The notes under the pieces were generated by a model. It saw only the letters and a program-made list of their open reading frames with translations. It did not search any database and had not been told where the DNA came from. Of a stretch of 45,536 nucleotides of DNA, positions 1 through 45,536 are shown in pieces. Positions within the stretch are counted from its first letter, which is position 1. Each line of letters opens with the position of its first letter. The DNA lies in sequence record NC_073058.1, one strand, 5' to 3'. Source of the DNA: Escherichia phage vB_EcoS_WFI. Position numbers and translations under genes: made by a program.

Positions 1-32
1 CAGCAGATAGCGATCAACTTTTTCATACGCAT
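1..32 (-). CDS. 5' end of a leftward ORF running off the window start (MRMKKLIAIC...)
   Basis: ATG at 30-32 on the minus strand, frame open to position 1; no convincing RBS; truncated by the window edge. Confidence 0.2.
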   Translation of the reverse strand, partial: MRMKKLIAIC

Positions 33-103
33 GATTAATATTGGTTGCATTCAGCCTGGCACCCTGCTAGATTGGTTGCACACCAACGAGAGGACCAAAC
101 AAA

Positions 104-274
104 ATGAAATTTCCAGTAACCATCAAAGACGGTAAATCAACTATCACCTTCACCAGCAACGACCAGGGCACCTATGAAAGCGGGGCGACTTGCATGTCTA
201 CCCTGGACGATGTGATGATTCGTGTTAATTCCGGTAAAGCCTCGATTGTTGACGACAACACTAAGAAGGACTGA
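104..274 (+). CDS. small hypothetical protein (56 aa)
   Basis: ATG at 104 preceded by GAGAGGA; stop TGA 272-274; lies 4 nt before the next ORF; two ATTGGTTGC motifs upstream. Confidence 0.45.
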   Translation: MKFPVTIKDGKSTITFTSNDQGTYESGATCMSTLDDVMIRVNSGKASIVDDNTKKD

Positions 275-277
275 ACA

Positions 278-583
278 ATGAGAGCATTAATCTGGAAATA
301 CTCACGGGCCATAGCGAAGCTGGACGAAGCGAAAAACACAAACGGCAACGTAGACTATGCGCGCCAGTTTGCGGCACGGGCACACCAACACATCATGAGT
401 GCGCTCGACGATATGGACGCCAGCATGGATGACCTGGGTCCGCTGCGTAAGGCTATCCATGAATACGCGCTGGCATTCTCCCGTGAGCGCCTGGCCTATC
501 GCTTCGGTATTGGCGATAAGGCAGTGACAAACGTTGCCCGGATTAAAGCCCAGCGTGAGCTATTCGCCCAGCTTGCGAAATAA
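278..583 (+). CDS. hypothetical protein (101 aa)
   Basis: ORF track; tight spacing with flanking genes. Confidence 0.55.
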   Translation: MRALIWKYSRAIAKLDEAKNTNGNVDYARQFAARAHQHIMSALDDMDASMDDLGPLRKAIHEYALAFSRERLAYRFGIGDKAVTNVARIKAQRELFAQLAK

Positions 584-592
584 GAGGCCAAA

Positions 593-862
593 ATGACCCG
601 TAGACGCGCAAAACAGCTTTCGTGGCATATCCCCCTGCATTGCATACGAATATGGGCTAAGAATGCGAATGAGGGCGATTCAGTGTTCTGGTGCTATCGC
701 GACGACGTTAAGCCGTTGACGCAGACTCGCTACTTGCACCAGTTCGCAGCACAACACGATTTCAGGGTGCGGACTTCCTTGCAACCAATGGGGATCCGTA
801 TTACATTACGCCGGAAGCCCGCCGTTGAGCGGGTAGGCAAACACTGGAGACTGAGCAAATGA
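593..862 (+). CDS. hypothetical protein (89 aa), member of a tandem paralog set
   Basis: RBS AAGAGG before ATG 593; C-terminus ERVGKHWRLSK resembles C-terminus of the next gene; ATGA overlap with next gene. Confidence 0.5.
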   Translation: MTRRRAKQLSWHIPLHCIRIWAKNANEGDSVFWCYRDDVKPLTQTRYLHQFAAQHDFRVRTSLQPMGIRITLRRKPAVERVGKHWRLSK

Positions 863-1203
863 TTCGAGTAACCGCACGCCACGAACAATCGGGGGCCACT
901 TACGATGTAATCGACGTTCGCGGCGCGTTCGTCATCTTCGGACGGGGTGACGACCGGCTGGCGCTGCCGATCGGTATGCTGAGCACATACGACTATTTCA
1001 AGCATAACGTCCGGTGTGGCGATGTGCTGCGCGATAAGCGCACCGGTGAGCTATGGACGGTGGCGAGTATTTGGGTGAAAGATAAACGGCAGCACACGTT
1101 ATTGCTCGCCCGCCCGGATTGCAAACAGCAAACTATTAACACTATTGGCCTGGTGGACTACACCCGCGTAGGCCGTAACGCTACCTGGAGACTGAGAAAA
1201 TGA
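859..1203 (+). CDS. hypothetical protein (114 aa), tandem paralog
   Basis: Shares GDVLRD-R-G-LW-V and GL-Y-RVGR motifs with the 1200..1832 product; ATGA start/stop overlaps on both sides. Confidence 0.6.
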   Translation: MIRVTARHEQSGATYDVIDVRGAFVIFGRGDDRLALPIGMLSTYDYFKHNVRCGDVLRDKRTGELWTVASIWVKDKRQHTLLLARPDCKQQTINTIGLVDYTRVGRNATWRLRK

Positions 1204-1832
1204 AATTACTATTCCGCCGTAACTCAGATGGCTATATCCTGAAGCCGATCCAGACCTTATCGAACTGGGTACGCCTCCACCACGTTGCAAGCGATAAAGT
1301 CTGGTGGGCGACTAAGGCAAAGCTGCCGGAGTACTACGAAATCCTCACACACGATATCGAGCGCGGCGATGTGCTGCGGGATATTCGCGACGGGCAATTG
1401 TGGGTCGTGGAATACACCTACCGGCACGGCCTGCGTATGACGTCCCGCAAGGATGGCGTAGCGGGCAACATGGTCAAGGGCATGACGTACTTCGGGCTAA
1501 TCAACTACGAACGAGTGGGCCGCAAGTACAGCAAGCGTGACCGCCAGCCACATGAGCGAGCGAACGCCATAGCTGACGTCGTCAACCGCGTAACGCGTGA
1601 GGTGGCGCAGAAGATGAGCGTTGAGTTCCGCAAATCCCAGCCAGCGTATGCGACCTACGACGCCCGCCAGGTGCAGGCCAGACTTAACAAGGCCACGCAT
1701 GAGATAATTAATCACGTTGATGCCGTGACGAATGCGCAGCGCATGGCCCGCGAATACGGCGTAGGATTCATCCGTGTCGAGCAAGACGGCAGCATGTCCG
1801 CTATAGACCCGCGCTCGGTAATACTGAAATGA
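1200..1832 (+). CDS. hypothetical protein (210 aa), N-terminal domain paralogous to 859..1203
   Basis: Motifs ERGDVLRDIRDGQLWVV and GLINYERVGRK align with the upstream gene; translationally coupled. Confidence 0.6.
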   Translation: MKLLFRRNSDGYILKPIQTLSNWVRLHHVASDKVWWATKAKLPEYYEILTHDIERGDVLRDIRDGQLWVVEYTYRHGLRMTSRKDGVAGNMVKGMTYFGLINYERVGRKYSKRDRQPHERANAIADVVNRVTREVAQKMSVEFRKSQPAYATYDARQVQARLNKATHEIINHVDAVTNAQRMAREYGVGFIRVEQDGSMSAIDPRSVILK

Positions 1833-1953
1833 GCGCGACTATCCGTGATATGCTTATGCATAACCGCTTTGAGATAGGCGGGCGAGTATTCTGCAATTAC
1901 TTCGTGGCGCGTGCTTGGGCGCGCCATATCGGAAAACCAGTAGGGGCAATACG

Positions 1954-2241
1954 ATGCTATACGATTTGATATTTTGGTTTGGTTTGGGGTGTGCGTCACT
2001 CTTTGTTGTGGTGCTGGCGCTGTTGGTATGGCTATTCCTGGTATGGCCCGCGGTGGAAGCAGCCAGCATTACCCGCATGACGTTCAAGATATACAAGCGC
2101 CGCGGCATATCGGAACACCCGACCAGGTTGCGCATGTGGTGGCTTTGGTATCTGGATATGATTGGCGGTCGAAGGTTTGAGGCCATCCGGTCATCCGGGT
2201 GGGAATGGAAAGGCGTCGGCAAGTGGTCCATTTTCGATTAA
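1954..2241 (+). CDS. small membrane protein (95 aa)
   Basis: ATG 1954 with GGGG 8 nt upstream; hydrophobic N-terminal segments (LIFWFGLGCASLFVVVLALLVWLFLVW); sits just before the lysis cassette. Confidence 0.45.
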   Translation: MLYDLIFWFGLGCASLFVVVLALLVWLFLVWPAVEAASITRMTFKIYKRRGISEHPTRLRMWWLWYLDMIGGRRFEAIRSSGWEWKGVGKWSIFD

Positions 2242-2260
2242 ATATGCAGTCGTGATATAG

Positions 2261-2293
2261 TCCCAGTGAGCTAAAACTTACTGGGACTTTTTT
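2261..2293 (+). terminator. stem-loop plus T-run abutting the holin start codon
   Basis: TCCCAGTGAG/CTTACTGGGA stem followed by CTTTTTT, then ATG at 2294. Confidence 0.45.
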
Positions 2294-2584
2294 ATGGATA
2301 AGCTAAACGAGTGGTTATTCGCCCTCGCGTGTCTTGCAGGTGGCTTCGTTGGCGCTCGCATTCACGGTGAGGCAACGAAAGGGCCGCTAAATTTTGTGTT
2401 GTTTATCGTGGTCGGCTTCTTGTGCGCCGTGTTTGGGGCACCAGCTATTGCCGAGTGGTTTAATCTAACCGGACCGAGAACTGTCGCCGGTCTTGGCTTC
2501 GTAACGGCAATCTTCTGGATGCCGGTCGCCGCCAGAATCCGTGAAGCAATTTCCTCGTTCCGTCTGCCGGGGAATGCAAAATGA
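2294..2584 (+). CDS. holin-like membrane protein (96 aa, about 3 TM segments)
   Basis: Three hydrophobic helices; immediately upstream of a second small membrane protein and the endolysin; ATGA overlap. Confidence 0.55.
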   Translation: MDKLNEWLFALACLAGGFVGARIHGEATKGPLNFVLFIVVGFLCAVFGAPAIAEWFNLTGPRTVAGLGFVTAIFWMPVAARIREAISSFRLPGNAK

Positions 2585-2820
2585 TTATCGCCATCCTGTT
2601 ATTAGTGATCGGGGCTTCGTCGCTGTATAACGTATACGCGCCATCCGTCCAGGATGGCATTTGCGGACGGGTGCTCTACCTGCTTACAGCAATGACCTGT
2701 ATTATTGGCCTGATGCAAACGGGGGACGTATCGAATACAGTCTGGTCCGTGCTAATCTGGCTATTCGCATTACGCACACTGCGTAATGCTGTTTTAAATG
2801 GGGTAAAACATGCGATTTAG
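2581..2820 (+). CDS. holin or antiholin-like membrane protein (79 aa, 2 TM segments)
   Basis: Two hydrophobic helices; overlaps the endolysin start. Confidence 0.5.
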   Translation: MIIAILLLVIGASSLYNVYAPSVQDGICGRVLYLLTAMTCIIGLMQTGDVSNTVWSVLIWLFALRTLRNAVLNGVKHAI

Positions 2821-3301
2821 TGACAACGGTCTAAGATTTACGGCAGCGTGGGAGTCGTTCAGCCCAGTGCCGTATTTCGCGACTAAGAAGGAGCAGGCCC
2901 GCGGCTTGTACACCTGGGGCTACGGTCATACTGGCACTAATCCGCCACAGAGCATTACCCGCGCGGAAGCGCTGGAGCTACTCAAGCGTGATGTGGCGTA
3001 TGCCGAGAACTGGGTGAACAAGTACGCACACCCGAGCATCAATCAGGCGCAATTCGACGCGCTGGTGGATCTGGTAATCAATGCCGGTCAAGGTCCGATC
3101 GTACCGGATAACATTGCCAATGACTTCGATGACGCGGTGCGCCTGGGTGATTGGGCCAAAGTCCGTGCTACGCTGCCGCAGTTCCGCAAGCAAGGCGGTG
3201 AAGTGCTCAAGGGCCTGGTACGTCGTGCAATCGGCAGACAGGCGCTATTCGATGGTAAGCAGTGGGACGTTGCCGAGAAAATCGGTCGTAACGCGGCATA
3301 A
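2810..3301 (+). CDS. endolysin, GH24 phage lysozyme-like
   Basis: Motif E...YTWGYGHTG typical of T4/lambda-type lysozymes; 163 aa; follows holin candidates. Confidence 0.75.
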   Translation: MRFSDNGLRFTAAWESFSPVPYFATKKEQARGLYTWGYGHTGTNPPQSITRAEALELLKRDVAYAENWVNKYAHPSINQAQFDALVDLVINAGQGPIVPDNIANDFDDAVRLGDWAKVRATLPQFRKQGGEVLKGLVRRAIGRQALFDGKQWDVAEKIGRNAA

Positions 3302-3317
3302 TAAGAGGAAACACAGT

Positions 3318-3731
3318 ATGTTAAAAAGTATTCTTGATCATAACGCCGACGCGCTCGCCGCGCTGGCTAAAACCGAAGACCCCGGCGCACGCGCTATTAT
3401 TGCGGACACTATCAGCCATGCGGGCGTCTTTGACGCGAAGCTGCCTAGCGTGCCGGAAAGTAAGCCGGTGGCAAGTGCGACCATAACCATCACACCGGAA
3501 TCCGCCGCAGTTGGTGCGAAGGCCACCGCTTCGGTTGAGGTCCAGCCACCCGACGCGACTAACAAGGCAGGGAAGTGGGTGTCGTCGAATCCCGCCTGCG
3601 CGGCAATCGATCAGACTACCGGCGAAATCACAGCCCAAACGGCGGGTAGCGCCCACATCTTTTGGGTGGCCTCCGATGGTAGCGGGGCGATGGCGTCCGC
3701 CATCTTCACCGTAACGGGGGCGGAAGAATAA
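3318..3731 (+). CDS. Ig-like (Big_2-type) domain protein, 137 aa
   Basis: ATG 3318 with RBS AAGAGGAAA; C-terminal half Ala/Thr/Ser/Val-rich, resembling bacterial Ig-like domains; the 3081 start in the ORF track was rejected. Confidence 0.55.
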   Translation: MLKSILDHNADALAALAKTEDPGARAIIADTISHAGVFDAKLPSVPESKPVASATITITPESAAVGAKATASVEVQPPDATNKAGKWVSSNPACAAIDQTTGEITAQTAGSAHIFWVASDGSGAMASAIFTVTGAEE

Positions 3732-3737
3732 AACCAC

Positions 3738-3764
3738 AAGCCCGGTTAATTCCGGGCTTTTTAT
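3738..3764 (+). terminator. rho-independent terminator
   Basis: AAGCCCGGTTAATTCCGGGCTT hairpin followed by TTTT. Confidence 0.6.
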
Positions 3765-3828
3765 TGCTTGACTTGCAACCAACATAAGGGCCATACTGCA
3801 ACCAATCAACGAGAAGGAGTAACACACT

Positions 3829-3909
3829 ATGACACGCAATGATATTTATGTACTGGCAATCTGGTCCGCCGCCGCATTCATCGGTATGGTTATTTGCGAA
3901 TTGCTATAG
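3829..3909 (+). CDS. possible 26-aa hydrophobic peptide
   Basis: Strong RBS GAAGGAG 9 nt upstream of ATG; MTRNDIYVLAIWSAAAFIGMVICELL; not in the ORF track because of size. Confidence 0.3.
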   Translation: MTRNDIYVLAIWSAAAFIGMVICELL

Positions 3910-3970
3910 CCCGCCGCCATAAGGACCGTGGTATATTGTCCCCGGACCCATAATCAGGAAGTAAATTAAT

Positions 3971-5113
3971 ATGCACCCTCAAACTAAAATTACCGACGAG
4001 CAATTGATCGCTGAATTGCAATCTGGCACTACCTCGAAAGATATTGCGAAGAAATACGGCATTGCCCTTCGAAATGTCTATATGCGCAAAGCCCGCCTGT
4101 CGAAGAAAGGCATTGGACACGGCAACGATGCTGTAATCCGCAAGCGCGTTGCCGATGGCTTCGGCGTTAAGCGTGTATCAGCCCTGGTGCGCGGCAATGG
4201 CGAAGAGGTCATGTCCTGGGTCATCACCGAGCAGGACAAGGAGCGCCAACTTGAAGCAATGCGCGCCGTTGTCGAGGGTATGAACAGCGAAATCACACCG
4301 GCAGCACCAGTGAGCGCTCCGCCAGTCCCGATCCAGGCGCTTGACCTGCTTAACCTGTATACCGTGTCGGACTTCCACCTGGGAATGTTGGCATGGGGCG
4401 AGGAGACTGGCGAAGACTGGGATATGGCAATCGCCGAAGACCTTTTCTACCGCTGGTTTGTCGAAGCCTTCGCCCGCGCGCCGGACGCTGGCACTGCCGT
4501 AATCAATATCCTCGGTGATATGGCCCACTTTGACAGCCTCGACGCCGTCACGCCAGCCAGTGGTCACGTACTGGACGCAGATACCCGCTACCAGAAACTG
4601 GTCCGCTACATGATTCGCATGGTGCGCAACGTGGTTGAACTGGCGCTGCAAAAACACCATAAGGTCAAACTGTTAATCGTCCAGGGTAATCATGATGAGT
4701 CCGGTATGATTTGGCTGGCTGAGATGTTCAATACCCTGTACGAGAACGAGCCGCGCGTTGATGTGGACACGTCCCCGGACGTTTACAAAATGGTGCAGCA
4801 CGGTAAAACAACGCTGTTCTTCCACCACGGACACAAAGCACGCTTTGACGCCATCGAACCGGTCATGATTTCTAAATTCAGACAGGCTTTCGGGTCCAGT
4901 GAGTACAGCTACGCGCACGTGGGCCACTTGCACCACCAGAAGATTGTTGAATCCCGCAACATGATTGTTGAACAGCACCGGACCCTTGCCGCGAAAGACG
5001 CATATGCGAGCCGCGGCGGTTGGATGTCTGGTCGTAGTGCTAACGTCATCACCTATAGCGCCAACTACGGCGAAGTAGCGCGCTTAACCATTAGCCCGGA
5101 AATGTTGAAATGA
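3971..5113 (+). CDS. calcineurin-like metallophosphoesterase with N-terminal HTH-like domain
   Basis: Phosphoesterase motif series DFHLG, GDMAHFD, QGNHDE, FHHGHK, HVGHLHH; N-terminal SKDIAKKYGIALRNVYMRKARL resembles an HTH. Confidence 0.6.
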   Translation: MHPQTKITDEQLIAELQSGTTSKDIAKKYGIALRNVYMRKARLSKKGIGHGNDAVIRKRVADGFGVKRVSALVRGNGEEVMSWVITEQDKERQLEAMRAVVEGMNSEITPAAPVSAPPVPIQALDLLNLYTVSDFHLGMLAWGEETGEDWDMAIAEDLFYRWFVEAFARAPDAGTAVINILGDMAHFDSLDAVTPASGHVLDADTRYQKLVRYMIRMVRNVVELALQKHHKVKLLIVQGNHDESGMIWLAEMFNTLYENEPRVDVDTSPDVYKMVQHGKTTLFFHHGHKARFDAIEPVMISKFRQAFGSSEYSYAHVGHLHHQKIVESRNMIVEQHRTLAAKDAYASRGGWMSGRSANVITYSANYGEVARLTISPEMLK

Positions 5114-5322
5114 TTAGACAAGTATTCATGAGCACGCAGGCCACCCGCCTGAAAGAGCTTCGCAAACAGCTTGAAGGCTTGCGCCGATTCGAACGAACGG
5201 CAGCGGCAATAGGCATGTCTATCAGTGAGCGGATCGAGATACTATCGCAGATACGCTACACAGAAGGCGCTATAAGCGAAGTAGAAAGCATGTTGACCAG
5301 ATACTACGGTCGTGCCGTTTAA
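5110..5322 (+). CDS. hypothetical protein (70 aa)
   Basis: ATGA overlap with upstream gene; followed by a terminator. Confidence 0.4.
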   Translation: MIRQVFMSTQATRLKELRKQLEGLRRFERTAAAIGMSISERIEILSQIRYTEGAISEVESMLTRYYGRAV

Positions 5323-5328
5323 CCCTCC

Positions 5329-5356
5329 CAGCCCGCCGATTTGGTGGGCTTTTTTG
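5329..5356 (+). terminator. rho-independent terminator upstream of the terminase genes
   Basis: CCAGCCCGCC-GATTT-GGTGGGCT stem followed by TTTTTT. Confidence 0.45.
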
Positions 5357-5439
5357 TGCCTGTTATAATCCCCCTTAGATGGCTGGGCCGTCTCCTATGT
5401 TGCCGATGGTCGGCGCATATGCATAAAAGGGCTTATATC

Positions 5440-5991
5440 ATGGCAGAAATCAAAGTTAAGGGCCGTCGTGCCAAACTGGACGGACGAGTAGCAGTTACCC
5501 CGCGCCGTAAACCAGGCGAGCAAACAGAACACACCAATCTTGGACCAGAGATCGAATACGGCAAGCGTCGTAAAGGCGGCAAATGCGGACGCCCGACCGA
5601 CTACCGCACCGTGTATTGTGACCAGCTTCGTCGCTATTTCGCCGATGCCGTAGCCTGGCAGATCAACTACTCCGACAAGGGCGCTGCGCAAGTCATCCCT
5701 CGAAACATGATGCCGACTCTCGGTCGATTCGCTGCAAATATTGGTGTAGGCATCGCCTGCCTGTATCGCTGGGCGCGCGCACATGAGGAGTTCGCCGAAG
5801 CGATGGCGGACGCTATGGAGTTGCAGAAAACTTTCCTGATGGAAGCTGGCGGCGTGACCATCGCGGCGGGCTTCGCTACGTTCCTGCTTAAAGCCAACCA
5901 CGGCATTCGTGACGATGCGCCGCTGGATGACGACGAAGATGATAACGGCGACGTCGTTGTGGAACCTACCGGCAAAGGCCAGGGTGAGTAA
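5440..5991 (+). CDS. terminase small subunit (putative)
   Basis: Directly upstream of and overlapping TerL (ATGA at 5991); basic N-terminus, acidic C-terminus; start at 5440 chosen over 5341 or 5419. Confidence 0.55.
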   Translation: MAEIKVKGRRAKLDGRVAVTPRRKPGEQTEHTNLGPEIEYGKRRKGGKCGRPTDYRTVYCDQLRRYFADAVAWQINYSDKGAAQVIPRNMMPTLGRFAANIGVGIACLYRWARAHEEFAEAMADAMELQKTFLMEAGGVTIAAGFATFLLKANHGIRDDAPLDDDEDDNGDVVVEPTGKGQGE

Positions 5992-7376
5992 TGCGTAACT
6001 ATGCGGCAGAACACCGCGCACTTGAACGCGCGATCGCAAAGCGCAACCGACCGCCACGCCCTACGCGCGTTGCGCAGGCCGTCCGCCTGTATCAGCCTGA
6101 TTGCCTTCCGCACCAGGTAGAACTGCTGCGCGACACGAAGACTAAAATCCTCGGCCTTTGCTCCGGCTTCGGTGGCGGAAAGTCGTGGGTAGCGGCGCGT
6201 AAGGTCATCCAGCTTCTCACACTTAACCCCGGTCATGATGGCATCGTTACAGAACCGACTATTCCACTCCTGGTTAAAATCATGTACCCGGAGCTTGAGA
6301 AGGCATTCGACGAGGCTGGATTCCGGTGGAAGTTCAACAAGCAAGACAAGATTTATAGCGTGCTGGTGAAAGGCAAATGGACCCGCGTTATTTGTGAGTC
6401 AATGGAGAACTACACCCGCCTGATCGGGGTTAACGCCGCGTGGATTGTTGCCGATGAGTTCGACACCACTAAGCAAGACGTCGCTATGGCGGCATATCAC
6501 AAATTGCTTGGTCGTCTGCGTGCGGGCCTGGTGCGCCAGTTCGTCATCGTATCCACGCCTGAAGGCTTCCGGGCGATGTACCAGATTTTCGAAGTGGAGA
6601 AGGATAGCCAGAAACGTTTGATCAGGGCGAAGACTACCGATAATCACCACTTACCGGCAGACTTTATCGACACGCTGCGGAGCCAGTACCCGGCAAACCT
6701 GATTGATGCATACCTGAACGGCCTGTTTGTCAACCTTACGTCTGGCGCGGTCTACAAGATGTTTAACCGCGAAGAGAACGCCAGCACCGAGGAAGTGCAA
6801 CCGGATGATACGCTGATTATCGGTATGGACTTTAACGTAACGAAAATGGCGGCGGTTGTGTACGTCAGACGGCAGCACACTACCGAGAACAAGGAGTTCC
6901 GCGACGAGATTCACGCAGTGGATGAATTCGTGGACCTGTTTGATACCCCGGCTATGATTGAGGCGATCGAGGAGCGCTACCCCGATCATTGTGCTGCCGG
7001 TCGGGTCGTCGTTTACCCGGATAGCAGTGGCAAGTCTCGAAAGACTGTTAACGCATCGTCGTCCGATATCGCGCAACTGGAAGACGCTGGCTTCGAGGTG
7101 GAGTATGACAGCGTCAACCCGCCTGTAAAAGACAGATTGATCGCGATGAATACGATGATGTGCAACTCGAAGGGCGTGCGCCAGTATTTTGTCAACATGG
7201 ATAAATGCCCTACACTAGCGAAATGTCTGGAACAGCAGGTTTATGACCTGAAGAAAGGCGAGCCGGATAAAACCGCCGGTGTGGACCACATGAACGATGC
7301 CGCGGGCTATCCAATTGCGCACCTGTTCCCAGTGATTCGTCCTATCGCCGTTGTTCCAACTGTTGACTTCTACTAA
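5991..7376 (+). CDS. terminase large subunit
   Basis: Walker A-like GLCSGFGGGKS and Walker B IVADEFD; 461 aa; position between TerS and portal. Confidence 0.85.
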   Translation: MRNYAAEHRALERAIAKRNRPPRPTRVAQAVRLYQPDCLPHQVELLRDTKTKILGLCSGFGGGKSWVAARKVIQLLTLNPGHDGIVTEPTIPLLVKIMYPELEKAFDEAGFRWKFNKQDKIYSVLVKGKWTRVICESMENYTRLIGVNAAWIVADEFDTTKQDVAMAAYHKLLGRLRAGLVRQFVIVSTPEGFRAMYQIFEVEKDSQKRLIRAKTTDNHHLPADFIDTLRSQYPANLIDAYLNGLFVNLTSGAVYKMFNREENASTEEVQPDDTLIIGMDFNVTKMAAVVYVRRQHTTENKEFRDEIHAVDEFVDLFDTPAMIEAIEERYPDHCAAGRVVVYPDSSGKSRKTVNASSSDIAQLEDAGFEVEYDSVNPPVKDRLIAMNTMMCNSKGVRQYFVNMDKCPTLAKCLEQQVYDLKKGEPDKTAGVDHMNDAAGYPIAHLFPVIRPIAVVPTVDFY

Positions 7377-7386
7377 GGAAACGACC

Positions 7387-8907
7387 ATGACCGTTAACGT
7401 TGACAACCAACACCCACTCTATGCGCGCATCGCGCAAGAGTGGAAAATGATCCGGGATTGCGTAGCAGGGGAGCGCGCCGTGAAGGCGTGCGGCCCCTTA
7501 TACCTGCCACACCCAGCCAGTGGCGACAATACCGACCAGAAAGCACGGGCGCGATATAAGGCGTATAAGCAACGTGCTGTATTCCTGAACGCCACCGCAC
7601 GTACACTTAACGCGCTGTTAGGCGTTGCCTTCGCTAAGCCGGTTAGTGTGGATCTTACCGGGGCGATGGCTGACCTGATTGATGACGTAGACGGCAGCGG
7701 GATGCCCCTGGCGCAACTCCTGCGCGGTGCTATGTCGGAAGTGCTGCAATCGGGCCGCGCTGGCTTTATGGTGGACTACGACCGCCAGGCTAACTTTGAT
7801 GAACTGGGTAACGTAGTGCCGCAGACCGCCGCCGAGATGGCGACACACCGCCCGCTTATCCGCCTGTATACGGCAGAACAGATCATCAACTGGCGGCAGA
7901 CTCACGGCGTCGATACGCTAATCGTGCTGAAGGAAACGGACGAAATCAGCACCGAAGACCCGGACGACTTCGCAAACCACGAAGTAACGATCTGGACCGA
8001 GCTTCGCATGGTTGACGGCAAGGCGCACGCCCGTCGCTGGTTTTACAACGCGGACACGTCCGAGGTGCAAATGGACTTGCCGCGCGGATTCACCCGCACC
8101 GACCTTGTACCGCTGGTGGATGCTGCCGGTCGTGCGCTTACTCAACTGCCATTTTGCTGGTGTGGTGCAGTGGACAACAACGCCACGCCGGACGCCGCGC
8201 CGCTGGCGGATATTGCATCCATCAACATTAAGCACTACAACGCTGAGGCGGACGTCGCCGAGATTGCGCACATCGTGGGCCAGCCTACCCTGGTTGCCAC
8301 GGGCTTGACTCAATCATGGGCCGACAAAAACCTGAAGGGTGGCATCGCTCTCGGTGCGACTAAGGGCGTTATCCTGGGCCAGAACATGGACGCTAAACTG
8401 ATTCAGGCCGAGGAGCGCAACTTGTCTGTTGCACTTTGTGAGCGCCGCGAATTGCAGATGGCTAAACTGGGCGCGGCCCTGGTTGAGAAGGGGACCGCAC
8501 CGAAGACGGCAACCGAAGCGGCCTACGATGCGCAGACTGATAACAGTATCTTGTCGCTCATTGCCGGTAACGTTGAGAAGGCTTTCAACCGTGCGCTGCA
8601 AATCGTCCAGCTATTCACCGGTGACACCGCAGTGCAGCAAGTCACGTTGAACAAGTTCTACACCGAAATCACGGTTGACGCGCAGCTTATGACCGCAATG
8701 ATGTCAGGTGTGCAGACTGGCACGGTCCGACTGGCTGACTTTATCAAGTGGATGATGGCGCAGGGCGTTATCGACGACTCGCAAACCGTCGAGCAGGTGG
8801 AAGACGAATTGCGAAATCAGAATCCATTGCCTCAAATGTCCCCTGATGCGGTAGAATCTACCGAAGAAGACCCGGACAAGGTAACGGACAATGGCGAGAA
8901 CAATTAA
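7387..8907 (+). CDS. portal protein
   Basis: About 506 aa ORF immediately after TerL and before the MuF-like gene; start 7387 with RBS AAGGAAACGACC. Confidence 0.75.
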   Translation: MTVNVDNQHPLYARIAQEWKMIRDCVAGERAVKACGPLYLPHPASGDNTDQKARARYKAYKQRAVFLNATARTLNALLGVAFAKPVSVDLTGAMADLIDDVDGSGMPLAQLLRGAMSEVLQSGRAGFMVDYDRQANFDELGNVVPQTAAEMATHRPLIRLYTAEQIINWRQTHGVDTLIVLKETDEISTEDPDDFANHEVTIWTELRMVDGKAHARRWFYNADTSEVQMDLPRGFTRTDLVPLVDAAGRALTQLPFCWCGAVDNNATPDAAPLADIASINIKHYNAEADVAEIAHIVGQPTLVATGLTQSWADKNLKGGIALGATKGVILGQNMDAKLIQAEERNLSVALCERRELQMAKLGAALVEKGTAPKTATEAAYDAQTDNSILSLIAGNVEKAFNRALQIVQLFTGDTAVQQVTLNKFYTEITVDAQLMTAMMSGVQTGTVRLADFIKWMMAQGVIDDSQTVEQVEDELRNQNPLPQMSPDAVESTEEDPDKVTDNGENN

Positions 8908-9994
8908 TCAACATATGGCGGATCGTATGATTCGCCGTCACATCTTCACCCAGCGCCTGAGCAATGACCAGGCGCGAAGGGTGCTGACTATGTGGGAGAA
9001 GTTCCGGCCCACGTTACTTGGTAAGCTGACCGAGTTACTTGATGGCAAAAAGTCCATGAATAACAAGGCACTGACCACACTGTTAACGCAAATCGACAAG
9101 ACCGTCAAAACGGAACTGCGCACCGAGTTTAAGGCGCTGGCTGAAAGCCTTCAGGAGTTCGCCGACACGGAGGCTGATTATCTTGCCGATACATTAACGG
9201 CAGCGATCCAGCCAGCGGTCGCCGTACCGGCTGTTGAGGTTGTTGGCGTAGTGACTGGCGCGCAGATCGCAGCGACGGCTATGAAAAACCCATTCCAGGG
9301 TAACACCATGATGCAATGGCCCGATTCACTTTCGGAGTGGACCAGGACGCAGATCGGTAATCAGGTGCGCGCTGGATTCATCCAGGGCAAGCCGACTATG
9401 GAAATTATCGCGGACGTAAGGCGCGCTCTCGGCGGTCGTAGTGCGCAGGCAATCTCAAGCGTTGTTAAGTCCGCAGTAAACCACTATGCGGCGACCGCCC
9501 GCGAATTAATGGTAAAAGCTAATGACGATATTCTCGAAGGTCGCCAATGGTTGGCTACATTGGATACGCATACTTCTCCCATGTGCCAGCTACGCGATCG
9601 CCTGTTTTATCCAGTTGATGTTACTCCCGACACCAAAGGAAAGCGCGGCGGGAAAGTGGTGGCTGGGTCACAATATGGCGCTGGTCCGGGCAAGCTGCAT
9701 TATTGCTGCCGGTCTACGGAGACGTGGAAAGTCAAAGGCATGGAAGATTGGCCCAGTGGTAAGCGTCCGGCACTGAAGGCTGACGCGGGTCGATTGCTGA
9801 GTGAGCAGGTCGACGCGCAGACTGATTTCTTCTCATGGGTGCAGCGCCAGCCGCGCCATATTCTGGAGGAATTATATGGGGTGCAGCGCGCAGACCAGAT
9901 TATGCGCGGCGTGAAAGTGCCGAATATGTTCACCGATACTGGCGAACTAATGACTATCGCACAGCTTAAAAACCGGGGGTTATGGCGTGATTAA
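8891..9994 (+). CDS. head morphogenesis protein (MuF / SPP1 gp7-like)
   Basis: Motif WLATLDTHTSPMCQLRDRLFYPVD typical of the MuF-like family; follows portal. Confidence 0.7.
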   Translation: MARTINQHMADRMIRRHIFTQRLSNDQARRVLTMWEKFRPTLLGKLTELLDGKKSMNNKALTTLLTQIDKTVKTELRTEFKALAESLQEFADTEADYLADTLTAAIQPAVAVPAVEVVGVVTGAQIAATAMKNPFQGNTMMQWPDSLSEWTRTQIGNQVRAGFIQGKPTMEIIADVRRALGGRSAQAISSVVKSAVNHYAATARELMVKANDDILEGRQWLATLDTHTSPMCQLRDRLFYPVDVTPDTKGKRGGKVVAGSQYGAGPGKLHYCCRSTETWKVKGMEDWPSGKRPALKADAGRLLSEQVDAQTDFFSWVQRQPRHILEELYGVQRADQIMRGVKVPNMFTDTGELMTIAQLKNRGLWRD

Positions 9995-10295
9995 ATATGC
10001 AGCGATTGGACTGGTTATCGGTCTGGCGGTTGGATTCTGGCAGGGTGATTCCTACCGCACTGGCGTTGTGGCGAAAGCGGCGCAAGAAGCGCAAGCCGAA
10101 GCCCAACGGCAGCAAACTAAGGTTGTTGAGGGGTCGGTGAAGGCTGAGCAAGCCCGCGACGTGGAATACCGGACTATCACGAAAGAGGTTGTAAAATATG
10201 TTACGCGTCCTAACCGTCCTGATTGTAGTTTTGATGCTGAGCGCGTGCGGATCAAGCAAAGCGCCATCGACGCCGCTAACCGAGTCGGTCTATAG
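9987..10295 (+). CDS. i-spanin (Rz-like)
   Basis: N-terminal TM helix (IKYAAIGLVIGLAVGFW) followed by charged coiled-coil region; o-spanin gene overlaps in another frame. Confidence 0.65.
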   Translation: MIKYAAIGLVIGLAVGFWQGDSYRTGVVAKAAQEAQAEAQRQQTKVVEGSVKAEQARDVEYRTITKEVVKYVTRPNRPDCSFDAERVRIKQSAIDAANRVGL

Positions 10296-10428
10296 ACCGC
10301 CTTGCACCTTTGAGAATGCCTCGGCAGATCCAGACGAGGACTTGCTTGTTGATGTTAAAAATATGGAATGCGGGGCTAAGCTGAGGGCGCAAGTGCTGGA
10401 GTTGCAGAAAATAATTCGGGGGCCGTAA
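10198..10428 (+). CDS. o-spanin (Rz1-like lipoprotein)
   Basis: Signal peptide with lipobox LSAC, Pro-rich mature part; starts inside the i-spanin gene in a different frame. Confidence 0.65.
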   Translation: MLRVLTVLIVVLMLSACGSSKAPSTPLTESVYRPPCTFENASADPDEDLLVDVKNMECGAKLRAQVLELQKIIRGP

Positions 10429-10442
10429 TGGCCCCCTTTTTG
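10418..10442. terminator. bidirectional terminator between convergent genes
   Basis: GGGGGCCGTAATGGCCCCC hairpin followed by TTTTTG; the o-spanin stop lies in the loop. Confidence 0.6.
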
Positions 10443-11207
10443 TTAGCGCGGAATACCGCAAATCTCGTTTAACGTCTTCACGTCCAGCGCTACTGCCGTT
10501 GACTTCGGCTTGTCCGGGTATGGAATGAACTGTTCAACTTCAGGCCACGCCGCGATCAGCTTCTTGTCAGTATTGTGCATATCCAGCACGCCGGTAACAG
10601 TTAGTTTGAACGCGTCATACTTCGCACGCAATTCACGGCGGGCCTTGTCGTTGCGGTCCAGGCGCTTGCAGAAATCATGATCTGCCGGGTAGTCTACGCG
10701 ACCGCGCGGGAGATATATCGGCAGCGCGGCCCCGTTCTCGTCCACTTCACACACTGACGCGAGCATAACTTCCTCGTACCCCGGTACTATATCGCTGAGA
10801 TCCGGCGCGAGCGTATTCATATATTTCTCTTCCCAGTATCCGCGGTGCTGGCGGTAGCGGTATCCGTCGCCGCTCATATGCAGGGTACGGATGTTACCGC
10901 CTGCGTTGATTTCGAAAGTGGAGCAGTAAACGCGTCCAATGCCTTTCGTCCGGTCCTTGTTATAGCTGTACGACGCTTTATCGGTGTAAACGCTGACGCC
11001 GTACATCTGCGACTGGTTATCGCTGATTTCTGCGATATATGCGCGTAGCTCGGCGAACGTGTGAATGCCTTTTGGCATACAGTGCAACGTAATGTCATAC
11101 GCCAGGTCGCGAGAGTCCATCATGATTTTTTTGGCTTCAGTCGCGATTTCGTGGTCGCGCAGGATGTTAGCCAGAATCTGGTTTTTAATGTCTTTTGTCA
11201 GTCTCAT
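10443..11207 (-). CDS. hypothetical protein (254 aa), opposite-strand gene inside the head module
   Basis: ATG at 11207 with RBS GAGGA; two ATTGGTTGCAC motifs and TATATT just upstream; no recognisable motifs. Confidence 0.6.
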   Translation of the reverse strand: MRLTKDIKNQILANILRDHEIATEAKKIMMDSRDLAYDITLHCMPKGIHTFAELRAYIAEISDNQSQMYGVSVYTDKASYSYNKDRTKGIGRVYCSTFEINAGGNIRTLHMSGDGYRYRQHRGYWEEKYMNTLAPDLSDIVPGYEEVMLASVCEVDENGAALPIYLPRGRVDYPADHDFCKRLDRNDKARRELRAKYDAFKLTVTGVLDMHNTDKKLIAAWPEVEQFIPYPDKPKSTAVALDVKTLNEICGIPR

Positions 11208-11356
11208 TTGTGTGTCCTCATTGTTGGTGTGCAACCAATATAGTGCAACCAATACCTGGATTGCAAGCGAATTTTGCGATTATTTTTATCGCTGATAATA
11301 TTAGAGGCGTGAAGTCGAGCGGGTGGCCCGCTCTGCCACAATCCCAGGGGGATAGC

Positions 11357-12061
11357 ATGAAACTTACTAAAGCAGAATATGACGCGTTGCCGGAAAGTAT
11401 GAAGGCGCTCTTTGTTGCCGATGGCGACGGGTATAAATCAACATTTATGTCCGCTGACGAAGTACAGGCGGAAATCAAGGGTCTGAAAGACAACAACGCA
11501 AAGCTGGTGAGCGAGAAGAAAGCAGAAGCTGAACGCCGCGCCGAAGCCGAGCGCCTTGCGAAAGAGAAAGAGGAAGCCGCCGCGCGCAAAAATGGCGACC
11601 TCGAAGCGATCGATAAGTCCTGGAAGGATAAGTTTGCAAAACACGAAGCAGACACATCGGGGAAAATCGAATCATATCGCAAGCAGATCCACGACCTTAC
11701 TATCGGCAGCGCTGCCAAAGACCTGGCCTCGAAGCTATTCGGTAAGAATGCTGGCATCATGCAACGCCACGTAATGGAGCGCCTCGCGCTGGAAGACGGC
11801 GAAGACGGCAGCTTGAAAGTGCGTGTCTTGCAGGATGGCAAACCGTCCGCGTTGACTATGGACGAGCTTGAAAAAGAGTTCCGTAATAACGCTGATTTTG
11901 CATCCGTCCTGGCTGGCACGCCAGCCGGTGGCGCACCGAGCAAACCGACACAGGTTATCGAAGATGCGAAGTCTAAAATCACGATGGGCCATAGCTTCGG
12001 TATCACCGACCTGACGAAACAGGCAGGGGATATCATCGCTAAGATGGGCGACGACGAGTAA
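11357..12061 (+). CDS. scaffolding protein (putative)
   Basis: Charged, predicted coiled-coil (AEAERRAEAERLAKEKEEAAARK); immediately upstream of major capsid gene; RBS GGGGGA. Confidence 0.6.
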   Translation: MKLTKAEYDALPESMKALFVADGDGYKSTFMSADEVQAEIKGLKDNNAKLVSEKKAEAERRAEAERLAKEKEEAAARKNGDLEAIDKSWKDKFAKHEADTSGKIESYRKQIHDLTIGSAAKDLASKLFGKNAGIMQRHVMERLALEDGEDGSLKVRVLQDGKPSALTMDELEKEFRNNADFASVLAGTPAGGAPSKPTQVIEDAKSKITMGHSFGITDLTKQAGDIIAKMGDDE

Positions 12062-12065
12062 GCAG

Positions 12066-12090
12066 ATCGCCCGCGAAAGCGGGCGATTTT
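12066..12090 (+). terminator. rho-independent terminator
   Basis: ATCGCCCGC-GAAA-GCGGGCGAT hairpin followed by TTTT. Confidence 0.55.
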
Positions 12091-12158
12091 GCGAGCGCGT
12101 AAATCTAAGGTAACATTAACGTCACTGGGCGAATGCTCACAACTCAAAGGATTTCGAT

Positions 12159-13259
12159 ATGTCTTTAACAGTGTTCCAGCGTAAACTCGTTACCGCGGTT
12201 ACGCAGATGATTCCCGACAACCTGAACGTGTTCAACGCTGCCGCTAACGGCGCTGTTGTTCTCGGTACAGGTGAAGTGCTGAAGGACGTTGTAGAAAAAA
12301 TGTCCGTAGGCTTGATCGCCAACCTCGTTACTGACCGTAACGCCTACGCCCCTGTTGGTACTCCGGCAACCGCTAAAGTGCTGGCGCGTATGCTGACCAA
12401 CTCGGTTAACCTCTCCGCGAAAGTGGGTCCGGTAGCAATCACCAAGGCTATGATGGCTAAGATCGAAACCAACGTTAACAGCGTTGCGGCTGAGATTGCG
12501 GCACAGGCTACTCAAGCGATTATGCTGCATTACCTGAAGGCCGGTATCGGTGCAAGTAAAGCGGCGATCGAGAGCAACGCAGCGGCAGCATACACCCAAC
12601 CGGCGCGCGTTGATGGCGTTGGCGGTCGTACCTTCCCGACCCTGGCAGACTTCCCGCTGGCGGCTTCTAAGTTCGGCGATCAGGCGTCTTTGATTAAGTC
12701 CTGGTTTATGGACGGCGTTACCTGGGCTAACTTCATTGCCTATCAGGCACTGCCTTCTGCGGAGCAGGTATTCGCTATCGGCGATCTGCAAGTAATGGGT
12801 GATGGCCTGGGCCGTCGTTTCATTATCTCCGATGCCGCTGCCGATGCTATGGGCGCTGGCAAAATGCTGGGTCTGGTCCCTGGCGCGGTTGCAGTTACCA
12901 CCAACGGCCTCGATATGCTGGCGCAGGAAAAAGGCGGTAACGAGAACATCGAGCGCTGGTGGCAGGGTGAGTTCGACTTCAACGTGGCTGTTAAAGGCTA
13001 CCGTCTGAAGGCGTCCGCTCGTACCCCGATCGAAGGCGTCCGCTCTTTTGCCCTGGGTGATATCACCACTAAGGACAACTGGGAACTGGACCAGGGCCAG
13101 GTTGACAACGCTCCGGCAACCGTCCAGGACGTTGGCGCGCAGGACGGTAGCGGGTCACTCGGTCGTCGTAAGAAGCAGGCTGAACAGACCGCACCTACCC
13201 GTAACATCAAGGAAACGGCTGGCGTACTGGTTACGCTGACTGCTACCAGCGCGTCTTAA
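12159..13259 (+). CDS. major capsid protein
   Basis: 366 aa ORF after scaffold, followed by a strong terminator; size and position typical. Confidence 0.7.
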   Translation: MSLTVFQRKLVTAVTQMIPDNLNVFNAAANGAVVLGTGEVLKDVVEKMSVGLIANLVTDRNAYAPVGTPATAKVLARMLTNSVNLSAKVGPVAITKAMMAKIETNVNSVAAEIAAQATQAIMLHYLKAGIGASKAAIESNAAAAYTQPARVDGVGGRTFPTLADFPLAASKFGDQASLIKSWFMDGVTWANFIAYQALPSAEQVFAIGDLQVMGDGLGRRFIISDAAADAMGAGKMLGLVPGAVAVTTNGLDMLAQEKGGNENIERWWQGEFDFNVAVKGYRLKASARTPIEGVRSFALGDITTKDNWELDQGQVDNAPATVQDVGAQDGSGSLGRRKKQAEQTAPTRNIKETAGVLVTLTATSAS

Positions 13260-13276
13260 TCGGCGCACATCCCAAA

Positions 13277-13304
13277 GGGGCGGGCTTATGCCCGCCTTTT
13301 TTAT
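13277..13304 (+). terminator. rho-independent terminator after capsid gene
   Basis: GGGGCGGGC-TTAT-GCCCGCC hairpin followed by TTTTTT. Confidence 0.6.
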
Positions 13305-13317
13305 AGGAGCGAATAAA

Positions 13318-13818
13318 ATGTATGGCGACCCGCAAACCTTTACTGATTATGCCGCAGCGCGTGGCGTTGAAATTACGCTGGGCGATGCAACGCGACACCT
13401 TACCATCGTTAATGACTTCCTCAACGGCCTCAACTGGATCGGCGAACAAGCAGACCAGACCGGAATCGACGCATGGCCCCGCATTAATTACCCGTCAGAC
13501 GGTAAGCCGGTGCGAGACACGCTCACTGAAGTTGTGGCGGTAGTGCCTGCCGGGCAAATCGTAGACTTCGCATCAATCCCCGTTGCCGTTGAGCAAGCCG
13601 TTTACCGGCTGGCGCTGTTGGTGGCGGACGATATTGATATTTCGCCGATCGGCGGTGGCAAGGAGACTATCCGCGAAACTGTTGGCCCGATTACGATGGA
13701 ATATGACCCCGCTACAATTGGCGGATACGTGGCGTTCCCGTGGTGGGATGGCTTGCTGGGCTACTGGGTGAACGTAGACGGCAACGCTTCAGGTAACTTT
13801 GACGTATACAGGGGCTAA
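13318..13818 (+). CDS. head-tail connector / head completion protein (putative)
   Basis: RBS AGGAG before ATG 13318; position between capsid and tail genes. Confidence 0.45.
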   Translation: MYGDPQTFTDYAAARGVEITLGDATRHLTIVNDFLNGLNWIGEQADQTGIDAWPRINYPSDGKPVRDTLTEVVAVVPAGQIVDFASIPVAVEQAVYRLALLVADDIDISPIGGGKETIRETVGPITMEYDPATIGGYVAFPWWDGLLGYWVNVDGNASGNFDVYRG

Positions 13819-13819
13819 T

Positions 13820-13933
13820 ATGAATCCGGCTGTTATTGCAGCGTTGCTGGCAGCGCTGGCGACGAAAGAGAAAGAGGAAGAACCAGTACCTCCGGAAGCA
13901 CCGGCGCGGGAGGAAGACGATGGCGGGCTTTGA
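13820..13933 (+). CDS. possible small acidic protein (37 aa)
   Basis: ATG 13820 after AGGGGC; overlaps the start of the next gene; uncertain. Confidence 0.2.
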   Translation: MNPAVIAALLAALATKEKEEEPVPPEAPAREEDDGGL

Positions 13934-14273
13934 CTACGCGGGCTTAAAGCGGAAAGTTAATCCGCTGATTAAAAAATTCGGCATGACAGTTACCGTGACG
14001 CGTCCCGGATCTGTTGACCGCGTTAACGGCGACGAAGTGGTAATCCCGCCGACCTCGTTTGATATCATCGGACTGCGTGAGGAGTACAAGCCACGCGAGA
14101 TCGACGGTACCCGGGTCATTGCCGGTGATGTTAAATTCTTATGCCAGGCGGTGGAGCAATTGCAGGTAGGCGATCTGGTTAACCTGAATAACACAGACTA
14201 CCGGGTCGTTAATACTAACCCCCTGCAACCGGCGGGCACGACCATGCTGTTTCAATTACAGCTAAGGGGGTAA
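13920..14273 (+). CDS. head-tail joining protein (putative)
   Basis: ATG 13920 (MAGFDYAGLK); position in neck module. Confidence 0.45.
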   Translation: MAGFDYAGLKRKVNPLIKKFGMTVTVTRPGSVDRVNGDEVVIPPTSFDIIGLREEYKPREIDGTRVIAGDVKFLCQAVEQLQVGDLVNLNNTDYRVVNTNPLQPAGTTMLFQLQLRG

Positions 14274-14274
14274 C

Positions 14275-14868
14275 GTGGCTGAGGTCTACTCGTTCGCCGC
14301 TACCATTGCAACATGGGTAGATAAGACGAAGGAGAACAACGACAAGGCGGTGCGGGCGACCGGTATGCAAATACTCGGACGCCTGATTGAGATCTCCCCG
14401 GTGGGCGACCCCCGCCGGTGGAAGATTAACAAGGCTTATGCGATGGCCCGCCAGCACGCGAACAAGGTGAACGCCGCACAGCGCCGCAAGAATGGCGGCA
14501 AACTGAAGCGCGGGCAGAAGAAGCACGCCAGTGTGCTAGTATCGTTCAAGACTAAAAACGGCAACGTCACGTTCCGCCAGCGTGGCTGGGCCGCGAAGAA
14601 TTACACCGGCGGGCGCTTCCGGGGAAACTGGCAGGTGTCTTTCGACCGTCCGGCTGTTGGCGCTGTTGACCGGGTGGACAAGGCCGGAACGGCAACATTG
14701 GCGGCGGGGCGTGACGTGCTGGCGCATTACGATTCTGGCGAATACGGGTCGATCTGGTTTACTAACAATGTGCCATATGCGCAGCGGCTTGAGTATGGCT
14801 GGAGTAAACAAGCGCCCGCGGGGATTGTTCGCGTCGTAGCGGCAGAAATCAATTCGAAGGTGAAATAA
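14275..14868 (+). CDS. neck / tail completion protein (putative)
   Basis: GTG start with RBS AAGGGGG 5 nt upstream; position. Confidence 0.45.
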   Translation: MAEVYSFAATIATWVDKTKENNDKAVRATGMQILGRLIEISPVGDPRRWKINKAYAMARQHANKVNAAQRRKNGGKLKRGQKKHASVLVSFKTKNGNVTFRQRGWAAKNYTGGRFRGNWQVSFDRPAVGAVDRVDKAGTATLAAGRDVLAHYDSGEYGSIWFTNNVPYAQRLEYGWSKQAPAGIVRVVAAEINSKVK

Positions 14869-15290
14869 TGAGCAATACTCTAATCCGCAAGGCGCTTAAC
14901 AGCGTAGTTGAAGAATTATCGGTAAGCCTGAGCACTAACCAGCGCCCGATCAAGGTTAACTGGGAGAACGTGAAGGGCGACCACGCTATCGGCAATGGCG
15001 TGTACCTGGAGCCGTACTTGCTTCCGGCACCGACCCAGTTTGTTGGCATTCAGCAGAAGGGCCGGATCTACGCAGGCGTGTATCAGGTTGCCGTAGTGTT
15101 CCCCGCGGGCACTGGCACACAGTATGCGAGCGAACTGGCGGACGCCATCGCGACGTCAGACAAATGGCAGGGCGTAAAGATTACCGGCGCTACCTTCCAG
15201 CTTCAGGACGCGCCCTACACCAGTTCGGTGATTGAAGATATCGACCGCGCCCGCATCGTGGTATCGGTCCTGTATAACTGTTGCGCCTGA
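14868..15290 (+). CDS. tail terminator-like protein (putative)
   Basis: ATGA coupling with upstream gene; position just before major tail gene. Confidence 0.45.
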   Translation: MSNTLIRKALNSVVEELSVSLSTNQRPIKVNWENVKGDHAIGNGVYLEPYLLPAPTQFVGIQQKGRIYAGVYQVAVVFPAGTGTQYASELADAIATSDKWQGVKITGATFQLQDAPYTSSVIEDIDRARIVVSVLYNCCA

Positions 15291-15351
15291 TTTGGCGCAA
15301 TTCTGCGCGTGCTGTATCATTAATCCGTATATCTAAACAGGAGCTTTCATT

Positions 15352-16077
15352 ATGGGTTATCAACTTCCTAACGGGTCTAGCGTCCAGATTGGGTCCGTAC
15401 TGGGCGACGGCATCGCTGTTACGGCAGCTACCAACGCCACCGCGTCGATCTCTGACCTCGCTACCGGTTGCGTTATTACCTGCGCGGAATCTCATGGTCT
15501 GGTTGTTGGTGATGTGGTTATGTTCACTAAAACCCCGTGGGTCCGTGCGCTAAACCGCGCGTTTATCGTTGGCGCAGTGTCTACCAACGATGTGACGCTG
15601 GCGCGCTTCGACTCCTCGGACGTCACCAAATATCCTACCGGTGCTTTTGCAGTAGGCACTCCGGGTGAAGTGGTGAAGGTGTCGAGCTTTATCGACTTCC
15701 CGTTTATCACCAACGTTGCCGTGTCGGGTGGCGACCAGCAGACGACTACCTTCCAGCCGTTGCAGGTTAACACCGCGATCAGCCTGAACACCACGAAAAA
15801 CCCGTTGGTCCAGACTTACACCTTCACCCACGACGAAGAAGACCCGATCCGCCCAATCCTGGAAGACCTGGACGACACGCAGAAGACCACCGTGATCAAG
15901 TTCACTAACCCAGCGGCAGCAAGCGGCAAAGGTGAAATTCGTATTTACCCGGCTAAGGTATCTTTCCAGAAGATTCCGTCCGCTGAAGTAAACAACGTTG
16001 AAACGGTACAATCCACTCTGACCATGCAGTCTGATATGGTTATCTACCGTAAGGATCTGGTCGAGGCATTGTCTTGA
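15352..16077 (+). CDS. major tail protein
   Basis: RBS AGGAGC; 241 aa; followed by strong terminator and then the G/GT chaperone and tape measure genes. Confidence 0.65.
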   Translation: MGYQLPNGSSVQIGSVLGDGIAVTAATNATASISDLATGCVITCAESHGLVVGDVVMFTKTPWVRALNRAFIVGAVSTNDVTLARFDSSDVTKYPTGAFAVGTPGEVVKVSSFIDFPFITNVAVSGGDQQTTTFQPLQVNTAISLNTTKNPLVQTYTFTHDEEDPIRPILEDLDDTQKTTVIKFTNPAAASGKGEIRIYPAKVSFQKIPSAEVNNVETVQSTLTMQSDMVIYRKDLVEALS

Positions 16078-16106
16078 TTTGGTCGCTTAAATAGCGAGTG
16101 TTAATA

Positions 16107-16130
16107 TGGGGCCAGCACGGCCCCTTTTTT
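16107..16130 (+). terminator. rho-independent terminator after major tail gene
   Basis: GGGGCCAGCACGGCCCC hairpin followed by TTTTTT. Confidence 0.6.
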
Positions 16131-16146
16131 ATTGGAGAATATTACA

Positions 16147-16509
16147 ATGGCGAAAGCACCACTCTTCACACTTGACCCTAAGCCGACCTTTAAGCTGCCG
16201 ATTGAGATCCCGCGCCCTGGTGAGAACGAGCCGGGCAAGATGACCTTTACCGTCCGCCACCGCCCGATCGACGAGTTTTCGCAGACCATGCAGGACACCG
16301 AGCGCAAGCTGTCGGAATATGACGACAATGACCCGGACGGCTTTAACGTTATGGTTGAGGCCATCATGCACGTCGCTGAAGGCTGGAATCTGCCAGACCA
16401 ATTTAACGCTGAGAACGTCCGCCGCCTGGTAGTCAACTACCCGCGCGCGTTCGGCGTGTTCCACACCTCGTACTATCTCGAATTGATGGGATTGCGTGAA
16501 AAAAACTAA
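16147..16509 (+). CDS. tail assembly chaperone G
   Basis: RBS GGAGA; ends LREKN* directly over slippery heptamer A AAA AAC (16500-16506). Confidence 0.7.
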   Translation: MAKAPLFTLDPKPTFKLPIEIPRPGENEPGKMTFTVRHRPIDEFSQTMQDTERKLSEYDDNDPDGFNVMVEAIMHVAEGWNLPDQFNAENVRRLVVNYPRAFGVFHTSYYLELMGLREKN

Positions 16510-16823
16510 TTGAGGCGGCGCGACGCTTTTATGGCCCGCCGCCACCCTCCGAAGATGTAGCCGCAAGTTTATGGGGCGCGGCCCCCGAAGATGTTTGTCC
16601 GTCTGTTGCGCTATGGCCCGACAACGCGAAGATAGTCGCAGTCTTCACAGATTGCTCTACGCAATGGCGCACCGGATTCGGTGGCGCATACGGCATCGAC
16701 TACGGCGTGCTGGAATGGCTATTTAAGATGCACGGCATCGAAAACGAGCAACGTGCATTTAAAGATATAAAGCTAATGGAGCGAATCGCGCTTGACGAAA
16801 TGGCGCAACAAAACCCCGCATAA
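16147..16823 (+). CDS. tail assembly chaperone GT (programmed -1 frameshift fusion)
   Basis: Frame 0 is open from 16500 to TAA 16821-16823 and encodes ...VALWPDNAKIVAVFTDCSTQW..., recognised from memory as a gpT-like chaperone domain; slippery site A AAA AAC. Confidence 0.6.
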
Positions 16824-16828
16824 TGAAG

Positions 16829-17139
16829 CGGGACAAAACGGGACGTCCCGCTTTGTCCCGTTTTGCAAAACTGCATACTTACTCACTTTCATTGCATAAA
16901 CTCAAAGCGGGACGAGCGGGACGTCCCGATCCGTCCCGCCCCCTAAATGTGCATACCTATTCAGATTTCGTGCATAAAACAAACGGGACAGAAAGCGGGA
17001 CAAACATGGGGCGGGACAAAGCGGGACAGCACCCCGTCCCCGTCAGTGCTGCCGCGGGTTTCAGCCGATCGGGACAAGCGGGACAAACCCCAGTCTTTCA
17101 GACTAGACGGGGGTCAATGGCCCCCCTCGTCTGAGACTG
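16829..17139. repeat. iteron array (about 10 direct and 5 inverted CGGGACA units) ending in a ~50-nt imperfect palindrome; homologous to 45264-45421
   Basis: Visible repeats GCGGGACAA / GTCCCGC; palindrome CAGTCTTTCAGACTAGACGGGGGTCAATGGCCCCCCTCGTCTGAGACTG at 17091-17139; conserved block GGGGCGGGACAARGCGGGACAGCACCCC shared with the second copy. Confidence 0.7.
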
Positions 17140-17207
17140 AATAAGGTTTGTTTGAAATTCGCTGATACAATGTCAATCGGCAACTGCATAAAAAAGGGGA
17201 CTGCATA

Positions 17208-19853
17208 ATGGCAGATCAAGCAGCAGGCATCACGCTAAAGGCGGATGTTGCACAAATCAGAACGGCGAATACGGTGCTGGACTCATTCGCGCAGAAGTCC
17301 GAGAACACCGAAAACAAGGTTAAGAAATTAAACGACACACTCGGCAACACGAAAAAGGTGACGGGTGACGCCGCGGGCGGAATGGGGAAGCTGGCAACTG
17401 AATCGCAGCGCGCCGCAGATGGCATGACGAAGCAGGAGCGACTTGCCAACCGCTTAGGCATGTCAACCAAAAACCTCGGCTTTGCCTCACGTAACGCCGC
17501 ATTTCAGTTACAAGATATTGCGGTCACGCTAGAGATGGGTATGCCGGTGCACCGCGTCATGATTCAGCAGCTACCGCAGTTAACCGGGGCATTCGGAGGA
17601 CTGGGTAATACGCTGCGTTATGTTGCTGGCTTTCTCGGTCCGGTAGGGATCGGCCTTGCTGCGGTAACGGCGACGTTAGGTGTAGGCGTGGCGATTACGT
17701 CCCGCGCAGAAAACCAGGTAGCGGCGCTGAATAAGACGCTGGCGCTATCCGGTAATATCTCTGGCCTCACCGCTAACCAGATCCTGGTGCTGTCGGAGAA
17801 CGCCGAACGCATGGGCGGATCATTCAGCAAGACGCGTGACACAATTCAGGCACTGGCGGCAGCAGGTGTGAAAGCTGGTGCTGACTTTGGCGCGCTGGCG
17901 AAAGTGGTGAACGACTTCGCGAAGGTGTCTAATCAGCCGATCGCGGACGTGGTGGAGTCCATCTCCAAATTGTCCAACGACCCGGTGGGCGGATTGCGCG
18001 CACTGGCGGACAAGTATCACGTCGTTACCGAGGCGCAGGTCCAGCAGGTGCAATCCCTGGTGACGACGGGCCGCGAAACCGAAGCGGTGGCGTTGGCTAA
18101 CAAAACAGCCGCGGCGTCGTTCACCAGCATGACCAACGAGATCAAGTCCAACATGGGTACGCTTGAGCGGTCAATGAACGTCGTCACATCGGCAGCCAAA
18201 TCTATGTGGGATGCCATCCTGGATGTGGGCCGCGCGCAGTCCTCGAATGAGTCCGAGATGAAAGCGCGTGAATCCTTGCAGCGCATGACAACGGCCTACT
18301 ATGCCGAGATGAAAGCGGTAAACGCTGCCGGTGGGGTAATGACCGAGGCGCAGAAAGCACGAATTAACATGCTTTATAGCGAACTGGTCGCCCAGGAGAA
18401 AGTAGTAGCGTCACTCACCCTGCGCAACCGTGCTGAGCGTGACAACGCAAGCGCCGCGGACAAATCAGCGAAGGCGAACGAGGAGGCCAACCGCACCGCC
18501 CGCGACCGCGCCGCGTTCGAGAAGGAATTTGCCACCAACGCGCAGAAGCGCGCCGACGAGATCGCCCGCCTCAATTTGCTGAATAAGCGCGGTGTGATTA
18601 ACGAGAAAGAACTAGCCGAGGCGGTGAAGCAGGTCAACGAGCGCTACAAAGACCCCGCACCGAAGAAGGCGGCGGCTATTCGCGTGGATGCTGGTGTCAA
18701 AATGCTGGAGGTCGCACGGAGCGAACTGGCGCAGCTTAAGGAGTCCGGCAAGCAGATCGAGGCCAATGCGACAACGCAGACCCGCACGCAGCGCGCACAG
18801 GCCGCGTTGAATAAGCTGGTGGCGGATAATGAGCAGATGGTCACAGCAAGCAAGGAGCGCACACTAACGGCAGCAGAAAAGCAGCAGATGGCGGAGTTCG
18901 AGGCGGTTAAAGCAGTACGCGAGCAGATCGTCGAAGAAGCCAAGTTGCTGGACGCGAAAGAGAAGCAGATCAAGGCACACGCCCAGGTCGAGGCATTCAT
19001 CAAGAACCAGAACGCTGAGCTAAGGGCCACCGCTGCGGGCTATGCGCTTTCCACTCGCGAAGCGGCTAACCTGCGCGAAGAATTACAGCTAATTGACCGC
19101 CTTCAGCGTGTCGGCGCTAACGATACTGATATTGACAACGCGGTGTCTAAGCTGCGCGAAGTGCAGGAAGCACAGACCGGTGCTAACGCCTCGTTGTGGG
19201 ATGGCTTCAGCCGCGGGCTTAAGGATAGCGTGGATGAAATGGGTAACGGCTACACGCAGATGACGTCACTCACAAAATTCACGTTCGGCGCTATGCAGGA
19301 CACGATGAACAAGTTTTTCGAGACGGGCAAGCTGAGCGCGAAGGATATGGTTAAGTCCATCCTGAGCGAATTAATCAAGCTGGCTACCTCGCAGGCGTTC
19401 AAATCCGTCGTTAGCGCTTTCGGCGGTGACGGCGGCAAAAACGGATTGTTCGGCGCTATCTTCTCCGGCCTCACTAAGAACGCAGACGGCGGAGCGTACG
19501 CAGGAGGCAACCTCGCGGCCTATTCGGGGCAAGTGGTAAGCCAGCCTACCTTTTTCAGCTATGGCGTCCAGGCGTTCGCGAAGGGCGCAGGATTGATGGG
19601 TGAGGCTGGACCCGAGGCAATCATGCCACTGAAGCGCGGGCCGGATGGGAAACTGGGCGTTGCCGCTGCCGGTGTTGGTGGGGGTGGGATGATTGTAACG
19701 ACCAACGTGAACATGGGGACCGGTAAAACGGACACCAGTGTGAGCGGACCGGACCCACGCACCGCGCAGGCGTTCGGCAAGCAAATCACCGAGTCGGTCA
19801 AGGCTGAGATCGTGAAAGCGACGAAACCGGGTGGAGTACTTTACAAACGATGA
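17208..19853 (+). CDS. tail tape measure protein
   Basis: 881 aa, Ala/Gln/Lys-rich helical protein directly after G/GT; C-terminal Gly-rich region. Confidence 0.85.
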   Translation: MADQAAGITLKADVAQIRTANTVLDSFAQKSENTENKVKKLNDTLGNTKKVTGDAAGGMGKLATESQRAADGMTKQERLANRLGMSTKNLGFASRNAAFQLQDIAVTLEMGMPVHRVMIQQLPQLTGAFGGLGNTLRYVAGFLGPVGIGLAAVTATLGVGVAITSRAENQVAALNKTLALSGNISGLTANQILVLSENAERMGGSFSKTRDTIQALAAAGVKAGADFGALAKVVNDFAKVSNQPIADVVESISKLSNDPVGGLRALADKYHVVTEAQVQQVQSLVTTGRETEAVALANKTAAASFTSMTNEIKSNMGTLERSMNVVTSAAKSMWDAILDVGRAQSSNESEMKARESLQRMTTAYYAEMKAVNAAGGVMTEAQKARINMLYSELVAQEKVVASLTLRNRAERDNASAADKSAKANEEANRTARDRAAFEKEFATNAQKRADEIARLNLLNKRGVINEKELAEAVKQVNERYKDPAPKKAAAIRVDAGVKMLEVARSELAQLKESGKQIEANATTQTRTQRAQAALNKLVADNEQMVTASKERTLTAAEKQQMAEFEAVKAVREQIVEEAKLLDAKEKQIKAHAQVEAFIKNQNAELRATAAGYALSTREAANLREELQLIDRLQRVGANDTDIDNAVSKLREVQEAQTGANASLWDGFSRGLKDSVDEMGNGYTQMTSLTKFTFGAMQDTMNKFFETGKLSAKDMVKSILSELIKLATSQAFKSVVSAFGGDGGKNGLFGAIFSGLTKNADGGAYAGGNLAAYSGQVVSQPTFFSYGVQAFAKGAGLMGEAGPEAIMPLKRGPDGKLGVAAAGVGGGGMIVTTNVNMGTGKTDTSVSGPDPRTAQAFGKQITESVKAEIVKATKPGGVLYKR

Positions 19854-19860
19854 TAAAATG

Positions 19861-19889
19861 GCCCTCACATACAACGTGGGGGCTTTTTT
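19861..19889 (+). terminator. stem-loop plus T-run abutting the next start codon
   Basis: GCCCTCAC-ATACAAC-GTGGGGGC followed by TTTTTT, then ATG 19890. Confidence 0.45.
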
Positions 19890-20489
19890 ATGGCGCAAGG
19901 TACAATCACACTAACGAACGGAAGTAAGACCGTCACGGGCGCGGGGACGGCGTTCCTGAGCGAGATCGGGAAGGTCCGCGTATTTGCCCGCATCGACGGC
20001 AACGACTACACCGGTAAAATCGCTGCATTCAACTCTGACACCGTCATCACCCTGGTGGATAACTGGGCCGGTCCGACAAAAGCCGGTGCAGCCTACGAGC
20101 TAATCGAAGCGCACGACCCGCGATCAAACGAATGGCCCTATTACTGGCACATGCAATTGCAGGGCGGCGGCGACGTGCAATTGGCTTTCCGGTCGGAGGA
20201 ATTGCAATTCGGTAACGGCTATGGTCAGAACATCGCAGACGGCCCGAACGCCGAGACGAAACAGTTCCCCGTGCAATTCATCGGACTGACTACGGACAAG
20301 TGGTGTGACCCTAAACTGGTGTACAACTTCCTTCGCGGGCACTTCGTCAAGCCGTTTGTCGTCACCGCGCCGGATGGCGAAACAGGTTTATTCGTGGTCG
20401 AGCGTTCGAGCTTGTCGTACACTGACAACGGACACTACACGGCAACTGTATCAGCCACCCTTAAGACTGCTATTGGATTCGTAAGATGA
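19890..20489 (+). CDS. minor tail protein (gpM position), N-terminal domain shared with tail fiber
   Basis: Position after tape measure; N-terminus MAQGTITLTNGSKTVTGAGTAF resembles the tail fiber N-terminus (27366). Confidence 0.55.
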   Translation: MAQGTITLTNGSKTVTGAGTAFLSEIGKVRVFARIDGNDYTGKIAAFNSDTVITLVDNWAGPTKAGAAYELIEAHDPRSNEWPYYWHMQLQGGGDVQLAFRSEELQFGNGYGQNIADGPNAETKQFPVQFIGLTTDKWCDPKLVYNFLRGHFVKPFVVTAPDGETGLFVVERSSLSYTDNGHYTATVSATLKTAIGFVR

Positions 20490-21274
20490 ATAAACTATAT
20501 CGCGAGGCGACGCGCTTTGACCCATCGGGCCGCGTTCGCCTGATTCACATTGACGCGCAGGACGTGGAGCCGGGCGACGGCGCGATCGGCGCGGGCCACC
20601 ACTATTTTCATTACTGCTTTATTCCGCATACTGCCGAAGATATTGCTGCCGCTGGTGGAGACGAGGACAAGCTGAAGCCAAAATCTATCTTCTTTGGCGG
20701 GCAGGAGTTCGAATTTTGGCCCTTCGATTTGTCCGGCCTCAACTTCTCCACATCAACGGCAGCAGAACCGCAGCTAACTATCGTCGATATTGGCGGGATT
20801 ATTACCCGGCTATCGCTGAATCACGACCAGCTACTTGGCGCGAAGGTTGAAATCATAGACACGTTTGCTAAGTTCCTGGACAACGGGCCAGATCCAGACC
20901 CAACGCAAAAACGTGTACAGGAGTTTTACATCGACTCCCAGGTGGGCCGAAATCCGGGCAAACAAATCACCTTCGCATTATCCTCGCCCGCGGATATGGA
21001 GGGGCAAGTAGTCCCGCGCCGCCAAATCATGAACATGTGCGAATGGGCGCTCAATGGGAAGTACGCCAGCGGGGACGGGTGCACGTGGAACCTTGCACAG
21101 CCAGGCATCAAGTATTATGACGAGCGCGGTAATGAAGTCATCGCGATGGATATGGACCGGTGCGGCGGCTGTTTGTCCGACTGTTATCTTCGATTTGGAC
21201 AAGGGCTTGCAGATCCGAAAGCGGCGGTACTGGACTACGGCGGCTTTCCGGGGTCCAGATTAATTAAGGGGTAG
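20486..21274 (+). CDS. minor tail protein L-like
   Basis: Position in M-L-K-I-J series; C-terminal Cys cluster CGGCLSDC as in lambda gpL. Confidence 0.7.
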   Translation: MNKLYREATRFDPSGRVRLIHIDAQDVEPGDGAIGAGHHYFHYCFIPHTAEDIAAAGGDEDKLKPKSIFFGGQEFEFWPFDLSGLNFSTSTAAEPQLTIVDIGGIITRLSLNHDQLLGAKVEIIDTFAKFLDNGPDPDPTQKRVQEFYIDSQVGRNPGKQITFALSSPADMEGQVVPRRQIMNMCEWALNGKYASGDGCTWNLAQPGIKYYDERGNEVIAMDMDRCGGCLSDCYLRFGQGLADPKAAVLDYGGFPGSRLIKG

Positions 21275-21276
21275 TC

Positions 21277-22017
21277 ATGTTAACGAAAAAGGTTAAGAGC
21301 GATATCGCCGCACACGTTGCGGCATGTCTGCCTGAAGAAGCGTGCGGCCTGGTCGTCATGGTGGGCCGTAAGCAAGTATTTATCCCGTGCCTGAACGTGT
21401 TCGAAGACCCGACCGGCGCGCGATCGCGTAAGGACGCGTTTACAATTAGTGATATGGCATGGATGGACGCCGAGGATATTGGCGACGTCGTGCGCGTAGT
21501 CCACTCACATCCAGGTCAGCGGGAGTTAACCCCATCATTGGGCGACGTTAACGGATGCAACGGCAGCGGCATAGTGTGGACCATTACCAACGAGTACGGC
21601 GACTTTATCGAGATCGACCCTGAAGACCCACCACTGGTAGGTCGCCGATTTGTTCTCGGAATTACGGATTGCTATGGCCTCGTCATGGACTGGCACAAAA
21701 AGCAGGGCGTGAATCTGCCTGACTTCCGCGTGCCGTACAACTGGTGGGAGATGGGCGAAAGCCTGTACATGGATAACTGGTATGATGCGGGATTCAGGGA
21801 GTGCGCGGAGAATACGCCGGGGGCAATGGTCATCATGCAGATTAGCGCACCAGTGCCAAACCATGCTGGGATCTTCCTTCCGGGCAACCAACTACTACAC
21901 CATATCTACGGCAGCCTGTCGAGCGTGGTCCCCTTCCGGGCAGGATTTTTCCGCGACAATGTGGTTAAATGGGTACGTCATAAAGACTTACCTGGGGAAA
22001 TCACAGAATGGCAATGA
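21277..22017 (+). CDS. tail assembly protein K-like (MPN/JAB plus NlpC/P60-like)
   Basis: JAB-like motif VVHSHPGQ...S..D; position between L and I. Confidence 0.75.
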   Translation: MLTKKVKSDIAAHVAACLPEEACGLVVMVGRKQVFIPCLNVFEDPTGARSRKDAFTISDMAWMDAEDIGDVVRVVHSHPGQRELTPSLGDVNGCNGSGIVWTITNEYGDFIEIDPEDPPLVGRRFVLGITDCYGLVMDWHKKQGVNLPDFRVPYNWWEMGESLYMDNWYDAGFRECAENTPGAMVIMQISAPVPNHAGIFLPGNQLLHHIYGSLSSVVPFRAGFFRDNVVKWVRHKDLPGEITEWQ

Positions 22018-22625
22018 CCACATTTAAATTGTACGGCGTCTTAGGACGTCGTTTTGGTAAAGTGCATAAGCTGGACTGCTTCACACCTGGCGAGGGTATC
22101 ACCGGCCTATGCGTGAAGTTGCCAGGCTTACAGGACTTTCTAATGTCGGCCCACCTGGAAAACATGATGTTCAAGGTGCGCAAGGGTAATCACACAATGA
22201 CCGGCTACGACGAGTTGGGTGAGTTCCACGGCGACCGCGTAGTTACCATCGCGCCGGTTATGACTGGTGCTAAAAGCGGACTTGGACAATTGCTGGCTGG
22301 CGTAGCTATCGTGGTGGCGTCGTTCTACACTGGCGGGCTTGCCGCTGCCGCTTTCGGGGCTTCCGCTGCGACCGCCGCCGCTATCGGAACGGCGACGTTT
22401 TCGTTCGGTATGTCGCTTGCGCTGGGCGGCGCTATGCAATTGCTGTCACCGCAACCGAAAGGATTGCAGATACGGCAGGACGTGGATAACAAGGCGTCGT
22501 ATGCGTTCGGCGGGCCGGTAAACACGACCGCGCAAGGCACAGCACTTGGTGTATTATGGGGTGAGCGTGAGATCGGCGGCGCTATTATTTCAGCCGGAAT
22601 TGTAACCGAGGATTTGAACGAATGA
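22008..22625 (+). CDS. tail assembly protein I-like
   Basis: Position; Gly/Ala-rich hydrophobic C-terminal half; overlaps K and J. Confidence 0.65.
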   Translation: MAMTTFKLYGVLGRRFGKVHKLDCFTPGEGITGLCVKLPGLQDFLMSAHLENMMFKVRKGNHTMTGYDELGEFHGDRVVTIAPVMTGAKSGLGQLLAGVAIVVASFYTGGLAAAAFGASAATAAAIGTATFSFGMSLALGGAMQLLSPQPKGLQIRQDVDNKASYAFGGPVNTTAQGTALGVLWGEREIGGAIISAGIVTEDLNE

Positions 22626-25600
22626 CGATTATCTACGACGTCACGGGCCATAAAGGCGGCGGTGGCAAACAGCACACCCCACAGGAGACGCCTGATAGCC
22701 TGCATTCGCTGGCTAAAATCCGCATCTTGCTCGCACTGGGCGAGGGCGAATTTGAAGGCATTCCCGACCCTAACGAATTACGGCAGCGTGTATACCTGGA
22801 CGGCACACCGATCCAGAACGCCGACCTGTCGGATAACTTCCCCGGCGCGCGCGTGGAGTTCCGCCCCGGCACGCAGCACCAGGATGTGATTCACGGTTTT
22901 TCAGCGGTGGAAAGCGAGCAAACAGTAGGCGTAAAACTGGAACAGGGACAGCCGTGGGTCCGCCAGATTTCGGACACCAGTCTGGACGCGGTGCGTATTC
23001 GAATCGGTATTCCGGCCCTGTACACCAACGAAGATAACGGCGACCTGGTGGGCGGGCGCATCGACTATAAAATCGTTGTGTATACAGATAACGCCGATCC
23101 GCGCGAGTTCACATTCGCTGCCGTTGGTAAAACAATGTCGCTGTACGAGCGAGATCACCGCATCGAATTACCGTCTAACGTTAACACCGGCTGGCGCGTG
23201 GAGGTGATCCGCACAACGGCAGACTCCACATCGGCGAAAGTGGTCAACGATATCCAGGTACAATCCATTACTGAGATTATCGACGCCCGCCTGCGTTACC
23301 CGCTAACCGCGCTGTTGTTCGTGGAGTTCGACGCTAAGGCTTTCCAGAACATCCCGCGCGTGTCAATCAAGTGCAAAGGCCGCAAAGTGCTGGTCCCGAA
23401 CAACTATGACCCCGTGAATCATACCTATTCTGGTAACTGGGACGGTACATTTAAACGCGCCTGGACGGATAATCCTGCGTGGCACTGGTACGATATTTGT
23501 ATTACTGAGCGCTTCGGCCTCGGTCGTCGTGTCAAGCCACAAATGCTAAACCGTTACGCACTCTACCAGATTGCGCAGCGCTGCGACCAGATGGTCAGTG
23601 ACGGCAACGGCGGTCAGGAAATCCGATTTAAGAATGATATGTACATTCAATCGCAGACCGACGCCTGGACCGTGCTGAAGGATTTAGCGGCTATCTTTGC
23701 TGGGATGACCTGGTGGGGCAACCAGATGCTGAATATTGTCAGTGACCAGCCGGTCGCAGCGGTATCGCATACTATCACCAACGCCTCGGTTATTGATGGT
23801 CGATTCGACTACGCATCGGGAAGCCAGAAAACTCGGTATTCCACGTTCTCTGTAGCCTACGGCAACCCGAAAAACCATTACGAGGACGCCATCGCAACGG
23901 GCCAGCGTGTCGAACTGGTGCGCCGCCATAAGATTAACCGCCTTGATATTACGGCGATCGGCTGTACGCGTGAATCTGAAGCGCAACGCCGCGGACACTG
24001 GGCGCTAATCTCCAACCAGCTTGATCAGCAAGTTAGCTTTAAGGTTGGCATGGAGGGGTTATTCTTTATTCCGGGGAGCGTAGTCGCGATCGCAGATACT
24101 AACATTTCTGGCGGCTTCGAGACACGCGGCGGACGTCTGTTGTCAGATCCGGGCACGCGCACCGTGCTGAACACGGACAGCGAAATCACGTTCCGCCCTG
24201 GCGATAAATTCCTGGTGCGCACCGATAGCGGTAATGTGGAGACTCGCGAGATTGCCAGCGTCAACGGCAACCAGGTCACGCTAAAAACCGCACTGGACGC
24301 CGACCCAATTCCTGATCAGCCGTTTTGCGTTGATGGCGATGATATCCAGTTGCAGAAGTTCCGCATCACCGACCTGGAATATGACGACGCTACCAGCACT
24401 TTCTCGGTGCGCGGGATTGAGTACAATGACAGCAAATATGATGCCGTTGATAATGGCGCGCGTCTTGATCCGGGTATCTTCACGCAAGTGCCGGACGGTG
24501 TAATGAAGGGGCCAGAATCCGTTACCATCACCCCGTCGCAGATCTCATCACAAGGCCAGCTAATCACCAACGTGGATATTGTTTTTCCGCCGGTGAAGGA
24601 TGCCGTTGTGTACGAAATCCAGTGGCGACGTACCAGCTTGCAGAATCTGGAAATCCAGTGGGGCAACGACTGGGTTAACATCCCCCGCACGGCGTCGAAT
24701 GGTGCGCATATCCCGAACGTGTTTTCTGGTAACTACCAGGCACGCGTCCGCGCTATCGGTATGGGCGAGATTTCATCCCCGTGGGTGTCATCCGCCATCA
24801 CGCCGGTGGAGGGTCGTCTTGGTGTGCTTAACGCGCCTATCATCACCAACGCGATTTCGGGCCTTCACCAAATTTTGTGGAAGTGGAATCACAACAACGC
24901 CGCAACGGATATTTCGTATACCGAGCTTGAAGTACGCAAGCTGGGCGAAACGGAATGGAAATTCCTAACCAACGTCCCATATCCGGGGTCGGACTATGCG
25001 CAAACGTCGCTGGAGTTCGGGATCTACCAGCAGTTGCGCGCACGCGTAGCGGATAAAATCGGCAACCTGTCAGACTGGTCCGATCCGTTCGACGGGCAGG
25101 TGAGTGACAAAGTTGACGAGTACATGCAGGGGCTTGATGACGAGTTCTTGACTTCCGAGGACGGTAAACACTTCCAGGAAGCAATCGACACCATTCCGCA
25201 AGGCATCTATGAGTCAATGCTTACGGACGCCCAGCAGTTATTCAACGCCCGCGCCGAGTATAAAGGGATTTATGCAGAAATTACGGTGGCGTATAACGTG
25301 GCGGCGGACGCTCACGAAGCCGTAGCGCAACTGGAAACGTTAATCGGCACGCGCCTTGACGACGCCGAAGCGTCAATCCACACGTTGCAGACCGCGCAAA
25401 GCACGCATGAACAGGCGTTCGCCCAGTACCAACAAACTGTTGCCGCTAAGTTCGGGGAGCAGGAAGCTGCCATCCAGCAGGTACAAACGGCAACGGCAGA
25501 CGTAGCGGGCGCGCTGGCGGAGTATAAGACCCAGGTCGCGGCACAGTTCGGTCAGCAGTCCGCAGCTATCGAGCAGAAGATGACGTCCTCGTTTAACCAT

Positions 25601-26068
25601 GCTGGCGGTAGCGCCACATACAGCCTTAAGGCTGGCGTGACGTATAACGGGACTTACTATGATGCCGGTATGCAGCTTTCCGTCGTGGCGGAAGGTGGCG
25701 CGGTTAAATCACGCATCGCGTTCAAGGCGGACCAGTTCTACATCATGCACCCATCTAACGGGACGCTCTCGTCCGCGTTTATCGTTGACGGCGGGCAGGT
25801 GTATATTGACACGGCACGCATCAAGAACGCGTCTATTAACTTCGCGCAGATCACGGACACGCTGCAATCCAATAACTGGAATCCAGGTAACAGCGGCTGG
25901 CGTATCGCGAAGGATGGCGGGGCGGAGTTCAACAACGTTACGGTACGCGGCAACTTGTTCGCAACTACGGGTAACTTTGGATTCTCCGGCGGGTCAGTGA
26001 CTATCGACGCAACGGGCGTCAACGTGCCATTACCTGGAGGGGGCAGGGTGAAAGTCGGGACGTGGTAA
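22622..26068 (+). CDS. central tail fiber / host specificity protein J-like
   Basis: 1148 aa; follows I; size and position as lambda J. Confidence 0.85.
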   Translation: MTIIYDVTGHKGGGGKQHTPQETPDSLHSLAKIRILLALGEGEFEGIPDPNELRQRVYLDGTPIQNADLSDNFPGARVEFRPGTQHQDVIHGFSAVESEQTVGVKLEQGQPWVRQISDTSLDAVRIRIGIPALYTNEDNGDLVGGRIDYKIVVYTDNADPREFTFAAVGKTMSLYERDHRIELPSNVNTGWRVEVIRTTADSTSAKVVNDIQVQSITEIIDARLRYPLTALLFVEFDAKAFQNIPRVSIKCKGRKVLVPNNYDPVNHTYSGNWDGTFKRAWTDNPAWHWYDICITERFGLGRRVKPQMLNRYALYQIAQRCDQMVSDGNGGQEIRFKNDMYIQSQTDAWTVLKDLAAIFAGMTWWGNQMLNIVSDQPVAAVSHTITNASVIDGRFDYASGSQKTRYSTFSVAYGNPKNHYEDAIATGQRVELVRRHKINRLDITAIGCTRESEAQRRGHWALISNQLDQQVSFKVGMEGLFFIPGSVVAIADTNISGGFETRGGRLLSDPGTRTVLNTDSEITFRPGDKFLVRTDSGNVETREIASVNGNQVTLKTALDADPIPDQPFCVDGDDIQLQKFRITDLEYDDATSTFSVRGIEYNDSKYDAVDNGARLDPGIFTQVPDGVMKGPESVTITPSQISSQGQLITNVDIVFPPVKDAVVYEIQWRRTSLQNLEIQWGNDWVNIPRTASNGAHIPNVFSGNYQARVRAIGMGEISSPWVSSAITPVEGRLGVLNAPIITNAISGLHQILWKWNHNNAATDISYTELEVRKLGETEWKFLTNVPYPGSDYAQTSLEFGIYQQLRARVADKIGNLSDWSDPFDGQVSDKVDEYMQGLDDEFLTSEDGKHFQEAIDTIPQGIYESMLTDAQQLFNARAEYKGIYAEITVAYNVAADAHEAVAQLETLIGTRLDDAEASIHTLQTAQSTHEQAFAQYQQTVAAKFGEQEAAIQQVQTATADVAGALAEYKTQVAAQFGQQSAAIEQKMTSSFNHAGGSATYSLKAGVTYNGTYYDAGMQLSVVAEGGAVKSRIAFKADQFYIMHPSNGTLSSAFIVDGGQVYIDTARIKNASINFAQITDTLQSNNWNPGNSGWRIAKDGGAEFNNVTVRGNLFATTGNFGFSGGSVTIDATGVNVPLPGGGRVKVGTW

Positions 26069-26073
26069 ATGAG

Positions 26074-26097
26074 AAGGGGCCATCCGGCCCCTTTTTT
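26074..26097. terminator. terminator between convergent genes
   Basis: AAGGGGCCATCCGGCCCCTT hairpin followed by TTTTTT. Confidence 0.6.
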
Positions 26098-27061
26098 AAT
26101 AGATATTAGGAATGACGAGTAACGGGGTGGGTACGGCAATATTTTTGCCCGGCATTTGGAATTGCTGCCGTGAGTAGTTGCCAATGACGCGGTTTTTGGC
26201 GATGCGCACATTATTACCCGCCATTCGTATCCCGTTCATGCGCACATGGTTGTATCCGCTGTTGTTCTCAATGAGCGCACCGGTATATGAAAGCTGGATC
26301 AGACTATTACCGATGTGCTGGTCGCCGCCACCGATATGAATCGTGCGGTCGTAGACAAACGGCTTGTTTACCGTCGAGAACGTGACCTGCCCCTGGTTGT
26401 TAGTCATGGTGATACCGGTCCCCGGTGAGGGCGGCGTATTGTTGAATATTACCAGGTCCATATCAACGGCAGCGCCTACGTCGTCAATCCCGCCATAGGA
26501 CGCATTACGGACGATAATACTTCCGCCATCGAAGCCAACCGATACGTTGCCGTCGTCCCAGCGCGCGAACGGGACACCGCCGACTGGTAGCGGCATACTT
26601 CCGTCTACCCGCACACGCTGCGCATATCGGCAGGTCATTAGCCGTGCTACGTTGGATATGGCGGTGAAGTCTGTAGAGTTAGCTACCAGAATCCCCGCAT
26701 TGCGTGACCCCACCGGCAGCACTTCCATAATCACCCCGCCCCATGTTGGAAGCCCGCTGTATGCGTTATAGGCGTCCTCACCGCGCAAGGTGATCCCGCC
26801 ATCCCCGTTACGTTGTATCGACGTCACATAAAACGGGTCTGGCAAGACCAGGGTCTGGTCGAATACTTCCATCACTTCTACCGGATTAGTTAGGGCAACG
26901 ACCAGTTCGGACCCTGGAGTCAGCGGTGTGTTAATGGTCAGCGTCTTGTCAGACTGACAGCGCTGATTAAAGGTAGTGCAAAACGACGGAGCGCGAAGGC
27001 CCGCGGTTATCTCCATGACAGGTCTACCGTCGTTGTAGTCGATAAGTATTCCAGCGCCCAT
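26096..27061 (-). CDS. hypothetical Gly/Asn-rich beta-type protein (321 aa), opposite strand
   Basis: ATG at 27061, 2 nt after the stop of the upstream lipoprotein gene; Gly/Asn/Val/Thr-rich composition (my guess: beta-rich); no recognised motif. Confidence 0.5.
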   Translation of the reverse strand: MGAGILIDYNDGRPVMEITAGLRAPSFCTTFNQRCQSDKTLTINTPLTPGSELVVALTNPVEVMEVFDQTLVLPDPFYVTSIQRNGDGGITLRGEDAYNAYSGLPTWGGVIMEVLPVGSRNAGILVANSTDFTAISNVARLMTCRYAQRVRVDGSMPLPVGGVPFARWDDGNVSVGFDGGSIIVRNASYGGIDDVGAAVDMDLVIFNNTPPSPGTGITMTNNQGQVTFSTVNKPFVYDRTIHIGGGDQHIGNSLIQLSYTGALIENNSGYNHVRMNGIRMAGNNVRIAKNRVIGNYSRQQFQMPGKNIAVPTPLLVIPNIY

Positions 27062-27063
27062 TA

Positions 27064-27285
27064 TTACCACTCCCGCGATTTAACTGATACTGTACCTGAG
27101 AAATTGCCGTCGCTATCGGCAGATAGGCCAGTGAAGCGCATGTCCACGTCTCCGGCAGGGACTTTCTGCCCGTCAACGTAACGCAACATGCAGCTTCCGT
27201 AAGCCACCGTAATGCAATCACCGTTGTTGCGTTCTACAGCACAACCGGACAAAAGAACAGCACAAATCATAATTAAAGTTTTCAT
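27064..27285 (-). CDS. small lipoprotein, Cor-like superinfection-exclusion candidate
   Basis: RBS AGGAGA before ATG; signal peptide with lipobox LLSGC; Cys-rich 73-aa product; location next to tail-fiber genes as for cor genes in T1/phi80-type phages. Confidence 0.45.
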   Translation of the reverse strand: MKTLIMICAVLLSGCAVERNNGDCITVAYGSCMLRYVDGQKVPAGDVDMRFTGLSADSDGNFSGTVSVKSREW

Positions 27286-27365
27286 GTTATCATCTCCTAT
27301 ATTTGGTTGAGTTTTAGTATTACACCGCTCGATCAAGAATGCAACCAATTTATGAGGATTCAGCT

Positions 27366-29408
27366 ATGGCAGCGGGTACACTATCCGTAACGAATAACAG
27401 CACCGCGGTGACTGGAGACGGCACAACGCTTACCGCGCTGAAGGCGGGCGACTTCCTGTCGCTGGTAGTAGGGCAAGTCCCTTACACTATTGCTATTGCA
27501 TCCATTGAGAGCGACACCGCGCTTACACTGGCGCTGCCGTTCGATGGCCCAACGGCAACCGGCCTCGCATGGGATAGCGTGGCGCGCGATACCATGTCCC
27601 TAGCAACGATGGGTGTAACCGTCCAGGCGCAGAAAGCACTACGCTTGATGATCGCGGATGAAAACAACTGGCGTGCAATCTTCGGCGACGCTGAAGAAGT
27701 CACGGTAACGCTGCCGAACGGGCAAGTTATGCAGGGAATGTCATGGGGCTACCTGTCATCCTTGTTAAAGGAAGTAGACCCCGTCGAAATGCGCGACCTG
27801 CAACAACAAGCCGCCGCATCGGAAGCCGCCGCGCTGGTGTCACGCAATGAGGCCGAAGGCTTCAAGAACGATGCCAATACCATCAAGACGCAGACCGACC
27901 AAATCAAGGCTGACACGCAGGCAATCCACGACGCCACCAATACGATCAAGACGCAGACCGACCAGATTAAGACCGATACGCAGGCTATCAAGGACCAGAC
28001 CAACCAGATTAAGACTGATACTGGCGTTATTCGCGATGAAGCCAATACTGCGAAGACTGACGCGCAAGCCGCCAGCACTGCCGCGCAGGGATTTCGCGAT
28101 CAGGCCGAAGAATGGGCGCAAAGCGTAAACGCGGATAATCTGCTAACTAAATCAGGAAACCTGGCAGGCGTTGCCGATGTGCAGACGTCGCGAACCAACC
28201 TCGAACTGGGGGAGGGTAACGAGCCGATTTTCAAGGGCGCCCTTGCTGTTAAATCGGCCCCCGACACCGTATCGGCACAGGGCGGAATGTTCCAGTCTAA
28301 GCTGCGGAATAGCGACGGCGACGATGTGGTTACAACGCAAAGCTACGCGGAAACACAACTTGGGGTCGGAAAGCACACGATCGGCGTAATCACGCCTTCG
28401 GGGGCACATTACTATCAACTCGACGTCGAAGGTAACTTTAACGGATTCAAGCGCCTGTCATCCGCGGCGGGTGGCGAAGTTCTCCTAAACGGCGTCGATA
28501 GTAACACCGTGCAGCTACTGTCGCTTAACCCACCAAAGCCGAACGACTACACCGGATTCACGCGGTATAACTGGCAAAATAGCGCGGTGTTTACCGGGCC
28601 GATTCGTCAGGGAGGGACGGGGCTTGAAGCCTATGAGGTCTACGTCCTGAATGCTGGCGTGGCGGAATGGCGCTACCGGTTTAGACCCGATGGAAAGATG
28701 TCCGCCAGACGACTTATCGCCGAAGGTTTCCAGACCGGCTGGGACCAGCCTAACAACTACGGGGACAGCGGTGTGTGGCTATCTGACGTCGGAAATAACG
28801 ACGGCGGCTGGGTTCCTGCAATCTCCTGGCGGTCCCAATCAACCGGCGGTTACCCTATCCGCGCCACGTGGGGGCTTATCTCTCAGGGCGCGGCGAACTG
28901 GCCCCGTGCGGCATTGCGATGCCGAGGGGATGGCGAAAACTGGACAAACTTCGAGTTCGTCGTTAACAGTTGCGATATCCAGGTCAGCGGTACATTCGGC
29001 GCGTACACGTTCTCCAAAGCGCCTACGTCCGACCGAGACCTGAAGCACGATATTAAGTACACGGAAGGGAAAGAAAGCTACGATCGCGTGATGCAGTGGC
29101 TTCCCACAATGTTTAAGTATAAAGGGTCGGAAATCCAGCGCTACGGCCTTATCGCGCAGGACCTGGTGAAAATCGATCCGCAATACGTGAAGATTATTCC
29201 AGGCGCACTTAAAAACCCGGACCTCGTAGGGGCTGAAGGATTCAAAGCCGAAGACGGCGACTACTACGACGACACGCTGGCACTTGACAGCAACGTCATG
29301 TTAACAGATATGGCGTGCGCGATGGTCTTCATGGGGCGTAAAGTGGAAGATATGCAGAAAGAACTGGAGGAATTGAAAGCTGCCGTAGCGGCACTGACCA
29401 AAGCATAA
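27366..29408 (+). CDS. tail fiber protein with C-terminal S74-type intramolecular chaperone domain
   Basis: N-terminal conserved domain; 21-aa tandem repeats TIKTQTDQIK(A/T)DTQAI; C-terminal motif TSDRDLKHDIKY...GLIAQDLVKIDPQYV typical of autocleaving chaperone domains. Confidence 0.75.
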   Translation: MAAGTLSVTNNSTAVTGDGTTLTALKAGDFLSLVVGQVPYTIAIASIESDTALTLALPFDGPTATGLAWDSVARDTMSLATMGVTVQAQKALRLMIADENNWRAIFGDAEEVTVTLPNGQVMQGMSWGYLSSLLKEVDPVEMRDLQQQAAASEAAALVSRNEAEGFKNDANTIKTQTDQIKADTQAIHDATNTIKTQTDQIKTDTQAIKDQTNQIKTDTGVIRDEANTAKTDAQAASTAAQGFRDQAEEWAQSVNADNLLTKSGNLAGVADVQTSRTNLELGEGNEPIFKGALAVKSAPDTVSAQGGMFQSKLRNSDGDDVVTTQSYAETQLGVGKHTIGVITPSGAHYYQLDVEGNFNGFKRLSSAAGGEVLLNGVDSNTVQLLSLNPPKPNDYTGFTRYNWQNSAVFTGPIRQGGTGLEAYEVYVLNAGVAEWRYRFRPDGKMSARRLIAEGFQTGWDQPNNYGDSGVWLSDVGNNDGGWVPAISWRSQSTGGYPIRATWGLISQGAANWPRAALRCRGDGENWTNFEFVVNSCDIQVSGTFGAYTFSKAPTSDRDLKHDIKYTEGKESYDRVMQWLPTMFKYKGSEIQRYGLIAQDLVKIDPQYVKIIPGALKNPDLVGAEGFKAEDGDYYDDTLALDSNVMLTDMACAMVFMGRKVEDMQKELEELKAAVAALTKA

Positions 29409-29412
29409 TTAG

Positions 29413-29436
29413 AAGGGGCCATACGGCCCCTTTTTT
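29413..29436. terminator. terminator between convergent tail fiber and leftward genes
   Basis: AAGGGGCCATACGGCCCCTT hairpin followed by TTTTTT. Confidence 0.6.
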
Positions 29437-30010
29437 AGTTTGAGTTTTCCCAATCCATTTTGCGCCGCACCAGCGGACTCTCATAATATTCCTTGCCTTC
29501 TACTTCCACCAACGGCCAATCGTTCACGATTACGTACGGTTCCGCAATATCCTCAATCACGCCGTGCGCGCTATGTTGTCCGAACGATACACCCACCAGG
29601 ATAACACCGGCAACTCGACGGGTTAGATACTCGCGAGCGCAACGGGCTTCTACCAGTCCGCGACGGATGCCGCTGGTGGCTTTGACCTCGTAGGTCCAGA
29701 CGGCGTCAATCATGTGCTCACGGAAGTCGGGGCCGGACTTAACCTTGCGCTTACCGACCATGATAATATCGCCGCGGTCGATAGTATTGGCGCTAAACAG
29801 GCCGGTACGCATAAGTAAGCCTTGCGGGATACAACTACGCCCGCCTGCCTGCCCTTCAAGGTACATGCCCGCAAACATCTCGCCCAGCACACCGACAAGA
29901 CGGCTTTGCTTGCAAGCGTCAGACTTTAAGCGCCACTGGTCAAACTCGACGCTTGCTAACATTGCCGCTATGTGGAATTGTTTACCTGTTATTTCATATT
30001 CGCCGTACAT
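29435..30010 (-). CDS. hypothetical protein, possible PD-(D/E)xK nuclease fold
   Basis: 191 aa; motif GDIIMVGKRK...IDAVWTYEVKA resembles D...E-x-K; weak. Confidence 0.4.
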   Translation of the reverse strand: MYGEYEITGKQFHIAAMLASVEFDQWRLKSDACKQSRLVGVLGEMFAGMYLEGQAGGRSCIPQGLLMRTGLFSANTIDRGDIIMVGKRKVKSGPDFREHMIDAVWTYEVKATSGIRRGLVEARCAREYLTRRVAGVILVGVSFGQHSAHGVIEDIAEPYVIVNDWPLVEVEGKEYYESPLVRRKMDWENSN

Positions 30011-30052
30011 TGTGAAGTCCTCATTGCTGCGGGCCGAAGCCCGCTATTAGAA

Positions 30053-30575
30053 TTATTTAAGTGCGCCAGTCACCAGTGTTTTTTCCATATTGCGGAAGTC
30101 TTCCGGCGTCATGAGTATTTTGGACCCGTCCTCGCCAGTGAGCACGACCATAGGCTGGACGTCCTGGGCTACGACACCGAAATTGGCGGCGTTAACCATC
30201 TTGCCCGCAGATGACGAAGGATGCCAGGTACCGGCAATGTCAAGGGGCCAACCCTTGAGGCTGTCGAATTGCGATGCCGTTGTATCGATCTGAATCTCAT
30301 CATGCACGGTCATGTGCGACTCACCCAGTAGTGCGGCATACGCAACCAGGTCAACAATATTGTCTTCCTGGTGCTTACGGTGCTGGCGCACCAGCTTCAG
30401 GCAGATCAGGAAGGTCCAGGCTTCTTGCTCTGTAAGGTCGCGACCGGTAAGCGCGTTTAAACACGGCAGCGATTTGCTTCGCGCTGCGTTCTTCTTTCGC
30501 GTTGTCATAGCCGTTCTCTTTCCCGCGCTGTTCCATAGTGGTGGCGGCGTTCTTGCAGTATTCAAATGCTTTCAT
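30053..30575 (-). CDS. hypothetical protein, reading frame apparently interrupted (+1 shift near 30455-30465)
   Basis: Two overlapping ORFs (30375..30575 and 30053..30565); protein-like sequence switches frame at GTG TTT AAA C. Confidence 0.4.
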
Positions 30576-30636
30576 GATGTTTTCCTTTTAGTGGGGGCCG
30601 GATTGCCCCCGACGCGTTAACTATAGTGCAACCAAC

Positions 30637-31107
30637 CTATTGGTTGCAAGTAAATTTTGCTACGTTTATAGAATAAATTTTCGGGACCAGATCGCCGCAC
30701 GCGCGACGTATGGCTTCGATATTCTTCGGGCAGTCTTCAATGATGACCAGTTCGGACACGTCCGCATAGCACACCATTTTGAACACCGCGCACGCCTTAA
30801 ATTCCGGCGGTGGGGTGTCATCCAGCATGTGGCGCATGAACAACCGGCCTGTCGGGAATACTTTCAACTGTTCAGCGGTAGTCTCCCAGCATTCGCGCTG
30901 CCGGTTAGTCAGATACGCTATCTCGAAGCCTTGCTCTTTGTACATGCGCAGCAACGGCAGCATGTCCATGTTCAGGTCTTCGCGGACGTGCGCTTTGTGC
31001 CACTTCGCCCAAAAGGTTGATTTGGTTTTTATGCCGGGCACCAGGTCAGCACGCGCATCACTTGAACCATTAATAACGCCATCCAGATCACAAATCAGTA
31101 GTTTCAT
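30637..31107 (-). CDS. HAD-superfamily phosphatase (polynucleotide 3'-phosphatase or nucleotidase-like)
   Basis: N-terminal motif LICDLDGVI (DxDGT-type). Confidence 0.55.
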   Translation of the reverse strand: MKLLICDLDGVINGSSDARADLVPGIKTKSTFWAKWHKAHVREDLNMDMLPLLRMYKEQGFEIAYLTNRQRECWETTAEQLKVFPTGRLFMRHMLDDTPPPEFKACAVFKMVCYADVSELVIIEDCPKNIEAIRRACGDLVPKIYSINVAKFTCNQ

Positions 31108-31328
31108 TTTAAGCTCTCAATAAGGGTGTGACGGGCGCTTCGCGCCGTAAAGGAGTTGCATACAAAATGGCAACGCTTGGTTATGACAAGCCAACCGGTA
31201 AGGTCAAGGCCCATGATGGATTCGGGTCTGGATACGCGCATCACACGGTCGCGGCGCGGGTCGATGAAGAAGTCCCATTGCATTTGGTCTACTACCGCAG
31301 GGTCGCGGTCAACGATTAAGATATTCAT
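31104..31328 (-). CDS. hypothetical protein (74 aa)
   Basis: ORF track; ATGA overlap with downstream gene. Confidence 0.4.
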   Translation of the reverse strand: MNILIVDRDPAVVDQMQWDFFIDPRRDRVMRVSRPESIMGLDLTGWLVITKRCHFVCNSFTARSARHTLIESLK

Positions 31329-31794
31329 GTAGTTCTCTCTCGCTCATTATTTCAATTTGTGCGCTGCCGATGGGCGGCGCTTCGTCAAATATTATCAATT
31401 GCTGGCACTTGTTATTGCTCGGCCCAACTTCGCCGGTCACAGCATGGATGAATCGCACACGCCAGTCCAGAAGAATTATCATGTTTGCAGTCTTCCGGGC
31501 CAGCCTCGCCCACTTCGTCGATGTGTCTTGATTCAGTAGCATTACCGTCCGGCGTCCGTGCGCAGCACACTCGACCCACGGCAGCGGATCGGAGTACGGC
31601 GGGTTGCACCACTTCCACCCTTTCAACTCTGACCAGTCCGCATCAAGCGCGCTATGCTCTGCCGTGAAGTAGCGCGGTAGCAGGTGATTGGCGTCGCTTG
31701 CAGCCATATCGTAACGAAATCGGTACTTACGGCGCAGCGGTTTAAATAAAGCTGGCGGAGTGCGCCAGCTATCCTTTTGCTCACTCTTCTGCAT
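31309..31794 (-). CDS. phage-type DNA N6-adenine methyltransferase (Dam-like)
   Basis: Motifs WRTPPALF, DMAASDANH, and NPPYS. Confidence 0.8.
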   Translation of the reverse strand: MQKSEQKDSWRTPPALFKPLRRKYRFRYDMAASDANHLLPRYFTAEHSALDADWSELKGWKWCNPPYSDPLPWVECAAHGRRTVMLLNQDTSTKWARLARKTANMIILLDWRVRFIHAVTGEVGPSNNKCQQLIIFDEAPPIGSAQIEIMSERELHEYLNR

Positions 31795-32245
31795 GGTCGG
31801 TGTCTATCGCGTAAAGGGCAATCTTTTCCCCTTTCTTCAGGATTCGCTGCAATCGCTGCGTCTCCGACACCCCCAAAGGGCGCGCGTCCGGGTAGAAGTT
31901 GCCGTTTGTTGGGTGTCGCCACGCCATAAGCACCAGGTCTTTACGGGCGACCGCAGACTGGCGGCCCTTCGGACGCACGTACGCCTCGGCACGTTTGCAA
32001 TGCTCACGCAGACCTTCAGCCGTCATGCGATTAAGCACCGCGGTGGTTGTGTATCCGGTGCGCTGCATAATCCCCATCAGTTCGAACAGCAGTTCGAAGC
32101 GCTCCTCTAACTCCTTGCGCACCTTCTCCTCACCTTCATAGCTCGCAAGGTAGGTGTCTGCCAGCGCGTTCGCGCGTTCGGCCTGTTCGCGGGCTTCGAG
32201 GCACTGCGCGGCCCAGTAATTTTTCTCTTCTTGTAAAATTTTCAT
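31781..32245 (-). CDS. hypothetical protein (154 aa)
   Basis: ORF track; overlaps neighbours. Confidence 0.5.
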   Translation of the reverse strand: MKILQEEKNYWAAQCLEAREQAERANALADTYLASYEGEEKVRKELEERFELLFELMGIMQRTGYTTTAVLNRMTAEGLREHCKRAEAYVRPKGRQSAVARKDLVLMAWRHPTNGNFYPDARPLGVSETQRLQRILKKGEKIALYAIDTDHAEE

Positions 32246-32488
32246 TTATTTAAGCTCCGTAGTGCGGATTTCATCGCGTGGGATAAATTTGCCGTCCATC
32301 TCTACCCAGCAAACACCGTAGCGCCATTGGGTATTACGGCCTGTTTGCTCGGCGTACACGGTCTGGCATTCGTAGCGGTCGACGTAGTAAATAGCCGTAG
32401 AAGGGATACCAATACAACCGGCAAACATGAGGGTTAGTATTACCCAAAATCGAAGGTCGCCATCGTAGTCGAAAAACAATGATTTCAT
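32246..32488 (-). CDS. small membrane protein (80 aa)
   Basis: ATG 32488 with RBS GGAGA; one hydrophobic helix. Confidence 0.4.
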   Translation of the reverse strand: MKSLFFDYDGDLRFWVILTLMFAGCIGIPSTAIYYVDRYECQTVYAEQTGRNTQWRYGVCWVEMDGKFIPRDEIRTTELK

Positions 32489-32568
32489 CGTAATGTCTCC
32501 AGGTATTAAAAAGGGCGTCCAACCGGACACCCTTAAGATAATGCAACCAATCTAATTACGCAACCAAT

Positions 32569-32892
32569 TTATTCATAAAAATTTGGGTCGCGCGCTACGT
32601 CTACCAGATACAAGTTGCTCATGCGGTTGCCGTAGTGCCCTGGCGTGCGCTGGCGGCACACAACGGCGAAGCCTGGAGGGATTGTATTGCCAGTCTCGAT
32701 AATCCACGCCACGCGCGCGCCAGACAGCGTCTTGCCGTTGCATTCGATACGAGTACCGCCATCAGCGGTGTTAAGGTTGCCAATCTTGCAGCCGGTGGAC
32801 TTCAGACGGATGACGCCGGTTTTGCTGTCGTAGGTGAATAACTGGTTAGTCATTGCAACCGAGAAGTCGATGGCTTCGAATGTAGTATTCAT
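32569..32892 (-). CDS. hypothetical protein, possibly degenerate HNH/AP2-like DNA-binding fold
   Basis: Pattern G.IRLKS...NGK...ARVAW...G.IP.G resembles HNH_3-type proteins but catalytic His positions are unclear. Confidence 0.3.
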   Translation of the reverse strand: MNTTFEAIDFSVAMTNQLFTYDSKTGVIRLKSTGCKIGNLNTADGGTRIECNGKTLSGARVAWIIETGNTIPPGFAVVCRQRTPGHYGNRMSNLYLVDVARDPNFYE

Positions 32893-33584
32893 TTTAAATT
32901 TTCCTCATTGACTGCTATTGCGAAGCCGCGCGGAGTGAGCGACCGGATTAATTTGGTGCGGGCAGATTTGCCACCGAGGCGACTATACTGCTTCGAGTAC
33001 CCTTTTTCAACGAATACCGGCTTTTTCTCCGGCATACGAAAGCCATTGCCGGTCCATAAACAGGTCAGCTTTGGATATGAATCGCGGTCGTTGATGTATT
33101 CCGGGAACAACGGATGTACGTCATCCTCCGGCAGATAGCCGCCATACTCCCACGGATCAAACGAGTGGTCTGGCTTGCGCCACTGGGTGGATAGCACACT
33201 GCGCGGATTCTCAATCATATATGGCACTTCAAAGAAGTCACCCAGGTAAGCGGCAATCTTCGCGGTGCGCACTGCCTTAAGCTGAAAGGCGGGGTCTTTC
33301 GCACGCTTGCACGGGAAAGCTGGCGCACCGCTCACCGCCAGATCCGTACACGGCGGAAACGCGTAGATAATATCCGGCGTGCCGAAATCGCCATTCATCG
33401 CGCGGTCCACGAAGTCCAGATCGATAAACTCGTTACGATAGCGGATACCGCGACCATAAATCCGGTAGTCAAGGTAAGACCCGTGATCGGCTTCCGAGTA
33501 GTTGAAACAGTAGCATTTATGCCCCATCTCGGCAGCGCGCTCTATCATCAAGCCGCTGCCGTCAAATAATGACCAGATAATCAC
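32889..33584 (-). CDS. short C5-cytosine methyltransferase-like protein (no obvious target-recognition domain)
   Basis: Motif I-like LFDGSG, PC motif FPPCTD, ENV-like MIENP; only 231 aa. Confidence 0.5.
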   Translation of the reverse strand: MIIWSLFDGSGLMIERAAEMGHKCYCFNYSEADHGSYLDYRIYGRGIRYRNEFIDLDFVDRAMNGDFGTPDIIYAFPPCTDLAVSGAPAFPCKRAKDPAFQLKAVRTAKIAAYLGDFFEVPYMIENPRSVLSTQWRKPDHSFDPWEYGGYLPEDDVHPLFPEYINDRDSYPKLTCLWTGNGFRMPEKKPVFVEKGYSKQYSRLGGKSARTKLIRSLTPRGFAIAVNEENLK

Positions 33585-35005
33585 TTGCGCACCTTCTTAG
33601 CTTTCATGTATTCCATCAAGTCGTCCTGGATGTCGCGCTTACCATCGCGGCGGTCCGCCACCAGTTCGTCCAGTGTCCCGCGTGCCTGGATAATATAGAC
33701 GAATACCGGTCGAGGGTGCCCGGCTTGCATCTGGCGAACTGGCCCGATACGCTCCACGATCTGCGCAAAGTGCTCATAGTTCCACGTATCCGAGAAGATA
33801 GCCAGGTGATGACCGCCGTCCTGCAAGTTAAGGCCGTGACCAGCCGATGCCGGGTGTGCGAACATGATGGGAATCTCGCCCCTGTTCCACGCTTCCATAT
33901 CCTTATTGCCCTGCTTACCCTTACCCATCGCAACGCCGTGGGGAAACTTCTTCTTCAGACGTGCCAGGTCGTGCTTGTACTGGTACGCAACGAGCAACGG
34001 CGCTCCGTTCAACTCCTCTACGATACTTTCCAGCGCGTCCAGCTTGGCGTCGTGAATCTTCTCCCACTCGTCGGTCCGCTCTCCGTCTTCGTCCACCTTA
34101 TACACGGCACCGGATGCAAGCTGAAGGCACTTGATGGTCTTAGCCGCAGCGTTCGCCGCTTCCACTGTTCCGCTTTCCAGTTCGGCAAATAGCTCACTCT
34201 CAAACTGGTCATAAATCTTGCGGGCTTTCTTCGGCAGGTCCACGACAACCGGCGTGTAGATTGGCTTGTCACATCCGAAGTATTCAGCCGCGTCCACGGT
34301 AAGGGATACATCGGACAGGCGCTGTTGGATCTCCTTCTCGGAGTTCTTTAGCGGGGCGTGCTGCATAGTGAAGCTGCCTGGCTTAACAGGCTTGCTAATA
34401 AACCAGCGATCGGTGAATGCCTTATAGCTACTGCCGAGGCGTTCGCCACCGTCGACAAACCACGTCTGACCCCATAAGTCTTTTAGCCCGTTTGGCGCTG
34501 GTGTGCCGGTAAGGTTAATCCAGCGCTTGACGTGTTTATGTGCAATCGCTGCCAGTGCGCGGGCGCGCTTGCTCCCCTGCTTGCTACGATAGCCTTTCAG
34601 CTTAGTCGATTCATCGGCAACAACCACCGTAAAGGGCCACGCATCGCCGTAATAGTCGACCAGCCACTCAACCACATCGTAGTTAACACAAACCACGTTA
34701 GCGTCGCTCTCAAGCGCGGCTATGCGGTCCTTCTCTGGTCCAGTGCCGTCTACGACCAGCAGGGATGAGAACCGCCATTTCTCCTGTTCCGGGGGCCATG
34801 TGCCGGAGGCAACGCGTAGCGGGGCCAGCACCAGTACGCGGTCCTCCTGGTTGGACAGGATGCCAGTCTGGAACATTTTGTTTAGCGCCCACATAGTCGC
34901 GCCGGTTTTACCGGACCCCATTGTCGCCCAAATATTGCAGCGCTCATGCTTGAGAATAAACGCGGTTATCAATTTCTGATATTCGCGACGTCGGAATCGT
35001 GCCAT
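33581..35005 (-). CDS. superfamily-2 DNA helicase
   Basis: Walker A TMGSGKTG and DEAD-like VVADESTK; start at 35005 with RBS. Confidence 0.75.
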   Translation of the reverse strand: MARFRRREYQKLITAFILKHERCNIWATMGSGKTGATMWALNKMFQTGILSNQEDRVLVLAPLRVASGTWPPEQEKWRFSSLLVVDGTGPEKDRIAALESDANVVCVNYDVVEWLVDYYGDAWPFTVVVADESTKLKGYRSKQGSKRARALAAIAHKHVKRWINLTGTPAPNGLKDLWGQTWFVDGGERLGSSYKAFTDRWFISKPVKPGSFTMQHAPLKNSEKEIQQRLSDVSLTVDAAEYFGCDKPIYTPVVVDLPKKARKIYDQFESELFAELESGTVEAANAAAKTIKCLQLASGAVYKVDEDGERTDEWEKIHDAKLDALESIVEELNGAPLLVAYQYKHDLARLKKKFPHGVAMGKGKQGNKDMEAWNRGEIPIMFAHPASAGHGLNLQDGGHHLAIFSDTWNYEHFAQIVERIGPVRQMQAGHPRPVFVYIIQARGTLDELVADRRDGKRDIQDDLMEYMKAKKVRK

Positions 35006-35009
35006 ATCT

Positions 35010-35234
35010 TTATTCCGCCTTTTTCCAGACTTCGGTTTCACTGTTCCAATTCCTCTTTGTGGCGTCGTAGTTGGTGGCGTGTCCAATGTGCACACCGGTC
35101 GCGCGGAAGCTCTTAAACTTCTGCCAGCACACTGTCAACGGCAGCGGGTAATTCATGCCTGCGATAAACCATACGCGATCGCCAGGTTTGCACTCTCCCA
35201 GCTTGGTGAGTCGGTAATGTTCTTTCATCGTCAT
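35010..35234 (-). CDS. hypothetical protein (74 aa)
   Basis: ORF track; tight spacing. Confidence 0.4.
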   Translation of the reverse strand: MTMKEHYRLTKLGECKPGDRVWFIAGMNYPLPLTVCWQKFKSFRATGVHIGHATNYDATKRNWNSETEVWKKAE

Positions 35235-35270
35235 GCCTCCAAAAATGGCGGGACAAGCCCGCCGTATTGA

Positions 35271-35444
35271 TTATTCTTGTTCTGCGCGATAGCGGCGCTG
35301 CCGATCACGTTCTTTCTTATTGCGGCACGATTTGCACTCGGCCCGATGCCCGTCTGGACTGCGCGCAGTCTTTCCGGTGTATTTGTGGAACTGGGATAGC
35401 GGCTTGATGCATCCGCAATTACTACAACGTTTTTCTTCAATCAT
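35271..35444 (-). CDS. small zinc-ribbon protein (57 aa)
   Basis: CSNCGC...CKSCRNKKER; RBS GAGGA. Confidence 0.45.
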   Translation of the reverse strand: MIEEKRCSNCGCIKPLSQFHKYTGKTARSPDGHRAECKSCRNKKERDRQRRYRAEQE

Positions 35445-35484
35445 TTCTAAAATCCTCGATAGGGCTAACCGGCACACTATACCG

Positions 35485-35763
35485 CTACGCGACCAATTCA
35501 GCAACCAATAAATCGCAGTCGGCTATGTTGTCAATAACGCGAACGTCAGCACCGCGGCGGGCCATTCGCTCATGTTCTCGCACCTGGTGCGGCTTCGGTT
35601 TTCCTCCGGGGCGCTTCACTTCGACGAATACTATGATGCCGTTGATGATAATAATCAGGTCGGGCGCACCTGCGCGCCCCTCCCATGCCAGCTTGCGGCA
35701 GAATCCGCCAACCTCTTTCACCCGTCGCATCAGGTGACTTTGAATATTGCCTTCTGGTGTCAT
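35485..35763 (-). CDS. VRR-NUC domain nuclease
   Basis: Motifs PDLIII..G.IVFVEVKRPGGK. Confidence 0.6.
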   Translation of the reverse strand: MTPEGNIQSHLMRRVKEVGGFCRKLAWEGRAGAPDLIIIINGIIVFVEVKRPGGKPKPHQVREHERMARRGADVRVIDNIADCDLLVAELVA

Positions 35764-35951
35764 TTGGTTTGCAACTCCACGTTACGCAGACGTAGATCTA
35801 CCGGTATGTCAGATCTACCGGTTAGCGCCAGCGCCAGGTTTTCAGGCGTGACAAGTGCCGTGATGGTCTTGCCACGTTCCAGTCTAAGGACGATGCGAAT
35901 CTCGTCATCGTCCGTCGCGCCAGCGCGCATTATGCTTAATTCTGCTTTCAT
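35760..35951 (-). CDS. hypothetical protein (63 aa)
   Basis: ORF track, start trimmed to ATG 35951. Confidence 0.35.
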   Translation of the reverse strand: MKAELSIMRAGATDDDEIRIVLRLERGKTITALVTPENLALALTGRSDIPVDLRLRNVELQTK

Positions 35952-35955
35952 AATC

Positions 35956-38247
35956 TTACTTCCTGTACCGATACATAATGTCGCCTTCGGCGGCAAGTGG
36001 GAAACCTTTCGCCCATATAGGCAGGTCACACATCAGCGCGCAAAGCTCCTCGGTCGTGTAATCGTCGGTGTCCGGCACTTCGGTGATCAATTCATCGTGC
36101 ACTGACAGGACGATTTCATAGCCCGCAGCTTCAACACCAGGCATGGACCATGCGAGAATATCGCGGCACAACGCCTGTACGATGTTCTCCGTAAGTTTGC
36201 CGCCGTAGGTGTACTGGAATCCCCACTGGCGCGTCGTCTGATTCTCGCCCTGGTATTTGATGCGGGTACTGGTGCGCTTCTTGCCGGTGTCTTCGTCAAT
36301 CTCGGTAGTGACAGACAGCGCGATTCCGGGGTAGCTCATGATTCGCCCTGACGGCAACTCAACCTTCAGCCACCAGCCCGCGGCGTTCGGGTCGTCGCGT
36401 TCCTCGTCAAAGGTGGGGTCGTGCTTCGCCTTCGTGCGCACAATCTTGAGCGCTTTCTTGCCATCCGGGCGAACGTTCGCGCCAGCCCAGTATGCCTTAC
36501 CTGGATTGCGTATCGCACATAACACCGCCTCCTCAAGCTCGGCCCAAAAGGCTACGGTCTTCGGGTGAGATTCACGCCACATACGTTTGATCGCGTCGCA
36601 GGTCAACCACACGTTTTTAGGCAGTATGTAAGTCGGGCGCTCGTCTTTCTTGCCGGGCTTCGGCGGGCGCTTCGCTTCGTTGATGCGGGCAAACTCATAA
36701 CCGCGTTTAGCCGCCGCCCAAATATGATCGGGGAATGTTCCCTTCATGACGTCAGCCATTGCGTACAGGTCGAGGCCCAGGTTTTTAGCAAACTGCAAGA
36801 ACGCCGCGACGCCGCCACCATAGCCCAGTCCCAATTCACACGCCTTACCAATCTGGCGTAGGTCTTTGCGGTTGGCTTTGATGTAGTCCGGGTCAAGGCC
36901 AAACATCTTACCGGCAGTTTCACAATAGATATCGCGTCCGGCCTTAAACACCATAAGCGCGGTTTTCTCGCCAGCGATCCAGGCAAGGCCACGCCCTTCC
37001 ACGTTGGAGTAGTCCGCTACAACAAACTTCTTGCCCTTAGCCGGGATAATGCACCCGCGAACGGTCGAGGCGGTTAGCTTCGATATGTCATACGCCCAGT
37101 GCGCGGTCCCGCGTAACAGGGAGTTGATGCCGTTGGTGAGCATGTGCGACCGTACCCAAAACGAGACGTCGCTCTCACCTTCGCGGCGCTTAATCTTCCC
37201 TTCGTGGTCATCACTGTACTCGCCACGTGCCAGGTTTTGAGGCTGAAAGCCTTTACCGGCCCAGCGTAGTGTGCGCTTTGCCCCACCATACTGAAGACAA
37301 CCACGGCGGCGACCATCGGCAGAAAGACCATTGACGAGCGGATTGTATTTAGTCGATGCCGTTGATGACGCGCCGAGGCGCATTTCAATAAGCACTTTGC
37401 CCTCGTCGGGGAAGTCTGGATCTTCCAGCAAGTCATTCAGCGTGGATTTCTGCGCGTTGTGAATGGTGAACGCCGGGGCAATATCACGCAGGATTGGCAG
37501 GAAGTCATTACCGGTCAGTTTACCGCCGAACAGTTCCCAGGCTTCTTCCTTCAATTCTTCTTTGTGCACCTGCACCGCCTTGATCGCGGCGTTCGCCAGG
37601 TCAACGTCCACATAGAAGCCACGGTCGTTAATCAACTGGTCGATACGCAGGATTTCATCTTCCTTCGGTGAGTTGCCCCAGTCCGGTATTCGCCAGTAGA
37701 CTTCACGCATTGCGATAATATCCAGCGCGGCATAGCGCAGGAATTTAGCCCATTCTTCAGGGTGAGTCTCGCGCGTGTAGCGGCGGATTTTGTAGGTCTT
37801 AGGGGTCGGCTTACAAAATCGCTTAATCAGCGCCTTGCCTGCCTTATCCTTCGCGTGCTCTGCGTCAACGCCCAGCACCTGGCATTGCATATCGAGGCCA
37901 CCCGGCAGCGCGTGACGAAAGGCCATAATCATCGTATCTTCGATCTGGCTTACCGGCAGGTCGATGCCCCACTTTTCACGGATAACCAGGCGGTCAAACA
38001 GGAGGCCGTTAGCCATCACTATTTTTGCTTTCTTGCGGGTTACCTGGCGTAGCGCCTTGCGCAGTTCACGCGGCATCGTGGGGGATTCAGTGGCGTCCCA
38101 TGTCTGCACGCGGCCCTCGTCGATGGCGTAGGTGCAAATCATAATCTCGGTGGATGGGTGTTCTGCATAGGCATACGCACCTGCTTTCTTCAGGTCCACC
38201 CCGCTATATGTCTCGGTGTCAAGAAACAGGCGTTCGAAGTCTTTCAT
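35956..38247 (-). CDS. DNA polymerase I (family A) with 3'-5' exonuclease domain
   Basis: Exo motif FLDTETYS; polymerase motifs RDIYCETAGKMFG, KACELGLGYGGG, LSVHDELITEV. Confidence 0.9.
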   Translation of the reverse strand: MKDFERLFLDTETYSGVDLKKAGAYAYAEHPSTEIMICTYAIDEGRVQTWDATESPTMPRELRKALRQVTRKKAKIVMANGLLFDRLVIREKWGIDLPVSQIEDTMIMAFRHALPGGLDMQCQVLGVDAEHAKDKAGKALIKRFCKPTPKTYKIRRYTRETHPEEWAKFLRYAALDIIAMREVYWRIPDWGNSPKEDEILRIDQLINDRGFYVDVDLANAAIKAVQVHKEELKEEAWELFGGKLTGNDFLPILRDIAPAFTIHNAQKSTLNDLLEDPDFPDEGKVLIEMRLGASSTASTKYNPLVNGLSADGRRRGCLQYGGAKRTLRWAGKGFQPQNLARGEYSDDHEGKIKRREGESDVSFWVRSHMLTNGINSLLRGTAHWAYDISKLTASTVRGCIIPAKGKKFVVADYSNVEGRGLAWIAGEKTALMVFKAGRDIYCETAGKMFGLDPDYIKANRKDLRQIGKACELGLGYGGGVAAFLQFAKNLGLDLYAMADVMKGTFPDHIWAAAKRGYEFARINEAKRPPKPGKKDERPTYILPKNVWLTCDAIKRMWRESHPKTVAFWAELEEAVLCAIRNPGKAYWAGANVRPDGKKALKIVRTKAKHDPTFDEERDDPNAAGWWLKVELPSGRIMSYPGIALSVTTEIDEDTGKKRTSTRIKYQGENQTTRQWGFQYTYGGKLTENIVQALCRDILAWSMPGVEAAGYEIVLSVHDELITEVPDTDDYTTEELCALMCDLPIWAKGFPLAAEGDIMYRYRK

Positions 38248-38414
38248 TGCTTTATCCTCACTACTGCGTCAGCGCTGCCGATCATGGAGAAGATACCATC
38301 CGACAAGGCAATCTCTTCGCCGTTGTTGCGAATCTCGGCAACGGTAAAATACTCGCCCAGCAATTTGGACCATACACGCATTCCGACTTTTACTTCACTG
38401 GCTTTAATACGCAT
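38244..38414 (-). CDS. small hypothetical protein (56 aa)
   Basis: RBS AGGA; stop overlaps the DNA polymerase ATG (ATGA). Confidence 0.35.
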   Translation of the reverse strand: MRIKASEVKVGMRVWSKLLGEYFTVAEIRNNGEEIALSDGIFSMIGSADAVVRIKQ

Positions 38415-38427
38415 TTTTCATTGTCCT

Positions 38428-38456
38428 AATAAAAAGCCCGCAATAAGCGGGCTTGA
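38428..38456 (-). terminator. rho-independent terminator (minus strand)
   Basis: AGCCCGC-TTATT-GCGGGCT hairpin followed by TTTTT on minus strand. Confidence 0.45.
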
Positions 38457-38472
38457 ATAGTGGGCTTTGCCC

Positions 38473-39261
38473 TTAACGGCGGCGACGTTTACGTGGTGCT
38501 TCGTCTTCGTCGTCGTCGTCCTCATCTTCGTCATCGCGGGACTTTCGACGCTTGCGAGGTTTTTCGTCTTCCTCGTCTTCGTCATCGTCATCACGACGCT
38601 TGGATTTCTTGGACTTGCGCGGCTTATCATCTTCGTCATCGTCATCACGACGTTTGGACTTCTTAGCCTTGCGCGGTGCTTCATCTTCGTCATCGTCGCC
38701 CAGGTCGTCATCGGAACAAGAAGACCCGCCGCCACCGAAGGAGTCACCATCGTCACGGAAGCGAAGACCCATCAAGCCAGCACCGAGACCTTTACCGTTG
38801 GTGTTGTTCCACGCCCAAATATCCAGGGACACGTTGCAATAACAACCGGAATAGATTTCCTGGCCTTCGATCTCGTCGCCGTCGATGGTCAGACCCTGTT
38901 CGGTCTGCTTCTCGCCCAGTGACGTTTGAATGTTAGGCTGTTTGAACGATTTGGCGTTGATGTACAACATGCCTTCGAATTCTTCGGTTACTTCGTCGCG
39001 CTCGTCGCCGTCACGAACTGCGCATTCCTTAGAATCCTGGGCGTAGTGGCGGTCCATCCACTTATCGGCGTTCTTCTCGGATTTCAGCTTGTCGGTAAGC
39101 ACTGCGCGCGCTGCCGCTTCCACTTTGTCCACCTGCGGATCTTCTTTATCAAGAAGAATCACGGCACGGTATGCCGGTTTTTGTCCATCCTGTTTAGGGG
39201 TATCACGTTCCCAAATTTTCAGGAAGCATACTCGTACATTTTTCAGGTTGACTTTAGCCAT
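38473..39261 (-). CDS. ssDNA-binding-like protein with highly charged repetitive C-terminal tail
   Basis: N-terminus MAKVNLKNVRVCF; C-terminus has three tandem units of DDDEDE...PRK.KKSKRR; gene linked to exonuclease and polymerase. Confidence 0.5.
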   Translation of the reverse strand: MAKVNLKNVRVCFLKIWERDTPKQDGQKPAYRAVILLDKEDPQVDKVEAAARAVLTDKLKSEKNADKWMDRHYAQDSKECAVRDGDERDEVTEEFEGMLYINAKSFKQPNIQTSLGEKQTEQGLTIDGDEIEGQEIYSGCYCNVSLDIWAWNNTNGKGLGAGLMGLRFRDDGDSFGGGGSSCSDDDLGDDDEDEAPRKAKKSKRRDDDDEDDKPRKSKKSKRRDDDDEDEEDEKPRKRRKSRDDEDEDDDDEDEAPRKRRRR

Positions 39262-39350
39262 TTCTCAATTCCTCATTTCGCATGTATCGGGGTTATTGTG
39301 AGCCACCCCGTTCGGCTTGGTTGCTAATTTACTTGGTTGCGCCTAAGCGG

Positions 39351-39593
39351 TCAAGCACTTTTATTAAAAAGATTTCGCGTCACGTAGTTGGTGGCGTTCT
39401 CGATCCAGCTTAACGGCGGTCGGTCGATGTGCTTCTCGACCCAATCGACGGCAACGTCGCTGTAGCCATCGTCCAGCCAGCGGGACGGATGGCGAATCAT
39501 CCAGGCCACCATTAACACGCCTTGCACGCAATGCAGGATAAAGCCCAGCGCGCCGAGCATAATCATCAATACGAATGCAAACACCTTATTCAT
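39351..39593 (-). CDS. small membrane protein (80 aa)
   Basis: Two hydrophobic helices. Confidence 0.45.
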   Translation of the reverse strand: MNKVFAFVLMIMLGALGFILHCVQGVLMVAWMIRHPSRWLDDGYSDVAVDWVEKHIDRPPLSWIENATNYVTRNLFNKSA

Positions 39594-41016
39594 TACTTAA
39601 GTCCTCATCAGTAGCTTCAGACCACGCAGGGCGCGGGTCGTCGATTGGTGCCAATACCGGTTTAGCCGGTGCGCGCGTGATTTTATCACACAATTTCGCC
39701 CACACTTTCGGTTTCTCGTCCTTCAATACCTTCTCGGCATCGGTAGGACTGAGCAATGTTTCTTTGTACATTACATCGCGCTTGATCCGGGCCTTCGTGA
39801 AGATTTCAATCACTTCGCTCTCATCCGCCCACTTGCGATTACCTTCCTTACCGGCAACCATCTTGAGGCCCAGCGATTCGCCATCACCCGCCATCACCGC
39901 CTTGAATACTGCGGACTCGATAGCCTTGATGTGCTGACGCATTGCGTCGAGGCCTTCGTATGCATTACGCAGTTCCGCCGCGCTCATAGCGCCATTGGAT
40001 TCTTCCTTATAGCCGCGCTTCGCACGTCGTGCCGCTTTCCGGGCTTCGCGGGCTGTATTGCGGTCGTGGTTGGCGCATTCTTCTTCTGTCGCCACGCTCA
40101 CGTCGTCCGCCAGGTCGTCGTCTGTTGCCGTTGGTGGGGTCATCGTGTCGATGGCGGCCTTAGCGCGGGCACTACACTGATCCGCAAATCGGCACCACTG
40201 ACAGGCGTCAACGCTCGGTCGGAAGTCGGCACGGGTAAGTCCCTTCTTGCCTCGGGAATACGCGTCCAGTGCCGCGACCGCTCGCTTGGACGCAAACTTA
40301 GCGAATATCTCCAGCGCTTCCACTGTAATATCCCACTCCGACGCCCCGCCGCAATACGGCTGGAAGATTACCAGGCGAACGGTCGTAATGTCGTACATGG
40401 TTTGCAGCTTGCGCAGCAGGCCCAGCGCGTACAACATAAGCTGTTTGTTTTCTTTCGCCTCGACCTTATGTCGCCCGGTCTTCAGGTCGCCAACAATAAG
40501 CATGTACGTGCCGTCGGTCTTCTTCATGACCATGACCATATCGGCAGTGCCAAACGTCTTCACCCTGTTGCCGTCTATCTCGAAGCCAGGGTGCAAGATG
40601 CGGGTGAGATCGGCGCGCATTTCAAGCTGGACAAACTCCGCCACTTCAAGGAGCGGTCGCCAGTGGTCGATGTACGCGTCACACTGTTTCACCATATCGT
40701 CGTTGACCAGTACGCCGCCTTTCGGTGCTTTCGGGTGCGCCTTTACCGGCCCCTTACCTTCGTTCTCAACGTAACACCCTTTGTACGTCTTCGCGGATAG
40801 CTTCTTCTCTCCGGCAATGATGCGGTTTAGCACGACTTCTGATACGGTGTGCATACTCGTACCGTTAATCGCAGCTTGCCCGGATTCGTTCGGGATACCT
40901 TTTTCGACTACCAGGGCGGCGGGGCACCCCATCCATTTTTTAGATCCCGATGGCCCGAGTAATGAGTGTTCGGTATTGCTACCGGATTGCGTTTTGCGCT
41001 TTGGTTTAATAGCCAT
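39586..41016 (-). CDS. Cas4/RecB-like PD-(D/E)xK exonuclease
   Basis: 476 aa; C-terminal Cys cluster CQWCRFADQC; co-located with SSB-like gene and polymerase. Confidence 0.55.
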   Translation of the reverse strand: MAIKPKRKTQSGSNTEHSLLGPSGSKKWMGCPAALVVEKGIPNESGQAAINGTSMHTVSEVVLNRIIAGEKKLSAKTYKGCYVENEGKGPVKAHPKAPKGGVLVNDDMVKQCDAYIDHWRPLLEVAEFVQLEMRADLTRILHPGFEIDGNRVKTFGTADMVMVMKKTDGTYMLIVGDLKTGRHKVEAKENKQLMLYALGLLRKLQTMYDITTVRLVIFQPYCGGASEWDITVEALEIFAKFASKRAVAALDAYSRGKKGLTRADFRPSVDACQWCRFADQCSARAKAAIDTMTPPTATDDDLADDVSVATEEECANHDRNTAREARKAARRAKRGYKEESNGAMSAAELRNAYEGLDAMRQHIKAIESAVFKAVMAGDGESLGLKMVAGKEGNRKWADESEVIEIFTKARIKRDVMYKETLLSPTDAEKVLKDEKPKVWAKLCDKITRAPAKPVLAPIDDPRPAWSEATDEDLSNE

Positions 41017-41201
41017 TATTCCACCCTTGTAAACTGGACAATTACATATTTACAGATATTAGCCATTCCCGCCTGTTCGACACGGCGGTGCACTTCATGC
41101 TGCGCATCTATCCAGCACATCGAGGCGTCATGGTTAACAACCATAAAAGAGAAGTGGTCGTTTGTTTTGTGGCAAGTTGCCAGCACGAAGAATTTAGCCA
41201 T
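41016..41201 (-). CDS. hypothetical protein (61 aa)
   Basis: ATG 41201 with RBS GGGAGA. Confidence 0.35.
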   Translation of the reverse strand: MAKFFVLATCHKTNDHFSFMVVNHDASMCWIDAQHEVHRRVEQAGMANICKYVIVQFTRVE

Positions 41202-41452
41202 TATTTCGTCTCCCAACGGTCAATTACTTTTTCCTCCGACGATACGGCAAAGCGAACATATTCCAGATTGGAGTCCGCCCAAATATAGAAGTCGGGGTTA
41301 GTAAATGTGGTGCGCTTAATTTGCGCGGGGTTATCGCGGCGTTTATCTATTACGGCAACGCGTGATTTAAAGTTGCCGGTACGTTCGAATAGCCAATAAT
41401 AAGGGCGCTGGTCGCGTGAATCCACCGCCTCGATTAGCGTGAAGCGTGCCAT
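41201..41452 (-). CDS. hypothetical protein (83 aa)
   Basis: ORF track. Confidence 0.4.
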   Translation of the reverse strand: MARFTLIEAVDSRDQRPYYWLFERTGNFKSRVAVIDKRRDNPAQIKRTTFTNPDFYIWADSNLEYVRFAVSSEEKVIDRWETK

Positions 41453-41462
41453 TGTCTCGTCC

Positions 41463-41494
41463 TCTAAAAATAGGCCCGCAGATTAGCGGGCCGG
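41463..41494 (-). terminator. rho-independent terminator (minus strand)
   Basis: GGCCCGCTAATCTGCGGGCC hairpin followed by TATTTTT on minus strand. Confidence 0.45.
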
Positions 41495-41500
41495 ATAATA

Positions 41501-41626
41501 TTAATCTTCACCGCCGAGTTGTCTATAAACCTCGTCCGGGTCGTCGCCTCTTTCTTCGCAGAAGGCGGTGAATGCCGCCCAATTTTCTGCTATGAAATCG
41601 AGCGTGATTCTCATTTCATAGTCCAT
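41501..41626 (-). CDS. possible small acidic protein (41 aa)
   Basis: ATG 41626; MDYEMRITLDFIAENWAAF...; below ORF-track size cut-off. Confidence 0.3.
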   Translation of the reverse strand: MDYEMRITLDFIAENWAAFTAFCEERGDDPDEVYRQLGGED

Positions 41627-41630
41627 TATA

Positions 41631-42149
41631 TTAATCTTCTAATTCGAAATAAGTTTCGACGATTGCTTTTAATTCCTGGTGGAACTCTTCCACGTCGTCA
41701 TCTTCCAGCTTGGCAACGGATTTAATTTCGAATTCTTCCAGCAGGTCGTCAAATTCGTCGTTTGCGTCGTCGTCATCACCGCCAGCAATAATAGCGGCAT
41801 ACTGCTTGATTTCGTCGCGCATCTCTTTCAGCGGATCGGCATCTTTCTTGCCTTTACCTTTCGCCGGTGCTTTCTTAGATTTCGCCGGGGCTTCTTCTTC
41901 GTCGTCCGCGTCGTCTTCTTCTACGGCTTCTTTCTTAGCCTTGCCCTTTGCTGGCGCTTTTTTGGTCTTAGCCGGTGCTTCGTCTTCAGCGTCGTCATCT
42001 TCGACTACTTCTTCTTTTGCCTTGCCCTTAGCCGGGGCTTTCTTCGCTTCCTGTTTACCAACGGCAGCGCCAGCAGTTTCATAATGCTTAGCGATGGTTT
42101 CCAGTGCTACTACGCCGCGTGTGATCAGGTTTACGATTTGCTCAAACAT
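41631..42149 (-). CDS. Lys/Ala-rich and acidic repeat protein (histone-H1-like repeats, acidic C-terminus)
   Basis: RBS GGAGA before ATG 42149; three tandem units KKAPAKGKAK...EEDDA(E/D)DE; first gene downstream of the strong leftward promoter. Confidence 0.6.
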   Translation of the reverse strand: MFEQIVNLITRGVVALETIAKHYETAGAAVGKQEAKKAPAKGKAKEEVVEDDDAEDEAPAKTKKAPAKGKAKKEAVEEDDADDEEEAPAKSKKAPAKGKGKKDADPLKEMRDEIKQYAAIIAGGDDDDANDEFDDLLEEFEIKSVAKLEDDDVEEFHQELKAIVETYFELED

Positions 42150-42345
42150 TGTATATCTCCGATTGGTTAAGTTTAGGTGTCGGCAGTCAACTTCGTCGGT
42201 GGCCTTAACATAGTGCCAGGTTACGCGTTCTCCCTTTCGGGTAGTGGACCTGGTTATATAATCACGGTTGGGAATCCTGACACTTCGATCCGGCCCCTGC
42301 GTTGCCCCTCTCCAGTTTGCGTCCTGCATCCTGTCGACGGAGTGA

Positions 42346-42375
42346 ATAATAGATTGGTTGCAGGTGGGGTGTCAA
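42346..42375 (-). promoter_or_regulatory. sigma70-like leftward promoter TTGACA-N18-TATTAT
   Basis: Minus strand reads GTTGACACCCCACCTGCAACCAATCTATTAT; about 190-nt leader to ATG 42149. Confidence 0.45.
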
Positions 42376-42492
42376 CAACTAATTTCAAAAAAAAAAGCGC
42401 CGAGGCAAAATGCGACGGCGCTAACCAATAAGAGACAATGAGACGTGATTATTATTACACGCGTGCGCGCCCGTTTCAATATACAAAAGGAG

Positions 42493-42521
42493 TTGACACC
42501 CTGCAATTTTAGGTGTAGTTT
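42493..42521 (+). promoter_or_regulatory. possible rightward promoter TTGACA-N17-TAGTTT
   Basis: GTTGACACCCTGCAATTTTAGGTGTAGTTT; the -35 flank GTTGACACCC...CTGCAA matches the leftward promoter; weak -10. Confidence 0.35.
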
Positions 42522-42552
42522 CGTTGGTCATTAACCAATAGGAGACAGAACA

Positions 42553-42882
42553 ATGCATATCAACGACGCTATCGAAATGTTAACTAAGACCGTAAGCGGT
42601 GAGACAAGCCGGTCCTGGGCTTATACCGATGCCGTTGGTGCGGCGTTATTTGAAATCGAACGCCTGCGCAGTGTCGAAAAAGAATTGCGCGCCAAGCTGG
42701 AATTACTCAACGGTACGGCAGCAAGCAAGCTGCAAAAACACAATGAAGAAATGGAAGAATACAAAAAGCAGGTTATCCGTTTACGCGACGAGGGCAAGTC
42801 CTGGGCGATGATTGCCGAGTTGACCGGAATTAATCAGAGCACCGTGCGCTCCTGGGTACGCAATAATAAAACTTCTAAGTAA
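42553..42882 (+). CDS. HTH-type transcriptional regulator (putative)
   Basis: RBS AGGAGA; C-terminal WAMIAELTGINQSTVRSWV resembles an HTH. Confidence 0.5.
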   Translation: MHINDAIEMLTKTVSGETSRSWAYTDAVGAALFEIERLRSVEKELRAKLELLNGTAASKLQKHNEEMEEYKKQVIRLRDEGKSWAMIAELTGINQSTVRSWVRNNKTSK

Positions 42883-42892
42883 GGCAACGGCA

Positions 42893-45157
42893 ATGAGCTT
42901 AATTAAATTCGCAGTAACAAGACCCGCTAAAAAAGGCGAAAAAGCCAGGGCGGAAAACTTCGAGATGACCACTGATGAGTTTTTCGAATTTATCAATGAT
43001 GCGAAAGAAATCTCCTCGGTGCACATCAACAAGACTGAAGATAAAGCCGAGTATGCGCGCCGCAAGCGTAAGGCCGATGGCATCGTGGCCTATACCAATG
43101 ATGGGTTACGCCGCAAGACCAGTGCGGTCGACCGCTCGATCCTGTTCTTCGATATTGACCGCACCGACACCCGCACATTACGCCGCTGCCGTAAAGCGTT
43201 CACCGACGCTGGTCTGGAGCATGTATTCCACACCACGACCGGCGACCGTCACCCACTGAAAGGCGGCACACGTTGCGCCCGTTTCCTGGTGCTCACTGAC
43301 AAGCCTGTACCGGCTGAAGACCTGGGCCGCGTCCAGTATGCATTGTTAGACCAACTGGGCTTGTCAGATGTGGACTTCGACGATTGTACAAAAGACACAA
43401 ACCGCCTTATGTACCTGCCTCACCAGCAGTCTGTCATAAAGTGCCACTACGGCAAGCGCGCCCGTGTCCGTCGTCTGCTTCGCCTGGCGGATAAGCTGGG
43501 AGTGGAGAAAGAGGAAGTGCGCCGCGAACTGACCCAGGGCGACGACGGCGTGGCGGACGGGATTCTGGATTGGTGCTTCCAGGCTGGCTTTGAACCACTG
43601 TCATCCGGTCGCGGTTATGAAGTGCCTTGCCCGAACGAGCACCTGCATAGCGGCGGCGGGTCGACGGCTATCATGGTTAAGGATGGCGAGATCCGTTTCA
43701 AGTGTATGCACACCGGCAACGAATGCTGTTCCGAACTGAATAAACACCAGCACCTGGCGTTACGTCTGATTGGTATCCCGGACCACTTGAACGTCGAGCC
43801 ACACAACATGTCACGCAAGCAAATCGCCGCAATCCTTCCGGGACTGGACGACGAGGAAGTGGAATCGTGCTATGAACATATTGTTGATGCGGTCGGAGAC
43901 GGCGACGAGTACGGCGAATGCACCGACGCTGACCTGGACAACGAGCCGGTCGCTCTGTTCAGTAAGCACGACCCGATTATCGAAGGCCTGGTCAACTTCA
44001 AATCTACCTGGTATATGGCGGGTGAGTCGAACATTGGTAAGTCGTTCTACGTGCTGGGCCAGATGGGCGCTGTTGCCGCGGGGATTCCGTTCGGTGGCGC
44101 GAAGGTCGTCCAGTCGCATTGCTTCTATTTCGATGCGGAAGGTGGCGAAGCCTCCAACCAGCGTAAGGAAGCATTGCAGATTAAATACGAGCACGACCTC
44201 GACAAGCTGCACATTATCGACCTGCAATCACGCGGCTGGGATATTACCAGCAAGTCAGGCTTGCGCGAGGTTATCAGCTTTATCAACCGCACCGCTAACG
44301 GGGAGCCGGTTGGCCTGGTGGCCTTCGACTCACTCAACCAGACTGTAGCGCTGCGGTCCGCTGATGCCAAACCGTTCGACGAGAACAACGCAAGCGATAT
44401 GGGTGAAGTGGTCAAAGCGCTGAAGTCCATTGCGGAAAATACAGGCGGCAGTGCGGGCGTCATCCATCACCCGGCTAAGGGTGCAAACGGCAGCAGATCC
44501 CCACGCGGGTCCGGCGCGCTTCATGGTGCTGTCGATTCTGCGTTCTTCCTGGAACAGCCGGACGATAATCAGCCAGGCCAACTCAACCTGTATCACGAAA
44601 AATCCCGTAACGGCATCAAGCAAGCGCCGCGTGGCTTCGTCCTGCTCAAGTGCAAAGTTAAGGTGGATCTCCGTAAGTCTGATGCGTTCGAAGCCCACCA
44701 GTCCACCAGCACCGGGCCAGACTTCGGCGATGTGGTTGCCGGTTGGGACGTCAAGCCAATTGCATCCACGCCACGCGACGAGACTCTCTACCTCGTACCG
44801 GTCGCCCTGGCACCGTTCGCTATCGAACAGGCTAAGGCAGCAGGCAAGGCCGCAGTTAAGGAAGAGAACACCGCCGGACCGCGCAACGAGAAAGAGAAGG
44901 TGCTTTATGCGGCACTGGAAAAACTGATGGAAGATAACCCGGACCATACTGGATTCAGTAAATCGGCAATTGTCCGCCAGGCTGGACTTGCGAAAGGTGG
45001 CACATCGACGAAGGCAATTGACGATATGGTGGAGCGCGGCGTGCTCGGGTTTTATACAGATCCACACACCGGGGCCATCTATGGGTCGTCGAATCTGGTC
45101 ATCAAATCGGATATACCCATCACGCTTTCAGCGACCGATGATGACTTAAAAGATTAA
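42893..45157 (+). CDS. primase/helicase fusion (primase-polymerase-like N-domain plus RepA-like RecA-fold ATPase)
   Basis: N-terminal ILFFDIDRTD and HVFHTTTGDRHP; C-terminal Walker A GESNIGKS and motifs VAFDSLNQ, VIHHPAKG. Confidence 0.6.
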   Translation: MSLIKFAVTRPAKKGEKARAENFEMTTDEFFEFINDAKEISSVHINKTEDKAEYARRKRKADGIVAYTNDGLRRKTSAVDRSILFFDIDRTDTRTLRRCRKAFTDAGLEHVFHTTTGDRHPLKGGTRCARFLVLTDKPVPAEDLGRVQYALLDQLGLSDVDFDDCTKDTNRLMYLPHQQSVIKCHYGKRARVRRLLRLADKLGVEKEEVRRELTQGDDGVADGILDWCFQAGFEPLSSGRGYEVPCPNEHLHSGGGSTAIMVKDGEIRFKCMHTGNECCSELNKHQHLALRLIGIPDHLNVEPHNMSRKQIAAILPGLDDEEVESCYEHIVDAVGDGDEYGECTDADLDNEPVALFSKHDPIIEGLVNFKSTWYMAGESNIGKSFYVLGQMGAVAAGIPFGGAKVVQSHCFYFDAEGGEASNQRKEALQIKYEHDLDKLHIIDLQSRGWDITSKSGLREVISFINRTANGEPVGLVAFDSLNQTVALRSADAKPFDENNASDMGEVVKALKSIAENTGGSAGVIHHPAKGANGSRSPRGSGALHGAVDSAFFLEQPDDNQPGQLNLYHEKSRNGIKQAPRGFVLLKCKVKVDLRKSDAFEAHQSTSTGPDFGDVVAGWDVKPIASTPRDETLYLVPVALAPFAIEQAKAAGKAAVKEENTAGPRNEKEKVLYAALEKLMEDNPDHTGFSKSAIVRQAGLAKGGTSTKAIDDMVERGVLGFYTDPHTGAIYGSSNLVIKSDIPITLSATDDDLKD

Positions 45158-45263
45158 ATTTTGCGCGCATTGGTTGCCATTTTGAGTGTTTTTAGCTGGT
45201 CGCATTGGTTGCCGTGTAGTGTGAATATAGTGAATAGTTATGCATTTTTATTGCATAAAGTAA

Positions 45264-45421
45264 GCGGGACAAAAAGCGGGACAGACAGGGGGCGGGACAA
45301 GGCGGGACAGCACCCCCGTCCCGCCCCGGATTACGCGGCTTGCGGGGGAGCGGGACAGGCGGGACAACTCCCAGTCTTTCAGACTAGACGGGGGTCAGTT
45401 GGCCCCCCTCGTCTGAGACTG
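45264..45421. repeat. iteron array plus ~50-nt imperfect palindrome, second copy of the 16829-17139 element
   Basis: GCGGGACA units; palindrome CAGTCTTTCAGACTAGACGGGGGTCAGTTGGCCCCCCTCGTCTGAGACTG at 45372-45420; flanking TGCATAA repeats. Confidence 0.7.
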
Positions 45422-45536
45422 CATAAAATCCTGGATTGCATAATGTACGGCAGTATGATGCGAATTGCGGTCGTTGATGAACTAGGCAACCAATGCGAGT
45501 TGTATTATGGTGAGTGAAAAATGCAGTTTGCAGTTA

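Follow-up and report, generated by a model that had tools for sequence, protein, structure and literature searches.

The arrangement of ORF1, ORF2 and ORF3 is probably best explained by two unrelated conserved genes, ORF1 and ORF3, that flank a variable slot bounded by a short nucleotide linker, with ORF2 as a cassette that carries a copy of the ORF3 N-terminal domain. There are two paralogs in this group, ORF2 and the N-terminal domain of ORF3, and not three; ORF1 is an unrelated conserved gene. The window, by which we mean the whole stretch of DNA that was analysed (45,536 nucleotides), is the complete genome of a Dhillonvirus (HK578-like siphophage).

The earlier note described three ORFs joined by ATGA overlaps, and these are present in the window together with the following features of their junctions.

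593..862, plus strand: ORF1, 89 aa, pI 11.3
859..1203, plus strand: ORF2, 114 aa, pI 10.0
1200..1832, plus strand: ORF3, 210 aa
845..862, plus strand: linker copy 1, TGGAGACTGAGCAAATGA, containing the Shine-Dalgarno (SD) sequence GGAG, a 9-nt spacer and the ATGA stop/start overlap
1186..1203, plus strand: linker copy 2, TGGAGACTGAGAAAATGA, at the ORF2/ORF3 junction
1791..1854, plus strand: predicted RNA hairpin over the start codon (1829) of a 46-aa ORF, -26.5 kcal/mol, z -3.2

The three proteins are alike in their small size and strongly basic character (pI 10-11.3). The stop codon of each gene overlaps the start codon of the next at 859-862, 1200-1203 and 1829-1832, the last of these leading into the 46-aa ORF. 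In the first two cases the ATG follows 9 nt after a GGAG (846-849 and 1187-1190) that belongs to the coding sequence of the upstream gene. A stop that overlaps the next start, with an SD within the upstream gene, is the sequence pattern of a coupled pair, and on these sequence signs the description of the genes as translationally coupled appears sound. RNA folding at the first two junctions revealed no structure masking the SD (z -0.6 and +1.5), the second value showing that the ORF3 initiation region is unstructured. At the third junction none of 200 shuffled sequences folded as well as the hairpin at 1791..1854, which is consistent with the 46-aa ORF being coupled to termination of ORF3.

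ORF1 and ORF3 are conserved across Dhillonvirus, and the junction between them holds from 0 to 3 small cassettes. The states of the slot were as follows.

Slot empty, with ORF1 coupled straight to ORF3 through TGGAGACTGAGCAAATGA: L011, L014
Very acidic ORF of 43-50 aa, pI 4.1: L002-4, L006, L007, L010, L012, SECphi4, Envy
Basic ORF of 50 aa: L005
Two or three cassettes in tandem: L008, L009, L067
ORF2: the window, L001, L013, L016, L017; WF5505, 22664B1, 101114B2, CHD2B1 and one IMG/VR contig

Within the phage collection, the acidic cassette was the slot occupant in 105 records, the 50-aa ORF in 25, a 63-aa ORF in 3 and ORF2 in 5. Other database proteins contain the acidic cassette or the N-terminal domain of ORF3 fused to neighbouring genes. 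The slot itself is ordinary phage gene mosaicism, and ORF2 is one of its rare occupants.

The two 18-mer linkers in the window differ by a single mismatch (the repeat is 19 nt long if the C at 844/1185 is counted), and the 17-mer linker pattern occurs in the window at these two sites only, against 0.02 expected by chance. The nearly identical 3′ ends that had been reported for ORF1 and ORF2 are real, with their first positions corrected from 843 and 1184 to 845 and 1186. Linker copy 1 was kept at the end of ORF1 in all relatives examined. The 3′ end of each cassette is a copy of GGAGACTGAGCAAATGA that holds both the SD of the following gene and its stop/start overlap; in the states seen, a variant of the ~17-nt linker consensus, GGAGACTGAGCAA(A)TGA, stands at the 3′ end of every cassette, and the linker is followed by the invariant ORF3 start ATGAAATTACTATTC. 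When translated, the linker reads WRLSK or WRLRK and a stop in ORF1, ORF2 and the 50-aa cassette (cassette B). The acidic cassette has a linker with a 1-nt deletion, and its frame gives EETEQ*. One linker sequence is thus read in different frames, and its conservation is at the nucleotide level. Both the repeated 18-mer and the ORF1-like WRLRK tail of ORF2 are explained because every cassette carries a copy of the linker. A scan of viral contigs for the linker pattern returned mostly chance matches outside Dhillonvirus.

It is from the distribution of the linker that we infer a role for it in cassette exchange. Whatever occupies the slot, the linker would keep the downstream genes translationally coupled, and it could in addition supply the short homology for gain, loss and stacking of cassettes. 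A possible but doubtful alternative is that the repeat has no part in exchange and stems from selection, convergent or retained, for a good ribosome-binding site and stop/start overlap, while the cassettes move by illegitimate recombination elsewhere. The translational role of the GGAG and ATGA elements is obvious, and selection on SD/ATGA function could by itself be enough to preserve much of the linker sequence; the lack of structure at the ORF3 initiation region (z +1.5) and the differences between the linkers of the various cassette types, which amount to 1-3 nt or a 1-nt deletion, also fit such selection. However, the 9-nt spacer (ACTGAGCAA) serves no known translational requirement and yet is constant across cassette types and frames. 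Moreover, the linkers coincide exactly with the cassette boundaries in every observed state, the empty slot included, and a natural deletion in this region has demonstrably occurred between copies of a 14-bp repeat (described below).

A broader proposal goes further than cassette exchange at a linker-bounded slot. It takes the linker as a portable coupling-and-recombination module for small accessory genes, ORF2 and ORF3 as basic double-barrel binders of host nucleic acid or RNA polymerase, and the hypervariable surfaces of ORF3 (21-50 and 71-100) as the mark of an arms race with host defences. We regard this combination as rather unlikely. If it were true, accessory genes (those for acidic mimic-like proteins and mini beta barrels, and the ORF2 paralog) could be plugged in, stacked and swapped in the slot while the conserved gene downstream continued to be expressed undisturbed.

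The relationship between ORF2 and ORF3 is best followed through the domains of ORF3 and a repeat that the two genes have in common.

1200..1523, plus strand: ORF3 N-terminal domain (aa 1-108), predicted all-beta, two small barrel-like halves, pLDDT 78-90
1524..1643, plus strand: ORF3 variable linker (aa 109-148), predicted helical/disordered, pLDDT < 55, often shortened by indels in relatives
1644..1832, plus strand: ORF3 C-terminal domain (aa 149-210), predicted long helix and beta hairpin, YGVGFIRV..DGSM..IDPRSV
1018..1036, plus strand: GDVLRD-coding repeat, ORF2 copy, GGCGATGTGCTGCGCGATA; crossover site of a natural ORF2/ORF3 chimera in L103
1365..1383, plus strand: GDVLRD-coding repeat, ORF3 copy, GGCGATGTGCTGCGGGATA

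ORF3 is a full-length member of phrog_10243 (E 7.3e-91, profile positions 1-184 of 184), a narrow family with 24 cluster representatives among 1.84 billion proteins. It occupies the same place as gp52 of HK578 and gp52 of Sodalis phage SO-1, between the gp50/51 and gp53 homologues and upstream of the lysis cassette. The core of its N-terminal domain, HDIERGDVLRD..G..W, is invariant. The C-terminal domain matches phrog_27442 (E 3.6e-20; 156 phage records) and elsewhere also occurs as a stand-alone small protein. When the two halves of the N-terminal domain were compared as a potential internal duplication, their similarity was not significant (416/2000 shuffles).

ORF2 gave a partial, domain-level match to phrog_10243 (positions 44-109, E 2.5e-11). 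Unlike the gp52 proteins, to which it is about 33% identical, it lacks the variable linker and the C-terminal domain; the GenBank note for WF5505 labels it 'weakly similar to gp52 [Sodalis phage SO1]'. Residues 44-114 of ORF2 and 46-116 of ORF3 are 33% identical (BLASTP E 1e-9 over 75 columns), profile-profile comparison with hhalign gave E 2.2e-9 at a probability of 96%, and the Smith-Waterman score of 92 was reached by none of 2000 shuffles (28.5 ± 4.7, z 13.6). The motifs GDVLRD-R-G-LW-V and GL-Y-RVGR are common to both proteins. The first 43 residues of ORF2 show weak homology (p about 0.01-0.03) to the first half of the ORF3 domain. Against the 'type II' ORF3 allele that phage Envy carries, the alignment spans residues 2-107 of ORF2 and 1-104 of the allele (z 13.6), and ORF2 shares the ending YTRVGRN with that allele (FTRVGRN in SECphi4, YARVGRN in L067). 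At the domain boundary, with the RVGRN strand as its last element, the copy gives way to the nucleotide linker. ORF2 is in sum a diverged (about 30-39% identity) and colinear copy of the ORF3 N-terminal beta domain, without the C-terminal domain. The colinear match of a whole N-terminal domain to an Envy-type allele indicates that ORF2 is an old diverged copy and not a recent duplication in place.

ORF3 occurs as divergent alleles whose N- and C-terminal domains have been reassorted near the RVGR(K/N) strand (Envy, L067, SECphi4, EC115), and the region is recombinationally active in nature. The Logan contig L103, which is 99.5% identical to window positions 267-1036, has lost 347 bp by a deletion whose ends fall precisely on the 14-bp GGCGATGTGCTGCG repeats, creating a 190-aa chimera of the N-terminal part of ORF2 and the C-terminal part of ORF3. 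Gene conversion was also considered as the source of the 19-nt identity between the two GDVLRD-coding repeats and was rejected. The sequence GAT GTG CTG CG is present in all ORF3 alleles, even those that are 40% identical, and gene conversion is unneeded because all alleles use the same codons. These codons are commonly used in E. coli.

ORF2 is rare: of the Dhillonviruses sequenced, about 150 in number, 4 carry it (5 records), and a set of 5.8 billion proteins contains 5 ORF2 clusters. This rarity, the missing C-terminal domain and the deletion and fusion of the gene in a close relative would all fit a gene that an accident of duplication or recombination left behind without function and that is heading for loss. 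Such a fate is nevertheless very unlikely, since every carrier has an uninterrupted ORF2 frame, with the core motif preserved as well as the linker and its start context, and since dN/dS is 0.20 between two lineages with a dS of 0.27, a value equal to that of the conserved ORF1. By this measure ORF2 is a working gene under purifying selection.

ORF2 and ORF3 are probably small basic proteins of the beta-barrel type, with a putative Tudor/SH3-like fold. Through such barrels the two proteins may bind a host protein or a nucleic acid; oligomerisation of ORF3 via its C-terminal helix-hairpin is probable, and ORF2 might then act as a monomeric variant with altered specificity. The role of the two proteins may be an accessory one, which is in keeping with ORF2 and the slot being optional, rare and variable, and the host-takeover or anti-defence function previously put forward is a guess. 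Sequence searches of Pfam, NCBIfam, PADLOC and the PDB yielded no family match, and with PADLOC and NCBIfam profiles at E values up to 1 the sole match was far below cut-off. A Pfam search with ORF3 and 48 family members at E values up to 10 detected no CarD/Mfd (CarD_TRCF_RID), Tudor, KOW, Rpb6 or B3 domain. In the searched supplementary text on SECphi4 escape mutants, four SECphi4 accessions (the homologues of ORF1 and ORF3, the slot ORF and the upstream gene) are absent. Likewise, in the searched EE09 proteomics text the ORF3 homologue is not among the detected proteins, and neither CDS45-47 nor EE09_46-48 is mentioned.

It has to be considered highly improbable that ORF3 (and ORF2) are takeover factors that bind RNA polymerase, their Tudor-like domains docking on the beta subunit as do CarD, Mfd and PcrA/UvrD, and the C-terminal helix of ORF3 mimicking omega. 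The omega match in a PDB profile search is at chance level (E 0.42-0.6), and the NRFD motif is not conserved, reading NHVD in the window and missing from type II alleles; with no Rpb6 match in Pfam either, mimicry of RNAP omega (RpoZ/Rpb6) by ORF3 was rejected. The Tudor fold neighbours do not hold as a lead to RNA polymerase, being without support from any Pfam family (CarD/Mfd, Tudor and KOW included). ORF3 gave no sequence-profile match to the RNAP-binding Tudor/SH3-like barrels (PcrA/UvrD C-terminal domain, CarD/Mfd RID), and the Tudor/SH3-like fold itself is common to many functionally unrelated proteins.

The plant B3 pseudobarrel (PF02362) was a separate candidate. It shares with ORF3 the local motif LP..F......ERGD.VL...DGR.W.VEY, and both are basic. 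The ORF3 profile matches a B3-repeat protein at E 3.6e-5, a HMMER score inflated by the presence of 11 repeats, and hhalign against the B3 repeats of P0166 gave a probability of 58% and E 1e-4 over 43 columns. However, less than half of the B3 domain is covered, and its GW..F and C-terminal strands are without counterpart in ORF3. Homology to B3 domains was rejected on the grounds that the match is local and that the comparison was chosen post hoc; none of the 48 members matched PF02362. The local match is suggestive at most of DNA binding.

ORF1 belongs elsewhere. It is a full-length member of phrog_12533 (E 1.7e-58, profile positions 1-89 of 89), the family of HK578 gp50 and Sodalis SO-1 gp51, in which it is 92-100% identical in the loci compared and has database relatives down to about 78%. 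In contrast to the paralogy claimed for ORF1, this family shows no relation to ORF2 or ORF3. BLASTP of ORF1 against ORF2 and ORF3 returned E values of 1.4 and 27, hhalign aligned the last 11 residues only (E 0.05-0.07), and shuffle tests gave z <= 1.1 with the tail included or left off. Comparison of the AlphaFold model of ORF1 with that of ORF3 showed that the predicted folds differ, ORF1 being alpha/beta and the N-terminal 108 residues of ORF3 all-beta. The three proteins do not form one family, either by similarity, where ORF2-ORF3 is the only significant pair, or by a common fold.

The earlier note had proposed three tandem paralogs with shared motifs, a degenerate copy of which was placed in ORF1, and had named alignment against shuffled sequences and structure prediction as checks. 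Paralogy and motifs stand for ORF2 and ORF3 (E 1e-9 and 2e-9, z 13.6, 0/2000). For ORF1 they do not: its pairs fall within the shuffled range, the degenerate copy has no support in BLASTP and comes down to the tail in hhalign, and the predicted structures differ in fold. Serial tandem duplication with ORF1 as the most degenerate copy is scarcely credible, for although the ORF1 end ERVGKHWRLSK resembles ORF2 TRVGRNATWRLRK and ORF3 ERVGRK, and small size and high basicity are common to the three proteins, the similarity is confined to a tail that is the translated nucleotide linker, which also ends unrelated cassettes, there in another frame. Cassettes B, D and A were compared as additional paralogs of ORF1-3 and rejected (shuffle z <= 1.4); the exception in this cassette comparison was a weak tail match between ORF1 and cassette E.

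In relatives, the ORF1-ORF3 region has a replicative helicase-primase upstream and two holins and an endolysin downstream. The corresponding surroundings in the window are listed here.

42893..45157, same strand as ORF1-3: helicase-primase gene, directly upstream across the window ends
40..79, plus strand: ATTGGTTGC motif pair (copies at 40-48 and 71-79), upstream of the first gene of the putative operon; candidate regulatory element
104..583, plus strand: two small genes (56 aa and 101 aa), equivalents of HK578 gp48/gp49, in the same tightly packed putative operon
1829..1969 and 1954..2241, plus strand: the 46-aa ORF and a membrane protein, last genes of the putative operon, equivalents of HK578 gp53/gp54
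2259..2288, plus strand: intrinsic-terminator-like hairpin and T run (12-bp stem, then TTTTT), preceding the holin/endolysin cassette

A regulatory-type intergenic region of 480 nt precedes the gene at 104, and the genes between 104 and 2241 lie close together. The 101-aa protein matches phrog_9839 (E 1e-47), and the terminator at 2259..2288 is also annotated in the WF5505 record. ATTGGTTGC has 16 exact copies in the window, which are mostly paired, intergenic and upstream of genes; a promoter scan at 40..79 did not find a consensus sigma-70 promoter. A 200-bp GCGGGACA module is a candidate regulatory site, and an Rfam search of the window returned no match. Together, the 480-nt intergenic region, the ATTGGTTGC pair, the gene packing and the terminator make it plausible that a small operon starts near 100 and extends to about 2290, between the helicase-primase gene and the lysis cassette.

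For the relative EE09, PhageTerm predicts a 10-nt 5′ cos end, ATCTTAAGGG (PMC10673088). This sequence is found in the window as a single copy, at 32530-32539 on the minus strand, and the single match suggests a likely cos site at 32.5 kb and a window position 1 that is probably not a physical end. The base at which the record starts is common to the window and the GenBank entry of vB_EcoS_WF5505. The WF5505 record carries window positions 1-2026 at both ends, and the ORF1-ORF3 genes lie inside this 2-kb duplication. The WF5505 paper describes no terminal repeat, and the duplication is probably an assembly overlap. The idea that these genes belong to a terminal repeat of first-injected DNA was rejected, given the absence of a repeat from that paper and the predicted EE09 cos sequence found once at 32.5 kb. 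The genes had also been placed at the start of a rightward gene block, which survives in part: an operon start near 100 is plausible, but the helicase-primase gene lies upstream on the same strand and the likely cos site is at 32.5 kb. The apparent start of a gene block is in part an artefact of where the record was opened.

Taken as a whole, the analysis reduces three paralogs to two and explains a striking nucleotide repeat as a linker present on every slot cassette. If the linker does mediate exchange, it would provide a simple rule by which small phage accessory genes are swapped with coupling preserved. In a coliphage genus that has been sampled well (BASEL, SECphi phages), the slot is a compact region in which to search for genes of host interaction or counter-defence, and its practical value is a list of candidates for deletion and expression screens.

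Mosaic gene boundaries, and short conserved boundary sequences at the gene junctions of lambdoid phages, were reportedly described by Hendrix, Juhala, Clark and colleagues. Like the mosaic boundaries and 'moron' cassettes of tailed phages, the Dhillonvirus slot accommodates alternative small genes at one precise position, with exchange at gene junctions. What distinguishes the Dhillonvirus slot is that the boundary sequence itself is the SD and stop/start coupling signal; because each cassette carries this putative coupling linker, cassettes could be stacked in tandem with coupling retained.

The junction between ORF1 and ORF3, which ORF2 occupies in the window, varies among relatives. Its commonest occupant is a very acidic protein of 43-50 amino acids (pI 4.1), found in 105 phage records and carrying the conserved motif GIATVCDGD.KT..EIEETEQ. 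Across the loci examined for this protein in the slot between ORF1 and ORF3 homologues (L002-L012, L018, L099 and L100), it never occurred together with ORF2.

Natural deletion and fusion variants of the ORF1-3 region are common in metagenomes, as represented by the near-identical Logan contig L103 (828-1400) and the database proteins P0125, P0148, P0150, P0152, P0154 and P0134. These variants include a chimera joining the N-terminal part of ORF2 to the C-terminal domain of ORF3, a fusion of the acidic cassette with the ORF3 C-domain, and a fusion of the ORF3 N-domain with the downstream membrane protein. The ORF3 gene of phage Maverick is in two pieces. Two features were located at and beyond the end of ORF3:

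1791-1854: predicted RNA hairpin (-26.5 kcal/mol, z -3.2)
1920-1938 and 2101-2119: direct repeat of 19 nt (89% identity), CGCGCCATATCGGAAAACC and CGCGGCATATCGGAACACC

One copy of the repeat lies within a 46-aa ORF and the other within the downstream membrane-protein gene; the pair is a possible further substrate for deletion. The 46-aa ORF starts at 1829, right where ORF3 stops, and its start codon is buried in the stable hairpin predicted there. This arrangement is consistent with the classic layout for termination-dependent (coupled) initiation of the 46-aa ORF.

In the record of phage vB_EcoS_WF5505 (MK373790.1; L001/L015), ORF1-3 are annotated twice (WF5505_00003-5 and WF5505_00065-7), because approximately 2 kb equivalent to window 1-2026 is present at both record ends (1-2026 and 45057-47082). 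Since this repeat stops within a gene and the WF5505 paper contains no description of it, it is probably an assembly overlap rather than a true terminal repeat.

Elsewhere in the window, a non-coding module of approximately 200 bp is duplicated:

16950-17145: first copy, directly preceding an 881-aa tape-measure-like ORF (17208..19853)
45230-45430: second copy (83% identity between the two), with the helicase-primase gene on one side and the operon of small genes that includes ORF1-3 on the other

Each copy contains TGCATAAA and six GCGGGACA repeats with one inverted copy, followed by a long GC-rich hairpin. The pair may represent a common regulatory module or an origin-like element.

A gene on the minus strand matches an annotated protein of the related phage SECphi4:

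38247-38414, minus strand: gene whose 56-aa product shares 96% identity with the '56aa protein of unknown function' of SECphi4

In the preprint by Stokar-Avihail et al., phage escape mutants map upstream of the SECphi4 gene for this protein.

The 9-mer ATTGGTTGC has 16 exact copies in the window, versus approximately 0.35 expected (an estimate from length alone). Most are intergenic and arranged in close pairs, a few tens of bases 5′ of co-oriented gene starts, and two share a longer hairpin-like context, ATTGGTTGCACACCAAC. The motif probably serves the phage as a regulatory or operator sequence. One pair flanks a candidate site for the genome ends:

40, 71, 3798, 11231, 11245, 27341, 30639, 32543, 32560, 35501, 42353, 45169, 45204 and 45486, both strands: exact copies of ATTGGTTGC
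32530-32539, minus strand: ATCTTAAGGG, single copy in the window

For the related phage EE09, PMC10673088 gives ATCTTAAGGG as the predicted 5′ cohesive end. This match points to 32530-32539, rather than window position 1, as the likely place of the physical genome ends.

Follow-up and report, generated by a model that had tools for sequence, protein, structure and literature searches.

The window, i.e. the whole stretch of DNA that was analysed (45.5 kb), is a complete Dhillonvirus (HK578-like) genome. No terminal redundancy was found in it, and a prophage origin was rejected, with no megablast match among 5,426 complete E. coli genomes. Downstream of an ORF with an Ig domain and upstream of the small terminase gene (TerS), the window carries a two-gene cassette that consists of an enzyme gene for a 380-aa protein of the family PHROG 704 and of a basic 70-aa ORF (pI 10.1), the latter translationally coupled to the former (Table 1). 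Both ORFs and their coupling are as described in the first-pass annotation of this DNA, and both are under purifying selection, which is very strong in the enzyme gene (pN/pS 0.02-0.06; 0-0.28 for the 70-aa ORF).

Table 1. Coordinates of the cassette, of its signals and domains, and of the HAD phosphatase gene of the window
Feature	Position	Strand	Basis or remark
Intrinsic terminator between the lysis/Ig-ORF unit, which it ends, and the cassette	3738..3759	+	8-pair stem and T-run
Sigma-70-like promoter candidate TTGACT-18-CATACT, before the 26-aa ORF	3768..3797	+	promoter scan, 9/12 matches
26-aa hydrophobic mini-ORF, MTRNDIYVLAIWSAAAFIGMVICELL	3829..3909	+	read from the sequence; GAAGGAG ribosome-binding site
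Putative promoter region of the enzyme gene	3923..3948	+	extended -10 TGGTATATT (3929-3937) within an imperfect inverted repeat, GGACCG...CGGACC
Enzyme gene, HTH-metallophosphoesterase, PHROG 704 "DNA repair exonuclease"	3971..5113	+	380 aa, ATG start
Predicted N-terminal tri-helical HTH, probably of the sigma-70 region 4 / LuxR-GerE type, residues 5-46	3983..4108	+	AF2 model and profile matches
Beta-hairpin (residues 64-88; G77, W83) and helix (90-106), between HTH and catalytic domain	4160..4288	+	AF2 secondary structure
Metallophosphoesterase catalytic domain, residues 121-380	4331..5110	+	motifs D134xH136, G182D183(H186), G239N240H241D242, H286, G318H319xH321
70-aa ORF, phrog_20931	5110..5322	+	ATG start, ATGA overlap with the enzyme stop codon
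Intrinsic terminator closing the cassette	5330..5350	+	9 pairs and TTTTTT
Extended -10 TGTTATAAT, a perfect match, ahead of the small terminase gene (terminase operon)	5361..5369	+	marks the downstream boundary of the cassette
HAD phosphatase, same PHROG as T5 Dmp	30637..31107	-	phrog_415, E 1.1e-36

The fold energies of the two terminators, compared with shuffled sequences, are -15.0 kcal/mol (z = -3.4) for the upstream and -15.2 kcal/mol (z = -2.7) for the downstream hairpin. The number of terminator-like sites across the region is not above chance (three found versus 3.1 expected). Both terminators are credible because they are placed exactly in the intergenic regions and because the relative WF5505 has terminators annotated at matching positions, including one in the equivalent interval between the post-endolysin ORF and the enzyme gene. 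The downstream terminator is kept in L004, a relative that has no 70-aa gene.

The sequence TGNTATAWT occurs twice in the 45.5-kb window, both times in intergenic regions and on the plus strand, i.e. upstream of the enzyme gene and upstream of the small terminase gene; this is the level expected by chance (2 versus 1.8). The 13-mer CCGTGGTATATTG is unique in the window; seven Dhillonviruses with differing flanks all carry it unchanged upstream of the enzyme gene. An RNA structure in the 5′ leader was not supported (z = +0.59); the RNA fold of the 3923-3948 region is ordinary, and a DNA-level element is therefore likelier there than an RNA structure. The segment with the sigma-70-like candidate is a variable accessory, which is missing from three relatives (L004, L087, and L089). 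The 26-aa mini-ORF is also optional in the genus, with a similar sequence in L003 and L088 and none in L004, L087, and L089. The two flanking terminators, the TG-extended -10 near 3930, and the reading of the pair as an insulated transcription unit had all been proposed earlier, and they were borne out by the two hairpins with their T-runs and by the gene's own conserved extended -10.

The 70-aa ORF had been described as a small partner gene, and this part of the earlier description was not upheld. The ORF matches phrog_20931 with an E value of 8.8e-48 and was detected in 73 phage records, all of them Dhillonvirus-like and each time directly 3′ of the enzyme gene, versus about 153 records with an enzyme that is at least 90% identical. 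It is lacking in L004, whose enzyme is 98% identical. Elsewhere, unrelated genes take its place, and clustering of the +1 genes from 46 loci gave at least 25 unrelated groups. A role as a conserved functional partner is ruled out by the absence in L004, the limitation to Dhillonvirus-like records, and the unrelated genes elsewhere; the 70-aa gene is an optional, genus-specific (Dhillonvirus) accessory outside the core mechanism. Neither a PADLOC match nor a significant Pfam match was obtained for it. As a speculative addition to the DNase proposal discussed below, the basic protein may modulate or restrain the nuclease. That the 70-aa ORF or the enzyme is the anti-Tmn protein was also considered; the published description (ORF35, rod-shaped helices and a beta-sheet) gave no link.

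Domain structure of the 380-aa protein

Bas83 gp70, annotated as a "DNA repair exonuclease", has exactly the sequence of the 380-aa protein (100% identity). The latter matches phrog_704 with an E value of 5.9e-161, its residues 5-380 covering positions 2-390 of the 390-position profile. The AF2 model has a pLDDT of 91.6. The predicted HTH comprises three helices (residues 9-17, 22-29, and 33-45; pLDDT about 93-95) and lies within a basic segment (residues 1-60, pI 10.4). The window protein alone yields weak Pfam HTH matches under the cut-off (GerE, E 0.015). The family profile matches GerE in the PDB (E 0.012) and also RhlR, DesR, and sigma-H, and other family members match Sigma70_r4_2 (to 1.5e-9), GerE (to 2.4e-8), HTH_23, and HTH_28. 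Model and profiles point to an HTH in the enzyme, with the profile matches spread over several HTH subtypes. In the hairpin that follows, G77 and W83 are nearly invariant among the homologues.

The catalytic domain has a beta-sandwich metallophosphoesterase fold and contains all five dinuclear-metal-site motifs of the calcineurin-like superfamily (DxH, GD, GNH(D/E), H, and GHxH). In 52 homologues (32-48% identity), the residues D134/H136, G182/D183, G239/N240/H241/D242, H286, and G318/H319/H321 are invariant or at least 90% conserved. A family-specific loop, VTPxSGHxLDADxR, is present at residues 192-206. The HTH-like segment and the full motif set had been read from the letters in the first-pass annotation, and the conserved motifs and the three-helix model agree with this reading. 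It had also named a profile search as the check on the metallophosphoesterase assignment, and the outcome was divided. The Pfam scores do not reach the curated cut-offs (20.0 versus 21.5 bits for PF00149, 22.1 versus 27 bits for PF12850), and PF00149 is matched by just 12 of the 52 family members at E ≤ 0.01. The PHROG profile, the invariant motifs, and the fold confirm the superfamily. PHROG 704 has diverged too far to be captured by the Pfam models. NCBIfam and PADLOC searches gave no significant match for the enzyme, and a PDB sequence search gave spurious repeat-protein matches and weak HTH matches, but nothing else.

The best structural matches of the enzyme are SbcD and Mre11, of which 188-193 residues align; the catalytic domain is most similar to these two, and nuclease-type proteins rank first. 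An independent annotator's HHpred search with the Kagunavirus homologue gave 99.6% to DP1, the small subunit of archaeal PolD. A re-annotation of TLS calls the protein a "proof-reading exonuclease", and some GenBank labels read "DNA polymerase II small subunit". These labels imply a DP1-like subunit, i.e. a stand-alone 3′-5′ exonuclease that aids a DNA polymerase. We consider this extremely unlikely, since T1 and TLS carry the gene and yet have no DNA polymerase gene (PMC11447400), a DP2-like partner is missing, and the PolA gene of the window lies about 31 kb from the enzyme gene on the opposite strand. In addition, the Pfam, NCBIfam, and PDB-sequence matches, all from sequence searches, contain no indication of a DP1-type OB-fold.

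Family distribution and gene neighbourhoods

PHROG 704, an already catalogued and widespread gene family, was counted about 2,000 times among 50,697 phage records and also occurs in proteobacterial prophages. It is frequent in Guernseyvirinae and Dhillonvirus records and near-core in Drexlerviridae (508 of 522 genomes; PMC13164509). Further members are found in HK578, Sodalis phage SO-1 (gp58, labelled "putative transcriptional regulator"), TLS (gp66), and Kagunavirus fPoEco01 (gp23), and the same architecture of HTH, hairpin, and metallophosphoesterase domain occurs across the family. The identity to the window enzyme is 75% in Kagunavirus/Jerseyvirus and 43-47% in T1-like phages (47% for TLS gp66). 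The name "DNA repair exonuclease" is an annotation label only; biochemical or genetic data on PHROG 704 members were not found in the literature searched.

The position of the gene had been called not typical for such an enzyme, which proved to be mistaken. In every inspected Dhillonvirus locus and in several prophages, the gene adjoins the lysis cassette or the terminase genes, and the same placement is cited for the 508 Drexlerviridae genomes (PMC13164509). Such a placement is characteristic of the enzyme family.

For 20 of 129 loci (16%), a deoxynucleotide-processing gene was found at a distance of 1.5 kb or less. It invariably lies 3′ of the enzyme gene, in the same orientation, and often overlaps the stop codon. 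The linked genes encode HAD phosphatases of the T5 Dmp PHROG, dNMP kinases, phrog_318 5′-dNMP phosphatases, and nucleoside-2-deoxyribosyltransferase-like proteins, and the linkage occurs in several unrelated phage and prophage groups (Guernseyvirinae, Jedunavirus, Rhizobiales, Roseobacter, Lysobacterales, and Marinobacter). The +1 gene of the Jersey- and Kaguna-type phages belongs to phrog_415 (E 3.1e-65), as does T5 Dmp (E 3.6e-57). This type of HAD phosphatase gene, joined in one operon with the enzyme gene in other lineages, is encoded elsewhere in the window, and we infer a functional link between the two. The genes that most commonly follow this "exonuclease" in Drexlerviridae encode PNK and dNMP kinase (PMC13164509); a dNMP kinase was not found in the window by phmmer. 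In Kagunavirus the cassette, together with a superinfection-immunity gene, forms an opposite-strand island in the tail module and would therefore be expressed apart from the late genes.

In several lineages the gene is adjoined by a RusA-like Holliday-junction resolvase, HNH/endonuclease VII, a PD-(D/E)XK exonuclease, or a DNA polymerase, and in TLS it comes after helicase, Dam methylase, and HNH genes. Like the top structural matches SbcD and Mre11, these neighbours would fit a nuclease of recombination or replication, i.e. an Mre11-like end-processing or hairpin/flap-opening enzyme that acts on phage DNA and in which the HTH replaces Rad50/SbcC as the DNA-engaging module. Its tasks could be recombination-dependent replication, concatemer maturation, or repair of restriction or RecBCD damage, and it would represent an Mre11-type enzyme that operates without Rad50. 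We regard such a role as unlikely, because none of the inspected loci has a Rad50/SbcC-like ATPase next to the gene, the recombination module of the window (a Gp2.5-like SSB/annealase and a PD-(D/E)XK exonuclease) is far off on the other strand, and the recurrent downstream genes act on mononucleotides and not on DNA ends. T4 gp46/47 does both jobs, and recombination and host-DNA breakdown are therefore not mutually exclusive roles.

The enzyme gene sits at the early/late junction, and at seven loci the next gene encodes a Q-like antiterminator, which corresponds to the slot of ninI in lambda. This location, an HTH of the sigma-region-4/LuxR type, the imperfect palindrome that overlaps the gene's own -10, the label of SO-1 gp58, and the reported influence of T5 A1 on transcription are compatible with a lambda NinI-like Ser/Thr phosphatase, or with an HTH regulator that has a secondary enzyme domain, either of which would reprogramme transcription of host or phage at the early-late switch. 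This explanation is very unlikely in our assessment; the PPP Ser/Thr phosphatase signature (GDxHG / GDxVDRG / GNHE) and the PPP fold subclass of the lambda NinI type are absent from the enzyme.

Proposed role of the enzyme

We see a roughly even chance that the PHROG 704 enzyme is a DNase that digests host DNA in the service of nucleotide turnover. From the observed gene structure, conservation, motifs, fold class, and gene neighbourhoods we infer the substrate (DNA), the products (dNMPs), the target (the host chromosome), and the timing. The 380-aa protein would then belong to the Mre11/SbcD/PolD-DP1 nuclease branch and be active as a two-metal phosphodiesterase, with a flexible linker between the catalytic part and an HTH of the sigma-4/LuxR type. 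The most probable task of this HTH is to hold the enzyme on DNA, while contact with RNA polymerase or action at the gene's own promoter is less likely. A promoter of its own for the host RNA polymerase would serve the terminator-insulated unit, the timing of which would therefore not depend on the lysis and packaging operons on either side. The enzyme would degrade the host chromosome to deoxynucleoside monophosphates, which dedicated phage enzymes would then re-phosphorylate (dNMP kinase) or dephosphorylate (Dmp-like HAD phosphatase), so that the nucleotide pool is supplied or controlled and the host is shut down. In T1-like, Jersey-like, and HK578-like siphophages, it would thus be the functional analogue of T5 A1 and T4 gp46/47. 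Degradation of the host genome with reuse of its nucleotides is known from T1 and TLS, and the responsible gene is called unidentified by the authors of that work (PMC11447400).

Several observations were counted against this proposal, i.e. the position after the lysis genes, which is unexpected for an early function, the limitation of the linkage with nucleotide enzymes to the 16% of loci given above, the distance of 25 kb between the Dmp-like gene of the window and the enzyme gene, the missing phmmer match to a dNMP kinase in the window, the neighbours in other lineages that suit recombination or replication, and the reported resistance of Dhillonviruses to ApeA, a sensor of dinucleotides from DNA breakdown. 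The escaper-mutant literature on OLD, Retron-Eco7, ApeA, Metis, PUA-Cal-HAD, KpAvs2, and Tmn contains no mapping to the enzyme gene, and the Dhillonvirus trigger of Retron-Eco7 was left unnamed in it.

The substrate could also be a small molecule (cyclic oligonucleotide immune signals, Ap4A-type dinucleotides, or dNTP/dNDP), and the enzyme would then serve counter-defence or pool control. This is quite improbable. It is difficult to see why a small-molecule enzyme would keep a conserved DNA-binding HTH, nuclease-type proteins rank first among the structural matches, and searches of Pfam, NCBIfam, PHROGs, and PADLOC gave no match to a named cyclic-nucleotide phosphodiesterase or anti-defence family. 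Moreover, near-core status as in Drexlerviridae (PMC13164509) is unusual in anti-defence genes.

A more far-reaching version of the DNase proposal is that the HTH-metallophosphoesterase is the host-chromosome-destroying enzyme of T1-like, Jersey-like, and HK578-like virulent siphophages, which, together with Dmp-like phosphatases and dNMP kinases, forms a portable "degrade and process" module that is convergent on or anciently related to T5 A1-Dmp. We advance this only tentatively and think it somewhat more likely wrong than right. If true, a knockout would halt host DNA breakdown and turn the phages into high-frequency generalized transducers, and it should alter how readily they are noticed by defence systems that respond to products of DNA breakdown (Metis, PUA-Cal-HAD, and ApeA). 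The first of these predictions fits Drexler's classical T1 mutants defective in host-chromosome degradation (Roberts & Drexler 1981, cited in PMC11447400).

Few uncharacterised enzyme genes are as widespread among enterobacterial siphophages as this one, and Drexlerviridae, Guernseyvirinae, and Dhillonvirus are groups with many phage-therapy candidates. A host-DNA-degrading nuclease would settle the question, standing since 1981, of which T1/TLS gene degrades the host genome, and would offer a handle on the risk of generalized transduction in therapeutic phages. It would also be a likely source of the nucleotide signals for several newly described defence systems, and the "A1 + Dmp" logic of T5 would be a general modular strategy and not a peculiarity of Demerecviridae.

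Comparison with known systems

Mre11/SbcD with Rad50/SbcC and T4 gp47/gp46 share a sequence identity of about 14-18% with the enzyme. In contrast to them, the enzyme ends with the catalytic domain at residue 380, without a capping domain or a Rad50-binding region, and an N-terminal module of HTH and beta-hairpin is present instead of a Rad50/SbcC-type ATPase gene. The identity to the proofreading exonuclease subunit DP1 is 14%, and the DP2 partner of archaeal PolD has no counterpart here. Lambda NinI, the lambda protein phosphatase, is a metallophosphoesterase encoded just before the late regulator gene Q, and some members of the window family occupy the same slot. The metallophosphoesterase Gp48 of the cluster A mycobacteriophage A10ZJ24 causes damage to host DNA and silencing of defence genes; it has five motifs, phosphodiesterase activity, early expression, and a toxicity caused by loss of host genome integrity (PMC12287305). 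The likeness to Gp48, by description only, is one of proposed role, in another host and phage group and with no HTH fusion described.

T5 A1 is a predicted metallophosphatase that resembles double-strand-break-repair and proofreading nucleases, and it is necessary and sufficient for host DNA degradation. It differs from the window protein in its family (PHROG 1745), in its length (556 aa, about 165 of them in an insertion), and in its place in the first-step-transfer programme of Demerecviridae, in which it is also needed for DNA transfer. Membership of the window protein in the A1 family was ruled out. T5 A1 matches phrog_1745 alone, and single-sequence, profile-profile, and domain-wise hhalign as well as reciprocal Foldseek gave only marginal signals. 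The two families align co-linearly over both modules with hhalign probabilities of 49-63% (E about 1e-4), which are marginal and below membership level; the single-sequence alignment had a probability of 17% with just 19 aligned columns, and a Foldseek search with an A1-family model (pLDDT 88.8) placed the best BFVD representative of the window family, A0A248SKI9, at rank 21 (E 0.035). The relationship is demonstrable no further than the superfamily. The likenesses are that both are predicted two-metal phosphoesterases with a complete motif set and a resemblance to Mre11-type nucleases, that distant A1 relatives carry N-terminal HTH domains, and that A1 is encoded on the same strand and in the same pre-early gene cluster as the HAD phosphatase Dmp (PHROG 415), the very type that is joined in an operon with the window enzyme family in other phages.

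Family, predicted fold, and genomic setting of the 380-aa enzyme

The first-pass annotation had proposed an HTH-metallophosphoesterase coupled to a small gene, and both ORFs were recovered from the ORF listing and the raw sequence, with an ATGA overlap that represents coupling (see table). Over its full length, the 380-aa protein matches PHROG 704 (“DNA repair exonuclease”; E 5.9e-161), and it is 100% identical to a Bas83 protein; its scores with the Pfam metallophosphoesterase models stay below the cut-offs. The family comprises 3,708 clusters at 90% identity and 4,638 representatives at 50% identity (E ≤ 1e-3), and it was found in 2,061 of 50,697 phage records. It is present in Dhillonvirus, Guernseyvirinae (~75% identity), Jedunavirus (55%), and T1-like Drexlerviridae (43-47%, e.g. 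TLS gp66), in Vibrio, Rhizobium, and Campylobacter phages, and in prophage-like loci of Pseudomonas, Rhizobiales, Burkholderiales, Xanthomonadales, and others. Catalogues and the annotation of thousands of genomes already include the gene, which is thus no new entity.

An alignment of 52 homologues (32-48% identity) bore out the proposed full metallophosphoesterase motif set: D134, H136, G182, D183, N240, H241, H286, G318, and H321 are invariant or nearly so. The same alignment contains a conserved family-specific loop, VTPxSGHxLDADxR, and served as input for an AlphaFold2 model with a pLDDT of 91.6. Within the genus, pN/pS is 0.02-0.06. The HTH signal, of the sigma-region-4/LuxR kind, is weak for this enzyme but clear for other family members.

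Features of the enzyme cassette, its surroundings, and other genes of vB_EcoS_WFI (nt unless residues are indicated)
Feature	Position	Strand	Remark
Two holin-like ORFs	2294-2820		upstream of cassette, lysis side
Endolysin	2810-3301		upstream of cassette
Ig-domain ORF	3321-3731	+	last gene upstream of cassette
Terminator	3738-3759		hairpin and T-run, -15.0 kcal/mol
Promoter-like site	3768-3797	+	TTGACT-18-CATACT
Mini-ORF, 26 aa	3829-3909	+	hydrophobic (MTRNDIYVLAIWSAAAFIGMVICELL), strong ribosome-binding site
Extended -10	3929-3937		TGGTATATT
Enzyme, 380 aa	3971-5113	+	
Tri-helical HTH	residues 9-45		AlphaFold2 model
Disordered linker	after HTH		AlphaFold2 model
Conserved beta-hairpin and helix	residues 64-106		AlphaFold2 model
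Catalytic domain	residues 121-380		AlphaFold2 model
70-aa ORF	5110-5322	+	
Terminator	5330-5350		hairpin and T-run, -15.2 kcal/mol
Perfect extended -10	5361-5369	+	TGTTATAAT
TerS	5440-5991		packaging side; 5440 likely start
TerL	5991-7376		after TerS
HAD phosphatase	30637-31107	-	phrog_415
74-aa ORF	31104-31328	-	
DNA methyltransferase	31309-31794		
Family-A DNA polymerase, 763 aa	35956-38247	-	
Primase-helicase	42893-45157	+	

The region is 98% DNA-identical to several Dhillonvirus (HK578-like) phages, and no match to it was found among 5,426 complete E. coli genomes; the window therefore represents a virulent siphophage genome. The replication genes that the phage encodes itself (PolA, helicase, primase-helicase, Gp2.5-like SSB, and PD-(D/E)XK exonuclease) lie on the strand opposite to the cassette, with the exception of the primase-helicase gene. 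In the polymerase ORF, the Pfam DNA_pol_A match is confined to residues 393-482, while residues 465-559 match a PHROG “endonuclease” profile; the ORF may contain an insertion or an unusual domain. The 74-aa ORF between the methyltransferase and HAD phosphatase genes is consistent, on length and gene order alone, with Ksap1, a Dhillonvirus protein reported to activate the Klebsiella defence Avs2 (PMC11564622).

The small downstream gene, flanking signals, and gene position

The 70-aa ORF encodes a basic protein (pI 10.1) of phrog_20931, and its pN/pS of 0-0.28 identifies it as a real gene. By tblastn, its occurrences are limited to 73 phage records, which are without exception Dhillonvirus-like and carry it directly at the end of the enzyme gene, versus ~153 records with a ≥90%-identical enzyme. 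In the relative L004 (98% enzyme identity), the enzyme stop codon is followed directly by the terminator, and there is no 70-aa gene. At 46 loci of other lineages, chosen for having a closely following same-strand gene, these genes fall into 25 or more unrelated clusters. The idea of a “small partner gene” was therefore abandoned: the distribution points to an optional, genus-specific accessory that the enzyme does not require and that is, as judged from sequence comparison, dispensable.

The predicted insulation by terminators on both sides was supported, the folding energies clearly beating those of shuffled sequences, and the extended -10 box upstream of the enzyme is also present. The pattern TGNTATAWT has two copies in the whole window, the second being the perfect one before TerS; the count by itself is not above chance, yet each copy lies between genes and in the correct orientation. 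The 13-mer CCGTGGTATATTG, single-copy in this genome and located inside an imperfect palindrome (GGACCG...CGGACC), is invariant across seven Dhillonvirus genomes despite diverging flanks.

Several further features were observed around the cassette. A second promoter-like site lies between the upstream terminator and the enzyme -10 box and is followed by the mini-ORF; the segment 3768-3909 is carried by some Dhillonviruses and missing in other close relatives, and thus represents an indel cassette. The perfect extended -10 is situated 11 nt past the downstream terminator and ~70 nt before TerS; the packaging operon seems to be served by a host-type promoter of its own. In the last upstream ORF, an Ig-like domain follows a 48-aa N-terminal segment (phrog_11068), an unusual attachment for a lysis-cassette gene; the counterparts of this ORF in WF5505, EP23, and SO-1 have only ~55 aa and no Ig domain, and the one in Ioannina carries the annotation Ig-like domain protein.

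The location between lysis and packaging genes had been regarded as atypical, but it is typical of the family. In Drexlerviridae, the order exonuclease-holin-endolysin-spanin persists in 508 of 522 genomes (PMC13164509), and the TLS order is HNH-gp66-holin-endolysin. The gene lies between the primase and terminase genes in Jedunavirus, and in prophages often a short way before TerS/TerL or a Q-like antiterminator. In Kagunavirus and Jerseyvirus, it belongs to a small opposite-strand island that also contains a superinfection-immunity gene and is placed within the tail module. The lineage survey thus indicates that an early/late module boundary beside lysis or packaging genes is the norm. The Guernseyvirinae loci sampled (Kagunavirus fPoEco01, L085, 4627-6542; L005-L015) read Imm (superinfection immunity), metallophosphoesterase, and downstream gene(s), flanked by the tail tube on one side and tail-chaperone genes on the other; most of them continue with HAD phosphatase and dNMP kinase genes, and fPoEco01 with two small hypothetical ORFs.

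Downstream deoxynucleotide enzymes and the predicted role

The most informative regularity is that an enzyme of deoxynucleotide processing is repeatedly encoded directly downstream. Guernseyvirinae and Jedunavirus have a HAD phosphatase there (phrog_415, E 3.1e-65; Pfam HAD_PNKP), whose gene often overlaps the enzyme stop codon, and a dNMP kinase comes next. The deoxynucleoside-5′-monophosphatase Dmp of the T5 pre-early region (E 3.6e-57) and the HAD phosphatase of the window, like the gene that shares a fused operon with the metallophosphoesterase in Jersey/Kaguna-like phages, also belong to phrog_415, whose label “polynucleotide kinase” misleads for these phosphatase-only proteins. The corresponding gene encodes a phrog_318 5′-dNMP phosphatase in Rhizobiales prophages, a dNMP kinase in Roseobacter, and a nucleoside-2-deoxyribosyltransferase-like protein in Lysobacterales and others. 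In a phmmer census, such a gene was found within ≤1.5 kb, always downstream and on the same strand, at 20 of 129 loci from several unrelated phage and prophage groups, a raw count and a lower bound, because the seeds were single sequences.

Taken together, we consider the chances about even that the enzyme would be a two-metal DNase from the Mre11/DP1 branch that its HTH keeps on DNA and that is expressed as an autonomous unit; it would chiefly break down host DNA to mononucleotides, to be handled by phage kinases or phosphatases. The specific host-DNA role is suggested by the conserved Dmp/dNMP-kinase linkage and by the analogy to T5 A1; the restriction of the linkage to 16% of the loci and the lack of a phmmer-detectable dNMP kinase in the window count against it. 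Recombination or replication end-processing, the main rival, is favoured by the resolvase, HNH, and exonuclease genes that adjoin the enzyme gene in certain lineages, and we regard it as rather unlikely as the principal function. The two roles may coexist; T4 gp46/47 combines recombination with host-DNA breakdown. Much firmer than the host-DNA reading is the prediction of an active phosphodiesterase for nucleic acids or nucleotides; action on a small molecule or immune signal seems improbable, and a protein phosphatase or regulator very improbable.

Comparison with T5 A1 and other precedents

T5 A1 is predicted to be a metallophosphatase and bears features of nucleases for DSB repair and proofreading; it is both required and sufficient for degrading host DNA (bioRxiv 10.64898/2026.04.02.716235), and in T5, A1 and dmp lie on the same strand within one pre-early cluster. 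The enzyme is not a member of the A1 family, as four homology tests gave only marginal signals: the family profile aligned with the single A1 sequence over 19 columns (probability 17%); profile-profile comparison of the families gave 51% across the N-terminal module; domain-wise comparison gave 63% (N-terminal) and 49% (catalytic), at E ~1e-4; and Foldseek with an A1-family model (pLDDT 88.8) retrieved the enzyme family representative only at E 0.035. The A1 family itself extends beyond Demerecviridae-like proteins. Distant relatives (P0343-P0385; ~530 aa, mostly metagenomic) lack the T5-type N-terminus and bear N-terminal Pfam HTH domains instead (HTH_23, HTH_38, HTH_7, CENP-B type), an architecture parallel to that of the PHROG 704 enzyme.

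T1 and TLS break down the host genome and reuse its nucleotides, the gene products behind this being stated as unidentified in the TLS re-annotation (PMC11447400); if true, the host-DNA-breakdown role would fill a gap standing since 1981. Both phages have a homologue of the enzyme and no DNA polymerase gene (PMC11447400), which argues against naming it a “proof-reading exonuclease” or a “DNA polymerase II small subunit”; the widely used DP1/proofreading designation is thus unlikely, and we find it hardly credible that the enzyme is a DP1-like proofreading subunit. A further precedent is Gp48, a mycobacteriophage metallophosphoesterase with a damaging effect on host DNA (PMC12287305). The enzyme belongs among the phage metallophosphoesterase nucleases, and on present evidence its predicted action resembles that of A1.

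Follow-up and report, generated by a model that had tools for sequence, protein, structure and literature searches.

The locus at 9987-10428 of the coliphage vB_EcoS_WFI raised the question whether two small overlapping reading frames, situated 3′ of a MuF-like head gene, encode an inner-membrane and an outer-membrane spanin (i-spanin and o-spanin), and whether the lysis genes of this phage are split between two places. The stretch of DNA analysed (the window, 45,536 nucleotides) was found to be a Dhillonvirus (HK578-like) coliphage genome. The plus strand from 278 to 10428 was found to contain small genes followed by two holin candidates, a lysozyme, a Big_2 protein, a phosphoesterase, a small ORF, terS, terL, the portal gene, the MuF-like gene and the two putative spanin ORFs (Table 1). 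The MuF-like gene was assigned by its PHROG match, its Pfam Phage_Mu_F match being sub-threshold (E 0.17).

The region 8800-11300 was compared with a phage collection by megablast, and the best match was vB_EcoS-22664B1 (MZ234008), with 99.9% identity over the whole query. A total of 156 records were matched, nearly all of them Dhillonvirus (HK578-like siphoviruses) of Escherichia, and at least 80% of this 2.5-kb query, which spans the pair, was covered in 135 of them.

Table 1. Coordinates of the predicted spanin genes and of the features discussed with them
Feature	Coordinates	Strand	Description
Hairpin	2259-2288		just 5′ of holin candidate 1; z -7.7
Holin candidate 1	2294..2584	+	96 aa; about three hydrophobic segments; phrog_2359 holin, 1.5e-32
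Holin or antiholin candidate 2	2581..2820	+	79 aa; 2-3 hydrophobic segments; phrog_2508 holin, 1.4e-24
Endolysin (soluble lysozyme)	2810..3301	+	PF00959 Phage_lysozyme, 1.5e-21; phrog_7 endolysin, 8.1e-36
Big_2-domain protein, soluble	3318..3731	+	directly 3′ of endolysin; without TMD, without lipobox
Terminator-like hairpin	3738..3759	+	closes holin-endolysin-Big_2 unit; -15 kcal/mol, z -3.5
Phosphoesterase gene	3971..5113	+	
Terminator-like hairpin	5330..5350	+	just 5′ of terS; -15.2 kcal/mol, z -3.1
MuF-like head morphogenesis gene	8891..9994	+	phrog_241 head morphogenesis, 2.3e-115
Predicted i-spanin gene	9987..10295	+	GTG start; 102 aa
Predicted o-spanin gene	10198..10428	+	ATG start; 76 aa; +1 frame relative to i-spanin
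GC-rich hairpin and T-run	10418..10436	both	overlaps o-spanin stop codon; adjoins convergent nmad5
nmad5 gene	10443..11252	-	convergent with the predicted spanin pair; followed on the map by scaffold and major capsid genes

Signals in the two overlapping reading frames

The GTG start of the predicted i-spanin gene was found to overlap the end of the MuF-like gene (stop codon at 9992-9994) by 8 nt and was preceded, 7 nt to its 5′ side, by a GGGGG run (9975-9979). The product contained a single hydrophobic segment at the N-terminal residues 1-18 (MIKYAAIGLVIGLAVGFW, mean KD 1.95) with no second window in the hydropathy profile; a transmembrane helix was predicted at about residues 4-19, and Lys3 precedes the hydrophobic segment. 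This N-terminal transmembrane feature was found to be kept in 8 Dhillonvirus sequences as well as in Jersey and K1G. The only cysteine was C80. The protein matched phrog_2536 'Rz-like spanin' (5.7e-34) and Jersey_09 (35% identity, E 7e-15, BLASTP), homologues were found by tblastn in 609 phage records, and the motif KYVTRP..C.F..ERV.IK was common to WFI, Jersey and K1G. A single-sequence AF2 model of low confidence (mean pLDDT 57) contained helices at 5-72 and 84-99 with the Cys80-bearing loop at 73-83 between them; a like arrangement has been predicted in print for the 'EP23 to SO-1' subfamily, and the model serves as a weak consistency check. The 102-aa orthologue of phage EE09 (CDS34), to which the WFI protein is 93% identical, has been detected by mass spectrometry in filtered lysate through one peptide with 12% coverage (PMC10673088).

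The ATG start of the predicted o-spanin gene was preceded by AAGAGG at 10183-10188, 9 nt to its 5′ side. The gene was found to overlap the i-frame by 98 nt and to run 133 nt past the i-frame stop, which places it in the 'overlapped' class. The N-terminus, MLRVLTVLIVVLMLSAC followed by GSS, contained a basic residue, a hydrophobic core and the lipobox LSAC with Cys17, followed by the presence of Gly at +2, where no Asp (the inner-membrane retention residue) was found. The lipobox Cys was conserved in all relatives examined. Further cysteines were present at Cys36 and Cys58, together with six prolines. The protein matched phrog_5672 (1.2e-25) and phrog_1267 (2.5e-12), both 'Rz-like spanin', was 100% identical to a PaulFeyerabend ORF annotated as o-spanin, and shared 42% identity with the putative spanin Jersey_10 (E 3e-17, BLASTP). 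Homologues were found by tblastn in 641 phage records, and a PPC motif and a D-x-DEDL..DV.N.EC motif were kept from WFI to Jersey and K1G. A unimolecular spanin of the T1 gp11 type was rejected for this product because the hydropathy profile contained no C-terminal hydrophobic segment.

Neither protein matched the lambda Rz (Phage_lysis) or Rz1 families in Pfam at E <= 1, where both gave nothing beyond chance-level hits to LptM and unrelated DUFs. Assignment of the pair to the sequence families of lambda Rz and Rz1 was therefore rejected. Among the Dhillonvirus members sampled, the pair was 88-100% identical to that of WFI except in LM40P1, which contained a divergent o-spanin (67%). The C-terminus of the i-spanin was found to vary within the genus, the protein being of 102 aa (as in WFI) or 109 aa, and the overlap lengthens accordingly from 98 to 119 nt. 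The cysteines C80, C36 and C58 were conserved from WFI to Jersey and K1G. Most tblastn homologues of the pair came from phages of Salmonella and Escherichia; records of Dhillonvirus, Jerseyvirus and Kagunavirus were among them.

Position of the pair and transcription context

The endolysin was found to contain no N-terminal hydrophobic or SAR segment in the hydropathy profile. The product of the Big_2 gene that follows has neither a TMD nor a lipobox, which leaves the endolysin with no further spanin candidate next to it. From the endolysin stop (3301) to the i-frame start (9987) the distance was 6.7 kb with nine genes between, and a contiguous lambda-type holin-endolysin-spanin cassette was rejected on account of this distance, the intervening genes and the Big_2 gene placed after the endolysin. 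The original prediction had located the holin candidates and endolysin at 2.3-3.3 kb, an overlapping i-spanin/o-spanin pair at 9987-10428 after the MuF-like head gene and a gap of about 7 kb between the two groups. All of this was upheld: the phrog and Pfam matches identify the three genes of the first group, both frames of the pair have exactly these ends and carry the signals, PHROG matches, conservation and annotated orthologues expected of them, and the gene order includes no spanin beside the endolysin.

A scan of the whole window for lipoboxes returned three further ORFs, at 27064..27285 (minus strand), 27749..28045 (minus strand) and 40817..41032 (plus strand). The second and third lie inside longer ORFs of the opposite strand and were taken for probable antisense or shadow frames. 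The first is a small lipoprotein ORF beside the tail-fibre locus, and it was rejected as a u-spanin because a C-terminal TMD was absent. No candidate for a u-spanin or another outer-membrane disruptor was seen near the endolysin.

The hairpin at the o-spanin stop codon was found to fold with -18.5 kcal/mol (z -2.7) on the plus strand and -17.3 kcal/mol (z -3.1) on the minus strand. Its stem was kept in the 8 Dhillonvirus sequences, with variable stem length and loop, and a terminator has been annotated (ARNOLD) at the counterpart position in PTXU06. It was picked out by a terminator scan on both strands and is likely a bidirectional intrinsic terminator shared with nmad5. Two of the three other hairpins (2259-2288, 3738-3759 and 5330-5350) were also annotated in PTXU06, among them the equivalent of 3738..3759, annotated as a terminator. 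The hairpins at 5330..5350 and 10418-10436 bracket a block of terS, terL, portal, MuF-like and spanin genes. This gene layout and the predicted terminators suggest that the putative spanin genes are the distal cistrons of that block and are separate from the holin-endolysin unit. The late co-expression of the spanins with structural genes, which had also been proposed, is plausible, because the pair shares its strand with terS-terL-portal-MuF, is coupled start to stop with the MuF-like gene and has a predicted terminator 3′ of it. No transcriptome data for Dhillonvirus were found in a literature search, and the single mass-spectrometry peptide of the EE09 i-spanin orthologue was the sole sign of expression that came to light. 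It is rather unlikely, though conceivable, that the spanins are a co-inherited part of the packaging/head operon, coupled in translation to MuF and closed by a terminator of their own, with their dosage set by the head genes and not by the holin-endolysin unit, or else a remnant of an ancestral lysis cassette 3′ of portal and MuF, as in pYD38-A, from which the holin-endolysin genes would later have moved 5′ of the terminase.

Function of the pair and the alternative readings

The two ORFs are very probably the genes of a two-component spanin that belongs to the Jersey family, in its short HK578/EP23-type subfamily. This call was made because of the signal features, the family matches, the conservation and the annotation of orthologues. 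No complementation, knockout or localisation tests of Jersey-family spanins were found in the literature on the family, so the predicted function rests on signals and homology.

The coding character of the two frames was assessed in the 8 Dhillonvirus sequences, which were 75-100% identical over the region and aligned without gaps. The part read only in the i-frame contained 43 of 71 variable sites at the third codon position of that frame, and the part read only in the o-frame contained 31 of 49 at the third position of its own. Counted in the proper frame, synonymous changes outnumbered non-synonymous ones (442:239 for i, 305:177 for o), while the wrong frame gave the opposite (65:618 and 18:474). 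Purifying selection acts on each ORF in its respective frame. Conservation in these sequences extended to the GTG start, the two Shine-Dalgarno motifs, the lipobox Cys and all periplasmic cysteines. The chance that one or both ORFs are accidental open frames and not genes is next to nil, even though several GenBank records annotate just one of the two or neither, and MZ234008 has a 47-aa ORF of another frame annotated where the i-spanin should be. The frame-specific third-position bias in each ORF effectively refutes such an accident; the conservation across genera with signals intact, the proper spacing of the Shine-Dalgarno motifs and the peptide obtained from the EE09 orthologue also speak against it. 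An ORF with an N-terminal TMD paired with an out-of-frame lipobox ORF was found a single time in the window when every start codon on both strands was considered, and neither such a pairing nor any lipobox ORF turned up in 40 random sequences drawn from a first-order Markov model of equal composition.

The location between the MuF-like and scaffold genes could be taken to mean that the two small proteins belong to the virion or serve head assembly rather than lysis, and the authors of the EE09 study did guess from gene position that CDS34 is structural (PMC10673088). The endolysin (CDS41) was present in that lysate too, and being found there is therefore no sign of association with the virion. 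A membrane anchor and a lipoprotein signal are signals of the cell envelope, not of the capsid, and the spanin PHROG matches were strong for both proteins. Distant, weakly similar i-spanin homologues adjoin a lysozyme gene in Klebsiella phage 2 LV-2017 and endolysin and holin genes in Vibrio phage pYD38-A, and the window contained no other spanin candidate; a role in the head is very improbable against this evidence. Superinfection exclusion is an activity of some phage lipoproteins, Cor and Llp among them. With these as precedents, and with a second lipoprotein ORF present in the window (27064..27285, minus strand), the pair could instead have an accessory task in the envelope, for example excluding superinfecting phages or masking a receptor, the outer membrane being breached otherwise. 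Phages without spanins are among those treated in the spanin survey (PMC6139136), which also favours this alternative. An accessory role is nevertheless hardly credible, because the exclusion-type lipoprotein candidate lies elsewhere, beside the tail-fibre locus, because an overlapping TMD protein and lipoprotein with conserved periplasmic cysteines are the signature of a two-component spanin, because homologues adjoin endolysins in other phages, and because the surroundings of the endolysin offered no candidate, u-spanin or otherwise, for disrupting the outer membrane.

On the preferred reading as a two-component spanin, the N-terminal helix of the 102-aa product would hold it in the inner membrane in type II orientation, with a mainly helical domain extending into the periplasm. 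The 76-aa product would be exported, receive its lipid at Cys17 and be delivered to the outer membrane's inner leaflet, a destination expected because Gly rather than Asp occupies the +2 position. The periplasmic C-terminal parts of both proteins would bind each other, with C80, C36 and C58 forming intermolecular disulfides, and the complex would cross the periplasm through the peptidoglycan mesh. After triggering by the holin(s) of 2294-2820 and degradation of the wall by the lysozyme of 2810-3301, the freed complexes would fuse both membranes and complete the lysis. We infer this topology, complex formation, disulfide bonding, membrane fusion and timing from lambda Rz/Rz1-type spanins.

The signal-peptide and transmembrane check that had been proposed for the pair came out in favour of the spanin call, with an N-terminal TMD in the i-spanin, and with the LSAC lipobox and its Cys17 in the o-spanin. 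The suggestion that the arrangement would be a useful marker for comparing relatives found little support. All Dhillonvirus loci examined have the pair at one and the same position, which is shared by Jersey and K1G of two neighbouring genera, so that it can do little to resolve members of the genus. The value of the result lies mainly in the quality of annotation. In many GenBank records of Dhillonvirus, one or both genes are absent or labelled 'hypothetical', the closest record (MZ234008) has a spurious out-of-frame ORF called instead of the i-spanin, and gene position led the EE09 proteomics paper to take the i-spanin for a probable structural protein (PMC10673088). For phage engineering (lysis-deficient or lysis-timing variants for therapy), deletion of the holin-endolysin block leaves the spanins behind. 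No new biological question is opened, because split lysis genes have long been known from T4 and others.

Comparison with known systems

The pair is already annotated and described in the genus and in its relatives, and it is a known and ordinary one. The BASEL phages Oekolampad (Bas18) and KarlBarth were found to contain ORFs of identical length at the identical position, annotated as i-spanin and o-spanin in an annotation that used the spanin database. HK578, JL1, SSL-2009a, EK99P-1, EP23 and SO-1 have been placed in both the Jersey i-spanin and the Jersey o-spanin families (Kongari et al. 2018, PMC6139136). The Jersey family consists of overlapped two-component spanins, and its shorter subfamily, 'EP23 to SO-1', is described with two helices and a linker (PMC6139136). 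The o-spanins of the family contain two constant cysteines at Jersey positions 45 and 67 (Kongari 2018, PMC6139136), with which C36 and C58 of the WFI protein were found to align. The WFI pair is homologous to this subfamily, likewise overlapped and equipped with the same o-spanin cysteines, and no difference of substance was found.

The phages Jersey and K1G (Guernseyvirinae) were found to contain their spanin genes (7501-7996 in Jersey, 4663-5158 in K1G) between the MuF-like head morphogenesis and scaffold genes, as in WFI, so that the proposed synteny comparison turned out positive. The holin and lysin of Jersey lie at 41182-42221, just 5′ of terS on the circular map, again as in WFI. The spanins of Jersey and K1G are longer than those of WFI (128 and 87 aa), and the Jersey overlap is longer, of 155 bp. 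Unlike WFI, these phages have MuF and the spanins separated by one or two additional genes and lack a reverse-strand nmad5 between the spanins and the scaffold gene. The split was also visible in gene numbering in the Jerseyvirus SeF1, which contained the same four PHROGs with spanins Gp_009/010 and holins Gp_063/064, and in the Dhillonvirus vB_EcoS_P78, which contained holins 0031/0032, endolysin 0033 and spanin 0040. Judged from these gene orders, the layout is an inherited one, common to Dhillonvirus, Jerseyvirus and Kagunavirus.

A distant i-spanin homologue was found directly after the lysozyme gene in the lambdoid Klebsiella phage 2 LV-2017. Vibrio phage pYD38-A contained a contiguous endolysin-holin-spanin cassette 3′ of its portal and head morphogenesis genes. 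The similarity of such distant i-spanin homologues is weak (E 5e-5 over half of the protein). The comparison fits a history in which the spanin family can be linked to the endolysin and the split of Dhillonvirus and Guernseyvirinae would be a derived but old state.

The E. coli siphophage Schulenberg was stated in 2019 to have its spanins apart from holin and endolysin (PMC6763661); its published description likens it to Guernseyvirinae phages, not to Dhillonvirus, and its resemblance to WFI is one of description. In phage T4, the spanin genes pseT.3/pseT.2 are distant from both the holin gene (t) and the endolysin gene (e) and provide a precedent (PMC6139136), whereas the T4 spanins differ from those of WFI in their 'separated' architecture, in their unrelated sequence family and in the scattering of all the lysis genes. 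The Rz/Rz1 pair of lambda resembles the WFI pair in functional class and logic: a type II inner-membrane protein is combined with an outer-membrane lipoprotein read in the +1 frame, periplasmic cysteines are present and the o-spanin contains proline, whereas the WFI pair has no sequence-family match to it, is overlapped and not fully embedded, and lies apart from the holin and endolysin genes.

Variation and annotation of the spanin pair in Dhillonvirus

Within the genus, the i-spanin was found in two lengths, 102 aa or 109 aa, with the C-terminus as the polymorphic part. The i-spanin of the window, Oekolampad and KarlBarth was found to contain 102 aa with the C-terminal end ...ANRVGL, and that of LM40P1 was likewise of 102 aa but with the divergent end ...ANGISN, whereas the i-spanin of TH13, UAE_MI-01, PTXU06 and Kenya-K19 was found to contain 109 aa with the C-terminal end ...ANGVGTATAVQVR. 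Because the i-spanin C-terminus differs, the overlap with the o-spanin was 98 nt for the 102-aa form (window) and 119 nt for the 109-aa form. The matching N-terminal part of the mature o-spanin was found to co-vary with the i-spanin end (SSKAPSTP versus SSNVPLMP).

The pair was variably annotated in the records of relatives. In MZ234008, the nearest GenBank record, the i-spanin was unannotated and a 47-aa ORF was called in another frame. Only the o-spanin was annotated in PTXU06 and only the i-spanin in EE09, each as 'hypothetical protein'; the i-spanin orthologue of EE09 (CDS34) was regarded as a likely structural protein in the proteomics paper (PMC10673088).

Coordinates of the features (in the window unless another locus is named)
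Feature	Position	Strand	Details
Terminator-like hairpin	2259..2288	+	12 bp + T-run; -24.5 kcal/mol, z -7.7
Big_2 Ig-like domain protein	3318..3731	+	137 aa; directly 3' of endolysin
Calcineurin-like phosphoesterase / 'DNA repair exonuclease'	3971..5113	+	380 aa; phrog_704, 5.9e-161
Out-of-frame ORF called by MZ234008	9997..10140; 9552..9695 of L001 (MZ234008)	+	47 aa; GenBank annotation
109-aa i-spanin form	290..619 of relatives' loci L006, L007, L008, L010		Counterpart of window 9987..10295
nmad5 gene	10443..11252	-	Nmad5 protein, PF18757 7.8e-56
Small lipoprotein ORF	27064..27285	-	73 aa; lipobox LSGC, Cys15; phrog_4281
Flanking genes of lipoprotein ORF	26096..27070; 27339..29408	-; +	
Endolysin-holin-Rz-like spanin cassette	3203..4234 of L013 (Vibrio phage pYD38-A)		Contiguous

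Genes bordering the spanin pair and a second lipoprotein

The o-spanin and nmad5 genes were found to face each other and to share a hairpin at 10418-10436. Dhillonvirus has been reported to escape the Tmn defence system with single missense mutations in nmad5 (PMC11846954), and the nmad5 interval of some relatives contained an additional inserted 'DNA polymerase III beta subunit' gene.

A second small lipoprotein ORF of the window was found with a tail-fibre gene on one side and, on the other, a moron (phrog_1265) for a 'membrane protein' of 324 aa; it was rejected as a spanin. It contained a weak match to the Cor superinfection-exclusion protein covering the signal peptide, and its product may act in receptor masking or exclusion.

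The holin-endolysin unit and the lysis cassette of Vibrio phage pYD38-A

The very stable hairpin was located 6 nt 5' of the first holin start, and a terminator was annotated at the equivalent site of PTXU06. No sigma-70-like promoter was found in the search between the hairpin and the first holin start; if the hairpin terminates efficiently, the unit would need its own promoter or antitermination. The hairpin-bounded unit was found to include the Big_2 gene, the EE09 orthologue of which (CDS40) was detected by MS in lysate and infected cells (PMC10673088); MZ234008 contained just a 55-aa N-terminal version (gp57-like). The phosphoesterase gene, placed after the lysis unit and before terS, was also found in EE09 and PTXU06, whereas MZ234008, otherwise nearly identical to the window, contained two unrelated ORFs in its place. 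This locus is a mosaic exchange point.

In Vibrio phage pYD38-A, the lysis cassette was found 3' of the portal and head-morphogenesis genes, with a spanin weakly resembling the i-spanin of the window, and this arrangement may hint at the original site of the lysis cassette.

Follow-up and report, generated by a model that had tools for sequence, protein, structure and literature searches.

The window analysed here is the whole stretch of 45,536 nucleotides from Escherichia phage vB_EcoS_WFI (NC_073058.1), which tblastn assigns to Dhillonvirus, a genus of siphoviruses infecting E. coli. At 10443–11207, it contains a minus-strand open reading frame of 254 codons plus stop which, as stated in the initial annotation, is the sole leftward gene between the terminase (5341–7376) and the major capsid gene (12159–13259). 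This gene is nmad5, and its surroundings comprise the following features:

10443–11207, minus strand: nmad5 coding sequence, with a full-length match to Pfam PF18757; its product is 82% identical to that of the syntenic nmad5 (CDS0006) of phage PhiSMS22
10560–10562, minus strand: codon of Lys216, the Tmn-escape residue, located within T-x-K-K-L-x3-W-P-E, the most conserved motif of the family
11215–11219, minus strand: Shine–Dalgarno sequence GAGGA, taken straight from the sequence and separated from the ATG by 7 nt
11237–11266, minus strand: σ70-like promoter TTGCAA–18 nt–TATATT, agreeing with the consensus at 9 of 12 positions and assigned by consensus match only
11229–11239 and 11243–11253, minus strand: two exact copies of ATTGGTTGCAC, 14 bp apart, conserved in HK578, SM_S24, Bas83 and Teewinot
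10418–10436, both strands: bidirectional terminator-like, GC-rich hairpin GGGGGCCGTAATGGCCCCC, common to the o-spanin and nmad5 units
9987–10295 and 10198–10428, plus strand: overlapping i-spanin and o-spanin genes converging on nmad5, the o-spanin with lipobox LSAC; annotated as Rz-like spanin in relatives
11357–12061, plus strand: head scaffolding gene, divergent from nmad5 across a common 150-bp intergenic region

The ATG of nmad5 occupies 11207–11205. A longer version of the gene, starting from a TTG at 11252, was rejected as unlikely because it would run into the promoter, the motifs of which it overlaps; it also lacks a strong ribosome-binding site. At the opposite end, the hairpin GGGGGCCGTAATGGCCCCC is placed between the stop codons of the o-spanin gene and of nmad5 and is terminator-like on both strands, with a weaker T-run on the minus strand; the convergence on the spanin genes at a bidirectional terminator, described previously from the sequence, is thus borne out. 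Another stem-loop (GAGCGGG-TGG-CCCGCTC, 11317–11333), which is without a T-run, is located just upstream of the scaffold gene and is largely kept in five Dhillonviruses, HK578, SM_S24 and Teewinot differing by single bases.

The spanin genes (9987–10428) are found within the head module, approximately 6 kb from the holin/endolysin site of relatives (about 2300–3700). From its closest relative, the window differs by insertions of approximately 530 bp ahead of position 3800, and a 216-aa open reading frame (3081–3731) matching the Ig-like domain Big_2 is present where that relative has its lysin. A second leftward unit of the structural region (26096–27285, minus strand), situated between the tail-tip J-like and tail fibre genes, is composed of a small gene, whose counterpart in a close relative carries a lipoprotein annotation, and a gene for a DUF6453 protein, with TAAATTGGTTGCA upstream; it corresponds to the receptor-binding locus of small siphoviruses described in the BASEL preprint.

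As the Dhillonvirus orthologue of nmad5, the leftward gene encodes a member of the phage-specific family Nmad5 (Nucleotide modification associated domain 5; PF18757). Residues 1–253 of the product are aligned with profile positions 1–206 (E = 6.2e-56; 190.2 bits against a gathering cut-off of 27), and all motifs of the family are present, i.e., the N-terminal R-L-T..I, T-x-K-K-L-x3-W-P-E, and the C-terminal L-N-x3-G-L-P. The initial annotation had recognised no motif in the product; the profile HMM search it proposed removes this orphan status in favour of a named family. The product is also matched by the function-unassigned PHROG family phrog_1965, and scans of the protein with NCBIfam and PADLOC returned no matches. 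According to tblastn, it is 99% identical to the products of vB_EcoS-CHD2B1 and 101114B2 and 80–95% identical to those of more than 130 other records; it is encoded, as in PhiSMS22, between the spanin and scaffold genes, and Lys216 is present (T-D-K-K216-L). Hence, nmad5 is an already known gene, which has been studied experimentally in the genus Dhillonvirus.

An exhaustive search for homologues yielded 90 cluster representatives of 45–253 aa; matches from other sources are, as far as they are annotated, all phage proteins. Diverse Nmad5 homologues were compiled in two alignments of 73 and 78 sequences (A1 and A2, respectively). In the 78-sequence alignment, invariance is limited to L217, W221 and N247, while G104, P222 and L246 are conserved in at least 90% of the sequences, and an invariant acidic, histidine, cysteine or lysine residue is found in none of the positions. 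Since members of the family have K, Q, R, A or N at position 216, Lys216 is not a catalytic lysine. Within Dhillonvirus, conservation is highest in the C-terminal third of the protein, which is of near-neutral charge (pI 6.7) and, by inspection of its sequence, has no predicted membrane segment. The AlphaFold2 model is confident (pLDDT 90.1, pTM 0.83) and is built from N-terminal helices, a four-stranded sheet, a clade-specific middle part, a long helix (178–209), and short C-terminal helices that bear the conserved motif. Comparison of this model with solved structures gave no fold match, neither enzyme-like nor structural-protein. The sole structural matches are family models: Foldseek searches against BFVD returned eight matches at E ≤ 1e-3, all of them phage proteins (target-normalised TM-scores 0.44–0.79), and the three most specifically named ones are annotated as Nmad5 or Nmad domain.

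The genomic contexts of distant homologues are varied. In YuA/M6-like Pseudomonas phages, Nmad5 is encoded between aGPT-Pplase1 and a dUMP hydroxymethylase; in P22-like and Stx2a phages, the homologue is an early-left operon gene flanked by the repressor/N region and cIII-kil; in PTXU04, it adjoins a methyltransferase among early genes; and in metagenomic phages, it is found after primase-polymerase genes. BLAST clustering of the neighbours at 26 diverse Nmad5 loci revealed none that is conserved, and the Pfam matches of the 132 neighbour proteins are scattered—MT-A70 (3), thymidylate-synthase-like (2) and primase-polymerase (2), with mostly single early, replication or recombination families among the remainder.

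Within the genus, approximately 157 phage records contain a capsid gene of the Dhillonvirus type (identity of 80% or more), and approximately 148 of them have at least part of nmad5. The comparison across relatives suggested in the initial annotation shows the gene to be replaced, truncated or deleted in some relatives. In the type species HK578, the slot is occupied by an unrelated leftward gene of 140 aa (HK578_006; 5078–5500, minus strand), and SO-1 has a third unrelated gene there (gp07, 172 aa; 1683–2201, minus strand), which its annotators labelled "possible moron gene product". Genes resembling HK578_006 are also found in Zar3M, PTXU06 and SM_W22, in the first two of which the coordinates place them directly upstream of nmad5, and Haito_Bas83 contains a different extra gene upstream of nmad5 (Bas83_0008, 109 aa; 5632–5961, plus strand). 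The nmad5 copy of SM_S24 is C-terminally truncated, and an internal deletion in Teewinot has left similarity only across the first 54 codons' worth. The cargo genes HK578_006, Bas83_0008 and SO-1 gp07 are mutually unrelated; their Pfam matches are all below the gathering score, including a weak sub-threshold match of SO-1 gp07 to the Pol III beta central domain, and PADLOC found nothing in HK578_006 and Bas83_0008. Homologues of HK578_006 occur in phages of Serratia and Erwinia.

In all cargo variants, the 150-bp divergent intergenic region is kept with its −35/−10 boxes, both motif copies and the context of the ribosome-binding site. As the predicted promoter and terminator are conserved and the cargo varies, the comparison of genomes shows the locus to be a conserved, putative leftward expression cassette with exchangeable cargo. 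What is new here is that the nmad5 slot is a real accessory hot spot. A recent foreign insertion of nmad5 is not supported, given its typical base composition (52.9% GC versus 54.6% in the window) and its near-universal occurrence in the genus (approximately 148 of approximately 157 records). The moron position ascribed to the gene earlier is, therefore, retained in part: the gene is an independent, dispensable unit in a slot with swappable cargo, but it is not a recent insert and uses the phage's own promoter motif.

The upstream region of the gene carries the TATATT box and the two ATTGGTTGCAC motifs reported in the initial annotation, and this motif occurs above chance, with 11 matches in the window at up to one mismatch compared to 1.09 expected. 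Its two copies overlap and flank the −10 box of nmad5 and may, thus, serve as an operator or promoter element. The proximal copy forms part of a longer 17-mer, ATTGGTTGCACACCAAC, which holds the inverted repeat TTGGT-N5-ACCAA and is repeated identically at 71–87 of the window. The core octamer TTGGTTGC is present in 20 copies, versus approximately 1.9 expected under a first-order Markov model; it is often paired, and 13 of the 20 copies are located in intergenic DNA, which makes up 9% of the window. Its positions include:

41 and 72, plus strand: small rightward genes at the window start
3782 and 3805, minus strand: pair in the gap before the Metallophos-like gene (3971–5113) that precedes the terminase genes
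upstream region of nmad5, minus strand
27348, minus strand: leftward receptor-binding/lipoprotein unit
30635 (minus strand)/30640 (plus strand), 32550/32567 (minus strand) and 35508 (minus strand): leftward replication-gene blocks
39317/39333, plus strand: intergenic pair, on the opposite strand within a leftward replication block
42354, plus strand: unit of the HTH (42553–42882) and primase-helicase genes
45170/45205, plus strand

Most of these sites precede non-structural transcription units, while none of the 20 window copies is located directly before a head or tail gene; several are found directly 3' of a TAnATT −10-like hexamer. Copy number and order are much alike in two other Dhillonviruses. 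TTGGTTGC has the appearance of a promoter or operator element common to the genus, of which no earlier description was found in the literature surveyed. On sequence grounds, nmad5 is probably co-regulated with early or middle non-structural genes and not with the surrounding head genes, because the promoter motif is shared and distant homologues reside in early, replication or nucleotide-metabolism modules.

Experimental information on nmad5 comes from the Dhillonviruses PhiSMA8 and PhiSMS22 (Yamashita et al. 2025, Commun Biol, PMC11846954). Escape mutants selected on Tmn-expressing E. coli carried the nmad5 substitutions K216E (PhiSMA8) and K296E (PhiSMS22); reversion of the mutation brought Tmn sensitivity back, and engineering it into the phage conferred resistance (PMC11846954). 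The different residue numbers stem from the PhiSMS22 annotation (PP627283.1, 5005–6009), which at 334 aa is 80 codons too long and extends into the intergenic region. This start was rejected, given that it overlaps the annotated opposite-strand scaffold gene and is without a strong ribosome-binding site; the scaffold annotation (PP627283.1, 5804–6622), which overlaps that of nmad5, is also over-extended. An nmad5 deletion phage was viable yet still blocked by Tmn, the gene being dispensable for plaque formation, and nmad5 was not clonable, apparently because it is toxic (PMC11846954). The published link to Tmn and the cloning toxicity lend support to the moron-like reading given in the initial annotation; superinfection exclusion and a bona fide anti-defence activity of the wild-type protein are not supported.

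A 154-aa open reading frame of the window (31781–32245, minus strand) is 81% identical to CDS0035 of PhiSMS22, presumably the published anti-Tmn ORF35, by which vB_EcoS_WFI would carry both players of the Tmn story, nmad5 and a putative anti-Tmn homologue; close homologues of the anti-Tmn ORF can be inactive (PMC11846954). Ksap1, the Dhillonvirus protein bound by KpAvs2 as its trigger (PMC11564622), was considered as an identity of nmad5 and discarded, being most probably a separate 74-aa open reading frame (31104–31328, minus strand). The latter fits the published description of Ksap1 (PMC11564622), has the escape positions L47 and T50, and is flanked by the Dam methylase gene on one side and a HAD-phosphatase-like gene on the other.

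The best reading of these data is that nmad5 would encode an accessory binding protein interfering with host immunity. More specifically, we consider it fairly probable that the product is a non-catalytic accessory binding protein, expressed from the leftward cassette at an early or middle stage, and that K216E is a gain of function with regard to Tmn. Most likely, Nmad5 would be a cytoplasmic binding or adaptor protein without catalytic activity, the conserved core of which—the N-terminal helix together with the C-terminal T-x-K-K-L-x3-W-P-E ... L-N-x3-G-L-P module—would engage some conserved factor, belonging either to DNA metabolism or to the host cell. Lys216, as a variable residue adjoining the invariant Leu217, is probably exposed on the surface at that interface. 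On the strength of a single published deletion experiment, K216E would most likely be a gain-of-function allele, since the deletion phage stays Tmn-sensitive but K216E escapes. The altered surface by the L217/W221 core may bind either Tmn or its true trigger non-productively, which would block activation; wild-type Nmad5, in turn, would not be the sole trigger of Tmn. In a bolder form, possible although rather doubtful, the Nmad5 proteins would be misnamed and represent a widespread family of early phage binding proteins of novel fold, T-x-K-K-L-x3-W-P-E would dock on a conserved part of the replisome or of the host, K216E would convert the protein into an inhibitor of the Tmn KAP-NTPase, and the cassette would serve counter-defence.

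It is unlikely that wild-type Nmad5 acts as the direct trigger (PAMP) of Tmn, in the manner of T2 RIIB, with K216E abolishing its recognition. This idea accounts for the independent escape mutants of two phages sharing the same substitution and for the restoration of sensitivity upon its reversion (PMC11846954). However, persistence of Tmn sensitivity after nmad5 deletion (PMC11846954) excludes a sole trigger, barring a second, redundant one, and with such a redundant trigger K216E alone should not lead to escape. A RIIB-type trigger is further disfavoured by the lack of similarity between Nmad5 and T4 RIIB (hhalign probability 0.1%).

We regard it as distinctly unlikely that Nmad5 takes part in the base modification of phage DNA, either as an enzyme or as an essential cofactor, and that Tmn senses the modified DNA. 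The protein is referred to as a "DNA modification enzyme" in the 2025 paper (PMC11846954), while the family, defined by Iyer, Zhang, Burroughs and Aravind in 2013, owes its name, to judge from the Pfam entry and the papers citing that definition, to the genomic association with modification genes. This label rests on gene neighbourhood, has little support and is probably misleading. In its favour, YuA/M6-like Nmad5 genes sit among genes for thymidine hypermodification, an adjacent methyltransferase is encoded in PTXU04, and within a distance of three genes an MT-A70 methylase is found at 3 of 26 loci and a C5 methylase at one of 26; by virtue of these distant homologues next to thymidine-hypermodification genes or DNA methylases, a modification role retains some plausibility, and the lack of invariant polar residues is compatible with catalysis. 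Against it stand the missing invariant catalytic-type residue and enzyme-like fold, as well as the gene content of the window. A Pfam scan of its 22 largest non-structural products detected no hypermodification gene (aGPT-Pplase, kinase, hydroxymethylase, rSAM or deazaguanine genes); among them, modification was represented solely by a Dam-type methylase (31309–31794), 20 kb from nmad5, and the scanned products also include an SNF2 helicase, a family A polymerase, a DUF2800 nuclease, an SSB and a primase-helicase. Furthermore, the 5-NedU pathway of phage M6 was reconstituted from gp51–gp54, with Nmad5 not among the proteins tested (gp51–gp55; PMC8989533), Dhillonviruses are comparatively sensitive to restriction-modification systems (BASEL preprint), and a modification-sensing model does not predict that Tmn sensitivity is unchanged upon deletion of nmad5 (PMC11846954).

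A role in head assembly or as a virion protein, to which the location between head morphogenesis and scaffold genes and the presence in most members of the genus might point, is highly improbable, given the opposite strand and the gene's own promoter-like and terminator-like signals, the viability of the deletion phage (PMC11846954), the absence, replacement or truncation in HK578, SO-1, Teewinot and SM_S24, the early or replication regions in which homologues reside elsewhere, and the fact that neither a structural-protein fold match nor homology to a conserved structural or assembly protein—named in the initial annotation as evidence that would speak against its proposal—was found for this Nmad5 family member.

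The gene is of interest in several respects. It decides whether Dhillonvirus phages, which are common candidates for phage therapy, are stopped by Tmn, and the edit of a single codon (10560–10562) is a published route to engineered Tmn escape. The little support for the modification label redirects experiments towards protein–protein interaction, and the cassette with its conserved promoter is a possible place to seek host-interaction genes or to insert engineered payloads.

Of the known systems, nmad5 of PhiSMS22 and PhiSMA8 is closest, with the same slot, the same length of 254 aa and the same Lys216, and with 82% identity in the case of PhiSMS22; the window allele nevertheless differs from that of PhiSMS22 and has its nearest relatives (99%) in vB_EcoS-CHD2B1 and 101114B2. 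With YuA gp15 and the Nmad5 proteins of M6 and SN1, it shares the motifs R-L-T, G-G, A-D-H, T-x-K-K-L-x3-W-P-E and L-N-x3-G-L-P. In contrast to the YuA protein, however, Dhillonvirus Nmad5 is approximately 65 residues longer (254 versus 186 aa) due to additional residues in its central part, and in contrast to YuA and M6, nmad5 of the window does not adjoin any nucleotide-modification gene. Like a moron, the gene is dispensable, is located on the opposite strand with promoter-like and terminator-like signals of its own, and is replaced by other cargo among relatives; unlike a classical moron, it belongs to a virulent phage without prophage expression, has a typical base composition, contains the phage's own genome-wide motif in its promoter, and is near-universal in the genus. 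T2 RIIB, finally, is a Tmn trigger in which a single residue change abolishes defence (bioRxiv 2026, PMC13001434), and the same holds true for the change of one residue in Nmad5; yet Nmad5 has neither sequence similarity to RIIB nor a predicted membrane segment, and while rIIB nonsense mutants escape Tmn (PMC13001434), the nmad5 deletion does not.

Follow-up and report, generated by a model that had tools for sequence, protein, structure and literature searches.

The 9-mer ATTGGTTGC, dispersed over the genome of Escherichia phage vB_EcoS_WFI, very probably marks a protein-binding regulatory site at predicted promoters. Because this box sits on nearly all promoters outside the structural operons and is conserved throughout the group of related phages, the likeliest reading is that a single master regulator docks there; a regulator of phage gene expression that reads this box has, most likely, not been described before. 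We regard it as an evenly balanced proposition that the box is the operator of one trans-acting protein controlling almost all sigma-70-type promoters outside the two structural operons. As to its mode of action at early and middle promoters, we favor repression on balance.

The window (the whole stretch of 45,536 nt that was analyzed; 54.6% G+C) appears to be a complete genome of 45.5 kb. Its closest relatives are Escherichia phages vB_EcoS-CHD2B1 and 101114B2 (98% identity), and more than 100 other Dhillonvirus records, among them HK578, EK99P-1, SO-1, and the BASEL phages Oekolampad and Haito, are 88-96% identical. The phage is a Dhillonvirus, an HK578-like virulent coliphage. Neither the transferred annotation nor family scans revealed an integrase or immunity module, and the more than 150 relatives, all lytic-phage isolates or contigs, share the same organization. 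Genes were mapped by transferring the Bas83 annotation, with the minus-strand gene 41631-42329 corrected after HK578 and Oekolampad; the RBP at the divergent RBP/lateral-tail-fibre locus was assigned from PMC8594841. An Rfam search of the full sequence returned no known RNA family.

Number, shape, and placement of the box

A motif count on both strands gave 15 matches to ATTGGTTGC where 0.63 were expected, and none of 100 shuffled sequences reached 15. An unbiased k-mer scan ranked the same word as the most over-represented 9-mer (15 versus 0.5 expected) and ATTGGTTGCA as the most over-represented 10-mer (10 versus 0.12 expected). An earlier note, made by eye, had listed 14 exact copies against a chance expectation of less than one; all 14 were found where it placed them, and a 15th copy at 781-789 (-) was missing from its list. 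The 8/9 variants that it reported also exist. Those at 39316 and 39332 (both CTTGGTTGC) were placed correctly, and those given as 3776 and 30629 were one base off, starting at 3775 and 30628 (both GTTGGTTGC). A further one-mismatch variant, ATTGGTCGC, lies at 35489.

The same note held that the box concentrates between genes. Our two-strand count with coding and intergenic statistics bears this out, as the box is enriched in intergenic DNA and not equally frequent within genes: 17 of 22 sites with the core TTGGTYGC fall into the non-coding 5.1% of the curated gene map (binomial p = 2e-18). Of the five sites scored as coding, three merely overlap the final codons of the gene before them, which leaves 781 and 21884 as the truly internal copies, about the level expected by chance. 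The reported tendency to pair was likewise recovered, with start-to-start spacings of 12, 14, 16, 17, 23, 31, and 35 bp, as was the single inverted pair, at 30628/30639.

To describe the shape of the box, we built a frequency matrix from 29 aligned sites, 20 from this genome and nine from an independent relative. Information was confined to positions 1-9 (~17 bits), plus a weak preference for A at position 10, and within 14 bases on either side there was no conserved element at a fixed offset. The box is a compact, asymmetric, and self-contained element, A-TTGGT-Y-GC-a. Having no partner at a fixed distance, it does not represent one half of a bipartite promoter consensus. The individual sites, with the predicted promoters and other features that surround them, are as follows.

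40..48, + strand: ATTGGTTGC; its TTGC is the -35 of the rightward early-operon promoter, TTGCAT-17-TAGATT
71..79, + strand: ATTGGTTGC; over the -10/+1 of the rightward early-operon promoter (box pair 40/71), 25 nt before the ATG at 104
72-86: palindrome TTGGT-N5-ACCAA, of which the 71..79 copy is part
781..789, - strand: ATTGGTTGC; inside gene 593..862, kept in relatives; overlapping, on the + strand, the -35 of TTGCAA-17-TACATT, a predicted internal promoter
3775..3783, - strand: GTTGGTTGC; inverted, in the spacer of TTGACT-18-CATACT (3768-3797, +)
3798..3806, - strand: ATTGGTTGC; inverted, at about +1 of the promoter 3768-3797 (+)
11231..11239, - strand: ATTGGTTGC; over the -10/+1 of the Nmad5 gene promoter, forming part of a palindrome at 11224-11238
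11245..11253, - strand: ATTGGTTGC; in the spacer of TTGCAA-18-TATATT (11266-11237, minus strand)
27341..27349, - strand: ATTGGTTGC; single copy, between the divergently oriented RBP/lipoprotein locus (-) and lateral tail fibre gene (+)
30628..30636, - strand: GTTGGTTGC; in the spacer of TTGCAA-18-TATAGT (30649-30620, minus strand), one half of the inverted pair
30639..30647, + strand: ATTGGTTGC; completes the inverted pair and, read as reverse complement, gives the TTGCAA -35
32543..32551, - strand: ATTGGTTGC; downstream member of the pair between the HNH gene and hyp80, followed by a hairpin
32560..32568, - strand: ATTGGTTGC; upstream member of the pair between the HNH gene and hyp80; TTGCGT-17-TATCTT
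35489..35497, - strand: ATTGGTCGC; functional-looking variant in the spacer of TTGCTG-17-TATAGT
35501..35509, - strand: ATTGGTTGC; gives the -35 of TTGCTG-17-TATAGT (35504-35476), with Lar-like and helicase genes downstream
39316..39324, + strand: CTTGGTTGC; inverted, at about +1 of the strong promoter TTGACC-17-TAAATT (39354-39326, minus strand)
39332..39340, + strand: CTTGGTTGC; inverted, in the spacer of the promoter 39354-39326 (-)
42353..42361, + strand: ATTGGTTGC; inverted, in the spacer of TTGACA-18-TATTAT (42375-42346, minus strand)
42493..42521, + strand: TTGACA-17-TAGTTT, promoter of the HTH/primase-helicase operon, without a full box
42524..42538: palindrome TTGGTCATTAACCAA with two half-matches of 7/9, immediately downstream of the HTH gene promoter's -10
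42553..42882, + strand: gene of the candidate regulator, 109 aa
45169..45177, + strand: extended box CGCATTGGTTGCC, just past the stop codon of the primase-helicase gene
45204..45212, + strand: box in extended form, 13 nt before TATAGT and upstream of the iteron cluster
45486..45494, - strand: box in extended form, inverted; with 45200-45213 it brackets the iteron cluster

The promoter at 3768-3797 (+) comes after a terminator (3738-3759), and the box at 3798..3806 precedes a small membrane ORF and the metallophosphoesterase gene. The promoter at 39354-39326 (-) is upstream of the SSB and DNA polymerase genes. The promoter at 42375-42346 (-) is that of the leftward early operon and the best sigma-70 match of the genome.

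Two promoter scans bear on this placement. A consensus scan, run blind to the box, predicted five promoters that cover boxes, at 3768-3797 (+), 11266-11237 (-), 30649-30620 (-), 39354-39326 (-), and 42375-42346 (-); the second and third are those that the earlier note had offered as examples, here recovered independently. In a weight-matrix scan (Harley-Reynolds frequencies), nine of the top 30 predictions genome-wide overlapped boxes, the best of them, TTGACA-18-TATTAT, included. Promoter prediction is in part circular at sites where TTGC (-35) or ATT (the end of the -10) comes from the box itself, but at the strongest predicted promoters the hexamers are independent of the box, which lies in the spacer and at +1. 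Relative to the approximate start, boxes occupy -40..-32, -23..-15, -9..-1, or about -5..+4. Eight copies are inverted with respect to the best local promoter or the downstream gene, and inversion relative to transcription was seen at 3775/3798, 39316/39332, 42353, and 781. The boxes thus do not share the fixed geometry of sigma-70 elements, in which a -35-like hexamer lies 16-18 bp before the -10 in one orientation. They form instead a short, discrete, over-represented site concentrated at promoters, as a regulon box does.

We then listed all intergenic gaps of at least 20 bp and checked each for boxes. Nine promoter-bearing gaps carried them: 3732-3821, 11208-11356, 27286-27365, 30566-30636, 32489-32568, the 35445-35510 region, 39262-39350, 42330-42552, and 45158-103. 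The 35489/35501 pair is counted here, though it overlaps the last codons of VRR-NUC just outside the listed gap 35445-35484. These gaps precede genes for replication, recombination, and nucleotide metabolism, small early genes, the Nmad5 gene, the origin-like region, and the divergent RBP/lateral-tail-fibre pair. The regulon extends beyond early genes, since the RBP and tail-fibre genes are served by the box at 27341. No gap in the TerS-to-spanin block has a box, those of the scaffold-to-tail-J block have none save a weak TTTGGTCGC at 16078, and none was found in the terminator-only gaps.

Conservation and turnover in related phages

We compared the box sites with those of related phages to assess their conservation. 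HK578, CHD5UKE2, Oekolampad, Bas83, and PTXU06 carry 13-15 exact copies each, in orthologous places, and the orthologous sites vary solely at position 7 (T/C) and position 1 (A/G/C). Over eleven regions from up to 18 distinct genomes, 95% of box columns were invariant versus 63% of flanking columns. Mean conservation was 0.99 in the box versus 0.88 in the flank, with a Mann-Whitney p of 2e-17 that is indicative only, because columns and genomes are interdependent.

Three other relatives, here L006, L021, and L263, displayed turnover of the sites. L006 has nine copies within 6.1 kb, and L021 has 14 in 17 kb, with genes at 67-80% nucleotide identity and box-bearing intergenic DNA that is mostly unalignable to that of vB_EcoS_WFI. 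In L263, a syntenic relative with a primase-helicase 67% identical, there are 11 copies in 20 kb versus 0.21 expected, and the box is again the top 9-mer. Copy number, spacing, and orientation differ in all three while the box sequence is exact: L006 has the pair behind the helicase gene in inverted orientation, and in distant relatives the early-operon pair is spaced by 13 bp rather than 31 and some pairs are reduced to singles. The distant relatives nevertheless retain boxes within sigma-70 promoters, for example in the spacers of TTGACA-17-TATCTT and TTGACG-17-AATACT. Selection on the box thus exceeds that on neighboring non-coding DNA and is combined with turnover of sites, as in regulon boxes. 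An exact box at shifting positions is how a transcription-factor site under selection would behave.

The dispersed box is absent from Salmonella phage SE1, which has the same synteny, a primase-helicase 44% identical, and an iteron cluster of GGGGAGA repeats. When a viral collection was scanned for paired boxes, matches came from Dhillonviruses and from unrelated 50-80 kb phages, where the paired 9-mer belongs to a 27-bp coding tandem repeat and is a coincidence.

Candidate binding protein and mode of action

Among more than 30 small proteins scanned, the 109-aa product of 42553-42882 was the sole recognizable DNA-binding protein besides the small terminase, which makes it the best, and only recognizable, candidate binder of the box. 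This coiled-coil plus HTH protein is also the one that the earlier note had named for binding assays. A family scan matched it to HTH_23, HTH_28, and Sigma70_r4_2. It is confined to the Dhillonvirus group (153 phage records; 24, later 37, protein clusters), occurs in every box-bearing lineage examined, and is absent from the box-less SE1. The N-terminal ~45 residues are hypervariable and the C-terminal ~65 nearly invariant in the genus, with the HTH core TGINxST..W kept across all variants. Its AlphaFold model (pLDDT 87) has a 58-residue helix (22-79) followed by a two-helix HTH tip (84-108). Fold matches were individually weak and yet consistent, to Sin, Hin, Tn3 resolvases, IstA, DeoR, LuxR/GerE, and sigma region 4; judging from the model, such domains, which read short asymmetric half-sites singly, would fit a 9-10 bp box. 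We put forward the HTH protein as the box binder tentatively, at a little less than even confidence. The hyp210 C-terminal module and hyp108 have the right pattern of presence and absence, but neither looks DNA-binding. Ksap1, the Avs2 trigger of Dhillonviruses, is a separate gene and was ruled out as the HTH protein.

In the repression that we favor, a protein on a box at the -35, spacer, -10, or +1 would block RNA polymerase, and the box would accordingly serve as a repressor site. Near-consensus promoters are among those with boxes, often two per promoter. As the regulator accumulated, early and middle transcription would be throttled or shut off at about ten promoters, in a Cro-like manner. 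A weaker part of the proposal is that the binder is the phage's 109-aa protein, whose three-helix HTH would read one box. Its long helix could pair two HTHs flexibly, and such pairing would explain why the boxes are paired at irregular spacing and orientation. An elaboration that we consider unlikely casts the HTH protein as a register-independent 'promoter occupier' that switches off the early/middle programme in one step, coupled to origin firing. The -35-like box (ATTGG-TTGC) would be read wherever it is placed in a promoter, the boxes that bracket the iterons would couple shut-off to origin firing, and the hypervariable N-terminal domain might tune the switch or evade host defence sensors. 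If true, the intergenic repeats of T1-like phages (see below) would also gain a testable model.

Repression was weighed against several other explanations. The bound protein might instead recruit host RNA polymerase, or re-target it, to delayed-early and middle promoters, making the box one of activation or sigma appropriation. Six or seven sites have the box at -40..-32, where TTGC replaces the -35 16-17 bp before TAnnnT; these promoters are only moderate sigma-70 matches (scores 8-12), and several could equally be activator-dependent. The near-consensus, box-free promoter of the HTH gene is what the first gene of a cascade would have, and the HTH is weakly similar to sigma-70 region 4. We nonetheless think activation unlikely, because the many copies in the spacer, over the -10/+1, or inverted would be expected to hinder polymerase, the two strongest box promoters (TTGACA-18-TATTAT and TTGACC-17-TAAATT) should need no activation, and the distance from box to -10 is variable. 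A phage-specific promoter consensus was the second of two readings in the earlier note; host RNA polymerase would then read the box directly, as an extended -35 or promoter element. A -35-like TTGCA does lie within the box, the reverse complement is often TTGCAA, and several copies stand 16-17 bp before a -10-like hexamer. This reading is largely refuted, and we hold it to be highly improbable: ~17 bits over nine positions is far above a -35 element, no -10 lies at a fixed distance, and copies occur in spacers, at +1, inverted, and a second time within one promoter. The other reading, a shared operator for a regulator, agrees with the compact 9-10 bp box, its variable register and orientation, its footprint, and its positional turnover. 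A loading site for a Q-like processive antitermination or elongation factor, enabling read-through of intrinsic terminators, would place boxes in or beside core promoters, often as direct repeats, and the genome has many intrinsic terminators, some adjoining box pairs (3738-3759 and the hairpin after 32543). But box orientation is not fixed with respect to transcription, family and Rfam scans found no Q-like, N-like, or put/nut-like element, and the long structural operons, which hold most of the terminators, have no boxes; we judge such a factor very unlikely. An RNA-level element, that is a 5' leader hairpin or processing signal, is extremely improbable. The palindrome TTGGT-N5-ACCAA occurs three times versus 0.03 expected, near predicted transcript 5' ends, and the HTH leader folds with -9.3 kcal/mol (z = -2.7), but at 71 and 11231 the hairpins do not outperform shuffled sequence (z about 0), an inverted partner is missing for most copies, and many are found ahead of the predicted start or on the strand that is not transcribed. 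Roles in DNA modification or restriction avoidance, Chi-like activity, or packaging were set aside, as none predicts concentration at core promoters.

A different question is whether the box is bound by a conserved enterobacterial host protein while the HTH protein has another job, such as origin recognition at the iterons. The iteron cluster at 45263-45372 is a separate GCGGGACA repeat family; whereas iterons cluster at one locus by replication genes, the box is spread over ten loci. The HTH gene lies directly upstream of the AAA_25 primase-helicase gene and beside the iteron cluster, the classic position of an initiator, as in RSF1010 RepC/RepA and lambda O/P. In L263 the HTH domain is ~45% identical, with R99K, S100N, and R103Y in the recognition helix (STVRSWVRN to STIKNWIYR), and the iterons downstream of the primase-helicase change from GCGGGACA to GGGGTGCCA, yet the box is letter-perfect; such exactness in phages this divergent would be expected as well if a conserved host protein bound it. 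Recognition helix and box offered no covariation to follow, the HTH core being nearly invariant within the genus and the changed helix of L263 facing an unchanged box. A joint change of iteron and helix with the box constant would fit an HTH protein that acts as origin-binding initiator. However, the HTH domain of HK578 is about as divergent as that of L263 and is accompanied by unchanged iterons and box, and SE1 has iterons without a homologue of the HTH protein. The primase-helicase, for its part, has no stretch whose changes follow those of the iterons, and no solved-structure or family match for it was found beyond AAA_25. SE1 also has a closely related host and shares the replication genes and iterons but not the dispersed box, which speaks against a host factor. 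We know of no E. coli regulator with a box-like site; PdhR/UxuR-type ATTGGT half-sites probably differ from the box in their spacing. A scan of bacterial genomes for paired boxes gave, among the matches listed, scattered single matches in unrelated taxa at about the estimated chance level, which weighs neither for nor against a host binder. We find a host binder improbable.

The promoter of the HTH gene itself carries the TTGGTCATTAACCAA palindrome, which is essentially invariant: 16 distinct sequences of the main clade include one with a single-base change. Its position is occupied by a perfect box in L006 and L021; the HTH promoters of HK578 and CHD5UKE2 are box-free. Since all early promoters carry boxes, a box-like element here does not discriminate between candidate binders. 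The palindrome is possibly a weak operator, the stem of the leader hairpin that pairs with the Shine-Dalgarno region, or both.

Comparison with known phage operators

We would place the box among dispersed phage operators, or regulon boxes; it lacks the defining features of the known families, namely fixed orientation, an immunity repressor, or palindromic operators. The MotA box of T4 is a 9-bp element in the -35 region of many middle promoters, which have a host-type -10 and are transcribed by host polymerase; its position (~-30) and orientation are fixed, and it needs MotA plus AsiA. Our box, too, has 9 bp, is phage-specific, and belongs to a virulent coliphage that relies on host polymerase, but in place of a fixed 11-13 bp to the -10 we found distances of 19, 18, 13, 2, -3, and others. 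None of the more than 30 small proteins scanned had a Pfam or PHROG match to MotA or AsiA.

Mycobacteriophage L5/Bxb1 gp71 acts at 'stoperators', reportedly described by Brown et al. in 1997, a study cited in PMC11447400. The L5 stoperators are asymmetric 13-bp sites in 20-30 dispersed, mostly intergenic copies, bound by one monomeric HTH protein, which thereby silences many transcription units. They are sites of the immunity repressor of a temperate phage and act in one orientation on elongating polymerase, within transcribed regions. The box resembles them in being asymmetric and present in many dispersed intergenic copies. Unlike them, it occurs in both orientations and overlaps promoters, and the present phage has no lysogeny module or immunity repressor to serve. 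The C1 protein of P1 is a monomeric repressor with more than 12 scattered asymmetric 17-bp operators at unrelated operons, some of them paired; it differs from the box system in belonging to temperate phage/plasmid immunity, in its 17-bp site, and in being an unrelated protein. Lambda Cro is a symmetric dimer whose palindromic operators lie at two loci. The logic that we propose would be similar, with a small early HTH protein damping strong early promoters, possibly its own, but the site here is asymmetric, about ten promoters are involved, and the protein combines a long helix with a resolvase/sigma-4-like HTH.

Dhillonviruses are among the most often isolated E. coli phages and are standard tools for defence-system work (BASEL and SECphi collections) and phage-therapy engineering. 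In the searchable literature we found no relevant description of the box, of Dhillonvirus promoters, or of their transcriptomes, nor any data on transcription starts, expression timing, or binding. In GenBank, HK578 and PTXU06 are annotated with promoters and terminators only, and with no box. One 9-bp box on about ten promoters provides a complete regulon map that can be tested directly. The map tells engineers which intergenic bases to leave unaltered, and the addition or removal of one protein suggests itself as a handle for switching the phage programme.

The closest published analogue of the box comes from the T1-like phages, which are related to Dhillonviruses (PMC8594841). TLS, T1, Rtp, and Rogue1 carry 21-nt intergenic direct repeats with the consensus aaATAGCACnnnTTGnTAAAA, in ~18-21 copies that are nearly all intergenic and upstream of start codons (PMC11447400). 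These are single copies, co-oriented with transcription and ~76 nt upstream of starts; their function was posed as an open question by the TLS authors, who proposed stoperators, enhancer sites, or UP elements (PMC11447400), and to which the box offers a tractable parallel. Both systems occur in virulent small coliphage siphoviruses without a phage RNA polymerase or sigma factor. The sequences are unrelated, however, and 21 nt contrasts with 9-10, so that the likeness would be functional only. The box, for its part, is inverted at several promoters, lies inside the core promoter, and is usually paired.

Iteron cluster and strand-biased octamer

Immediately 3' of the primase-helicase gene, we located a repeat cluster bracketed by longer forms of the box, the dispersed word found on predicted promoters:

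45166-45213 and 45485-45498: extended boxes CGCATTGGTTGCC, 13-14 bp, inverted, flanking the cluster on both sides
45263-45372: iterons GCGGGAC(A), at least seven copies, with inverted copies to about 45327

This cluster is probably a replication origin, and the ORF annotated across it in the Dhillonvirus genome Bas83 is probably spurious. Iteron sequence was identical in the window, in HK578 (another Dhillonvirus) and in two more distant box-bearing relatives, L006 and L021; it was GGGGTGCCA in L263, a third such relative, and GGGGAGA in SE1, a Salmonella phage without the dispersed box. In the window, L006 and L263 alike, a separate element, GAATAGTTATGCA (about 45227-45240), lies 5' of the iterons. 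Its SE1 counterpart reads GAATAGTTATTC, and the element was kept across genera despite the differing iterons.

An octamer, ACGGCAGC, was present in 29 copies in the whole window versus 2.8 expected, a count matched in 0 of 100 shuffles.

1086, 5197, 18867, 30954 and 44487: example positions of the octamer

Most copies are intragenic and all three codon frames are used; the strand bias (23:6) is independent of gene orientation. The same bias was present in five other Dhillonvirus genomes, and SE1 showed no strand bias of this octamer (7:8). The octamer is a putative polar signal, either Chi-like or marking the direction of packaging or replication.

Leader, N-terminus and possible opposing transcript of the HTH gene

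The gene for the HTH protein, the candidate box binder, is preceded by an mRNA leader (42518-42556) that folds into a predicted hairpin (-9.3 kcal/mol, z = -2.7). The stem is the TTGGTCATTAACCAA palindrome, and the Shine-Dalgarno region is base-paired by the outer stem. The hairpin could provide translational control, but only wobble changes occurred among twelve variants. The N-terminal domain of the protein (42553-42690, codons 1-45) is hypervariable and the remainder nearly invariant. At least five unrelated versions of this domain were found, among them a 40-residue extension in HK578-type phages. Such hypervariability suggests diversifying selection, perhaps imposed by host-defence sensing or by a variable partner.

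A small leftward RNA is also possible at this locus:

about 42383-42520, minus strand: putative small RNA with predicted promoter and terminator

Its promoter, TTGCAG-17-TATATT, faces the HTH gene promoter head-on, and the predicted transcript of ~95 nt ends in a strong terminator (GCGCCG...CGGCGC then T10). Bas83, HK578 and a further Dhillonvirus, PTXU06, share this conserved region; a search of Rfam returned no match for the putative RNA.

Coincidental copies, Nmad5 and small ORFs

Paired copies of the 9-mer in two phage contigs of 50-80 kb were rejected as Dhillonvirus boxes:

L157 11280-11604 and L171 10110-10496: tandem 27-bp coding repeats (CCGGTATTGGTTGCCGCTGAnnnAT)

These unrelated repeats contain the 9-mer by coincidence and look like fibre-type 9-residue repeats.

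For the gene at 10443-11207 (minus strand), the domain match is to Nmad5 ("nucleotide modification associated domain 5") with E = 6e-56. This gene has its own predicted promoter with a box and is missing from HK578. It hints that some members of the genus modify DNA or nucleotides.

Three loci bear on small or alternative ORFs:

3822-3905, plus strand: unannotated 27-codon ORF (MTRNDIYVLAIWSAAAFIGMVICELL) with a strong Shine-Dalgarno
30575 (region 30565-30575): ATG preceded by a good Shine-Dalgarno, in a different frame from the homologous DUF6378 ORF 30053-30565
31104-31328, minus strand: 74-aa ORF between methyltransferase and phosphatase genes

The KpAvs2 defence system senses a Dhillonvirus protein, Ksap1, which is encoded between methyltransferase and phosphatase genes (PMC11564622), the position occupied here by the 74-aa ORF. 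Only residues 18-173 of the Bas83 DUF6378 protein align to the window ORF, and this locus may contain a frameshift or an alternative N-terminus. The 27-codon ORF, directly 3' of a predicted box-bearing promoter (3768-3797), probably encodes a small membrane protein.

What the first reader, a model, noticed from the sequence alone, without database searches (positions are those of the whole stretch)
16498..16823. Canonical -1 programmed frameshift producing tail chaperone GT
Gene G ends ...LREKN* over the heptamer A AAA AAC (16500-16506), a classic X XXY YYZ slippery site. The -1 frame stays open for 105 further codons and encodes a protein-like domain (...VALWPDNAKIVAVFTDCSTQW...) up to TAA 16821-16823. 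The G/GT frameshift is conserved across tailed phages and is needed for tail assembly.
Basis: partly seen in the sequence, partly recalled or inferred. Interest (0 to 1): 0.5.

Follow-up and report, generated by a model that had tools for sequence, protein, structure and literature searches.

The report
Tail chaperone G/GT frameshift site
This is the ordinary programmed -1 ribosomal frameshift by which a tailed phage (here a Dhillonvirus of E. coli) makes a short tail-assembly chaperone and a rarer, longer version of it; the call holds up on every sequence-level test, but it fills an annotation gap and adds no new biology.

Summary
The window is a Dhillonvirus genome, 98.8% identical to Escherichia phages Bas85 and SP1. 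Gene G (16147-16509, 120 aa, Pfam Phage_TAC_4) lies between the major tail protein gene and the tape measure gene. It ends ...REKN* on A AAA AAC (16500-16506), followed directly by TAA.

The -1 frame is closed by TGA at 16497-16499. It opens exactly at the heptamer and runs 105 codons to TAA 16821-16823.

- **The extension is a real protein domain.** It matches Pfam DUF1799 (E 1e-20), gives a confident model (pLDDT 94) and is under purifying selection. Its first canonical start codon is two thirds of the way in.
- **The arrangement is conserved.** 84 of 85 loci with G homologues of 29-100% identity keep a -1 extension of 103-106 codons. The heptamer is A_AAA_AAC or G_GGA_AAC next to the stop; some lineages have an A_AAA_G variant.
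- **There is a downstream hairpin.** It starts 6-7 nt after the heptamer (here 16514-16543, -17.1 kcal/mol). Synonymous sites over it are suppressed and its stem covaries between lineages.

GenBank records of homologous phages (Sweeny, Scapp) already annotate the frameshift product. All seven Dhillonvirus records checked do not. The fusion protein itself could not be tested here. Low interest.

The parts
15352..16077 (+). Major tail (tube) protein gene, the upstream synteny anchor
   Evidence: Pfam Phage_tail_3 E 2.7e-32 and phrog_584 E 8.5e-74.
16108..16130 (+). Terminator-like hairpin GGGGCC-AGCAC-GGCCCC followed by TTTTTT, between the tube gene and G
   Evidence: Consensus scan. Phage T1 has an annotated terminator in the same position. 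Function is inferred.
16147..16509 (+). Gene G: tail assembly (tape measure) chaperone, 120 aa, 14.0 kDa. GGAG lies 9 nt upstream of the ATG.
   Evidence: Pfam Phage_TAC_4 E 3.7e-23 over residues 1-120. Variable sites by codon position are 11/6/75. Sequence read.
16497..16499 (+). TGA in the -1 frame. It closes that frame immediately 5' of the heptamer, so the shift must happen at 16500-16508.
16500..16506 (+). Slippery heptamer A AAA AAC, in-frame X XXY YYZ. It is part of the A7 run at 16499-16505.
   Evidence: Invariant in 18 Dhillonvirus sequences and shared with T1-like phages.
16507..16509 (+). TAA stop of G, directly 3' of the heptamer. It is TGA in one relative, which is synonymous (CTA to CTG) in the T frame.
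16514..16543 (+). Predicted stimulatory RNA hairpin. The outer 7-bp stem pairs GGCGGCG (16514-16520) with CGCCGCC (16537-16543), 7 nt after the heptamer.
   Evidence: MFE -17.1 kcal/mol, z -2.39, 4 of 200 shuffles as good. Only 2 of 12 synonymous sites vary at 16508-16543, against 63 of 93 further 3' (Fisher p = 0.001). T1-like phages have a stem in the same columns, with covariation. Distant relatives have longer stems at the same spacing.
16506..16823 (+). T extension: 105 codons in the -1 frame plus TAA (16821-16823). It encodes a DUF1799 domain.
   Evidence: Pfam DUF1799 E 1.1e-20. Variable sites by codon position are 20/8/64 with no indels in 18 genomes. AF2 model pLDDT 94.2. First canonical start codon is GTG 16707, codon 68 of 105, with no SD.
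16147..16823 (+). Predicted GT fusion: G codons 1-120 joined by a -1 shift to the T extension, 225 aa, 25.6 kDa. The junction is ...LREKN-LIEAARR for a tandem slip.
   Evidence: Derived from the sequence. The product itself has not been observed.
16826..16863 (+). 19-bp perfect-register palindrome (AAGCGGGACAAAACGGGAC / GTCCCGCTTTGTCCCGTTT) followed by TTTT, directly after the T stop. Probably a terminator, and the first element of repeat region A.
   Evidence: I2. A putative terminator is annotated at the equivalent place in phage WF5505, and terminators follow T in T1, Sweeny and Scapp.
17208..19853 (+). Tape measure protein gene, the downstream synteny anchor
   Evidence: Pfam TMP_2 E 8.9e-44 and Tape_meas_lam_C E 2.2e-13.

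Best explanation
This is a programmed -1 ribosomal frameshift in the tail assembly chaperone gene of a Dhillonvirus.

Most ribosomes translate G (16147-16509) and stop at TAA 16507, giving the 120-aa chaperone G. A minority slip back one base on A AAA AAC (16500-16506): tRNA-Lys re-pairs from AAA to AAA, and tRNA-Asn from AAC to AAA. The ribosome is probably held there by the GC-rich hairpin that starts 7 nt downstream (16514-16543). After the slip it reads CTA at 16506 and continues for 105 codons to TAA 16821. The product is a 225-aa GT protein made of G plus a C-terminal DUF1799 'T' domain.

By analogy with lambda gpG and gpGT, the G part coats the tape measure protein. The T domain of the rare GT molecules recruits the major tail protein so that the tube polymerises around the tape measure. 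Neither protein stays in the virion.

Shown here: the sequence anatomy, the family memberships, coding selection in the -1 frame, the lack of an own start codon, and conservation of heptamer, stop, spacer and hairpin.

Inferred: that slippage actually occurs, how efficient it is, which tRNAs slip, and the assembly function.
For: 1. **Anatomy.** An in-frame X XXY YYZ heptamer sits in the only stretch where both frames are open. The -1 frame is open for 105 codons and the +1 frame for 1.

2. **Synteny and families.** Phage_tail_3, then Phage_TAC_4, then DUF1799 in the -1 frame, then TMP_2. phrog_17368 spans both the G and T parts.

3. **The T frame codes.** Variable sites by codon position are 20/8/64, much like G at 11/6/75. 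There are no indels across 18 genomes with up to 18% DNA divergence. The AF2 model has pLDDT 94.2 and pTM 0.81. Its best structural matches are 'tape measure chaperone' frameshift products of Scapp and Solomon, with TM 0.76-0.84.

4. **No independent expression route.** The first ATG/GTG/TTG in the T frame is GTG 16707, inside the domain and without an SD. Across 1073 cluster representatives of the T family, the best 150 are all 38-150 aa gene calls with arbitrary starts.

5. **Deep conservation.** 84 of 85 loci with G homologues (29-100% identity) have a -1 extension of 103-106 codons, against 1-38 codons in +1. A Lys AAA or AAG codon sits two codons before the stop. T-family ORFs that reach upstream read KKL or GKL at the junction, which corresponds to A_AAA_AAC_U or G_GGA_AAC_U. 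This was confirmed at the DNA level in a metagenome contig and in a prophage.

6. **Stimulator.** A hairpin starts 6-7 nt after the heptamer in Dhillonviruses, T1-like phages and two distant relatives. Its energy ranges from -15 to -31.5 kcal/mol, and the inner stem sequences differ between lineages. Synonymous sites over it are suppressed (p = 0.001).

7. **Precedent.** GenBank records of the homologous cassettes in phages Sweeny and Scapp annotate joined 'frameshift product' CDSs. The role of lambda G/GT and its 30:1 ratio are reviewed in PMC5009743. The same 'AAAAAAC adjacent to the stop codon' motif was noted in Acinetobacter phage Loki (PMC5313236).
Against: - There is no protein-level evidence for any Dhillonvirus GT product, here or in the papers I could search.
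- A_AAA_AAC is reported as a comparatively weak shift site in E. coli (PMC5009743).
- Over a 94-nt window the downstream region folds no better than shuffles (z +0.79). The hairpin stands out only locally.
- A few T1-like relatives (L040, L059, L092, L094) break the stem.
- The stem arms also encode conserved Ala-Ala and Pro-Pro residues, so part of the nucleotide conservation could be protein-level.
- G and T show no detectable sequence similarity to lambda gpG or gpT (hhalign probability 0.08% and 1.5%). The functional analogy therefore rests on position and architecture.
Confidence: 0.9

Rival explanations
1. This is still ribosomal frameshifting, but a single tRNA slips instead of the tandem pair. 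In version (a), peptidyl-tRNA-Lys slips on A_AAA before Asn-tRNA arrives, giving ...REKK-LIEA. In version (b), peptidyl-tRNA-Asn slips from AAC to AAA while the slowly decoded stop codon TAA occupies the A site, giving ...REKN-LIEA.
For: The stop codon lies directly 3' of the heptamer in Dhillonviruses, in T1-like phages and in both distant relatives checked. Webervirus (GCA AAA GTT TAA) and Scapp (GAA AAG TAT TAA) lack a full heptamer. They keep only the slippery Lys codon, so a one-tRNA slip on A_AAA or A_AAG must suffice there. Single-tRNA and sequential models are discussed in PMC5009743.
Against: The full X_XXA_AAC pattern, with X = A or G, is conserved in many lineages. Tandem re-pairing predicts that pattern. 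Version (b) cannot apply to Webervirus or Scapp, where the codon before the stop (GTT, TAT) cannot re-pair in -1.
Confidence: 0.25
2. The cause is transcriptional slippage. RNA polymerase stutters on the A7 run (16499-16505) and adds one A to a fraction of mRNAs, which puts T in frame with G and gives the junction ...REKK-LIEA.
For: The A7 run is one of only two A-runs of 7 or more in the 45.5-kb window. Transcriptional slippage on homopolymer runs is an established way to make frameshifted products (PMC5009743).
Against: Homologous cassettes keep the arrangement with shorter runs: A6 in T1-like phages, GGGAAA in L104, A4 in Webervirus. My own knowledge, not tested here, is that such runs are too short for efficient polymerase slippage. 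A conserved hairpin 6-7 nt downstream, with suppressed synonymous change, is what ribosomal frameshifting predicts. It has no role while the polymerase is still on the A-run.
Confidence: 0.04
3. T is a separate protein made by independent or coupled initiation, for example from ATT 16509 as the Sodalis phage SO-1 record annotates gp16, or from the internal ATG 16728 as in Bas85. No fusion is made.
For: Public Dhillonvirus records annotate stand-alone ORFs here: SO-1 gp16 starts at the last base of G's stop, and Bas85 and 22664B1 carry small ORFs. The protein library holds only stand-alone calls.
Against: No ATG/GTG/TTG occurs before codon 68 of 105, and no SD precedes ATT 16509 or the internal starts. 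T1-like homologues have no start codon at the equivalent place. In them the -1 frame reads through the heptamer as KKL or GKL, which shows constraint on the slippery site and not on a start. The annotated starts differ from record to record. An ATG 16728 product would lack most of the DUF1799 domain.
Confidence: 0.04
4. The open -1 frame is a chance or decaying ORF and the heptamer is incidental.
For: In-frame heptamers are common, 49 in the window's long open stretches.
Against: The third-position bias of substitutions (20/8/64), the Pfam hit at E 1e-20, the pLDDT 94 model and conservation in 84 of 85 loci all contradict this.
Confidence: 0.01

Closest known systems
Phage lambda gpG / gpGT programmed -1 frameshift (Levin, Hendrix & Casjens 1993; Xu, Hendrix & Duda 2004, 2013, 2014; as reviewed in PMC5009743)
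   Same: Both have the gene order major tail protein, G, T in the -1 frame, tape measure protein. In both, the slippery heptamer lies near the 3' end of G and T has no start of its own (lambda layout). The presumed role is the same: G binds the tape measure protein and the T domain binds the tube protein.
   Different: The heptamer is A AAA AAC here and G GGA AAG in lambda (sequence). Here the stop codon abuts the heptamer and the -1 frame opens exactly at it; in lambda the frames overlap for 19 nt (G ends at 10133, T is annotated from 10115). A conserved downstream hairpin is present here. There is no detectable sequence similarity: the Pfam families are Phage_TAC_4 and DUF1799. About 380 nt of non-coding repeats separate T from the tape measure gene, whereas lambda T and H overlap.
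Tape measure chaperone frameshift of T1-like phages and relatives (Drexlerviridae such as T1 and Klebsiella phage Sweeny; Serratia phage Scapp)
   Same: These are true homologues. G is 30-41% identical, with the same Phage_TAC_4 plus DUF1799 pair and a 103-106-codon extension. T1 and Changchunvirus have the identical A AAA AAC TAA, and a stem occupies the same columns. The Sweeny and Scapp records annotate the joined frameshift product.
   Different: Webervirus and Scapp have reduced slip sites (A AAA G and A AAG). In T1-like phages the -1 frame is open 40-170 nt upstream of the site, against 0 nt here. The inner stem sequence differs: GGCGGTT/AACCGCC against GGCGGCG/CGCCGCC.
Acinetobacter phage Loki gp12/gp13 (PMC5313236)
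   Same: [quoted passage not shown] That is the same heptamer-plus-stop layout.
   Different: Homology to the present G and T was not tested here. In Loki an extra gene lies between the chaperones and the tape measure gene.
E. coli dnaX -1 frameshift (A AAA AAG with an upstream SD-like element and a downstream hairpin; PMC5009743)
   Same: Both use a Lys-codon slippery heptamer read by E. coli ribosomes, with a downstream stem-loop at a short spacer.
   Different: The last base is C, not G, which is reported as much less shift-prone. I found no conserved SD-like element upstream: the GGGA at 16488-16491 varies at its last base among relatives. The shifted frame is extended for 105 codons instead of terminating at once.

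Membership tests
Tailed-phage tail assembly chaperone G/GT frameshift (lambda type; Xu et al. 2004) | The gene pair lies between the major tail protein gene and the tape measure protein gene | tested here: met
   Phage_tail_3 at 15352-16077; G at 16147-16509; T up to 16823; TMP_2 plus Tape_meas_lam_C at 17208-19853.
Tailed-phage tail assembly chaperone G/GT frameshift (lambda type; Xu et al. 2004) | The second ORF overlaps the 3' end of the first in the -1 frame and has no translation start of its own | tested here: met
   The -1 frame is open over 16500-16823. The first ATG/GTG/TTG is GTG 16707 (codon 68 of 105), with no SD.
Tailed-phage tail assembly chaperone G/GT frameshift (lambda type; Xu et al. 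2004) | A slippery sequence (X XXY YYZ or equivalent) lies within the overlap, in the frame of the first ORF | tested here: met
   A AAA AAC at 16500-16506. It is the only in-frame heptamer position the overlap allows.
Tailed-phage tail assembly chaperone G/GT frameshift (lambda type; Xu et al. 2004) | The two-frame arrangement is conserved among diverged homologues | tested here: met
   84 of 85 loci, 29-100% identity in G. KKL or GKL junctions across the T family. DNA-level confirmation in L104 and L106.
Tailed-phage tail assembly chaperone G/GT frameshift (lambda type; Xu et al. 2004) | A fusion protein is produced at a low, fixed ratio to G | not testable with these tools
   This needs a western blot, mass spectrometry or a reporter assay.
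Tailed-phage tail assembly chaperone G/GT frameshift (lambda type; Xu et al. 2004) | Both products are required for tail assembly and absent from virions; G binds the tape measure protein and T binds the tube protein | not testable with these tools
   Inferred from lambda (PMC5009743).
Pfam PF08748 Phage_TAC_4 (tail assembly chaperone) | Score above the curated gathering threshold over the full model | tested here: met
   82.5 bits against 21.1; residues 1-120 on model positions 1-124 of 124.
Pfam PF08809 DUF1799 | Score above the curated gathering threshold over the full model | tested here: met
   74.1 bits against 26; extension residues 23-99 on model positions 1-80 of 80. The T parts of Sweeny, Scapp, T1 and PaulSarasin hit the same family.
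Lambda gpG and gpT sequence families | Detectable sequence or profile similarity to lambda gpG or gpT | tested here: not met
   hhalign probability 0.08% (G) and 1.5% (T). Pfam returns only Phage_TAC_4 and DUF1799. This is an analogue by position and architecture, not a sequence-family member.
Canonical -1 PRF cassette (heptamer + spacer + downstream RNA structure) | A stable stem-loop or pseudoknot lies 5-9 nt 3' of the heptamer, with comparative support | tested here: met
   7-nt spacer; -17.1 kcal/mol, z -2.39. Synonymous-site suppression, p = 0.001. 87% of cells paired against 35-60% when slid, and pair 23-40 switches G-C to U-A. Stems of -28 and -31.5 kcal/mol at the same spacing in L106 and L104. 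A pseudoknot was not examined.
dnaX-type cassette | An SD-like stimulator lies about 10 nt upstream of the heptamer | tested here: not met
   Only GGGA at 16488-16491, and its last base varies (A, G or C) among Dhillonviruses. This rests on inspection alone.
Transcriptional (RNA polymerase) slippage sites | A long homopolymer run that is conserved as a run in homologues | tested here: not met
   A7 here, but A6, A4 or GGGAAA in homologous cassettes.

The most novel reading that the evidence does not exclude
The Phage_TAC_4/DUF1799 lineage, which has over a thousand 50%-identity clusters of the T domain, may share one fixed recoding module. The module would be X_XXA_AAC, then the G stop codon with no intervening base, then a 6-7-nt spacer, then a hairpin opening with GGCGG. 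In that case the adjacent stop codon would be part of the mechanism: competition between termination and slippage would set the GT:G ratio and tie it to release-factor activity. It would not be a mere leftover of common descent. This would be a distinct, widespread sub-type of the G/GT frameshift that has not been described as such in anything I could search.
Probability: 0.2. Interest if true: 0.35.

Novelty: new member of a known kind. Interest (0 to 1): 0.15.

Why it matters
The practical value is in annotation. None of the seven Dhillonvirus GenBank/RefSeq records I opened annotates the GT product. The T region is left blank or cut into two or three spurious 'hypothetical proteins'. G is often labelled 'tail length tape measure protein', a name inherited from PHROG. 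Recording the joined CDS would correct roughly 150 near-identical phage records, several of which belong to the widely used BASEL collection.

There is a smaller scientific point. The comparison shows that the heptamer, the adjacent stop, the spacer and the hairpin are conserved together across a very large chaperone family, and that Pfam DUF1799 is a 'T' domain. That domain gives a confident predicted fold with no solved counterpart.

None of this changes the understanding of tail assembly.

Tried and rejected
- **Protein word-index search with the fused GT sequence**. It returned only two G-only relatives, so it gave no Rosetta-stone evidence.
- **Exhaustive HMMER search with the fusion**. 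I ran it with the T extension instead. No natural in-frame G+T fusion appeared among the best 150.
- **NCBIfam** gave no hit.
- **PDB, by sequence and by fold,** gave nothing significant.
- **hhalign against lambda gpG and gpT** gave no similarity.
- **Rfam on 16400-17300** gave only sub-threshold chance matches to microRNA and sRNA models over the palindromes.
- **Folding 94 nt downstream** was no better than shuffles. Only the 44-nt window isolates the hairpin.
- **A naive null for '-1 ORF of 100 codons or more after a stop'** was uninformative. In a compact genome the next gene often lies in that frame (24 of 128 cases).
- **Literature searches** for Dhillonvirus or HK578 plus frameshift found nothing on this site. 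A search for the SO-1 repeat regions was off-target, and one search failed on a short term.
- **ORF 16823-17134 as a possible gene** between GT and the tape measure gene was rejected. Its variability is flat across codon positions, and relatives carry indels and stop codons.
- **The A10 run at 42387-42396 as a second slippage site** was rejected. It is the T-tract of a minus-strand terminator in an intergenic region.
Full report
**What the window is.** Megablast of 15300-17300 against the phage collection finds 157 records. The best are 98.8% identical over the full length (Escherichia phages RuthEpting_Bas85, SP1 and Haito_Bas83). The matches belong to the genus Dhillonvirus, which also contains Sodalis phage SO-1. 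The 45.5-kb window is about the size of a whole genome of this genus.

**Check of the observation.** The sequence and translations confirm each statement.
- G runs from ATG 16147 to TAA 16507-16509, with GGAG 9 nt upstream of the ATG. It ends ...LMGLREKN*.
- In G's frame the last codons are GAA AAA AAC TAA. So A AAA AAC at 16500-16506 is an in-frame X XXY YYZ heptamer.
- The -1 frame has TGA at 16497-16499 and therefore opens exactly at 16500. From CTA 16506 it is open for 105 codons, to TAA 16821-16823.
- The +1 frame closes after one codon.

Heptamers alone are common: 49 lie in frame in the window's long open stretches. The significance comes from context. The overlap of the two open frames allows a single in-frame heptamer position, and that position is a canonical slippery site.

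**What the two reading frames encode.**
- G (120 aa) is a full-length match to Pfam Phage_TAC_4, 'phage tail assembly chaperone' (82.5 bits, cut-off 21.1).
- The 105-aa extension matches Pfam DUF1799 over the whole model (74.1 bits, cut-off 26).
- The upstream gene is a Phage_tail_3 tube protein. The downstream gene is a TMP_2/Tape_meas_lam_C tape measure protein.
- In PHROGs, G hits phrog_569 and the extension hits phrog_680. phrog_17368 (213 positions) matches G with its first half and the extension with its second half, so that family was built from fused sequences.
- NCBIfam and the PDB sequence search give nothing.

**The -1 frame is a real coding region without its own start.**
- I aligned 18 Dhillonvirus genomes, 82-98% identical across 16147-17210.
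- Variable sites in the extension fall 20/8/64 on codon positions 1/2/3 of the -1 frame. G gives 11/6/75. There is no indel in the extension.
- By contrast, the ORF that follows (16823-17134) is annotated as a hypothetical protein in Bas85. It shows 43/47/38, indels, lost starts and internal stops in relatives, so it is not a gene.
- The first ATG/GTG/TTG in the T frame is GTG 16707, codon 68 of 105. It lies inside the DUF1799 domain and has no Shine-Dalgarno sequence.
- AlphaFold2 on an alignment of the extension with 41 relatives gives a compact helical domain with a beta-hairpin (pLDDT 94.2, pTM 0.81).
- Its best structural neighbours among predicted viral structures are proteins named 'tape measure chaperone'. 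They include the 236-aa Scapp and 210-aa Solomon products (TM 0.76-0.84). More weakly, they include 'pre-tape measure chaperone' proteins of Caulobacter phages.
- No solved structure resembles it.

**Comparative evidence for the frameshift.**
- A tblastn search with G finds 1094 phage records. About 150 are Dhillonviruses. The rest are below 60% identity and are mostly T1-like phages (Drexlerviridae), Webervirus and a few others.
- Across 85 loci, 84 have a -1 extension of 103-106 codons beyond the G stop. The +1 frame is open for only 1-38 codons.
- The 3' ends take three forms. T1, other T1-like phages and all Dhillonviruses have xxA AAA AAC TAA or TGA. Webervirus has GCA AAA GTT/GTC/GCC TAA. 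Scapp has GAA AAG TAT TAA. A slippery Lys codon always lies two codons before the stop.
- The T parts of Sweeny, Scapp, T1 and PaulSarasin all hit DUF1799.
- The GenBank records of Sweeny and Scapp annotate a two-piece CDS as 'tail assembly chaperone frameshift product' and 'Tape Measure Chaperone Frameshift Product'.
- An exhaustive phmmer search with the extension finds 1073 cluster representatives. The best 150 are all stand-alone calls of 38-150 aa with inconsistent N-termini.
- Of the 44 ORFs that reach at least 50 residues upstream of the conserved QWR motif, 14 read KKL near the junction. By inspection, five or more others read GKL.
- KKL and GKL are the -1 translations of A_AAA_AAC_U and G_GGA_AAC_U. 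So the heptamer and the first base of an adjacent stop codon are conserved, and a start codon is not.
- Two cases were verified at the DNA level. A metagenome contig has G GGA AAC TGA. A prophage in assembly GCA_041646355.1 has A AAA AAC TGA, and the same Phage_tail_3 and TMP_2 neighbours.

**Downstream stimulator.**
- The 44 nt after the heptamer fold into a hairpin. Its outer stem pairs GGCGGCG (16514-16520) with CGCCGCC (16537-16543) after a 7-nt spacer (-17.1 kcal/mol, z -2.39). A longer 94-nt window is not exceptional.
- Among the 18 Dhillonviruses, only 2 of 12 T-frame third positions vary across 16508-16543, against 63 of 93 further downstream (Fisher p = 0.001). The two that vary are the G stop codon's second base and an interior-loop base.
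- T1-like phages have a stem in exactly the same alignment columns (GGCGGTT/AACCGCC), with z-scores of -2.4 to -4.3 in most sequences that form it.
- On 30 distinct sequences, 87% of cells pair, against 35-60% when the partner is slid by 1-3 columns. One pair switches G-C to U-A and another takes three pair types.
- The two distant relatives carry stems of 13 bp (L104) and about 11 bp (L106), at -31.5 and -28.3 kcal/mol, after 6-7-nt spacers. Their inner stem sequences differ again.
- A few T1-like sequences break the stem. The arms also encode conserved Ala-Ala and Pro-Pro residues, so the RNA-level constraint is well supported but not proven.
- I saw no conserved SD-like element upstream.

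**Mechanism.**
- The best explanation is a standard -1 programmed ribosomal frameshift. With AAA in the P site and AAC in the A site, and the hairpin at the mRNA entrance, both tRNAs re-pair one base back. Translation then continues with Leu (CTA 16506), giving a 225-aa, 25.6-kDa GT protein with the junction ...LREKN-LIEAARR.
- A_AAA_AAC is reported to be much less shift-prone than A_AAA_AAG in E. coli (PMC5009743). That fits a product needed at a few percent of G; the lambda ratio is about 30:1 in the same review.
- The assembly role is inferred from lambda. G coats the tape measure protein, and the T domain recruits the tube protein. Neither is tested here.
- Variants of the mechanism cannot be separated by sequence. 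These are a single-tRNA slip before Asn decoding and a slip of tRNA-Asn while the stop codon waits in the A site. The junction peptide would partly separate them.
- Transcriptional slippage on the A7 run is unlikely. Homologous cassettes work with A6, A4 or GGGAAA, and a downstream hairpin has no role in it.
- Independent initiation of T is unlikely for the reasons given above.

**Comparison with what is known.**
- The architecture is that of lambda G/GT. However, G and T here show no detectable similarity to lambda gpG or gpT (hhalign probability 0.08% and 1.5%).
- They are sequence-family members of Phage_TAC_4 and DUF1799, and homologues of the T1-type tape measure chaperone pair.
- The same 'AAAAAAC adjacent to the stop codon' layout was noted for Acinetobacter phage Loki (PMC5313236).
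- All seven Dhillonvirus records I opened lack the joined CDS: Bas85, SO-1, rolling, Kenya-K19, WF5505, 22664B1 and PaulFeyerabend. The region is blank, or annotated from a non-canonical ATT (SO-1 gp16), or cut into small ORFs, one of them in the wrong frame.
- I found no paper describing the site in this genus.

**Verdict.** This is a well-supported member of a textbook class, useful mainly as an annotation fix. The only mildly new points are the family-wide fixed module (heptamer, abutting stop, 6-7-nt spacer, GGCGG-hairpin) and the identification of DUF1799 as a T domain. Interest 0.15.

Noticed in passing
window 16824-17207 and 45225-45420: The 384 nt between the GT stop and the tape measure start are non-coding. 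They carry 14 CGGGAC[AG] motifs (10 direct, 4 inverted), palindromes and nested hairpins. A roughly 210-nt module here is 83% identical to a second copy near the end of the window. In relatives that second copy follows the helicase-primase gene. The motif counts are conserved in 18 relatives although 39% of sites vary. The SO-1 RefSeq record already flags both copies as repeat regions A and B. Their function (origin, regulator binding sites or promoter) is unknown to me.
   Followed up: partly
window 16823-17134 (+): This 103-aa ORF over the repeat region is annotated 'hypothetical protein' in Bas85. It is not a gene: variability is flat across codon positions (43/47/38), and relatives carry indels, lost start codons and internal stops.
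   Followed up: yes
window 16571-16726 and 16728-16823 (+): The small ORFs annotated as hypothetical proteins in Bas85 and vB_EcoS-22664B1 are artefacts of the missing frameshift annotation. The first is in the wrong frame. The second is the last 31 codons of T (phrog_14875 is built from such fragments).
   Followed up: yes
G and T homologues in public records (e.g. L002 2348-2710, L021 886-1520): PHROGs 569, 680 and 17368 label the chaperone G and its T extension 'tail length tape measure protein'. That label has spread into RefSeq records of SO-1, T1 and others. The real tape measure gene is the next one.
   Followed up: partly
window 16108-16130 (+) and 16826-16867 (+): Terminator-like hairpins bracket the G/GT unit. 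One has a T6 tail and lies between the tube gene and G. The other is a 19-bp palindrome with TTTT, directly after the T stop. T1, Sweeny, Scapp and WF5505 records annotate terminators at equivalent places. This suggests graded expression of tube protein, chaperones and tape measure protein.
   Followed up: partly
window 42387-42396: This is the only other long A-run (A10) in the window. It lies in an intergenic region next to a GC-rich hairpin and reads as the T-tract of a minus-strand intrinsic terminator. It is not a slippage site.
   Followed up: partly
window 16500-16820 (T domain model m09a598efb462): DUF1799 gives a very confident AlphaFold2 model (pLDDT 94): helices around a beta-hairpin that carries the invariant QWR...G..G.DY motif. 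No similar fold appears in the PDB (best Foldseek E = 2.7). A T-type domain of this family has apparently never been solved.
   Followed up: partly
L062 (IMGVR_UViG_2974632794_000001): This is the single G homologue of 85 without the -1 arrangement. G reads on to ...TGC AGA GCT TGA, the -1 frame is open for 23 codons and the +1 frame for 73. It could be a sequencing indel, a natural fusion or a different recoding solution.
   Followed up: no
window 16895-16902, 16971-16978, 17186-17193, 17200-17206, 45254-45261, 45421-45428, 45438-45444: The motif TGCATAA(A) recurs in both repeat regions and sits directly before the tape measure start codon (ACTGCATAATG). It might be a promoter element or a binding element.
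   Followed up: no
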